DNA of 32,000 nt from Acaryochloris thomasi RCC1774 (GCF_003231495.1 NZ_PQWO01000001.1:180001-212000), one strand, 5' to 3'. Counted from the stretch's first letter, positions 1 to 32,000 are shown. The notes: generated by a model from the sequence alone, not told the origin. Numbers and translations are program-made.

Positions 1-800
1 TGTCCTTCATGACGGGCAAGAAACAGCAGATTAGCGATCAAAGCACTGATCGATTTACTTTGAGTCACAATGTTCGATAAGCGCTGCCGAGGCTGTTGCT
101 CATCTTCAGCAGGGGCGAGTAACCCCACCTGGGCATTACTGAGGATAGCTGAGATAGGAGCGCGCAGTTCATGAGAAGCATCGGCTGTAAACCGCTGTAG
201 TTGTTCGTAGGACCTTCTCGCGGGACGCATGGCAAAGCTACCGAGTATCCAACCCACTATTCCAGTAAAGATAAGTGCAACGGGTATCCCCAGAGATAAA
301 AATAAACGCGATCGCGCTAGAGATTCCTCTAGCGGCTCTAGGGATACCGCAATCTGTAGATAACCGACCGGAGACTCACCATCCTGTAGCGGCAGGGTTA
401 GTCTGCGCAGATTTTTTTGCTGAGTTGCACCATCAGAGCGACAGTCATACTTTAGGATCTTCCAACCTGGGGTAATTGGCGTTCGCTGGCGAGGAGAGTG
501 CCCCGTAAACTGTAGAAGGCGCTGTCGAAAATCGTACCAGCGAACATAAATTATCTTTGACTCTAGGCCGTCGCTGTTTCGGAACGACACGTTTTCTGTA
601 TCTATTGACCAGCTTTCACCCTGTTTTTGATAGGTTGTCAGTGCAGCAATTCTTTTTGCTTCACGATAGATTTGTGTATCAAGTTCTCGCATTTCATCCT
701 CTACCTGACGATGATAAACCGTAAAGGCAAACAGAATTAGAATGCTTCCCATGGACAGGGCAAACCAATAAGCAAGACGACGGCGAGAACGATCAAACAT
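1..800 (-). CDS. Sensor histidine kinase, N-terminal part (runs off the window start)
   Basis: The reverse strand reads from ATG (complement of 798-800) as MFDRSRRRLAYWFALSMGSILILFAF (TM1) ... LGIPVALIFTGIVGWILG (TM2) ... MRPARRSYEQLQRFTADASHELRAPISAILSNAQ. It has no stop down to base 1. ASHELRAPI is a classical HisKA H-box. The ORF track omits it because it is open-ended. Confidence 0.85.
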   Translation of the reverse strand, partial: MFDRSRRRLAYWFALSMGSILILFAFTVYHRQVEDEMRELDTQIYREAKRIAALTTYQKQGESWSIDTENVSFRNSDGLESKIIYVRWYDFRQRLLQFTGHSPRQRTPITPGWKILKYDCRSDGATQQKNLRRLTLPLQDGESPVGYLQIAVSLEPLEESLARSRLFLSLGIPVALIFTGIVGWILGSFAMRPARRSYEQLQRFTADASHELRAPISAILSNAQVGLLAPAEDEQQPRQRLSNIVTQSKSISALIANLLFLARHEG

Positions 801-1019
801 ATTTTAACAAGCACTCTTTTCTGCTCAGATCCTAGCTGATTTTATGCTGGCCATGTTGACTTCTTCTATGCTTTGTGAAGCCTCAGCATTCAGCTTCTCA
901 TACTCTAGACGGCGATACTTCCGGCTCTAATTTTTTTCAGGGAATCTTGGTCGCTGTATGACATTTTCATGTCATGTTTCACTATCAAAATAGAGATAAG
1001 TCAGTCAAGAACGAACAAC

Positions 1020-1508
1020 ATGCAACCAATTTCTTCTTTCAAAAAGACAATCCTGGCAGTTTTGGTGGGTACCAGTATTGTCAGCGTAACAACATTACCC
1101 GTTCGAGCAAATGAAGATAGCTGGGTCAGTCAATCTAGAGGGACTCAGCCGGTCTTCAGCCAGAATCCCTCCACATTCAGCAATCGCCCCAGCGATACTG
1201 GCTCTGTGGAAGATTTCACCAAGGTTATTGGTATCTTTGGTCTAGCAATGGGAACAGGCATGATCGGCTGGCATCTAACCCACTCTCGCCGCTCATCCTT
1301 GAGTGATTCCATTTTTTCTATCAATAGCAGAGAAACCTCTATGCTTGGGCACGTGAATCCCAAACTGAAGCAGAAGCTCTTGAGGTTAGTTCACAATCAG
1401 CAGACTGCAAGCCGTCTCCTTTCTAGCGCTTCACTCAGATACGCGGACCGCTCTCCCAACTGGCTGGCGGAGAAAGTCATTTATGATCTACAGCGAGATC
1501 GCGCCTAG
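1020..1508 (+). CDS. Hypothetical secreted or membrane protein with a conserved C-terminal '...W..EKVIYDL(Q/E)RDR' motif
   Basis: The track ORF is 969-1508. The internal ATG at 1020 gives MQPISSFKKTILAVLVGTSIVSVTTLPVRA, which looks like a signal peptide. A second hydrophobic stretch is VIGIFGLAMGTGMIGW. The C-terminal roughly 48 aa share a motif with the TPR protein at 14727-15980. The start (969 or 1020) is uncertain. Confidence 0.55.
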   Translation: MQPISSFKKTILAVLVGTSIVSVTTLPVRANEDSWVSQSRGTQPVFSQNPSTFSNRPSDTGSVEDFTKVIGIFGLAMGTGMIGWHLTHSRRSSLSDSIFSINSRETSMLGHVNPKLKQKLLRLVHNQQTASRLLSSASLRYADRSPNWLAEKVIYDLQRDRA

Positions 1509-1593
1509 TGCTTCTGTAAGCGAAGCCTCTTAAAGTTGCCCCCTAAGTCGACAAACTGATCCTCCCTGCAAGAAGTGATATGCAGGCGTGACT

Positions 1594-2268
1594 CTAATCT
1601 TGGTAATTGAGGCGATATCCCATACCGTATACGGTTTCTAACCAATCCTTTGCCCCGACAGCTTCTAAACGCTGTCGGAGTCTTCTAACCAGCGTCGTCA
1701 CTGCATTACTTTCCGGCTCGCTTCCCCAGCTCCAGAGTGCCTGCTCGATTTGATCGCGAGACAAGACCTGGCGTGGATGACGCATGAGATATTCCATAAG
1801 CTGAAATTCTTTGACTGAGAGCTGAATTTTCTCTGCTCCCCGCTCTAGCTCTAAGCTAGTCAAATCTAGCTGTAAATCCGCTATTGCCAGTACCTCTCCT
1901 TGCCAGAGGGGCGATCGCCGCCCCAAAGCTCGCACCCTCGCCAATAGCTCTAAGACATCGACAGGCTTAACAATGTAGTCATCTGCTCCAGCATCTAGAC
2001 CATCTACCTTGTCAGCCGTTGTATCTTTGGCCGTTATCATAAGGACAGGGGCAGTACGGCCCAAATCGCGATATTGACGACAAAGATCAACCCCGCTGAC
2101 ATTAGGTAACATCCAGTCCAAAATCAAGAGATCGTAATCTCTTTCTTTGATCAATGCTGACGCCATCTCACCATCCTGTACTGCGTCCACGACGTGTCCC
2201 ACTTGTGAGAGCGCGGTCTGTAAAGGTTCTAACTGTGCTAGATCGTCTTCAACTAAAAGAATTAGCAT
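1594..2268 (-). CDS. OmpR/PhoB-family response regulator (receiver plus winged-helix DNA-binding domain)
   Basis: 224 aa. The receiver reads MLILLVEDD...DLLILDWMLP...ITAKD (acidic pocket, phospho-Asp, conserved T/K context). The C-terminal trans_reg_C-like part reads LSVKEFQLMEYLMRHPRQVLSRDQIEQALW...VYGMGYRL. Confidence 0.95.
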   Translation of the reverse strand: MLILLVEDDLAQLEPLQTALSQVGHVVDAVQDGEMASALIKERDYDLLILDWMLPNVSGVDLCRQYRDLGRTAPVLMITAKDTTADKVDGLDAGADDYIVKPVDVLELLARVRALGRRSPLWQGEVLAIADLQLDLTSLELERGAEKIQLSVKEFQLMEYLMRHPRQVLSRDQIEQALWSWGSEPESNAVTTLVRRLRQRLEAVGAKDWLETVYGMGYRLNYQD

Positions 2269-2289
2269 TTAAGCAATTGTTGTTTTGCC

Positions 2290-2685
2290 GTGACTGTAAT
2301 GCGTCAGATTAAAGGATGGCAGCAACTCAGTTCGCTGGGACTGGAATTTTGGCTTCCCTTGCCTATTATTGGCATAGCGTTCTGGATTGCCAGCGGATTC
2401 GTAACAGATTACAGTTTAGGCTTATCGGGGCCATCCGTTGAACCCTTCACGATTGCTCTCGATAAGAATCAGCCTTCTGAAAAGATCCTCTTTATCAAAG
2501 TCAGCGTTGACAAAGATCTCGGCACTTCTCAAGTCAACGTCAAACAGGCAACTCAGGTTTATCGAAAGCAACAGTTTGAGCTCAACACAACAAACCGAGA
2601 ACAAATGGAAGCTGCAATTGGCCGAAAGCTTAATCTATCTCCTGAAGAAGTTAGACGGCTGTTACGCTATCAAGTAAAAAAGTAA
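2290..2685 (+). CDS. Hypothetical small membrane protein
   Basis: 131-aa ORF with a GTG start at 2290 and an alternative ATG at 2299. It has one N-terminal hydrophobic helix (LEFWLPLPIIGIAFWIASGFV). I recognised no family. The antisense ORFs 2422-2604 and 2438-2677 are shadows. Confidence 0.55.
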   Translation: MTVMRQIKGWQQLSSLGLEFWLPLPIIGIAFWIASGFVTDYSLGLSGPSVEPFTIALDKNQPSEKILFIKVSVDKDLGTSQVNVKQATQVYRKQQFELNTTNREQMEAAIGRKLNLSPEEVRRLLRYQVKK

Positions 2686-2833
2686 TTATCACAGCACTCT
2701 AAAGATAAAATCCTCAACTGAGATAGTTTTAATATTTCACAAAGCGGAATTTAAAAAGCAGGTGGGCTTCGATCGCCATCATTTTTATATTTTGCAAAAT
2801 TTTTACATAGAAGGGTATAAAAACACTAAGAAT

Positions 2834-2858
2834 AGGTGCCGCTTTTGATCCGGCACCT
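2834..2858. terminator. 8-bp stem hairpin (AGGTGCCG-9 nt-CGGCACCT) between convergent genes
   Basis: Read directly as aggtgccg cttttgatc cggcacct. It lies about 150 nt after the 2290-2685 stop and about 55 nt beyond the stop of the minus-strand small ORF at 2914. Confidence 0.4.
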
Positions 2859-2859
2859 C

Positions 2860-2898
2860 GAGGGTTTAACGACTAGGCCAAAAGTGCATTAAACCCTC
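2860..2898. terminator. 10-bp stem hairpin (GAGGGTTTAA-19 nt-TTAAACCCTC), adjacent to the previous hairpin
   Basis: gagggtttaa at 2860-2869 is the exact reverse complement of ttaaaccctc at 2889-2898. It sits 16 nt from the stop of the minus-strand ORF at 2914, so it is a possible terminator for that gene. Confidence 0.4.
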
Positions 2899-2913
2899 TG
2901 ATGCTCTAGTGGA

Positions 2914-3063
2914 TTAAGTTTGCGTTGTGTTTTCCTGAGGAACGGGTTGTGAAGTCGTTCCTGAATCAGACTTCGACTTGTTACCAGAACAGGCTTCTGC
3001 CGCAACAGGAATAGATGTCAAGACAAGCAACAGTATTCCAGCTAGGATTGGTTTGACTTTCAT
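2914..3063 (-). CDS. Small secreted peptide or possible lipoprotein (49 aa)
   Basis: The internal ATG (complement of 3061-3063) of track ORF 2914-3207 gives MKVKPILAGILLLVLTSIPVAAEAC SGNKSKSDSGTTSQPVPQENTTQT. This is a signal peptide followed by Cys and a low-complexity S/T/Q tail. The lipobox is atypical (E at -2). Confidence 0.4.
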   Translation of the reverse strand: MKVKPILAGILLLVLTSIPVAAEACSGNKSKSDSGTTSQPVPQENTTQT

Positions 3064-3497
3064 AGTATCCTCGTAAAAATTGGGCTTAGGTTTACTGTTT
3101 TTTACTATGAGTGATAAATATGACATAAGAATGTCACCGTTCAAGGCTCTACACTCTGTAATCCAAAATGTATAAAATCTCGGTGTTTGAGGGTAATGAT
3201 TGATCAATCAGCGATTGCGGTAACCTATCCGAGATCGAGATACGATAAGTCGGAATTTTAAAAGCTAGTGGAATGAATTAACTCAACCGTTGCTGTGCCA
3301 ATCACAAACTAAAGGCTTCCACAGAATATCAACGTTTACATTTTGAAATCAGCAGTTGAGTTGTCTACGCAGATACATCCTCCTAAAAATACTCAGTGCT
3401 TGCTTGGACAAGTTCTCAGTTTGAATTGGACAACAGTGCTACTAAAAGACGAATGAACTGGCCGAGTACGCGAGGTATATGCTTCTCCCAATAGCGT

Positions 3498-4397
3498 CTA
3501 CCGCAGCGTATTGCGTTCCCAGAACACGCCATCAGTAAACCCCTGAATGTTGGGGTTCGACTCTGCCAGCTCTAGTCGTTGCTCCACCAGCAAGCAGTAG
3601 TCCTCATCTTGCTCAATACCCAGATACCGACGACCCAGCTTTTTCGCTACCACTGAAGTCGTCCCGCTACCTAAAAAAGGATCCAACACCAAATCCCCTG
3701 GATTGCTGCTGGCAAGCAATAGCTTGGCAATCAACTTTTCGCTTTTTTGGGTGGGATGGTCGGTATTCTCCGGCATCGACCAAAAAGGGATAGTAATGTC
3801 AGTCCAGAGGTTGGATGGGTGGGTGTCTCGAAACTTGCCGTTGGGGGTAGCCTTCCAGTCTTTGGGTTCACCCTCCGCGTTGCGATAGGGCGCAATTACC
3901 CGCCGCCGGATCTTAACGGCGTCGGCATGGAACGTATAGTCATTAGAAACCGTACAAAACCACAGATCTTCACTAGCATTCTTCCAGTTTGCCTTAGCGC
4001 CTCTGCCTTTCTCTCGTTCCCAGGTGATGCGGTTACGGACGATTAGGTATTCGCTGGCAACGGTAAAGATAGAAGCGGAAGAGAACCAGTCACCACAAAT
4101 ATAAACGGTGGCGGTGGGCTTCAAAAGCGGCAGCAGCGTAACGATCAACTGCTCAAGCCAATCTGAATATTCGATGACGGAGCGCTTCGAGAACTTCTTA
4201 CCGTTGAAGCTCTTGGACAGGTTGTAGGGCGGGTCCAAAATCAGCAAGTCAACGCAGTGACGGGGGAGCTGAGGCGCAACTTTGAGACAGTCTCCTTGAA
4301 TGGTGCCGGTTAGCTCTTCGAGTGTTGTGGGATCTTGAATCAGACGGGGGAAAAGACGGTTGCGATCGCAACTCTCCAGCGTCAGGGTCCGATTCAT
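3498..4397 (-). CDS. Site-specific DNA methyltransferase, beta-class amino-MTase (DPPY motif; N6-adenine or N4-cytosine)
   Basis: Motif IV is LLILDPPYNLSKSF. The SAM motif I follows downstream as VLDPFLGSGTTSVVAKKLGRRYLGIEQDEDY, which is the IV-then-I order typical of beta-class enzymes. The likely start is MNRTLTLES at 4397. The longer track ORF (to 4499) would overlap the divergent glycosyltransferase region. Confidence 0.9.
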   Translation of the reverse strand: MNRTLTLESCDRNRLFPRLIQDPTTLEELTGTIQGDCLKVAPQLPRHCVDLLILDPPYNLSKSFNGKKFSKRSVIEYSDWLEQLIVTLLPLLKPTATVYICGDWFSSASIFTVASEYLIVRNRITWEREKGRGAKANWKNASEDLWFCTVSNDYTFHADAVKIRRRVIAPYRNAEGEPKDWKATPNGKFRDTHPSNLWTDITIPFWSMPENTDHPTQKSEKLIAKLLLASSNPGDLVLDPFLGSGTTSVVAKKLGRRYLGIEQDEDYCLLVEQRLELAESNPNIQGFTDGVFWERNTLR

Positions 4398-4510
4398 GGG
4401 TGCTCGCTGCTTTCTGGTCGAAGGTGGCGTCATGTTCAGAAGCGAAAGACTACAGGATAGGATATATCTGTTTGGGTGCCCAACACCGTTCCCCTCCAAC
4501 GATAGAGTCT

Positions 4511-5275
4511 ATGCCTAAGCCCGTTCTCACCATTTTTTATCAGTTCAATCCTTGGCATACAACAATTGGCGGCATTCAGACGATCATCATCAACTTCATT
4601 AAATATGCGCCACCAGAATTTGACGTCAGACTTGTGGGCACGGGCGTAGATCCCAATGAGCCGCTGGGGCAATGGCAAGAGAAAGAGCTAGCGGGTCGCA
4701 AGCTTTCTTTTTTACCCCTGATTCTGGTTGAGAATGACGATGTGCGGGGCTTAATCCCCACGACGCTGCGCTACACCGGAGCGCTTCTGAGACAGAATTT
4801 TGCTTCGAACTTCATGCACTTCCACCGCATTGAACCAACGCTAGCTACCTTTCAATGGAACGGGGACAAAACCCTAGTGATCCATAACGACATTGAGGAG
4901 CAGATGTCCGGCTCTGGGGGAGATAAGGGGTCGATTCTGTGGCGGTATCTGCCGTCGGTCTACTTCCGACTGGAAAAATTATTGGTGGGACAGTTTGCTG
5001 AGATTTTGTCCTGCAATTCAAATTCCTGCCAGTTTTACCGCGATCGCTACCCCGAAATTGCAGACCGGATCACGTTTTATCAAAACACCGTTGATCCTGA
5101 GATCTTCTACCCACTCCCGGCAGAACAGCGACCTGCGGCCCGCGAAGCCTTTGCTAAAGAGCGTAGCCTGCCAACAGATACGCGCTTTTTACTCTTTGCA
5201 GGCCGTCTGCATCCGCAAAAGGATCCGGTGCTGCTGGTGCAAACAGTGGCGGCACTTCAAGATCCAACCGTACAT
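4511..5275 (+). pseudogene. GT4-family glycosyltransferase, 5' fragment (255 codons), interrupted by an IS4-family element
   Basis: The ATG at 4511 gives MPKPVLTIFYQFNPWHTTIGGIQT.... The frame reads ...LQDPTVH and then runs into the IS inverted repeat, reaching a stop at 5285-5287. Its continuation is at 6770-7204. Confidence 0.9.
5266..5275. repeat. Target-site duplication, copy 1 (AACCGTACAT)
   Basis: It is identical to the 10-mer at 6760-6769 immediately outside the other IR. The IR/TSD boundary is ambiguous by 1 nt. Confidence 0.9.
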
Positions 5276-5293
5276 CAATGGCACTGACTTAAG
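5276..5293. repeat. IS terminal inverted repeat (low-coordinate end)
   Basis: caatggcactgacttaag is the exact reverse complement of 6742-6759. Confidence 0.95.
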
Positions 5294-5298
5294 CTCAA

Positions 5299-6696
5299 TC
5301 AAGCCGCCAGCTTAGCTTTGAGAACAGCGCGTGGTTGTCGCATTCTCGGGAAGGATTTAGGTCTGCGCTTAACCACTCTCGGTTCGTGCCGATTCGGTCG
5401 TGCAGGTAGTAGATCGAAGGCAATGCTCTCCAGCAGGTGAGCATACAACCGTTTACTGGTCGCACGAGTGGCGATAGCCAATAAAGCAAGCATCTGATTG
5501 AAGTGTTGGCGTGCCCCTTGCAGCGAAAGTTGTGTCCGCGCATCATCTGCCAGCGGTGCCGCGTATTCCATCAGGCTTCTCAATAAGTTGTAGCCCAACA
5601 GATGTGCCCAGATATCTTTTCGAACCATCTGTGGCGTTTTGGCAGTGAGCATCTCCATTTTTAAGGTGGTTTTTAGATGCCGAAGATTGACTTCAGCCGC
5701 TGGCCAACGCCAGCCATAGAGTCGTGTCAGTTGCTGAGCACTGTAACGTTGGGCATCAAGCAACGTCGTCACCACAATAATGCGCTGGTCACGAAAGCCC
5801 TTGAGAGATAACCGCAAGCACACCTCTCTGACGACCAATGTCTTGGGAATCATCGCAAACTCGGCCTCACTCATATGCTCAGGCCGTTGGGCTGGTTTGT
5901 GCCATGTCACTTGATGATCGCCAATGCCGTTCTTGTTGCCTTTGCGGAAATCAGTCTTTCGAGCATGATGTTTACGCAAGACTCCATCGGCCCCTTTTTG
6001 CTGAATCAGTGCGAGGTCAACGTAACTACCATAAGCTTGGTCTGCCATCGCGACATCATCAACCTCAAGCTCCTGGTAGAGCAGACGGCTCATGACAATT
6101 TCACTCATGCTCCAAGGTGCAATACAGGCCGACACCACTGCCCCTGTAATGAGACAAAAGAACACCACCAAACGGGCAAGGGGAAATCCACAACCTGCAG
6201 CTTGATTGCCGTGTTGTGGATACCCCTGTTGGTTCGCAGCACTATCGGCCATCAAGACGGTCGTTCCGTCGTAGACCTTGACCGGGCGACCACACCAGAG
6301 GTGCTCTGGGGAGACTGCTTGTGCCAAGCGATTAGCGGTTTCGGGAATTAAGCGTTGCAGCAGTGACTCTGGCAATCGACCTCTTGCTTTGCTATAGGCT
6401 CCGGTATCGGATGATGGCGGTTGAGAACCAGCCGCGGTGAGCCACGTGGTGATGCATTTGACCGTGTTACGAAGGCTTTTATCGGCGGACAAGGCTTGAT
6501 AGAGCATAGCCCACAGGGTAACGACCGGCGGATACACGCGGCTGCGAGACAAAATCGCCTCTTCCTCAAGGATTGCGTCGAGCCTTGAAGCTGGCAGGAT
6601 ATCCGCCCAGGGCAACCCTAGGCTTTTGGAAAACTGGTGCTTGAGAATTGCGGCGGACTCAGACATAGTGGAAGGCAGAATGTTTATGGCTGGCAA
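5299..6696 (-). CDS. IS4-family DDE transposase (465 aa)
   Basis: The architecture and motifs parallel E. coli IS4 InsG. These include an N-terminal IS4-type domain (LPWADILPASRLDAILEE...), HLWCGRPVKVYDGTTV (first D), VAMADQAYGSY (second D), YGWRWPAAEVNLRHLK (YREK-like region) and a C-terminal PRVVKRRPKSFPRMRQPR tail. Confidence 0.95.
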   Translation of the reverse strand: MPAINILPSTMSESAAILKHQFSKSLGLPWADILPASRLDAILEEEAILSRSRVYPPVVTLWAMLYQALSADKSLRNTVKCITTWLTAAGSQPPSSDTGAYSKARGRLPESLLQRLIPETANRLAQAVSPEHLWCGRPVKVYDGTTVLMADSAANQQGYPQHGNQAAGCGFPLARLVVFFCLITGAVVSACIAPWSMSEIVMSRLLYQELEVDDVAMADQAYGSYVDLALIQQKGADGVLRKHHARKTDFRKGNKNGIGDHQVTWHKPAQRPEHMSEAEFAMIPKTLVVREVCLRLSLKGFRDQRIIVVTTLLDAQRYSAQQLTRLYGWRWPAAEVNLRHLKTTLKMEMLTAKTPQMVRKDIWAHLLGYNLLRSLMEYAAPLADDARTQLSLQGARQHFNQMLALLAIATRATSKRLYAHLLESIAFDLLPARPNRHEPRVVKRRPKSFPRMRQPRAVLKAKLAA

Positions 6697-6741
6697 GTCT
6701 TGATTCTATATCTATCAAAACTTGTAGCCCTTTCCTAACGC

Positions 6742-6759
6742 CTTAAGTCAGTGCCATTG
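6742..6759. repeat. IS terminal inverted repeat (high-coordinate end)
   Basis: cttaagtcagtgccattg is the exact reverse complement of 5276-5293. Confidence 0.95.
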
Positions 6760-6769
6760 AACCGTACAT
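6760..6769. repeat. Target-site duplication, copy 2 (AACCGTACAT)
   Basis: It is identical to 5266-5275. Confidence 0.9.
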
Positions 6770-7204
6770 CTATTTGTCGCGGGGGATGGTGAGCTACTGC
6801 CTGCGGTCAAGGCTGAGGTTGAGCGTTTGAGCTTATCAAACCAAGTGACGCTGCTCGGGACTTTGGGGGGCGAACAGCTTGCAGATTTTTACCGCGTTTG
6901 CCATAGCTTTGTGCTGTCTAGCGTTTACGAGGGTCTACCGCTGACGGTTTTAGAGGCGCTGGCCTGTGGTGCCCCGGTGGTCACAACTGACTGCGGCGAG
7001 ACGCCGAATCTATTAACGCCGGAGTCGGGGGTAGTCGCGAAGGAACGGACTGGGGATGCGATCTCAACTTCCATCAAACAGATTCTCAATACACCGGATG
7101 CCTATCCCGCTGAAGCCTGCATCCAAGTCGCGCAACCCTCAAGAGCCGATGAAGTAATCGCTAAAATCTATAGCCAAATGCTAGAGCGCTGGCAACCAAA
7201 ATAG
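6770..7204 (+). pseudogene. GT4-family glycosyltransferase, 3' fragment (144 codons plus stop)
   Basis: It is in the same frame as 4511-5275 once the IS and one TSD copy are removed. The join reads ...QDPTVH|LFVAGDGELLPAVKAEVERLSLSNQVTLLG...VYEGLPLTVLEALACGAPVVTTDCGE (the Glycos_transf_1 E-x7-E region). The restored protein would be 399 aa. Confidence 0.9.
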
Positions 7205-7253
7205 AAAAGTTTCGGCAGGGCTGTTTAAAGTGAAATGACTCTAAAAAATGGAA

Positions 7254-7299
7254 TTGAAGCTGTTGTGCGTGGCCTATCATGATCCAGCAGCAGCTTCAA
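7254..7299 (+). terminator. Hairpin downstream of the glycosyltransferase (9-bp perfect stem TTGAAGCTG/CAGCTTCAA with imperfect extension)
   Basis: ttgaagctg at 7254-7262 pairs with cagcttcaa at 7291-7299. It lies about 50 nt after the stop at 7204. There is no clear U-tract. Confidence 0.3.
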
Positions 7300-7489
7300 C
7301 TTCAGAACATAATACATGTTAATTTTCAGCAGTCTATCGACTTGCTAAAACGCACTCTATCTACCAAAGAGTCAAGAATAAAGCCTTGACAGATCCGTTT
7401 TAGCACGCTAGCCGCACAGTCAAAAATACCTTGTCTAAAATGAATTGAAATTGGGGCAAAATAAGCTCATGAGATTGGAGAGCTGAGCA

Positions 7490-7894
7490 TTGAATAAAAC
7501 TGAAGCGATTGAGTATGCTCACGCAACTGGCTGGACAAAAGCAGATGCTAGGCGGGCTTTTGAAGGAATCGGCTTCCCGCTTGATGAGTTGACTATTCTC
7601 AATAAAATGGTTCGGTTTGCTGGCCCTGAGCTTGTACAACGACAAAATCTTCAACGTGCTCAGAAAGGCCAAGTCACTAGAAAGAAGAATCAGCTAGAAA
7701 AAATAGAAAGCAACTATAAAGATATGGTTGAGGACTATGAGGCTCAACTTCAGCTTGAACGCAGTAGCTTTGTGGGCGTCATTGAGATTGTCTATGGCAT
7801 CGCAAAAACCTTCGGATACCGTGATGCTTGGATTGACAGTCTGTTGAGAACGTATGAGGACTACTCACAAGACAATCAGCAGGAGGCTGCGTGA
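7490..7894 (+). CDS. Hypothetical protein (134 aa, predicted coiled-coil centre); first gene of the HNH operon
   Basis: TTG start at 7490 with GGAG at 7477-7480. The sequence MNKTEAIEYAHATGWTKADARRAFEGIGFPLDEL... looks protein-like. Its stop TGA (7892-7894) overlaps the GTG of the next gene. I recognised no family. Confidence 0.5.
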   Translation: MNKTEAIEYAHATGWTKADARRAFEGIGFPLDELTILNKMVRFAGPELVQRQNLQRAQKGQVTRKKNQLEKIESNYKDMVEDYEAQLQLERSSFVGVIEIVYGIAKTFGYRDAWIDSLLRTYEDYSQDNQQEAA

Positions 7895-8265
7895 ATATCA
7901 CTCGCCGTCATTTAATGGGCTTGGGTGCAACCCGTTATCAAAGCGAGGTTGTTACTCAATCCTGTCCTGTGAAAGATAAAGCAGGCTCGGCTAATCTCTA
8001 CACCATCAGTGATGTCATTCAGGCCATCACCGTTTATCTGGAGCGATCTCGCATCCGTCAGGCCACTAAGAATAATCTGAGGAGAGTGTTATCTGAACTC
8101 CAGCCACTAGCTAGCACTGTTGTTGAAACACCGTTCGGTGCGCCAGAGACAGGATCTACAGCAATGGTTAAGCAGTTGCTGAAGTCATTTGATAATCCAA
8201 AGACAAGAAAACACAAGTTAAAAGCCATTTCTATCAAAGGCCAGGAGGTTGCCCGTGCCCGTTGA
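7891..8265 (+). CDS. Hypothetical protein (124 aa); second gene of the HNH operon
   Basis: GTG start at 7891 overlaps the upstream stop (GTGA). A perfect AGGAGG sits at 7881-7886. The C-terminus is basic. I recognised no family. Confidence 0.5.
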   Translation: MNITRRHLMGLGATRYQSEVVTQSCPVKDKAGSANLYTISDVIQAITVYLERSRIRQATKNNLRRVLSELQPLASTVVETPFGAPETGSTAMVKQLLKSFDNPKTRKHKLKAISIKGQEVARAR

Positions 8266-8836
8266 TATTCGACACTTGGTTAATAAGCTTGAGCAAAGTC
8301 GGCTTCTCTCGCATTTAAAATCCCATCGTACTGATGCTAAACGCATCAGCAAATACTATGCTCCTCGTCACGCGTTTAACCGCTGGCGTGACTCAACTGA
8401 AGGCCAGTTGTGGAAGGAGACACAGTTTCAAAAAACGAAAGGATTATGCTCTGGCTGTAAAAAGACTTATCGAAGCGTCAGCAACTTTGATATTGATCAC
8501 ATAAAGCCTTTGATTAAGTTTCCTGAGCTAGCGATAGACATTGATAATTTTCAACTGCTCTGCCCGACCTGTAACTCCAAGAAAGGTGACAGTACCTTAT
8601 CAAATGAAGAAACGATTCTCTATTATCGACAAAACCCCTTGAATCTGAAGCAGATAGCAGCAAGGCTAGGAGTTGGCATCCAATGCATTCAAGGCAAGTT
8701 GAATGCATCAGAGATCTCCTTCGTTGATTGGAGTATGCAGAAAGACCCCATCGGAATTTCTTGGAATTCTGTATTTGAGGACGAAAACATTCATTTCTTT
8801 CCTGTTGCATGTTCCATCGCCGATGGCAGGCAGTAG
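8255..8836 (+). CDS. HNH endonuclease (CxxC...CxxC zinc-finger type)
   Basis: The nuclease core is CSGCKKTYRSVSNFDIDHIKPLIKFPELAIDIDNFQLLCPTCNSKKGD. There is no in-frame ATG upstream of the motif. GTG at 8255 lies 6 nt after a perfect AGGAGG (8243-8248). The track start TTG at 8249 abuts the SD, so it is less likely. The gene overlaps the upstream gene by 11 nt. Confidence 0.85.
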   Translation: MPVDIRHLVNKLEQSRLLSHLKSHRTDAKRISKYYAPRHAFNRWRDSTEGQLWKETQFQKTKGLCSGCKKTYRSVSNFDIDHIKPLIKFPELAIDIDNFQLLCPTCNSKKGDSTLSNEETILYYRQNPLNLKQIAARLGVGIQCIQGKLNASEISFVDWSMQKDPIGISWNSVFEDENIHFFPVACSIADGRQ

Positions 8837-8870
8837 ACTGGGTCGCTAGTTACAAATTCTCACTTCAGAT

Positions 8871-8898
8871 TTTGAGAATTGCGATCGCAATTCTCAAA
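8871..8898. repeat. 28-bp perfect palindrome centred on a HIP1 site (TTTGAGAATT-GCGATCGC-AATTCTCAAA)
   Basis: Read directly, the sequence equals its own reverse complement. It extends to 8868-8900 with one bulged T. It sits between the convergent HNH gene (end 8836) and the amber-interrupted gene (end 9219), so it may act as a bidirectional terminator. Confidence 0.9.
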
Positions 8899-9218
8899 TC
8901 TTTACCCACGCCCTGCGCCAAACCATCTTGCTCACAATCCAAGTGCACCTTCCCAAATGCTAGACCTGCAGGCAACTGCGTTTAATAGATGCCCTTGACA
9001 ACACCTCGCTTGTGCAGGCAAACGTCATTTTGCACCCCAATTAGATGATAAATGACTGATACATCAGCAACAATCTCAGAATAATTAGAGACTTGGCCTA
9101 GCAAGCGACAGATGGCAGCAATTCCTCCTCAAGCAGGCTTAAAGACTTCTGTTGGTCAGTATTCAATCAGAATCAATGTTGGTCCGCATCGGCGAACTTC
9201 GTTAATGTTGCTACGATT

Positions 9219-9578
9219 TCAATCGCTAGGTGATGCAGAGCGCTCTTTAAACTGAGCATAAAATTCTTTGGGCGCTTCATCAAAATATTTCAGCAAGTTA
9301 GGGCAAAGCTATCCATCTTTATCTAAAGCTGAGATATGGTGCCAGTTGCCTCCGTACTCCTCTCGCCGCCGGTCAAACTTGGCTTGGAACCCCGGAAATG
9401 GGCCAGCGGAAAACAACAGGCTAAATCCAGTTTCCGCATGGGGCAGGTCCACCACCATCTGGTCAATAATCGTGTCGACACCAGCAACAAACGGTTCTTG
9501 CACCAGGCCTACTTTCTGATCATCAAAAACCCACATTTCCTCATACTTGTAGGGATGGATGACCATTATTGCGCTCAT
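9219..9578 (-). pseudogene. Small conserved-looking protein interrupted by an in-frame TAG (89 codons, TAG, then 29 codons)
   Basis: Track ORF 9309-9578 reads MSAIMVIHPYKYEEMWVFDDQKVGLVQEPFVAG...GGNWHHISALDKDG and ends at TAG (complement of 9309-9311). The same frame continues as LCPNLLKYFDEAPKEFYAQFKERSASPSD to TGA (9219-9221). TAG is one transition from TGG (Trp). A '...EGWLCPALFKYFDEAP' tail is what I recall for this widespread small-protein family, but I do not assert a family name. Confidence 0.6.
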
Positions 9579-9885
9579 ATCGGTGCTCTTTTGACAAACA
9601 AGGCAACGACTCTACGCTCTACCATCGCCCAAAACAGGAACCTTTCACCCTACATATCGACGTTAAGGAGAAGTTAAGGTTATATTAATAGAGGAAAATC
9701 ATTTCCAAAAGAAAAATTCCAAGCGCCGAGCTTAATAAGCCTCTCTAAGACGCTATGTACCACTGGTGATAATCCGCATTAACAAACGATGCTCTTAACA
9801 AAAATATGCAATTCGCAGAAAAACAAGTAAGAAATATTTATCTAAAAAGAGCATCGCATGCTATGAAAAATCATGCTGAGTCATT

Positions 9886-11319
9886 ATGAGCTATATAGAT
9901 TCTGAAATAGATTTAAATGAGATACATTTCTCACCACTATCAACCGTAGATATCGGAAGAGTTTTTGAATTCAAAAATCGATTATTTCGAGCTATATCCT
10001 GCAAAGAATCAGAGTCCGTAGTTGAGATGTTCTCCTGCGGAATGATTGATGAGCTTGAAAGCAAAAAATTATTCCCAAAAAGTTGGATCACAAAATACAA
10101 GCTCGATGGATATGGTCTAATCATTGAACATGAAAGAATTCCCTCAAAGAACTTCCCTTATGAGTGGAGCTTTTCTATGTTCAAAGATGCAGCTATCGCT
10201 CTTTTAGAAGTCAATATAATAGCTAGCAAGTATGGATACCAGACAAAAGACTGTCACGCCTATAACGTTATGTTTGATGGCTGTCTTCCTATGTTTGTTG
10301 ATCTAGGAAGCTTCGTAAAGACATATAATTCACATTCAAAATGGAACTGCTATAACAAATTCCTTCAATATTATTACTACATATTAAAGATTTGGGGAAG
10401 GGGGAACTCATATCTAGCGCGTGCAATCGTGCAAAGTGACAACACCGATATATACTCTCCACCCCGAAGCAGTGAGCTATACGGCTTATACAGAAAAGAC
10501 AACTCTTTTCTGATTCTTGTCGATAAGTCAAAGCAGATAGTAAGTCGCCTCTACTTCAGGCTTTATAACCTGTTGATAAAGCGAGGATTTAGTCCATTTT
10601 TATTCAGCCTTACCAAAGAGAAATTTTATAGCTTCCCGAGTTTACTTAGAAAGCTTGAAAAGATACCTGCTCCATGGGTAAGCAGTATCAGCAATGATGA
10701 TGAATCCAGCCTTAAAGGCGACAGCAGCATTCAGTCCAGTCCAAACTTCAACAAGATTATTGATCTTGTCAATCATCTCAATATAGAAACCGTTACTAAT
10801 ATCGGATGGCATCAAGATGTCTTCTCGAAAATATTACTGCAGGGAACAAATGTTCAGAAGATAGTTTGCATTGATCATGATGTGAATGCAGTTGAGCAAC
10901 TATACCTGTCATCTAAAAATATCGAAGGTGTCAGAGAGAGAATTACTCCTGTTTCTCTGAATAGTATTTATCCTAACGTAAGCTGCTTTACCCATTCTGA
11001 GGAGCTACTGCCTTATTCTGAGGGCAGATTTAAATCAGATGTGGTAGTTGCATTAGACCTAACCAATCACTTGCTGATATTTGAGAAGTATTCGATAGAC
11101 TGGGTTTTTAATATGCTGTCAAGGTACAGTAAGAGATACGCTCTTATCGAATTTGTACCCTTCGATTTTTGCCTAGAGAAAGGCAAACCTTCTCCTCTTT
11201 CTTCACAATATACGTCGGACTGGTTTAGAGATGCGTTTAGTAAGTATTTCCGCATTATCTTAGAAGAGAAACTAGAGAATGACAGGATTATTTTTTGTGG
11301 TGAGTTACTGACAATTTAG
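9886..11319 (+). CDS. Methyltransferase-like protein (PrmA/NoeA-like family with PYEWSF N-domain) with a degenerate SAM-binding loop
   Basis: 477 aa. The N-domain reads FPYEWSFSMFKDAAIALLEVNIIASKYGYQTKDCHAYNVMFDGCLPMFVDLGSF, matching the pattern I recall for this family (PYEWsFsqLKDAAL...LKDAsAYNIqF..GkPvFIDtlSF). In the C-terminal Rossmann-like part, the expected DLGANTGxFS reads TNIGWHQDVFS. The gene is very AT-rich relative to the rest of the window. Confidence 0.75.
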   Translation: MSYIDSEIDLNEIHFSPLSTVDIGRVFEFKNRLFRAISCKESESVVEMFSCGMIDELESKKLFPKSWITKYKLDGYGLIIEHERIPSKNFPYEWSFSMFKDAAIALLEVNIIASKYGYQTKDCHAYNVMFDGCLPMFVDLGSFVKTYNSHSKWNCYNKFLQYYYYILKIWGRGNSYLARAIVQSDNTDIYSPPRSSELYGLYRKDNSFLILVDKSKQIVSRLYFRLYNLLIKRGFSPFLFSLTKEKFYSFPSLLRKLEKIPAPWVSSISNDDESSLKGDSSIQSSPNFNKIIDLVNHLNIETVTNIGWHQDVFSKILLQGTNVQKIVCIDHDVNAVEQLYLSSKNIEGVRERITPVSLNSIYPNVSCFTHSEELLPYSEGRFKSDVVVALDLTNHLLIFEKYSIDWVFNMLSRYSKRYALIEFVPFDFCLEKGKPSPLSSQYTSDWFRDAFSKYFRIILEEKLENDRIIFCGELLTI

Positions 11320-11332
11320 TCAAGATTAAGAT

Positions 11333-11357
11333 AAGCGTCAGGACTGCTCTGACGCTT
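11333..11357. terminator. 9-bp stem hairpin (AAGCGTCAG-7 nt-CTGACGCTT) between convergent genes
   Basis: aagcgtcag gactgct ctgacgctt was read directly. It lies 14 nt after the stop at 11319 and about 58 nt beyond the cyclase stop at 11415. Confidence 0.55.
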
Positions 11358-11414
11358 GCAATATAATGCTCAGCGACGTCAGTATTGTCGAAAGCTTCGC
11401 AAACTAGCTCCTCC

Positions 11415-12932
11415 TCATGGCTTGTTAGAGGGCAGTCTATGAGCTTTGACCTGAGTGACTTCCGCCAAGAGGTTGGTGGTCAAAGCATGAACTTGTGCGA
11501 CATCATAATGCGGCTGTTCTTCCTGTGACGAGGCGACCGAACGCTGAGATTTGCGACCAATCAGCAGGTAGGCGTTCATCATTCCCCATCCCTTGAGCTT
11601 AACGGGGCCTCGGCTCTTAAATCCATACTGGTTTTTAACGCGCGAGTAGGTTGATTCAGTGACGTGAACCTGGTTAATCACCCCGTGGGATTCCATACGA
11701 CTAGCAATATTGACGGCATCTCCCCAGAGGTCATAACTAAATTTATGCAGCCCAATCACACCCGCTACTACAGGCCCCGTATTGACGCCAATTCTGAGCT
11801 GGAAGGGTTGACCATCAGGACGGCGAAATTGAGCAATGGCGCGCTGCATTTCTAAGGCCATTTCGAGCACGCTTTCTGCATGATCAACGCGATTCATCGT
11901 GACGCCTCCGGCCACCATGTAGGCATCGCCAATCGTTTTGATCTTCTCTAAGCCGTACTGCTCTGCTAGAAAATCAAAGGTAGAGAAAATGGCGTTGAGC
12001 TGTTTGACAAGCTGTGCTGGCGTGACTTGAGTTGAAAGACTGGTGAAATCTACAATATCGGCAAAGAGAATCGTGGCCTCTTGGCAGCGAGATGCGATCG
12101 CACCTGGATCTTCCTTTAACTTATCCGCAATAGTAGCGGGCAGAATATTGAGCAGCAGGCGCTCTGACTTTTCTTTTTCACTGCGGAGATTGGATTCAGC
12201 CTGTTTGCGATCGCAAATCTCCATCCGCACCCGATGAAACATCTGATGGAACGCAACGGCCACATCCCCCAATTCATCCGACCGATCCAGGGACTTGTTT
12301 GCAAACGGAGGCACTTGATCTGCACCCACCTTCTCCCCCGCCAGTACAACATCATCCCGCAGTTCTACAATCGGCAGAATGAGCAGCCGTTCTAAAATCC
12401 AGATCATCAAGAGCGTCACACAGACAGACAGCAGCAGCACGACCCCCAGGGTACGGACCGCAAACAGCAGCATCGCCTGCCGCAGATGGGACGCATCATG
12501 CCGAATCACCAAGACGTACTGATCCTGGAACATGCGCTGCGGCCAGCTAATATCGTAGCGATTCCTTGCCCGCAGACGAATCACCTGATCACCCAACAGC
12601 TCGGCTGCCGCAATCTGAGGCGCATCACCAAAGGTATCAAGCGGCTTACCTTCCGGGCTAAACAGCGCACCACCTACAATTACCGAATCAGGCTTCAGGC
12701 GTTCCTGTGCCCGATCTAAAAGATCTGTAGAGGCCACATCGGTCATCACATCAACCTTGACCGTTGTTAAGACCTCAGAAGAAAGAGTCTCTAGCTGCTG
12801 CAGTAGTTCTTTTTCTCGATAAACGTAGGCAGGAACAAAGAGAAACCCTTCCGTCGCCACAATACAGAAAAAGATTGAAGAGACAATGCGACGAGACAGA
12901 CGCGAGTTCAGCAAGCCAAGCGACAACTTCAT
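11415..12932 (-). CDS. Membrane-bound class III adenylate cyclase with periplasmic sensor region and HAMP domain
   Basis: Two TM segments (IVSSIFFCIVATEGFLFVPAY and LLFAVRTLGVVLLLSVCVTLLMIWIL) flank a region of about 110 aa. The HAMP-like part reads LILPIVELRDDV...LGDVAVAFHQMFHRV. The cyclase core reads ATILFADIVDFTSL...KIKTIGDAYMVAGG...YDLWGDAVNIASRMES. The Lys (KTIGD) and Asp (YDLWG) pair favours ATP. I take the start at ATG 12932; the track's TTG at 12953 is an alternative. Confidence 0.9.
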   Translation of the reverse strand: MKLSLGLLNSRLSRRIVSSIFFCIVATEGFLFVPAYVYREKELLQQLETLSSEVLTTVKVDVMTDVASTDLLDRAQERLKPDSVIVGGALFSPEGKPLDTFGDAPQIAAAELLGDQVIRLRARNRYDISWPQRMFQDQYVLVIRHDASHLRQAMLLFAVRTLGVVLLLSVCVTLLMIWILERLLILPIVELRDDVVLAGEKVGADQVPPFANKSLDRSDELGDVAVAFHQMFHRVRMEICDRKQAESNLRSEKEKSERLLLNILPATIADKLKEDPGAIASRCQEATILFADIVDFTSLSTQVTPAQLVKQLNAIFSTFDFLAEQYGLEKIKTIGDAYMVAGGVTMNRVDHAESVLEMALEMQRAIAQFRRPDGQPFQLRIGVNTGPVVAGVIGLHKFSYDLWGDAVNIASRMESHGVINQVHVTESTYSRVKNQYGFKSRGPVKLKGWGMMNAYLLIGRKSQRSVASSQEEQPHYDVAQVHALTTNLLAEVTQVKAHRLPSNKP

Positions 12933-13148
12933 AGGGTTACAGAACCTGCTCAAGCAACTTTGAGGCGTTCGAGACTTAAGATCTAACGTTAATTATCACA
13001 GCCAGAGCGAACCGATGTTCCACCTCAAGAGACACAATTACCATAACGGATCGAGCGGCTTCACTACAGTGATACGGGTCACTGATACCAACTCTTTATA
13101 TGGATGACCTAAATTGGAAGGGTCTCTATTGAGAGAGTATAGTTCTGA

Positions 13149-13370
13149 TGGCCGGCGTACTGAAAATTGAGATTACCGAAAGCGAAGACACCCTCAAGTC
13201 GCTTCTTCATCAACAAGCATCAGCCCGTCACCAAGAACAGATTCATGCACTCTACTGGCTCAAAAGTCGTCAAGTCACAACACGCTATCAATAGACTCTC
13301 CAGGGAGACTATTACCGCGCTGGCGGGATATTCCTACATCTTGGATGCCTTAGCCATGCAGGTCATCTGA
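13149..13370 (+). pseudogene. Remnant of an IS630-family transposase N-terminus (HTH region), decayed
   Basis: The ATG at 13149 gives MAGVLKIEITESEDTLKSLLHQQASARHQEQIHALYWLKSRQVTTRYQ*. This resembles the N-terminus of cyanobacterial IS630-type transposases (M.G..KIEI.E....L..LL.Q......K.QALY.LK.G...). A shifted frame (track ORF 13167-13370) continues with an HTH-like ...INRLSRETITALAGY. No DDE domain and no IRs were found. Confidence 0.4.
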
Positions 13371-13831
13371 TAGGGGAATTGGTATAAGTTGTTCTTTCAG
13401 CGTCTCTGCTTCTTTGTTAGTGCGGTAAATCTCAACGGTTTGATCTTTGGGGTTAATCAGCCACTAGAGTCTCAGCCCACTGCCTAGATATTCGCGCATT
13501 TTTGCTTGAAGGGGCTTGAGTCTGTCACTTTGCGATCGCAGTTCAATCACAACATCAGGACAGATCAGCGGGAATTCTCTCATTGCTCAGCGGTCAAAGC
13601 ATCCCAGCGCTTACGTGTAATCCAGGCTGCATCAGGAGAGCGATCTCCTCCGTTCGGCAGCTTGAAAACTGTTGAGGAGCTGAATACTTCTCCCAACTCT
13701 GCCTGTTCGTTCCAGGCTGCCAGTTTGAAGATATAGCGAGCCTCTTTTCGACCGCTTTTACCACCCACGGGGGGCATAATAATCAGCTCTCCTTGGGGAC
13801 TGCATTCCATTGCCACGACTTTATTGATCAT
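13350..13831 (-). pseudogene. Uma2-family (DUF820) endonuclease pseudogene (frameshift plus in-frame TAG)
   Basis: Track ORF 13580-13831 reads ...QGELIIMPPVGGKSGRKEARYIFKLAAWNEQAELGEVFSSSTVFKLPNGGDRSPDAAWITRKRWDALTAEQ*. The family continuation REFPLICPDVVIELRSQSDRLKPLQAKMREYLGSGLRL*WLINPKDQTVEIYR... is present but shifted by one nucleotide near 13580. It also contains a TAG. Confidence 0.7.
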
Positions 13832-14061
13832 GCACAGCTTTAGGCCGCTGGAGAAACGAGGCGGATCTCGGAAGGCGAACTAACTGTGTATGTTGTATAT
13901 CTCTGTCAGCGGTGCGTTGGTTGTTTTATACGTTGTGATTGTTTTCTATGTTCACATCAATAGCTTCAAAGTAACATTGCTTAGGTCAGTTTAAGTATTC
14001 AGCCTTGGCGTTTTGATTACAACTTACAATAGTTGTAAAGCCCACTGTCGGAAGAACTGAT

Positions 14062-14712
14062 ATGGTGATCGCAGCACCGGAACCACGCGCTGAATTACGC
14101 CCTACTGGAGAACAGCGGGTTGTGCTGTGGGGCTTATCTTGGGAAGACTATTTACAGATTTTGAATACGCTGCCTCAGTCCCGTGGCTCTCGCTTGATCT
14201 ATGACGATGGAGTGCTAGAAATCACCGTGCCGCTAGAAGCACATGAGTTTTCGGGTCGCTTGATTGAGCGTTTCATCATAACGCTGGTTGAGTTGATGAG
14301 CCTGCAGATTAAGACAATGGGGTCAACCACAATGAACTATCCCCATTTAAAAAAGGGGGCAGAACCTGACAACGCTTACTATATTCAAAACCAACCGCTG
14401 GTAAAGGGACGCAAGGTTGATTTCAGACAGGATCCGCCGCCCGATCTGGTCGTTGAAGTTGACATTACCCATACAGATATTGCGAAGAATCAGTTCTATT
14501 CCAGCCTTGGCATTCCTGAGTTCTGGCGGTTCAATGGCAAGATATGGCGGATCTATCAGCTTCAGGAGGGGGTTTATGTAGAGGTTGAAGCGAGTCCTAC
14601 GTTCCCTCTGGTGCCAAAAGAGCGACTATACACTTTTCTGGAACAGGCGAAAGAGGATGAAATAGAGGCGGTGCGATCTCTGAGGGCTTGGTGGAGCACT
14701 GTTCAATCGTGA
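14062..14712 (+). CDS. Uma2-family (DUF820, PD-(D/E)xK-like) endonuclease, intact
   Basis: 216 aa. It reads ...SWEDYLQILNTLPQSRGSRLIYDDGVLEITVPLEAHE...GAEPDNAYYIQ...PPPDLVVEVDITHTD...YSSLGIPEFWRF.... This is the typical Uma2 layout, including the E-x-D/E-V-D catalytic-core pattern. Confidence 0.85.
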   Translation: MVIAAPEPRAELRPTGEQRVVLWGLSWEDYLQILNTLPQSRGSRLIYDDGVLEITVPLEAHEFSGRLIERFIITLVELMSLQIKTMGSTTMNYPHLKKGAEPDNAYYIQNQPLVKGRKVDFRQDPPPDLVVEVDITHTDIAKNQFYSSLGIPEFWRFNGKIWRIYQLQEGVYVEVEASPTFPLVPKERLYTFLEQAKEDEIEAVRSLRAWWSTVQS

Positions 14713-14726
14713 GGGGTAAGAACCTT

Positions 14727-15980
14727 CTACAAACCGCGATCTCGCTCCAAATCCGCAATGACGGTCTCAAAATACCACTCTTCAGATCGACCCGGATACT
14801 GATGTTTTGCCTGCCGAAGAAAGCGTTCTGCGATCGCCCACTGACCGCCCACCAAGGCCATTAGCTGCTTGCGAAGCTGTTCCTCTCGGGTTTCAGGGGT
14901 GACTGACTTAGAGGTTTGAACTTGCTGTAGCGTTGCCAACGCCTGTTTGTGACCCACCCAATCTTCTTGATCGACGTATAAACTGATGGCGCGCTGTAGA
15001 TCTGCGATCGCAGATAGTTTCTCCCCCGCATCCAAGTAGGCCAGACCACGTTGATAAAAGGCGGCGGCATGGTCGGGCTTAAGCTGGAGCGCCTCGGCAT
15101 AGTCTTCCACCGCACCCATGACGTGCCCCATCTTGTGATAGGCCATCCCCCGAGCCACGTAGTTCTGGGCCTGCTGCGGATCGAGGTTGAGAGCGTGATT
15201 GAAGTCGGCCACGGCCCCTGGATAATCGTCTAGCTGCAGTCGGGCGTGACCGCGATTTCTGTACACAATTGCCTGCTGAAAGTGGAGCTGCAGAGCTTGG
15301 TTGAAGTCCGATAGCGCTTCTGAATATTTACCCTGCTTACATCGGACAATGCCGCGACAGCAGTAGGCTTTGCCATCTCGGGGGTCTGCGGTCAGAATCC
15401 AGTTGATGTCGGCGAGAGCCTGCTGAATATTACCCTGCTGGGCCTGCTCGACAAGCTGTTCAAAATAATCTTTCTCAGACCTGATGCCGCGCTTCGGGGC
15501 AACCTTTGACTCAGTCGGCTGGAGTGTTTCAACCGTCGCTAAACACTGCCGCGCCCCCTCAACATCGCGCCGATCGATAAACAGCTCCGCTGCCTTTCTA
15601 AAGGAGGTGACAGCAGCCTTCGTATTTCCCTGCTTGCGCTGAATGACGCCCCGGAGACGGTGGGCTGAGGCATGGTCTGCATCACATCGAATCGCTTCCT
15701 CAACGTCTGCTAGTGCTCCTGGCAGATTTTGTAAGGCTAAGCGGGTTAAGGCACGGCCATAGTAAGGTAGGACGGATTGACCATCCATGCCAATGGCTTG
15801 GGTATAGTCTGAGATGGCTTCGTGAAGCTGACCGAGATCGTAGTGAGCCAGTCCTCTTTGACTATAGATATTGGCGCGGTGGGGGTGATGCTCAATGGCT
15901 TTGCTGAAAGATGCGATCGCATCTCCATATCGCTGCTGTTGAGCTTGTTCTAAACCCCTTTGATAGAAATCATCGGTCAT
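14727..15980 (-). CDS. TPR-repeat protein with C-terminal '...W..E.VI.DLERDR' motif
   Basis: 417 aa with many 34-residue TPR units (for example AIASFSKAIEHHPHRANIYSQRGLAHYDLGQLHE and AVADFNHALNLDPQQAQNYVARGMAYHKMGH). Its start lies 5 nt after the stop of the upstream minus-strand gene, so they probably form an operon. Confidence 0.9.
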   Translation of the reverse strand: MTDDFYQRGLEQAQQQRYGDAIASFSKAIEHHPHRANIYSQRGLAHYDLGQLHEAISDYTQAIGMDGQSVLPYYGRALTRLALQNLPGALADVEEAIRCDADHASAHRLRGVIQRKQGNTKAAVTSFRKAAELFIDRRDVEGARQCLATVETLQPTESKVAPKRGIRSEKDYFEQLVEQAQQGNIQQALADINWILTADPRDGKAYCCRGIVRCKQGKYSEALSDFNQALQLHFQQAIVYRNRGHARLQLDDYPGAVADFNHALNLDPQQAQNYVARGMAYHKMGHVMGAVEDYAEALQLKPDHAAAFYQRGLAYLDAGEKLSAIADLQRAISLYVDQEDWVGHKQALATLQQVQTSKSVTPETREEQLRKQLMALVGGQWAIAERFLRQAKHQYPGRSEEWYFETVIADLERDRGL

Positions 15981-15985
15981 AGCTT

Positions 15986-17281
15986 TTAGTCTTCTGACCT
16001 ATTGAGGCGCTGCTGCCATTCTGCATCTAGTTTATCTGCTTGCTCAATCTCTTGATCAACGAGATCTTTCTCCGTGGTGTAGCTCAATCGGTCGGTGGTG
16101 ACCACAGACTGAGCCGCAAAGTTTTGGGCATAGCGGATTTTCTGCTGCAGGTGAGTATCGGCTTCGTTAAGCGCCATCGCGTAATCGCGCCGTACATCAT
16201 TGCGGGCCTCAAGCTTGGCATTCTGACGCTGCAGCCAAAAGTAGCGCACCAGTGGGACGCCCAAGAAGGCAACGCCGTAGCCGAGCAAGACCCAAATCAT
16301 CGATTGCGCAAAGGCAACAAGCCCCCCAAGCTGGAGAGCAATCGTACCGTCTCCGAGCATGTACCACAGCAAAACGGCTCCCACAAAATTGAAGGTACCT
16401 AGACCAATTGCCCACGCTCTCTGATTGCTGCTGGCTTGACTGAAAGGCCAAGGGAACTCGCGCAAAAAAGCGGCAACTGACTGCTGATCCGATTGCGTAG
16501 CTGTAGACTGCAAATCCGGGAACCGGTAGATAATTTCACCGTTAGGGCTAACCTCCGGCTGACCATTGAAGCGAGACAGAACCGGAATCATATAGTACTC
16601 ATCGTCCTCTGGCTGCTCGACCAAGTCCAAATAGGGGGAAATTTGCTCAGCAACAACGGCACCGCGATTGTTGCGAATCACTGTAGCAATCTCTTGCCAG
16701 CGTCGATCTTCTAAATTGGCATTGGGGTTGCCGTCTCCGAACAAGAACGAAAAGATGGCCTCGAAAAAGTTCATCTGCTCAGACCCACGAAGCCGCTGCC
16801 GCCGAGCGCGACCGTAGGACGGATTAAAAAACCAAAACAGATCTGGGCCGAACCAGAATCGTGGCACAAACATCGAGCCACCGAAGCTAGAGCGGCGGCG
16901 ATCGTCGTTTTGCTGGCTGCTCTGAAGGGCGAGGAAGATAGTTGCGATCGCAACCACAATCAGCAGAATAGACAGCAGCAGCATGATGCCGAACGAAATC
17001 CGAATCAGATAAAATAGCACCGCCCATACTGAGGCCCACATGGCCTGCAGCCGCAGCCGCAGATACTTATCCCGCAGAACCGACCGAAAATTCTCAGGAA
17101 ACAGATAGGCGATCTCACCAGAGTCTGAAACCTGCAGATTTCCGGACACCTCAGAGGCCAAAGCCAGCAGACCGCGCTGCGTCGTATCAATATCTAAACC
17201 GGCTCGTGCAGAGACATCGCCCACGGTGACTCGATAGTCGAGCTGCTCCACAGTGGACATGATTTTAGGATCAAGCGTCAT
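15986..17281 (-). CDS. Conserved hypothetical integral membrane protein (431 aa)
   Basis: It is a long uninterrupted ORF with cyanobacterial codon usage. Hydrophobic helices include WASVWAVLFYLIRISFGIMLLLSILLIVVAIATIFLAL, AIGLGTFNFVGAVLLWYML and LGGLVAFAQSMIWVLLGYGVAFLGVPL. The C-terminus is acidic and coiled-coil-like. I do not assign a family confidently. Confidence 0.8.
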   Translation of the reverse strand: MTLDPKIMSTVEQLDYRVTVGDVSARAGLDIDTTQRGLLALASEVSGNLQVSDSGEIAYLFPENFRSVLRDKYLRLRLQAMWASVWAVLFYLIRISFGIMLLLSILLIVVAIATIFLALQSSQQNDDRRRSSFGGSMFVPRFWFGPDLFWFFNPSYGRARRQRLRGSEQMNFFEAIFSFLFGDGNPNANLEDRRWQEIATVIRNNRGAVVAEQISPYLDLVEQPEDDEYYMIPVLSRFNGQPEVSPNGEIIYRFPDLQSTATQSDQQSVAAFLREFPWPFSQASSNQRAWAIGLGTFNFVGAVLLWYMLGDGTIALQLGGLVAFAQSMIWVLLGYGVAFLGVPLVRYFWLQRQNAKLEARNDVRRDYAMALNEADTHLQQKIRYAQNFAAQSVVTTDRLSYTTEKDLVDQEIEQADKLDAEWQQRLNRSED

Positions 17282-17561
17282 GGTAGACCCACAGAAAAAT
17301 TAGAGTTAGCCAGCCTGACATCAGATCAGGCCCTCTTACCCAGTATAAAATTTCCACCCCATCTCTTCGCTGAGGATTACCGAACCCGACTAAATCAGGG
17401 ACGCCCCGTCGCAGCGATCCTCACAAGGGGCGATCTCTCTACCTTTCGATGGATCCCAGTGATCGCCGGCCACTTTAGAGTGTGAATCAGCGCTCAGCGA
17501 AAGCTGCCTAGAGGGCTTGAAGCTCTGACCGTAAGCATCAGCAAGTCGCACGGCAAAAAAA

Positions 17562-17590
17562 TTGACTTTTTGTAAAGCAGATGCAATATT
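17562..17590 (+). promoter_or_regulatory. Candidate sigma-70-type promoter (TTGACT-17 nt-AATATT) upstream of the sigma-factor gene
   Basis: ttgact is at 17562-17567 and aatatt at 17585-17590. It would give a leader of about 180 nt. This is only a pattern match and the -10 element is weak. Confidence 0.2.
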
Positions 17591-17775
17591 AGTTTACATA
17601 GCGTTACAATTCACTCATATTTCAATGTTCTGCCTCCTTACTTTGAAAGCAGTCATCGTCAACTCAGTCTTTGAGTGCTTACTCCCGAACGCTATGGGCA
17701 ACTCTAGATCCGCTCTCATCTCGATTCCCCAACTCAATAATTGTATTTTCCAGTCACCCCACACCCCTTTGCATC

Positions 17776-18723
17776 ATGAAAACAGCCTCTAACGATTTAG
17801 TCCGCTCCTATCTGCAGGAAATTGCTCGGTTTCCTCTGCTGACCCACGAGCAAGAGATTCAATTGGGCAAGCAAGTTCGGCAGTATGTTGAGCTTCAAGC
17901 CATTCAAGCAGATCTGATTGAATGCCTAGACCGAGAGCCGACCTTAGCTGAATGGTCTGCTAAGACTGACCTATCGAAGGTAGAGCTTCAGCAGGCGATC
18001 TCTTTGGGCGAAGCCGCTAAGCGCAAGATGGTAGAAGCTAACCTGCGACTGGTGGTTTCAGTGGCAAAGAAGTACACCAATCGCCAGGTGGAACTTTTAG
18101 ATCTGATTCAAGAAGGCACCATCGGCCTACAGCGTGGCGTTGAGAAATTTGACCCGATGAAGGGTTACCGCTTTTCGACCTATGCTTACTGGTGGATTCG
18201 GCAAGCCATGACCCGCGCCATTGCCGAAAAAGGCCGCACGATTCGTCTCCCGATTCACATTACTGAAAAGCTCAACAAAATCAAGAAAACCCAGCGCCAA
18301 CTTTCTCAGACGCTAGGCCGCAACGCCACGGCAGAAGAGCTGGGAGCAGAGCTAGACCTGACGCCCAAGCAAGTACGCACCTACCTCAAGCACGGCCGTC
18401 AAACCTTTTCACTAGACGTCCGCATTGGTGAGAAGCAGGACACAGAACTAGGAGATTTGCTTGAAGATGATAGTCAATCTCCTGAAGACTATGCCGCTAG
18501 CTCTCTACTAAAAGACGATCTGCGCCAGCTGATGGCAGAGTTGACGGGTCAACAACAACAGGTATTAGCCCTCCGCTTTGGCCTCGAAGATGGAAAAGGC
18601 TTAACGCTGGCAAAAATTGGCGAAATGCTCAGCGTTAGCCGTGAGCGAGTGCGCCAGATTGAGCGCGAGGCTTTATCGGTTCTGCGTCAGAACAAGTCTG
18701 CACTGCAGGAATACCTCACCTAG
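17776..18723 (+). CDS. Group-2 sigma-70 family RNA polymerase sigma factor (RpoD-like, 315 aa)
   Basis: Region 1.2 is [28 protein letters not shown]. Region 2 is [63 protein letters not shown]. Region 4 is [16 protein letters not shown]. There is no long region 1.1, hence group 2. I take the start at ATG 17776 rather than the track's upstream start at 17671. Confidence 0.95.
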
Positions 18724-18744
18724 AGCCATCACGAATTACAGGAT

Positions 18745-18774
18745 CGCGGGTTGGCTCAGGGGAGTCAGCCCGCG
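18745..18774 (+). terminator. GC-rich hairpin after the sigma-factor gene (CGCGGG...CCCGCG with an inner imperfect stem)
   Basis: cgcgggttggctcaggggagtcagcccgcg begins 22 nt after the stop. It is followed by ttgcgtatat, which is a weak U-tract. Confidence 0.45.
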
Positions 18775-18829
18775 TTGCGTATATCAGCCCCGTGCAATAT
18801 CGAAATGACCGCCCGCAGGAACATGAACC

Positions 18830-20734
18830 ATGCCGATTAAAGATAAACCTCAACCCCGTCGCCCCAGCCTGATCACATCTCTACTCATTTTTGTGCCGGG
18901 TTTGCTGCTGCTGGCTAATCTAGTTTTACCGATCTTTACTGGGCCACCAATACCGCGAGTGCCCTACAGCTTTTTTATTGAGCAGATCGAAGATGGAGAC
19001 GTGGCCAATGTCGAGGTTGGGCAAAATGTCATTCGCTATCGGCTCGACGAAAGTAGCGATCAGCCTGATCAGGTTCTGCAGACGACTCCCATCTTTGATT
19101 TGGAGTTGCCCAATCGACTGGAGGCTAATGGCGTTGAATTCGCAGCGATTCCCCCTGCTGGCAATCGCTGGTTTCTAACACTGCTGGGCTGGGTCGTGCC
19201 GCCCCTAATTTTTGTGGGGCTGTTTCAACTCTTTAGTCGCCGTCAGGGGGGTGGCGGTCTATCTGGCGCGCTATCCATCACCAAAAGCAAAGCCAAGGTC
19301 TATGTCGAAGGAGATGAGAATAAAATCACCTTTAATGATGTGGCTGGCGTTGAAGAGTCTAAAGTTGAGCTGGCCGAAATCGTCGAATTTTTGCAGGCTC
19401 CCCAACGGTTTATCGAGATCGGTGCCCGGATTCCTAAAGGGGCGCTCCTAATCGGGCCGCCGGGGACGGGCAAGACGCTACTGGCAAAAGCGGTTGCGGG
19501 TGAGGCGGGCGTGCCTTTCTTCAGTATTTCTGGCTCGGAGTTTGTAGAATTATTTGTCGGTACGGGCGCAGCACGGGTGCGGGACTTATTTGAGCAAGCC
19601 AAGAAAAAGGCACCCTGCATTATTTTTATTGATGAACTCGACGCCATTGGCAAGTCTCGCAGCGGCGGCAATGGCATGGGTGGCAATGATGAGCGCGAAC
19701 AAACGCTCAATCAGCTCTTGACTGAGATGGATGGCTTTGGGGCCGGTGATGCCACCGTAATTGTGTTGGCGGCCACCAACCGACCGGAGACTTTAGACCC
19801 GGCTCTGCTGCGACCGGGCCGGTTTGACCGTCAAATTTTAGTGGATCGTCCTGATCTGTCTGGGCGTCTCGCAATTCTAGATATTTATGCTCAGAAGGTG
19901 AAGTTAGGGGCTGAGGTCGATCTAAAAGCGATCGCAACTCGAACGCCTGGCTTTGCCGGAGCCGATCTGGCCAACTTGGTCAACGAAGCCGCACTGTTGG
20001 CGGCTCGACGTAAAAGTGAAACGGTTGAAGAGCAGGACTTCTCTGAGGCAGTTGAGCGGGTTGTGGCCGGTCTAGAGAAGAAGAGCCGAGTGCTCAACAA
20101 AGCCGAGAAAGAAATTGTGGCCTACCACGAGGTTGGCCATGCGCTAGTGGGCGCACTGATGCCCGGTAGCGATGAAGTCCAGAAGATATCCATTGTTCCT
20201 CGCGGCATGGCGGCGCTGGGCTATACGCTACAGGTGCCGACCGAAGATCGGTTTCTGCTCAATGAAACGGAACTGCGGGGGCAAATCACCACGCTGTTGG
20301 GCGGCCGCTCAGCCGAAGAGGTGATCTTCGGCAAGATCACGACGGGTGCTTCCAATGATCTACAGCGGGCCACCGATCTAGCGGAACAGATGGTCACCTC
20401 CTATGGCATGAGCAAGATTCTAGGGCCGCTGGCCTATGCTCAGGGACAGCAGAATAACTTTTTGGGCAACAGCGGCAATACGCGTCGCCCAGTCAGTGAA
20501 ACAACGGCGGAGGCAATCGATCAAGAAGTAAAGGCCATTGTTGAAGGGGCCCACCAAGAAGCACTGTCCATTCTAGAAAAGAATAGAGAGCTGCTAGATG
20601 CGATCGCAATTCAACTACTCCACATCGAAGTGATGGAAGGTGAGCATTTGCGGAAGCTTCTGAGTCAGGTGCAGGCCAACGATGAGCAGCCGGAACACCA
20701 AGCGGATGCAGCCTCCAAATTTGTCAACGCCTAG
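18830..20734 (+). CDS. ftsH: ATP-dependent zinc metalloprotease FtsH
   Basis: 634 aa with two N-terminal TM helices. Walker A is GPPGTGKT, Walker B is IIFIDELD, the SRH is [19 protein letters not shown], and the zinc site is HEVGHA. The N-terminal region resembles what I recall of the Synechocystis FtsH4 type, but that paralog assignment is tentative. Confidence 0.97.
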
Positions 20735-20763
20735 CTGATTTACAGGCTATCTAAGTCACAAGG

Positions 20764-20781
20764 GCGCTCTAGCTAGAGCGC
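20764..20781 (+). terminator. 18-bp perfect palindrome (GCGCTCTAGCTAGAGCGC) followed by a T-rich run; likely ftsH terminator
   Basis: Read directly, it starts 30 nt after the ftsH stop and is followed by tctttcgtccgttt. Confidence 0.6.
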
Positions 20782-20818
20782 TCTTTCGTCCGTTTAAGTC
20801 ACGACTGAGCATCAGGGT

Positions 20819-22618
20819 ATGGAACGTTTTAACTTCACCGTCATCCAACGCTTTTGGGCGATCGCAAAGTCCTACTGGTCGAGCGATAAGAAATGGCAGG
20901 CCCGAGGGCTGCTGCTGCTCGTCGTCATTCTATCGCTGGGATACACGGGCCTGAGCGTGGTCCTCAATAACCAGCGCGGCGCAATGATTTCGGCGCTCTC
21001 GGCTCAAGATGAATCACGGTTCTGGCACACGATCATTATCTTTGCTGGGGTCTTAGTGGCCTATGCCCCTATTTACGCGGGGTATACCTACTTGCGAGAT
21101 CGGCTGGGTCTGCAGTGGCGACAGTGGCTGACAGAGCATTTCATTGATCACTATTTTCAAGATCGCTCCTTCTACAACTTGGCCGGAGGAGCTGGTGAAA
21201 TCGATAACCCTGACCAGCGAATCGCGGAAGATATTCGCAGCTTCACTCAGGAATCCCTTGCCTTTGCCCTCGTCGTGATTAGTTCACTGCTGGGGATTGT
21301 GGCCTTCAGCGGCGTGTTGTGGAAAATATCGAAACCGCTGGTGCTGTTCCTGGTTCTCTATGCGCTGGTGGGAACCCTGTTGACGGTGGGCATCTTCGGC
21401 AAACCGTTAGTCCGCCTTAATTTCGCGCAGCTCAAGAGAGAAGCTGACTTTCGTTTCAGCATGGTGCGCATTCGAGAAAATGCAGAGGCGATTGCTTTCT
21501 ATCGAGGTGAAGAACGCGAATCTGAGCAGGTTAAAAGCCGCTTTGATGAAGTGTTCGAGAACTTCAAACGCCTGATTTTCTGGCAGCTTAATCTCAACTG
21601 TCTTACCAACGCCTATGAATTTATTCCGTTTATTCTGCCTGCCATCGTCGTTGCCCCTGGCATCTTTGCCGGTGATCTAGAGGTGGGAAAAGTCACGGAA
21701 GCGCAGGGCGCGTTTATTCAGGTCTTTTTCTCATTGAATTTGATTGTGGCCCGCTTCCAGGAGCTGACCTCCTTTGGCGCTGGCATCAATCGTTTGTACA
21801 CCTTTGCTGAGGGCTTAGGTCAGGTCGAAAGTAACAAAGGCCAGGAAGAATCTACGGCAGGTGATTCCGTGAAGACGGACAGCACGAAAGATGAAGAAGT
21901 GCAGGGGACTGACAGTAAAGAGAGGCAGGATGACGCCGCACTAACAGTGGCTGCGGCACATCCGACCATTACCACGGAGATTTCAGATCGGCTTGAGGTC
22001 GCAAACTTAACTCTGTTTACCCCCAACTATCAGCAGATGCTCGTCGAAGATCTATCGGTGGAGCTATCGACCGGAGAGGGATTGTTGATTCGGGGACCGA
22101 GTGGATGTGGAAAGAGTTCGCTTTTACGTGCGATCGCAACCCTCTGGAACTCTGGGAGCGGAACCTTGTATCGACCGGAGCCAGAGCAGATGTTGTTCTT
22201 GCCCCAGCGTCCGTACATGATTCTAGGCACACTGCGCGATCAGATGCGCTATCCCCATCTCAATGCGGAACTAGAAGATGACAAACTTCACCACATCCTA
22301 GAGACGGTCAACCTACCCGACCTTGATCACCGTTTTGGCGGCTTAGACGCTCGACAGGACTGGTCTTCAGTCCTGTCATTAGGGGAGCAGCAGCGCCTGA
22401 CATTTGCGCGTTTGCTCTTGAACCAGCCAAAGTACGCCATTTTGGACGAAGCCACCAGCGCCCTTGATTTAGAGAATGAAGCCTCACTCTACCAACGGTT
22501 ACGGGAGACGCAAACCACCTTCCTCAGTGTCGGGCACCGAGAAACGCTCGTTGACTATCATCAACGGATCCTAGATCTATCCGCAAACCATACTTGGCAG
22601 CTCAGCAAGCGCGAATGA
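20819..22618 (+). CDS. ABC half-transporter, fused permease plus ATPase of the ABCD/SbmA-BacA-like type
   Basis: The N-terminal TMD carries the characteristic IDNPDQRIAEDIRSFT motif of the ABC_membrane_2 family. In the C-terminal NBD, Walker A is GPSGCGKSS, the signature is LSLGEQQR and Walker B is AILDEATSALD. An acidic low-complexity linker of about 45 aa separates the TMD and NBD. Confidence 0.9.
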   Translation: MERFNFTVIQRFWAIAKSYWSSDKKWQARGLLLLVVILSLGYTGLSVVLNNQRGAMISALSAQDESRFWHTIIIFAGVLVAYAPIYAGYTYLRDRLGLQWRQWLTEHFIDHYFQDRSFYNLAGGAGEIDNPDQRIAEDIRSFTQESLAFALVVISSLLGIVAFSGVLWKISKPLVLFLVLYALVGTLLTVGIFGKPLVRLNFAQLKREADFRFSMVRIRENAEAIAFYRGEERESEQVKSRFDEVFENFKRLIFWQLNLNCLTNAYEFIPFILPAIVVAPGIFAGDLEVGKVTEAQGAFIQVFFSLNLIVARFQELTSFGAGINRLYTFAEGLGQVESNKGQEESTAGDSVKTDSTKDEEVQGTDSKERQDDAALTVAAAHPTITTEISDRLEVANLTLFTPNYQQMLVEDLSVELSTGEGLLIRGPSGCGKSSLLRAIATLWNSGSGTLYRPEPEQMLFLPQRPYMILGTLRDQMRYPHLNAELEDDKLHHILETVNLPDLDHRFGGLDARQDWSSVLSLGEQQRLTFARLLLNQPKYAILDEATSALDLENEASLYQRLRETQTTFLSVGHRETLVDYHQRILDLSANHTWQLSKRE

Positions 22619-22692
22619 ACTCAGAGCAGTGGCTCATCGTACGTATCGAATCCATGAAAATAGCTCCCGAGTTGGCTCAAAATTTGGGACCA

Positions 22693-23862
22693 CTACTGAC
22701 GACTGGCAGCATAATCAACGGTAGAAGGATTTGGCATCCGTACTTTGTCATAGAGAGTAATTCGCTCTTGTGCTGTCTGCATCCAGCTATATTTTTGAGC
22801 CGTATTGTAGGCCTGAGTCCGCAGTTGATTCAGATGAGCAGGATCCGTCAGTAATTTTTCTAAGGCAGCTTCAATCGCCTCTCGATCACGAAGGGGGACA
22901 ACTAGGGCATCATAGCCATCATGAACAATCTCAAGGGGACCTGCCGTTGCCGTCACAATGGGTGCTAAACCACAGGCCATCGTCTCAATTAACGCCTTCC
23001 CAAAGGCCTCGTAGTTAGAGGCCAAAATTGAAATTTGGTGGTTTTCGAGCAGCGTCGGCAGAGACGCATGGGGATAGTGGGGCACAACACTAATGCGCTC
23101 ACGCAGATCAGGGTCAAACTCTTTTTTAACCTGTTCTTCAGGGCGCTGAGTTCCGTAAAAGCTACATTTCACATGGGGAAATCGCGTGAGAATCGCATTT
23201 AAGGCCGGCACACTATAGTTAATGCCCTTGCGCAGAATATAGGTACCCACCAAAGCAATAGAGACTGTCTCATTCGTCTCATGGAGAAGCGGAGCAGAGG
23301 CCAAGCCCAAGAACTGATCGGGAATGCCGTTAGCAACAATATGGACCTTTTCGGGTGAAACCTCTAAGTTCTGAGACAGGTAATCCTTCTCACTTTGGTT
23401 GAGCAAAAAGACTAAATCTGACTCCCTTATGGAACTCGCCACCTGCCACAAATTGATACCGCCCCGATAGAGAGGGTAATACCAACTCAGCTCCAGTGTA
23501 CCGAGGCGATTTTCCTCAAGACACTGCAGATGCTCAATATGTTCTAAGTAATGACTTCTAGAAACTAGAACAGGACGCTGTTCACCCTTATTAAAGAGAC
23601 TTGTCCAGAAAAAAGAGTCGCCAGTGGAAGCGTCAATTACGTCAAATTGGTCTGCTGTAGCGTCTTTCAGCAGGTAACCGGCAACAAATACCGGGAATAG
23701 CAGATCTTTGAGGGAGAGCGGCATCCACCCTGGCAGATCATCAAATGAGAAGTACAAGACTTCATGTCCTAGCTGTTCGTAAGCTTGACCCAGCATGAGC
23801 GTACTCCCGGCCGCACCAGAATCAACCGTAAGTTCTTCATGAATTGTCAGAAGTATTTTCAT
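22693..23862 (-). CDS. GT4-family glycosyltransferase (389 aa)
   Basis: The N-terminus MKILLTIHEELTVDSGAAGSTLMLGQAYEQLGHEV is GT-B-like. The C-terminal Glycos_transf_1 core reads ILASNYEAFGKALIETMACGLAPIVTATAGPLEIVHDGYDALVV. Confidence 0.9.
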   Translation of the reverse strand: MKILLTIHEELTVDSGAAGSTLMLGQAYEQLGHEVLYFSFDDLPGWMPLSLKDLLFPVFVAGYLLKDATADQFDVIDASTGDSFFWTSLFNKGEQRPVLVSRSHYLEHIEHLQCLEENRLGTLELSWYYPLYRGGINLWQVASSIRESDLVFLLNQSEKDYLSQNLEVSPEKVHIVANGIPDQFLGLASAPLLHETNETVSIALVGTYILRKGINYSVPALNAILTRFPHVKCSFYGTQRPEEQVKKEFDPDLRERISVVPHYPHASLPTLLENHQISILASNYEAFGKALIETMACGLAPIVTATAGPLEIVHDGYDALVVPLRDREAIEAALEKLLTDPAHLNQLRTQAYNTAQKYSWMQTAQERITLYDKVRMPNPSTVDYAASRQ

Positions 23863-24114
23863 TGTTCCTCGTAAGTTATTGCATCAAACAAGATCCAAAG
23901 CCAGGCAGAATGGTTGGTCTGACTTAATGAACAGATAATTCGCTTTGCGAGGCCTCGTGCTCGACCCTTCAGTGAGCGTGACACGTCAACATTCGCTATT
24001 CAATACTAATACATACTATCGGGGAGTTTTGTTCTCACCCTTTTTAAAGATATGCTGTGGGGTATGTAATAAGTAAGGTCGCAAAATGTTGGGTCATAGT
24101 GCGGGTCAAATTGT

Positions 24115-25935
24115 ATGGATGTAGAGATTGCGCTACGAATTATCGATGAAGCTGTGTTTGATTTTATTGAGAGGCATCTCAGCGCCCCGGAAGTTGAAAT
24201 TGTTCGTGGCACATGGGTGAGGTCTACCTACGACGAGATGGCTGAAACCTCTCCCTTCAGCATGAATTATCTCAAGCGTGATGTTGGCCCAAAATTCTGG
24301 AAGTTACTTTCTAAGGCTTGGGCCGAAGACGTTAATAAGTCCAACCTTCAGACCGTATTAGAGCGACGGACCTCTAACTTTGCTTCAAAGACATTGGCTC
24401 GTGGAGCCTCAGCTCCTCCGCACCAAGATTGGACAATGAGCGCCCCACTGTGCCTGCCTTTGGAGGGACGAGAAGGAGAGCTGGCTCAGCTAAAGGATTG
24501 GCTACAAGCTGAACCCTCTTCTGTCGTCGCGATCCAGGGGCTCCCGGGTGTAGGTAAGACAGGTTTGGCCCGGCAGCTAGCAGAAAACGTGCAGAGTAGT
24601 TTTGAGTATGTTGTTTGGCATTCCTTGGGACAAGCTCCTGTGCTGCAGCGTTCGTTAGAAGTCCTGTCAGCCCAGCTACCGGAGGTTACCACCTCCGCAG
24701 ATGAGGCCCTCGCTAGGGTACTAGCGCAATGCCGTCAGTATCGATGCCTGCTTGTGTTGGATGGGGTTGAGTCTATTCTGCAGCCAGGACAATTGGCGGG
24801 TCACTACCGTAGCGGATACGAAGACTATGCGGCGTTTTTTGAGCAGATGACGGTGGCAACTCACCGGAGCTGTCTAGTGATCACAACGCTTGAAGTTCCG
24901 ACTTCCCTGTTGATGCAGAGTCAGACTCCTTCTTTTAGGTATCTATCGCTGTCAGGGCTACCAGAAAATGATGCGACTCTTTTGCTCACCCAGGAAGGTT
25001 TGAAAGCCAAAAAGGCTTGGCCTCTGTTAATTCATCAGTATCAAGGGCATCCACTAGCTCTAAAAATGGTTGCCCAGAGGATTCAGCGTTTGTTCAACGG
25101 CGATGTGAGCGGCTTTCTCGCCCAAGAGAATGTTCTGACGGGAGGCCTCGAGTCTTTGCTGTCAGGTGTGTTCAATCGTTTAACACAGATTGAACAAGAG
25201 CTACTCTACACTCTGGCCTGTGCTTCGGCTCCCCTTTCGCTGGTTAATCTAGAGTCATTGTTGCCAACTCAGGGCAATTTGTTAGAGGCCCTAGGGTCTT
25301 TGCAGGCCAGGTCTTTGCTAAAGACCCAGGATCAGAAGGCAGTGGCTTACTTTACACTTGCTCCCTTTGTGCAGGCATTTGCGATCGCAGATCTAACGCG
25401 TCAGCTCCGTGAGCATCCCACTGCTGAACACCCGCAACCGTTGAGCCTCAAGATTCCAGAACTGAAGCTATCCGCAGAGCACGAGCCCGTCAGCCTCAGT
25501 CAGTGGATGGCGGGGGAAATTGAACCGGATTGGCAGCCCCTCGATCGGCTGCTGGCCGATACGGCTCAACTGATTCCAACGCTGCGTAGCCTATCTTCTC
25601 TACGGGACGGTAGCTCGGTTAAGCGTTTGAAGTATCTCAAGCTCAGTTCAGAAGACCCGCAGTCTCAAGTGGCCCTACTGGTGATGATTACGCCACAGGC
25701 CGGAGAGCGAATGTTGATGCATGTACAGCTCCAGCCCGGTGGTGAAGTTGCTGAACTACCGCCCCAAATACACCTTAAGCTCCTTGACGAATCAGGTGAG
25801 AGCTTGCGGGAGGTGCAATCACAGCAGCACGATAGCTTCATCCAACTTCCTAGCTTCAGCGGTAAATTAGGAGAAAGCTTTGGCTTGCAGATTGTGCTGG
25901 GAGACAACTGCATCAGTGAGACCTTTGTGATCTAA
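24115..25935 (+). CDS. STAND NTPase: N-terminal LuxR/sigma-r4-like HTH, NB-ARC-type P-loop module and DUF1822-like C-terminal domain
   Basis: 606 aa.
- The N-terminus LSAPEVEIVRGTWVRSTYDEMAETSPFSMNYLKRDVGPKFWKLLSKA follows the HTH pattern common at the N-terminus of cyanobacterial STAND proteins.
- Walker A is IQGLPGVGKTGLA and Walker B is CLLVLDGVE.
- CLVITTLE corresponds to the hhhTTR motif, and YQGHPLALKMVAQ to the GxPLA motif.
- The last roughly 170 aa read LSQWMAGEIEPDWQPL...VALLVMITPQAGERMLMHVQLQPGG...LPPQIHLKLLDESGESLREVQSQQHDSFIQLPSFSGKLGESFGLQIVLGDNCISETFVI. This matches my recollection of the C-terminal module of cyanobacterial DUF1822 proteins. Confidence 0.85.
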   Translation: MDVEIALRIIDEAVFDFIERHLSAPEVEIVRGTWVRSTYDEMAETSPFSMNYLKRDVGPKFWKLLSKAWAEDVNKSNLQTVLERRTSNFASKTLARGASAPPHQDWTMSAPLCLPLEGREGELAQLKDWLQAEPSSVVAIQGLPGVGKTGLARQLAENVQSSFEYVVWHSLGQAPVLQRSLEVLSAQLPEVTTSADEALARVLAQCRQYRCLLVLDGVESILQPGQLAGHYRSGYEDYAAFFEQMTVATHRSCLVITTLEVPTSLLMQSQTPSFRYLSLSGLPENDATLLLTQEGLKAKKAWPLLIHQYQGHPLALKMVAQRIQRLFNGDVSGFLAQENVLTGGLESLLSGVFNRLTQIEQELLYTLACASAPLSLVNLESLLPTQGNLLEALGSLQARSLLKTQDQKAVAYFTLAPFVQAFAIADLTRQLREHPTAEHPQPLSLKIPELKLSAEHEPVSLSQWMAGEIEPDWQPLDRLLADTAQLIPTLRSLSSLRDGSSVKRLKYLKLSSEDPQSQVALLVMITPQAGERMLMHVQLQPGGEVAELPPQIHLKLLDESGESLREVQSQQHDSFIQLPSFSGKLGESFGLQIVLGDNCISETFVI

Positions 25936-26009
25936 GAGCCCCATGCAGATGCTAACTTTTTCCAGCGTGACCCGTCGGCACAACGCATCGTGAACTTGAG
26001 GCGGCGTTG

Positions 26010-28403
26010 ATGTATCAAGTGATTTTGAGCTTTGGCAAAGGGACATTGGCAGAGGGGTTTGCCAACGTCAATGTCCAGCTTTTTGATCCGCAGCAGCAGC
26101 CTATGATGCGCGATAGCTGCAGTCTACCTGCTGCACCAGAATTGATGGCCCTTTATCAGTTGTGGCAATCGCAGTATCAAGCCCATTACCAAAACTTGGG
26201 CTGGTCTACCCGGATTGACATCCATGAACCAACCGCCGTCAGCAGCCGTTTTTCCCGGCGAGAATTTGATCTGCACTGCACCCAACTGCCGGTGTTGCTG
26301 AACCGCTGGCTACGGCACGAGTCTTTTGTTGCCATTGAGCAAACGCTGCGGACCTACTTATCCTTTCATCATCAGATTCAGCTGATTCTAGAGACCGACG
26401 ATCAGGATCTTAAGCTTCTACCGTGGCATAGCTGGCAGTTTGTCATCGACTATGCCCAAGCCGACGTTGCCTTGAGTTTGCCTCGCAGCCGTCCGCCGCT
26501 TCAACATTTTGCCCCCCGGAAAAAATCAGTTAAAATTTTAGCCGTTCTCGGTAGCCCTGTACTGGGCGTCCATGACCGCAAAATTGATGTCGCCACCGAT
26601 CGCGCTTTTATAGAGCAGCTTGCCCACGTAGATGCAACGTTTTTAGTGGAACCCAGCCGTGCAGAGCTAACCCAAAGCCTCTGGGAACAGCGCTGGGATA
26701 TTCTATTTTTTGCTGGCCATAGCACCCGCGTTGATGGGCAAACGGCACTGCTGCTGAACCATGATCCAGAACAAAATAGTCTGACGATCAACGAATTCCA
26801 TCATGCTCTCAACCACGCTGTTGAGCAGGGGCTGCAGCTCGCCATCTTTAATTCCTGCGACAGCTTGGGCTTGGCCTGGACCCTAGCAGAGCTAAACATT
26901 CCCCAGACCATCGCCTTCCGAGATGCAGTGCCTGATCCAGTTGCCCATGCGTTTCTCAAGCACTTCTTAGCGGCGTTTGCGGCGGGTATGCCAACCCCAC
27001 AGGCCGTCCGCACCGCCCGTGAGCAACTCCAAGAATTTGAGCAGCATTGTCCCTGTGCCAGTTGGTTGCCTATTATTTGTCAGAATCCCACGGTTTTACC
27101 CCTTACCTGGTTAGATCTACAGGGCCACTCTTCTGACTTGCAGCTTCCCCCACGAGTACCGGCCTGGATTCCAGTGGTTGCCAGCCTGTTGGTAACAGGG
27201 GGGCTGATTTTAGTACGCACGTTAGGCGTTCTGCAGGACTTAGAGCTGGAGGCATTTGATCAACTAATGCAGTGGCGGCCTGCAGAGGCATCAGACGCCA
27301 GGTTCTTGGTCGTGGCGATTGACGAAGCCGATTTTCAGTATCAGCGGCAGCAGGGCATGCGACCAGAAGGACACTTAGCAGATCGGGCACTCAAGCAGCT
27401 ACTGGACAAAATACAGCCCTACGAACCAACCATTGTTGGTTTAGATCTCTACCATGATGTTGAATTTGAGCCAGAATTAAAACCTTTAGTTCTCAATAAC
27501 TCCAGGTTTATAGCGGTTTGTGAGATTGCCCAAACGGAAGGGAGTTTTACTCCTGGCCCTAATCCAAGCATTCCAAGTCCGCCAGGCATCCCGTCCGAGC
27601 GTTTAGGATTTACGGATTTACCTGAAGATCCGAGAAAGATGATTCGGCGGCAGTTGTTGTATATGGACCCAGTCAGGGTCTGTGATACAGACCAGTCGTT
27701 GAGTCTTCGGATTGCTCGCCAGTATCTAACCTTGTCTGGCGGTCCGATACCCCGGCTGACGTCAAATCAGGTGCTTCACATCGGTAATGTGGAGTTTGAG
27801 CCGCTCTCCCCTGATGCGGGTGGATACCAGCTTCCAGCAGGAGAAGCAGAGGGCTATCAGGTGATGCTGAACTATCGAAGGGCTCAATTCCCGATGGTGA
27901 ATCTACGTGATTTATTGGGGGGAGGGTTAGACGCTCAGCTTTCTAGCTTGATACCCGGGCGGATTATCTTGATTGGAGTGGTAAAGCCCGATTTGGATAC
28001 CCACCCAACAGCCTTTGGAACGCGACAGGTGAATGGTGAGCAACCGGGCGTCGTGATTCAGGCCCACATGATTAGTCAAATCTTGAGTGCGGTTGAGCAG
28101 GGGCGACCGTTGATCTGGTGGTGGCCGCAAGGAGTTGAATACCTGTGGATTGGAACTTGGTCGTTGTTAGGCAGTCTACTGGTGTGGAGATGGTCTTCTA
28201 CAGTTGTACGTATTGCCTCGCTTACTGTTGCTGTAGGTGTGCTAATTGGGAGCTGTATGGGTGTCTTACTAATTGGGGGCTGGATTCCCCTGGTTCCTGC
28301 AATGATGGGGTTGTTAATTTCAGGGGGAGTTGTAATGGTGTACACAAACGTTAAGGTCACTCATGTAGGCCAGCCGCCGACATTAGGGGGGCGCGATGCT
28401 TAA
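26010..28403 (+). CDS. Membrane protein: N-terminal cytoplasmic CHAT-like (caspase-fold) domain, TM helix, periplasmic CHASE2 domain and three C-terminal TM helices
   Basis: The ATG at 26010 has GAGG 8 nt upstream; the track start is TTG 26007. The CHAT-like part carries WDILFFAGHS (His codon 26718-26720) and LQLAIFNSCDS (Cys codon 26856-26858). TM1 is WIPVVASLLVTGGLILV. The CHASE2 signature is LQDLELEAFDQLMQWRPAEASDARFLVVAIDEADF...IVGLDLYH. Three terminal TM helices follow, and the protein ends about 25 aa after the last one. Confidence 0.85.
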   Translation: MYQVILSFGKGTLAEGFANVNVQLFDPQQQPMMRDSCSLPAAPELMALYQLWQSQYQAHYQNLGWSTRIDIHEPTAVSSRFSRREFDLHCTQLPVLLNRWLRHESFVAIEQTLRTYLSFHHQIQLILETDDQDLKLLPWHSWQFVIDYAQADVALSLPRSRPPLQHFAPRKKSVKILAVLGSPVLGVHDRKIDVATDRAFIEQLAHVDATFLVEPSRAELTQSLWEQRWDILFFAGHSTRVDGQTALLLNHDPEQNSLTINEFHHALNHAVEQGLQLAIFNSCDSLGLAWTLAELNIPQTIAFRDAVPDPVAHAFLKHFLAAFAAGMPTPQAVRTAREQLQEFEQHCPCASWLPIICQNPTVLPLTWLDLQGHSSDLQLPPRVPAWIPVVASLLVTGGLILVRTLGVLQDLELEAFDQLMQWRPAEASDARFLVVAIDEADFQYQRQQGMRPEGHLADRALKQLLDKIQPYEPTIVGLDLYHDVEFEPELKPLVLNNSRFIAVCEIAQTEGSFTPGPNPSIPSPPGIPSERLGFTDLPEDPRKMIRRQLLYMDPVRVCDTDQSLSLRIARQYLTLSGGPIPRLTSNQVLHIGNVEFEPLSPDAGGYQLPAGEAEGYQVMLNYRRAQFPMVNLRDLLGGGLDAQLSSLIPGRIILIGVVKPDLDTHPTAFGTRQVNGEQPGVVIQAHMISQILSAVEQGRPLIWWWPQGVEYLWIGTWSLLGSLLVWRWSSTVVRIASLTVAVGVLIGSCMGVLLIGGWIPLVPAMMGLLISGGVVMVYTNVKVTHVGQPPTLGGRDA

Positions 28404-29184
28404 GCCAAGATATATTCTAAGTCTTCTACTCGGCGGTAGTTTGGCAGGAGGAGGTTTGATGGCCGGAGCACTGTCTGCTCAAGAGCTGTCGACCGCTCAG
28501 GCACAGATTACGTTCCTGGCTCCCAATGCGGCCCAGCGACAAAAAGATCGACGGCGATGGGGGCGACCCACAACCCGAACCCCTGGTGGAACCCGCGATC
28601 GCTGCGCTCAAAGGCTGATTGCGCTGGTACCCAGCCCCGATGCAGTAGCGCTCAGCTCGGGTCAATGTCTAGAAGAGTCGGTTTCAGATCGGGCATTGAC
28701 GCTCACAGAGACGCCAACGCTGTGGTTTTACGTTCCGCCACTGGCCGAGCCAGAACGACGAGCGGAGCTAGTGCTGCTTCAGAAACACCGTGAGGTTAGC
28801 AAGCAACGGGTAACGCTGCCTGCAACGCCGGGTATTTTTGGGGTGCAGCTCAAGGGTCCACTGGCGGCAAACCAGCTATATGGCTGGAGCTTCACGGTTC
28901 TGAAGCAACCCCAAAGTCCCTCTCAAAATCCGACGGTGGAGGGATTAATCAGATACGCAACGTCGAACCCTAAGGATTTGAGGGTGGCACACCTGCCGGA
29001 CCAGGCATACAGACCGGGCCAACTGCGGCAATATGCTCAATCCGGAATTTGGCACGATGCCTTGACGGCCCTCGCCCAGCAGCGATGCCAGAATCCGGCA
29101 AGCCAGAGCTGGAAAAGCTTTTTAGCATCTGCGGGGTTAGATGCGATCGCAACCCAACCGATCCTGAATTGCGAAGTGCTGTAG
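28396..29184 (+). CDS. Secreted DUF928-like protein (262 aa)
   Basis: The ATG overlaps the upstream stop by 8 nt (ATGCTTAA). The signal peptide is MLKPRYILSLLLGGSLAGGGLMAGALSAQ. The motifs TPGGTRDRC, LIALVP, PTLWFYVP, YGWSF, NPTVEGLI and YAQSGIWHDAL fit my recollection of DUF928 (GGTRG...AL.P...PTF.WYVP...Y.W...YA..GIWYD). Confidence 0.75.
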   Translation: MLKPRYILSLLLGGSLAGGGLMAGALSAQELSTAQAQITFLAPNAAQRQKDRRRWGRPTTRTPGGTRDRCAQRLIALVPSPDAVALSSGQCLEESVSDRALTLTETPTLWFYVPPLAEPERRAELVLLQKHREVSKQRVTLPATPGIFGVQLKGPLAANQLYGWSFTVLKQPQSPSQNPTVEGLIRYATSNPKDLRVAHLPDQAYRPGQLRQYAQSGIWHDALTALAQQRCQNPASQSWKSFLASAGLDAIATQPILNCEVL

Positions 29185-29196
29185 CCCTCTACACCC

Positions 29197-31887
29197 TCAA
29201 CGCCAATCCCCCACTAACAGGAAGGGTGCCCAAAAGCCAGGAGCCTCGTAACCGGGCGTCTTTAGCAGCTTCACCTGCGCCTGCCGCAGCGCTTCAGCCT
29301 TGGTGATTTGGCCCTGCTGGGTGGTCAACGTTTGATAGAAATGACGCATGAGCTGTGCCGTTGAGCGATCGCCAATGGACCATAGCGAAGCCATCGTACT
29401 GCGAGCGCCGGACTGCACGGCCAGCCCCGCCAACCCCAAAATCGCCCGGTTGTCCCCCGCCGCCGTGGTACAGGCACTGAGCACCAATAGTTCAATGGGC
29501 TGCAGTCCTTGGGGAGCACGATCTTGGAGAATACTGCTGAGCTGACTCCCCTGGAGGCGCTGGTTCCAGGTCTGTAGATAGGTTTGCTCTGGATCTGAAC
29601 TAAATTGCCCATGGGTGGCAATGTGAACAACGCTGTAGGGTGTGCTCTGAATTTCTCTTTGCAGCTCTACTGGGGTAAACGCCTGATTCAAGTGCTGCCG
29701 AGTCGGGAGGTAGGCACTGATCTGGGTCAGCTCTTCCTCGACCTGTGGCAGAGGGGGCGCAGCCTGCAGGGGCGGCGTTTCTGATAGACCGAAGGTTAAG
29801 GCCCGTAGCCGAGTCTGGCTGAGAGAACGCGACGGCAAAAGCTGGAGGCCAGGGACAAGGGCAACGGCATATCCTTTCTCCACCAAGTACTGATCGCCAT
29901 CGTGGAGTGCCGCCATGGGCAAATCGCGGAAGGAACCATCCAGGACAAAAACCAGATTCTTAATCTGCGCCAGCTCTGACTCTGCAGGACGAATCATCCA
30001 ATCGTAAACCTGCTGTGAGAGGGCATGGACATCCTTAGAGATATAGCTTTTTTCCAGCTCAACTCTAAGCTGCGCCAGCGTTGCTTCTACTTGCGGCTGT
30101 GGCAGTCGGGTCGTATGACGCTGTATCTGTCCACCGGGTAGCCTAACGATCACCTCGATTCGATCTGATAGAAGAATGGGGTAAATGAGAGCGGTATCTG
30201 CAGCCAAGGGTTGCTGGGCTAAGGACACGATTGAGGCCAGGTCACAGCGTAGAAAATTTTCGAGTTCTACGCGCTGCAGAGTATCAATGACCTCCATTGC
30301 CTGCTGTAGCCGAGCATTATTATTGAGATCAGGGGACTGCAGCAGTAAATCGACAAATTGGCGATACACAGGCTCGACGTCGGCCTGAAATGACGCTTGA
30401 ATATTGCGGTCCAGGGCTAAGAGATCTCGGCGGTTGTTGGTGAGGGTTGCGATCGCAGCTTCATAGGCATTTAGGGCGGCGTCCCGCTGTCGGCGAGCTT
30501 GATAAATCCGTCCCAGCTGCCACTGCCACTGACCCGCTAAGTCAGTTGCCCTAACGGTTTGGGCCTTAACCAATGCCTGCTCTGTCAATCGCTGCGACTC
30601 TGCCCACTGCTGATTTTGCTCATAGATTTGCCCCAACAAACCGAGGGCGTGGGACTCAGCACGGGTATTTTGCAGTTCCTGGGCCTGTCGAAGGGCTGTA
30701 TTGGCCATCGTGAGTGCCAAGGGCCGCTGCTCTGTGCCTAGACGCACGAGGCTCTGGGTAAAGTGGAGCTGGGCATTGACGGCCTGATAGCTAGTGGGGA
30801 GATGGGCAATACCGCGACGACGGAGCGCGGCGATCACTTGATCAATCTGTGGCTTGTCTTGTAAGGACATCTGCCCTGCGGGGGGGGGGGCGTCTTGGTT
30901 TTGCTGTAGCTCGATGCCTAGACTGAGCCGATGCAGTTGACTTTGCAACGCTAGAGCCTGAATCTGGGCATCGGAGGAGAGGGCTAAGTCTGCCTGCTGC
31001 CAGTAGGCTAGAGCCTGCTGGGCAGGGGCCAGGGCCGCGTCAGGCAAAATCGCGGCGCTGGTGATTAGGGGCCGTAGGTGCTGATACCGCCGATGCTCCA
31101 GCTTGCCGAGGTTCAACAGCGTGATGGCTCGATCAACCGGTGTTTGAGGCAGAGCTAAACTGGCCTGCAAAATAGTGCCCGCCGCGTCAAGCTGTCCCGC
31201 CAGCCGAAGGCTGTTGCCGAGGGTGCGTAGGCCCACTTGCTTAAGCTGCGGATCAGACTGAGCCTCAAAGTGACGCAGGACAGACCGCCACTGTTCTGGG
31301 GTGGACAGATCGCAATCAGAGGGCAAGTTGCTGGCCTGCAGCAGGGTTTTACAGGCGCGCCGATAAAGTCCTAGCACCTCCATTGCCTGGGCTTGGTTGA
31401 TCCGGCTACCGGCTGTGCCGGTGGCGTCATTCAACTGCTGATAAACGGCGGTCGCCTGCTGCCAGCTCGTGAGGGCGGCTTCCGGTTGCCCTAGAATGAG
31501 CCGCAGACGTCCTTGGGTATTGAGAGCTTGGGCATAGGGCTGCGATGGGCCAGACGATTGCAGGAGAGTGAGACTGGTTGCGATCGCATCTTCTGCCTCA
31601 GACAGCCGCCCCAGCTGCTGATAGGCCAGCGAGAGATAGTTCAAAACGGTGGCATGGCCGAGCACGTCACCTACAGAAAGCAATCTTTCTTGCTCCTGTT
31701 GCCAAATCCTCGCAGCTGCCGAAAACTGACCCTGCCGATATAGCGCGCGGCCCTGAGCAATGCCCTGCGAACTGTCTGCATCTATAGGTATCACTTCTGG
31801 CGTAGAGGATAAAACCTGAGCTGCCCCCAGCAGCATTGCCCCACTCAAAGCCGTCCCGATACACACAGAGGTCAACGAAGAACGCAT
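29197..31887 (-). CDS. Secreted TPR-repeat CHAT-domain protease (caspase-like, clan CD)
   Basis: I take the start at the ATG that is the complement of 31885-31887, with AGGAG 5 nt upstream; the track start at 31950 is less likely. MRSSLTSVCIGTALSGAMLLGAAQVLS is signal-peptide-like. A long TPR-like region follows. The C-terminal CHAT domain carries YSVVHIATHGQF (His) and IELLVLSACTTAAG (Cys), then ...FWAPFLLVGDWR. Its stop lies 12 nt from the convergent DUF928 stop. Confidence 0.95.
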   Translation of the reverse strand: MRSSLTSVCIGTALSGAMLLGAAQVLSSTPEVIPIDADSSQGIAQGRALYRQGQFSAAARIWQQEQERLLSVGDVLGHATVLNYLSLAYQQLGRLSEAEDAIATSLTLLQSSGPSQPYAQALNTQGRLRLILGQPEAALTSWQQATAVYQQLNDATGTAGSRINQAQAMEVLGLYRRACKTLLQASNLPSDCDLSTPEQWRSVLRHFEAQSDPQLKQVGLRTLGNSLRLAGQLDAAGTILQASLALPQTPVDRAITLLNLGKLEHRRYQHLRPLITSAAILPDAALAPAQQALAYWQQADLALSSDAQIQALALQSQLHRLSLGIELQQNQDAPPPAGQMSLQDKPQIDQVIAALRRRGIAHLPTSYQAVNAQLHFTQSLVRLGTEQRPLALTMANTALRQAQELQNTRAESHALGLLGQIYEQNQQWAESQRLTEQALVKAQTVRATDLAGQWQWQLGRIYQARRQRDAALNAYEAAIATLTNNRRDLLALDRNIQASFQADVEPVYRQFVDLLLQSPDLNNNARLQQAMEVIDTLQRVELENFLRCDLASIVSLAQQPLAADTALIYPILLSDRIEVIVRLPGGQIQRHTTRLPQPQVEATLAQLRVELEKSYISKDVHALSQQVYDWMIRPAESELAQIKNLVFVLDGSFRDLPMAALHDGDQYLVEKGYAVALVPGLQLLPSRSLSQTRLRALTFGLSETPPLQAAPPLPQVEEELTQISAYLPTRQHLNQAFTPVELQREIQSTPYSVVHIATHGQFSSDPEQTYLQTWNQRLQGSQLSSILQDRAPQGLQPIELLVLSACTTAAGDNRAILGLAGLAVQSGARSTMASLWSIGDRSTAQLMRHFYQTLTTQQGQITKAEALRQAQVKLLKTPGYEAPGFWAPFLLVGDWR
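30880..30890. repeat. Homopolymer G11 (C11 on the coding strand) inside the TPR-CHAT coding sequence
   Basis: Read directly as ctgc-ggggggggggg-cgtc. On the coding strand it reads GAC GCC CCC CCC CCC GCA, giving D-A-P-P-P-A. It is the longest homopolymer I saw in the window; the other runs I noticed were 7 nt. Confidence 0.95.
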
Positions 31888-32000
31888 AAGACTCCTAGAG
31901 TAAAAATTGTCAATAAGAGTGACAGGGAACAGCAGCCTGAGCAAAGGCATTCGGCGTCACGTTCGGAGCCTGAGCTAGCAGCACAAGATTCCCTCTAGCA

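Follow-up and report, generated by a model that had tools for sequence, protein, structure and literature searches.

An EACC2-CHAT-CHASE2 membrane protein of Acaryochloris thomasi RCC1774 belongs to a large cyanobacterial family predicted to couple sensing to proteolysis

The sensor gene and its neighbours

The stretch of DNA analysed here, hereafter the window, spans 32,000 nucleotides of Acaryochloris thomasi RCC1774 (GCF_003231495.1, NZ_PQWO01000001.1:180001-212000), and the features discussed below are collected in table 1. The gene under study, hereafter the sensor gene, occupies a plus-strand frame open from 26007/26010 to 28403. It is intact, its likely start is the ATG at 26010 (GAGG stands 9 nt 5' of this codon), and the 797-aa product is 100% identical to the NCBI protein C1752_00224 of the same strain.

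Table 1. Features of the sensor gene and of the adjoining genes in the window (positions counted from the first nucleotide of the window).
Feature	Position	Strand	Basis
Partner gene, 606 aa: HTH + STAND NTPase + DUF1822 C-terminal half	24115..25935	+	Pfam, precomputed annotation
EACC2-CHAT-CHASE2 membrane protein, 797 aa	26010..28403	+	ORF, Pfam, homologues, AF2, Foldseek
EACC2-type N-terminal module, aa 1-121, three strands then three helices	26010..26372	+	AF2, profile search
CHAT (caspase-hemoglobinase fold) domain, aa ~122-360	26373..27089	+	Pfam, Foldseek, hhalign
His237 codon (FFAGHS), putative catalytic His	26718..26720	+	Invariant; aligns with TPR-CHAT HLATHG
Cys283 codon (FNSCDS), putative catalytic Cys	26856..26858	+	Invariant; aligns with TPR-CHAT LSAC
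TM helix 1, aa 387-408	27168..27233	+	Hydropathy, AF2, flanking charges
CHASE2 ectodomain, aa ~409-705, predicted periplasmic	27234..28124	+	Pfam; invariant Cys504, Cys558
TM helices 2-4, aa ~706-783	28125..28358	+	Hydropathy, AF2
Short cytoplasmic tail (14 aa) + stop codon, no output domain	28359..28403	+	Coordinates, family tail lengths
DUF928 protein, 262 aa, N-terminal Sec-type signal peptide	28396..29184	+	Pfam DUF928, E 6.5e-38
TPR-CHAT protein, 917 aa, convergent with DUF928	29197..31950	-	Pfam CHAT, E 9e-59, + TPR repeats

The original prediction, made from the sequence of the window alone, held that the protein ends about 25 residues after its last transmembrane (TM) helix and has no C-terminal output domain. 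The early end and the missing output domain are both borne out, but the tail is shorter than proposed, at ~10-14 aa. In an alignment of 50 homologues, 0-30 aa (median 6) remain beyond TM4, and there is therefore no hidden output domain. All of the top 120 homologues (120/120) carry CHAT and CHASE2; they are 620-838 aa long, mostly 765-838, and the few below that range come from short contigs. A frameshift or misassembly concealing a C-terminal output, or a false reading frame, thus has practically no chance of being correct, given the identical NCBI protein, the near-uniform length, short tails and common domain pair of the family, and a downstream DUF928 gene that overlaps the stop codon as it does in many relatives.

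Gene neighbourhoods were counted in the 80 best related loci, almost all of which are labelled cyanobacterial. In 71-76 of these 80 loci the gene directly upstream, in the same orientation, is a DUF1822 gene, and DUF1822, or PIN joined to the C-terminal half of DUF1822, still stands immediately upstream of EACC2-CHAT genes ending in WD40 or pentapeptide repeats. The C-terminal half of DUF1822 travels with EACC2-CHAT, an observation that we regard as a modest addition of the present work. In the window, the partner matches DUF1822 at aa 388-605 (E 1.6e-20), over profile positions 149-370 only. Precomputed annotation places the helix-turn-helix domain PF26355 (HTH_VMAP-M9) at aa ~1-110, and a STAND NTPase (NACHT/NB-ARC) lies at aa ~118-290. 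Our local Pfam scan of two N-terminal pieces returned nothing at E <= 1, and the HTH label is that of the precomputed annotation. This HTH-STAND fusion is uncommon, being found in ~15 protein clusters.

Upstream of DUF1822, ~62 of the 80 loci (~31 + 31) carry a sigma-like gene. In the window an HTH is instead fused to the DUF1822 protein, and the interval from 22693 to 24115 is free of sigma genes. The closest one, a sigma-70 gene at 17671-18723, was rejected as a member of the cassette: it encodes a full four-region sigma factor of group-1/2 type and is separated from the cassette by FtsH, an ABC transporter (20819-22618) and a divergent glycosyltransferase. Promoter and terminator consensus scans gave uninformative counts at background level, and the window contains no Rfam or tRNA matches.

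Downstream, the start of DUF928 overlaps the stop of the sensor gene by 8 nt, and the two genes are translationally coupled. DUF928 occurs in 63-65 of the 80 loci, nearly always on the strand of the sensor and usually just downstream, and in 94% of the family the N-terminus is hydrophobic and signal-like. It also lies 3' of CHASE2 genes devoid of EACC2, encoding CHASE2-GGDEF proteins, stand-alone CHASE2 and a different CHAT-CHASE2 protein. DUF928 thus travels with CHASE2, which is again a modest addition. The convergent TPR-CHAT gene is found in 36 of the 80 loci; H776, H780 and C827 are invariant in its family, all members of which have an N-terminal hydrophobic segment, and the protein is predicted to lie outside the cytoplasm. 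The prediction that both DUF928 and TPR-CHAT are periplasmic is a further modest addition.

Such surroundings could also be those of a processing protease linked to export, whose CHAT domain would trim the leader of a secreted substrate (DUF928 or a TPS/haemagglutinin-like protein) in the manner of the peptidase domains of some ABC exporters. Of the 80 loci, 27 contain TPS-domain genes and 20 contain ABC transporters, one such transporter lies in the window, and HlyD and a haemagglutinin-like gene adjoin the cassette of Nostoc 7120. However, these TPS- and ABC-type genes are inconsistent neighbours, often on the opposite strand, and the N-termini of DUF928 and TPR-CHAT are of the ordinary Sec type. 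Moreover, CHASE2 is a sensor domain and no channel, and EACC2-CHAT also occurs joined to soluble domains (STAND, WD40, kinase), so that a role in export appears very improbable.

Domain order, membrane topology and putative active site

The order announced by the original prediction, a CHAT-like domain followed by one TM helix, a CHASE2 region and three TM helices, was confirmed by Pfam, hydropathy and the AF2 model. Pfam CHASE2 (PF05226) matches at aa 400-723 (E 3.5e-51; 174.7 bits versus a cut-off of 26.3), and Cys504 and Cys558 of this domain are invariant in the homologue alignment. TM1 (~387-408) has a hydropathy peak of 2.02 and corresponds to an AF2 helix at 386-404, and both approaches place the three C-terminal helices within aa ~706-787. 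No signal peptide was detected in the N-terminal region, and K+R is 3.9 before TM1 versus 1.9 after it, a positive-inside bias. From the four TM helices and this charge bias, both termini are predicted to be cytoplasmic and CHASE2 periplasmic; the placement of the N-terminal CHAT domain inside the cell is consistent with all three observations. CHASE2 is among the commonest bacterial sensor domains, and we know of no ligand for it.

The cytoplasmic region matches Pfam CHAT (PF12770) at aa 125-346 (E 6.6e-14; 52.5 bits versus a cut-off of 24), and its caspase/CHAT fold was confirmed by Foldseek on the AF2 model (pLDDT 85). The domain is present as proposed, with an extent corrected from aa ~170-365 to aa ~122-360. 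SAVED-CHAT, separase, Craspase Csx29 and DdvA head the Foldseek matches, whose E values run from 8e-9 to 1.5e-4 (best structures: 8TL0, E 8e-9; 8D9G/7XSR, ~1e-6; DdvA, E 1.5e-4). Nearly all of the 27 matches at E <= 0.001 belong to CHAT or the caspase clan, gingipain included, although two are chains from a ciliary-apparatus protein without a name; next in the ranking, narrowly missing this cut-off, are caspases and MALT1.

The quoted GHS and NSCDS motifs are both in place, as FFAGH237S and FNSC283DS. A PDB sequence search with the family profile found no solved structure at E <= 1, and the dyad was therefore assigned through Foldseek and a profile-profile alignment with the neighbouring TPR-CHAT family, in which hhalign pairs His237 and Cys283 with H780 and C827, a weak match (E 0.085). 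In the AF2 model, H237 follows the strand at 231-235 and C283 that at 277-281. His237 and Cys283, like the Gly and Asn flanking them, are invariant across 50 homologues at ~40% identity. The region is a predicted cysteine-protease domain with an intact putative His-Cys dyad, and such invariance would be expected of a working active site and not of a scaffold.

Two other assignments of the protease were discarded. The Peptidase_C14 class of metacaspases and orthocaspases was set aside as Pfam gives only CHAT and CHASE2 at E <= 0.01, and orthology to HetF as NCBIfam NF045509 scores 23.2 bits versus a cut-off of 1,200, over residues 203-284 only.

A non-catalytic explanation is that CHAT cleaves nothing and serves as a tether, which would keep the DUF1822 partner, together with a sigma factor or HTH-STAND, membrane-bound as an anti-sigma factor does, and let it go once CHASE2 binds its signal. 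This would suit the structural likeness to the anti-sigma factor DdvA, with its incomplete CHAT active site, and the constant company of DUF1822-C, a docking-type partner domain. The invariance of the dyad and its flanking residues speaks against it, as does the absence of any anti-sigma domain by Pfam, and we regard it as distinctly unlikely. DdvA of Myxococcus xanthus (8ROT, PMC11506125) is a CHAT membrane protein that controls a sigma factor across the membrane, and its example shows that a CHAT domain may appear structurally incomplete even where the dyad is intact. Its layout is nonetheless opposite to that of the sensor, with CHAT periplasmic and a zinc anti-sigma domain cytoplasmic, and it spans the membrane with one helix and lacks CHASE2; the secreted TPR-CHAT of the window is closer to the periplasmic part of DdvA than the sensor is. 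The sensor is thus not a DdvA-type anti-sigma factor, its CHAT being predicted on the cytoplasmic side and the likeness being that of the CHAT fold only.

The first ~170 aa had been taken as one module of unknown role. This view did not stand: aa 1-121 form a separate domain, and residues ~122-170, including LLPWHSWQF, are the N-terminal part of CHAT. Modelled alone, aa 1-121 adopt a beta3-alpha3 fold (pLDDT 90) for which Foldseek found nothing significant in the PDB (best E 0.09); the repeated weak matches to Csx29, over ~61 columns at E 0.3-0.7, do not constitute evidence. The profile of this region matches 1,604 clusters (50% identity); the match nearly always covers residues 1 to ~125 and is followed by CHAT and by varied C-terminal domains (nSTAND1+WD40, nSTAND1+pentapeptide, NB-ARC+TPR, Pkinase+TPR, TPR, cyclase+CHASE2, CHASE2). 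A small N-terminal alpha+beta domain, a caspase-like domain directly after it and variable C-termini are the marks of the EACC2-caspase proteins, and the module has already been published as EACC2 by Kaur et al. 2021 (eLife, PMC8195603). The assignment of aa 1-121 to EACC2 was made through identical architecture and neighbourhood, the supplement of these authors giving architecture strings. One idea is that EACC2 could be a degenerate pseudo-caspase lobe, as in separase.

Family distribution and published relatives

Canonical CHASE2 receptors (Zhulin et al. 2003) carry their output domain after the last TM helix, an arrangement that is typical and not strictly defining. The sensor shares with them the module of one TM helix, CHASE2 and three TM helices, whereas its sole cytoplasmic domain stands before TM1. 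CHASE2 was also found on its own or preceded by N-terminal effectors, and one CHASE2-GGDEF protein (locus L084) has a DUF928 gene next door, as in the window.

Relatives of the sensor occur in at least 588 species-representative genomes or loci, and more than 3,272 protein clusters at 90% identity match it. They are present in 23 plasmid records, a copy lies on plasmid pCC7120alpha of the genetic model Nostoc PCC 7120, and the cassette is duplicated in some loci (L044, L056, L070). Asking how common an N-terminal CHAT without C-terminal output is, as had been suggested, shows that the design is widespread in cyanobacteria. The implied rarity must hence be given up, as the family counts thousands of members and both its architecture and its neighbourhood were listed, computationally, by Kaur et al. 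2021 (PMC8195603). Their EACC2-caspase-CHASE2 proteins have the same order of small alpha+beta module, caspase-like domain and TM/CHASE2, and a Fischerella row of their supplement (BAU04807.1/WP_016867683.1) gives DUF1822/'TRADD-N+TPRs' upstream and TPR+caspase nearby, as in the window, with a TM+beta-rich gene downstream that is placed like DUF928. An ECF-type sigma gene is reported in the majority of the TRADD-N-independent neighbourhoods of these authors, who propose stimulus-induced activation of the protease with TRADD-N/DUF1822 and ECF-sigma as output. The window differs in lacking a separate ECF-type sigma gene and in having only the C-terminal half of DUF1822, preceded by an N-terminal HTH_VMAP-M9 and a STAND NTPase. 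The sensor gene is a member of the large cyanobacterial EACC2+caspase+CHASE2 family of Kaur et al. 2021.

The idea of sensing coupled to proteolysis across the membrane is not new either. A receptor outside and a protease in the cytoplasm were proposed for a caspase-like domain fused to CHASE2 by Asplund-Samuelsson et al. 2012 (PMC3501461), who thus put the same reading in print for the Trichodesmium protein. This protein of Trichodesmium erythraeum IMS101 (Jiang et al. 2010, PMC2853523; PMC3501461) has, like the sensor, an N-terminal caspase homologue, CHASE2, 1+3 TM helices and no C-terminal output; it was classed as a Peptidase_C14-type metacaspase, whereas the sensor matches Pfam CHAT. Regarding experimental work on CHAT+CHASE2, DUF1822, DUF928 or EACC2, the searched literature yielded computational surveys only. 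Architecture, neighbourhood and the link from sensing to proteolysis are already in print and no new kind of system is described here; the rare HTH-STAND-DUF1822 fusion of the Acaryochloris lineage is a modest addition.

Given that Kaur et al. (PMC8195603) place EACC2-caspase genes among counter-invader conflict systems, an executioner of cell suicide or abortive infection has to be considered. CHASE2 would sense phage or envelope damage, and CHAT would degrade many proteins, or activate toxic effectors, and thereby kill or arrest the cell in place of a specific transcriptional switch. The plasmid-borne relatives and duplicated cassettes fit this picture, as do the effector-like domains found next to or fused with the family (PIN, TIR, STAND NTPases), and models of orthocaspase cell death invoke caspase homologues linked to CHASE2. 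However, neither the sensor nor DUF928 matches PADLOC-DB 2.0, in which the neighbouring genes give only weak P-loop or TPR matches, and we rejected a catalogued anti-phage system on this ground. The commonest partners are sigma-like, and an HTH takes that place here, which points to a transcriptional output instead. We therefore hold the executioner to be unlikely.

Parallels to a protease under the command of a sensor come from Craspase (Cas7-11 with the TPR-CHAT protein Csx29) and SAVED-CHAT, proteases linked to type III CRISPR/CBASS and the best structural matches to the CHAT domain of the window. Their CHAT proteases are inactive until the sensor is triggered and then cut a dedicated partner. 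Their sensors differ in being cytoplasmic and detecting RNA or cyclic nucleotides, and they have no membrane segment, CHASE2 or EACC2. HetF of Anabaena/Nostoc PCC 7120 is, like the sensor, a membrane-anchored cyanobacterial protein with an N-terminal CHAT protease, but it combines a single TM helix with TPR repeats and is devoid of CHASE2; according to PMC9457339, it cleaves a specific regulator, PatU3.

Proposed mechanism

The predicted topology, the fold, the invariant dyad and the missing C-terminal output together make the coupling of sensing to proteolysis, as put forward by the original prediction, a sound inference. Our favoured reading, which we hold with moderate confidence as a whole, is that an envelope signal activates the cytoplasmic CHAT domain, which cleaves a DUF1822-type partner and so switches on a response. 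CHASE2, probably together with periplasmic DUF928 and perhaps with periplasmic TPR-CHAT, would detect an envelope or extracellular cue, and a conformational change passed through the four-helix membrane bundle would activate the protease. The latter would then cleave itself and/or a dedicated partner docked through its DUF1822 C-terminal domain, freeing the N-terminal part of this partner. The factor released or activated would be a sigma factor in most loci, a PIN nuclease in one and an HTH-STAND regulator here, and the end result a transcriptional or defensive response. As the window has no separate sigma gene, the output step is extrapolated in A. thomasi. By analogy, DdvA/DdvS and HetF-PatU3 may serve as precedents for CHAT proteases that control sigma factors or regulators.

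A fuller version of the favoured reading, in which the four genes make up a proteolytic relay that spans the inner membrane and has a CHAT protease on either face, is put forward tentatively and is, in its entirety, rather doubtful. CHASE2 would read a cue produced or displayed in the periplasm by secreted TPR-CHAT and/or DUF928, and EACC2-CHAT would cut the DUF1822-docked partner in the cytoplasm. In the Acaryochloris lineage this cut would release the HTH-STAND NTPase as a transcription switch licensed by proteolysis, in replacement of the sigma factor of other loci. DUF928 would then be a general, unrecognised co-receptor of cyanobacterial CHASE2 domains.

Recent work has shown that CHAT proteases act as switches licensed by a signal, both in defence linked to CRISPR and in the development of heterocysts. 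With its thousands of cyanobacterial members, which wire CHASE2 directly to CHAT alongside fixed partner genes, the present family offers a good experimental entry to both domains.

Gene model and topology of the CHASE2 sensor

The sensor gene encodes a 797-aa product that is identical, in a database search, to hypothetical protein C1752_00224 of Acaryochloris thomasi RCC1774. The layout of the original prediction, namely a CHAT domain, one transmembrane (TM) helix, CHASE2 and three further TM helices, was borne out by Pfam, by hydropathy and by an AlphaFold2 model built with 50 homologues as input (mean pLDDT 85.4). The predicted short C-terminal tail was also recovered, its length being approximately 10–14 residues beyond the final TM helix rather than 25. 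Annotation artefact, with a frameshift hiding an output domain, is refuted by four observations: the identical database protein; the uniform length of the homologues, as the best 120 all contain both CHAT and CHASE2 and nearly all measure 765–838 aa with 93–100% query coverage (the few shorter ones sit on short contigs); tails of 0–30 aa (median 6) in an alignment of 50 homologues; and the start of the downstream DUF928 gene, which overlaps the sensor stop codon, beginning 8 nt before. The gene is thus complete.

No hydrophobic signal-like segment was found in aa 1–386, and such an N-terminus occurs in 1% of 88 sensor-family members. Across 50 homologues, the segment preceding TM1 carries on average 3.9 Lys + Arg and 1.1 acidic residues and the segment following it 1.9 and 2.2, respectively; the TM2–TM3 loop and the tail are basic, and the TM3–TM4 loop is uncharged. 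The signal-less N-terminus and this charge bias support the placement of the N-terminal part (the EACC2 module described below, plus CHAT) inside the cell, and fit a topology in which CHASE2 would be periplasmic and the tail cytoplasmic. Two cysteines of the CHASE2 ectodomain (aa 409–705), C504 and C558, are invariant in the 50 homologues and could possibly form a periplasmic disulfide. Another, Cys349, is nearly invariant and sits in a conserved PCAxWLP motif shortly before TM1.

Caspase-like fold, N-terminal module and earlier descriptions

A search of the PDB with the sensor-family sequence profile found nothing. With the predicted structure, Foldseek returned 27 matches with E ≤ 0.001, almost all of them CHAT or caspase-clan proteins: activated SAVED-CHAT (8TL0, E 8e-9), separases (1e-7 to 1e-5), Craspase Csx29 (7e-7), the anti-sigma factor DdvA (1.5e-4) and gingipain, with caspases and MALT1 slightly below that cut-off. 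These matches confirm the caspase-like fold proposed for this region. Both motifs, FFAGH237S and FNSC283DS, are found in the protein; in the model, His237 comes after strand 231–235 and Cys283 after strand 277–281, and G236, H237, N281 and C283 are invariant in 50 homologues with a mutual identity of only approximately 40%. In a weak profile–profile alignment (E 0.085) to the adjoining TPR-CHAT family, H237 and C283 fall on the invariant H780 and C827. A non-catalytic role, in which the domain would act as a tether, is disfavoured by the invariance of this putative dyad.

The first 170 residues or so had been taken for an additional module. A separate domain does exist, but is confined to aa 1–121, as aa ~122–170, LLPWHSWQF included, form the N-terminal part of the CHAT domain. 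This β3-α3 domain (pLDDT 90 when modelled alone) had no significant match among solved structures (best E 0.09). In a library of 1.84 billion proteins, its profile retrieved 1604 clusters at 50% identity, almost always at the extreme N-terminus of the protein and followed by CHAT, then by widely differing C-termini (nSTAND1 + WD40, nSTAND1 + pentapeptide, NB-ARC + TPR, protein kinase + TPR, TPR alone, cyclase + CHASE2 or CHASE2). In the description by Kaur et al. 2021 (PMC8195603), EACC2 is a novel α + β domain; together with a caspase domain it makes up the N-terminal module, which stays constant while the C-terminus varies greatly (‘e.g., CHASE2’). Judging from its sequence distribution, aa 1–121 behaves as this published domain. 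Two related proteins, P0170 (977 aa) and P0214 (961 aa), carry an adenylate/guanylate cyclase domain between CHAT and TM1; their order, EACC2-CHAT-cyclase-TM-CHASE2, is a further case of a cytoplasmic partner N-terminal to CHASE2.

The rarity implied for this architecture did not hold. Indeed, a scan with a single genome for each species gave at least 588 loci with sensor relatives, and nearly all of the best 80 carry a cyanobacterial label; of the candidates scored, more than 3272 clusters at 90% identity reach E ≤ 1e-5. Besides Kaur et al. 2021, Asplund-Samuelsson et al. 2012 (PMC3501461) reported a Trichodesmium protein, also listed by Jiang et al. 2010 (PMC2853523), which like the present sensor has an N-terminal caspase homologue and a CHASE2 flanked by 1 + 3 TM helices; they concluded that the receptor lies outside and the protease is free in the cytoplasm. 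Being neither rare nor new, the architecture is already known, from computational description; a literature search for an experimental study of any family member found none.

The gene cassette and its modular partners

ORFs of 80 related loci were clustered, and the window is added where counts are given out of 81. DUF1822 genes occur in 76 of the 81 loci, lying upstream on the same strand in 71 (median gap approx. 136 nt), and a DUF928 gene in 65, nearly always on the sensor's strand and usually directly downstream. Two families of sigma-like genes, which match Sigma70_r4/ECF or weakly r2/GerE, occur at 31 loci each, approximately 1.2 kb upstream on the same strand; a TPR-CHAT gene accompanies the sensor at 36 loci, a TPS-domain (haemagglutinin-like) gene at 27. 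A row in the supplement of Kaur et al. 2021, for Fischerella BAU04807.1/WP_016867683.1, has the window's gene order, and NCBI labels the gene that opens this row a DUF1822 family protein. The cassette also resides on plasmid pCC7120alpha of Nostoc PCC 7120. Its genes there encode the sensor WP_010999860.1, sigma WP_323790861.1, DUF1822 WP_010999862.1 and DUF928 WP_010999859.1. An export-linked processing protease is disfavoured, as the neighbours that would point to it do not occur consistently. At three loci (L044, L056 and L070), two inverted cassette copies (DUF1822 + sensor) lie within 18 kb, accompanied in L056 and L070 by a second DUF928. In the window, a divergent glycosyltransferase marks the upstream boundary of the cassette, which may extend past the window end on its other side.

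In the DUF928 family 94% of members have a signal-like hydrophobic N-terminus, in the TPR-CHAT family 100%, and of the DUF1822 proteins examined, none. From this distribution, DUF928 and one CHAT protease are predicted outside, and DUF1822 and the other CHAT inside. The window's TPR-CHAT protein, encoded convergently, shares with 25/25 relatives a signal-like N-terminus and an invariant His/Cys dyad; this second protease appears to be periplasmic and in this recalls DdvA, whose TPR-CHAT lies in the periplasm.

The upstream partner is the longest (606 aa) of 79 DUF1822-type proteins examined and matches only positions 149–370 of the DUF1822 profile, that is, its C-terminal half (DUF1822-C, aa ~388–606), behind an N-terminal HTH (PF26355 HTH_VMAP-M9) and a STAND NTPase; in one homologue, the HTH is of the GerE/LuxR type. 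Only approximately 15 protein clusters display this fusion, and they share contigs with the sensor's closest orthologues. The window cassette contains no separate sigma gene. In this lineage, a single HTH-STAND-DUF1822C protein seems to have taken the place of ‘sigma + DUF1822’.

Where the C-terminus of an EACC2-CHAT protein is of another kind, DUF1822 is still encoded immediately upstream. A Fremyella plasmid displays the order sigma-like, DUF1822, EACC2-CHAT-nSTAND1-WD40, and a plasmid of Nostoc sp. UHCC 0870 (L083) the order Xre-type HTH, PIN-DUF1822-C fusion, EACC2-CHAT-pentapeptide. Retained beside both types, DUF1822-C would be the constant companion of EACC2-CHAT and the part N-terminal to it the variable one. 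The PIN fusion at L083 is a hint that DUF1822-C links diverse effectors to the protease. DUF928, for its part, follows CHASE2 genes devoid of EACC2: a CHASE2-GGDEF receptor, two stand-alone CHASE2 proteins (439 and 499 aa) and a different CHAT-CHASE2 protein beside a trypco2 gene. This suggests that DUF928 is a general periplasmic companion of cyanobacterial CHASE2 sensors. Both halves of this modular partner rule are drawn from a handful of loci. On Nostoc punctiforme pNPUN01 (L086), an 857-aa protein of a second CHAT-CHASE2 class, which lacks EACC2, is encoded after a CHAT protein and a trypco2 gene, with DUF928 next in line.

Elsewhere in the window, an IS4-family transposase gene adjoins a 125-aa fragment matching only the C-terminal part of a group-1 glycosyltransferase, a gene probably disrupted by the insertion. 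Methylase and endonuclease genes scattered over the left half, with a low-GC stretch (0.38–0.42), suggest mobile or defence-related DNA.

Coordinates of the features (nt within the window unless stated)
Feature	Position	Strand	Remarks
Cassette	24115-31950		
HTH-STAND-DUF1822C	24115-25935	+	
Sensor ORF	26007/26010-28403	+	ORF scan; ATG at 26010, GAGG 9 nt upstream
CHAT	aa 125-346	+	Pfam, E 6.6e-14, well over curated cut-off
TM1	aa ~387-408	+	Hydropathy, AlphaFold2 model
CHASE2	aa 400-723	+	Pfam, E 3.5e-51, well over curated cut-off
C504; C558	27519-27521; 27681-27683	+	
TM2-TM4	between aa ~706 and 787	+	Three helices; hydropathy, AlphaFold2 model
DUF928	28396-29184	+	
TPR-CHAT	29197-31950	-	
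N6/N4 DNA methylase	3498-4499	-	
Transposase gene plus fragment of the probably disrupted group-1 glycosyltransferase	5299-7204		
IS4-family DDE transposase	5299-6696	-	
Glycosyltransferase fragment	6827-7204	+	
HNH endonuclease	8249-8836	+	
Low-GC stretch	9000-11000		
477-aa ORF	9886-11319		In low-GC stretch; no Pfam match
Class III adenylate/guanylate cyclase	11415-12953	-	Catalytic domain aa 288-465; 287-aa N-terminal region without Pfam match
Uma2-family endonuclease	14062-14712	+	
417-aa TPR protein	14727-15980	-	
431-aa ORF	15986-17281	-	No Pfam match; directly upstream of TPR protein
PIN-DUF1822-C	L083 4029-4970		Directly upstream of EACC2-CHAT-pentapeptide gene
DUF928-CHASE2 adjacency	L084 4227-6881; L086 2056-5546; L087 3448-5636; L088 3245-5537		
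Second CHAT-CHASE2 class	L086 1-4629		

Proposed mechanism

Beyond the architecture, fold, conserved putative dyad, topology and conserved partners described here, we infer that the most likely mechanism couples sensing to proteolysis, essentially as proposed by Kaur et al. 2021 (PMC8195603). CHASE2, probably with periplasmic DUF928 and possibly with the periplasmic TPR-CHAT, would sense an envelope or extracellular cue; the signal would pass through the four-helix bundle and activate the cytoplasmic CHAT protease, which would cut itself and/or a partner docked via DUF1822-C. The N-terminal part of this partner would thereby be released or activated: HTH-STAND here, elsewhere a freed sigma factor or a PIN nuclease. 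Precedents linking CHAT proteases to sigma or anti-sigma control are DdvA/DdvS (PMC11506125) and Craspase; in addition, the abstract of a HetF study (PMC9457339) reports cleavage of PatU3 by HetF. A suicide or abortive-infection executioner is a rival explanation, alongside the tether, export-linked and artefact readings treated above. Coupling of sensing to proteolysis, the function originally envisaged, is a reasonable reading and agrees with published proposals.

The family represents a tractable and very widespread signalling design, known from computation. The small additions of the present analysis are the rule for modular partners, the prediction that the two CHAT proteases sit on opposite sides of the membrane, and the HTH-STAND-DUF1822C variant.
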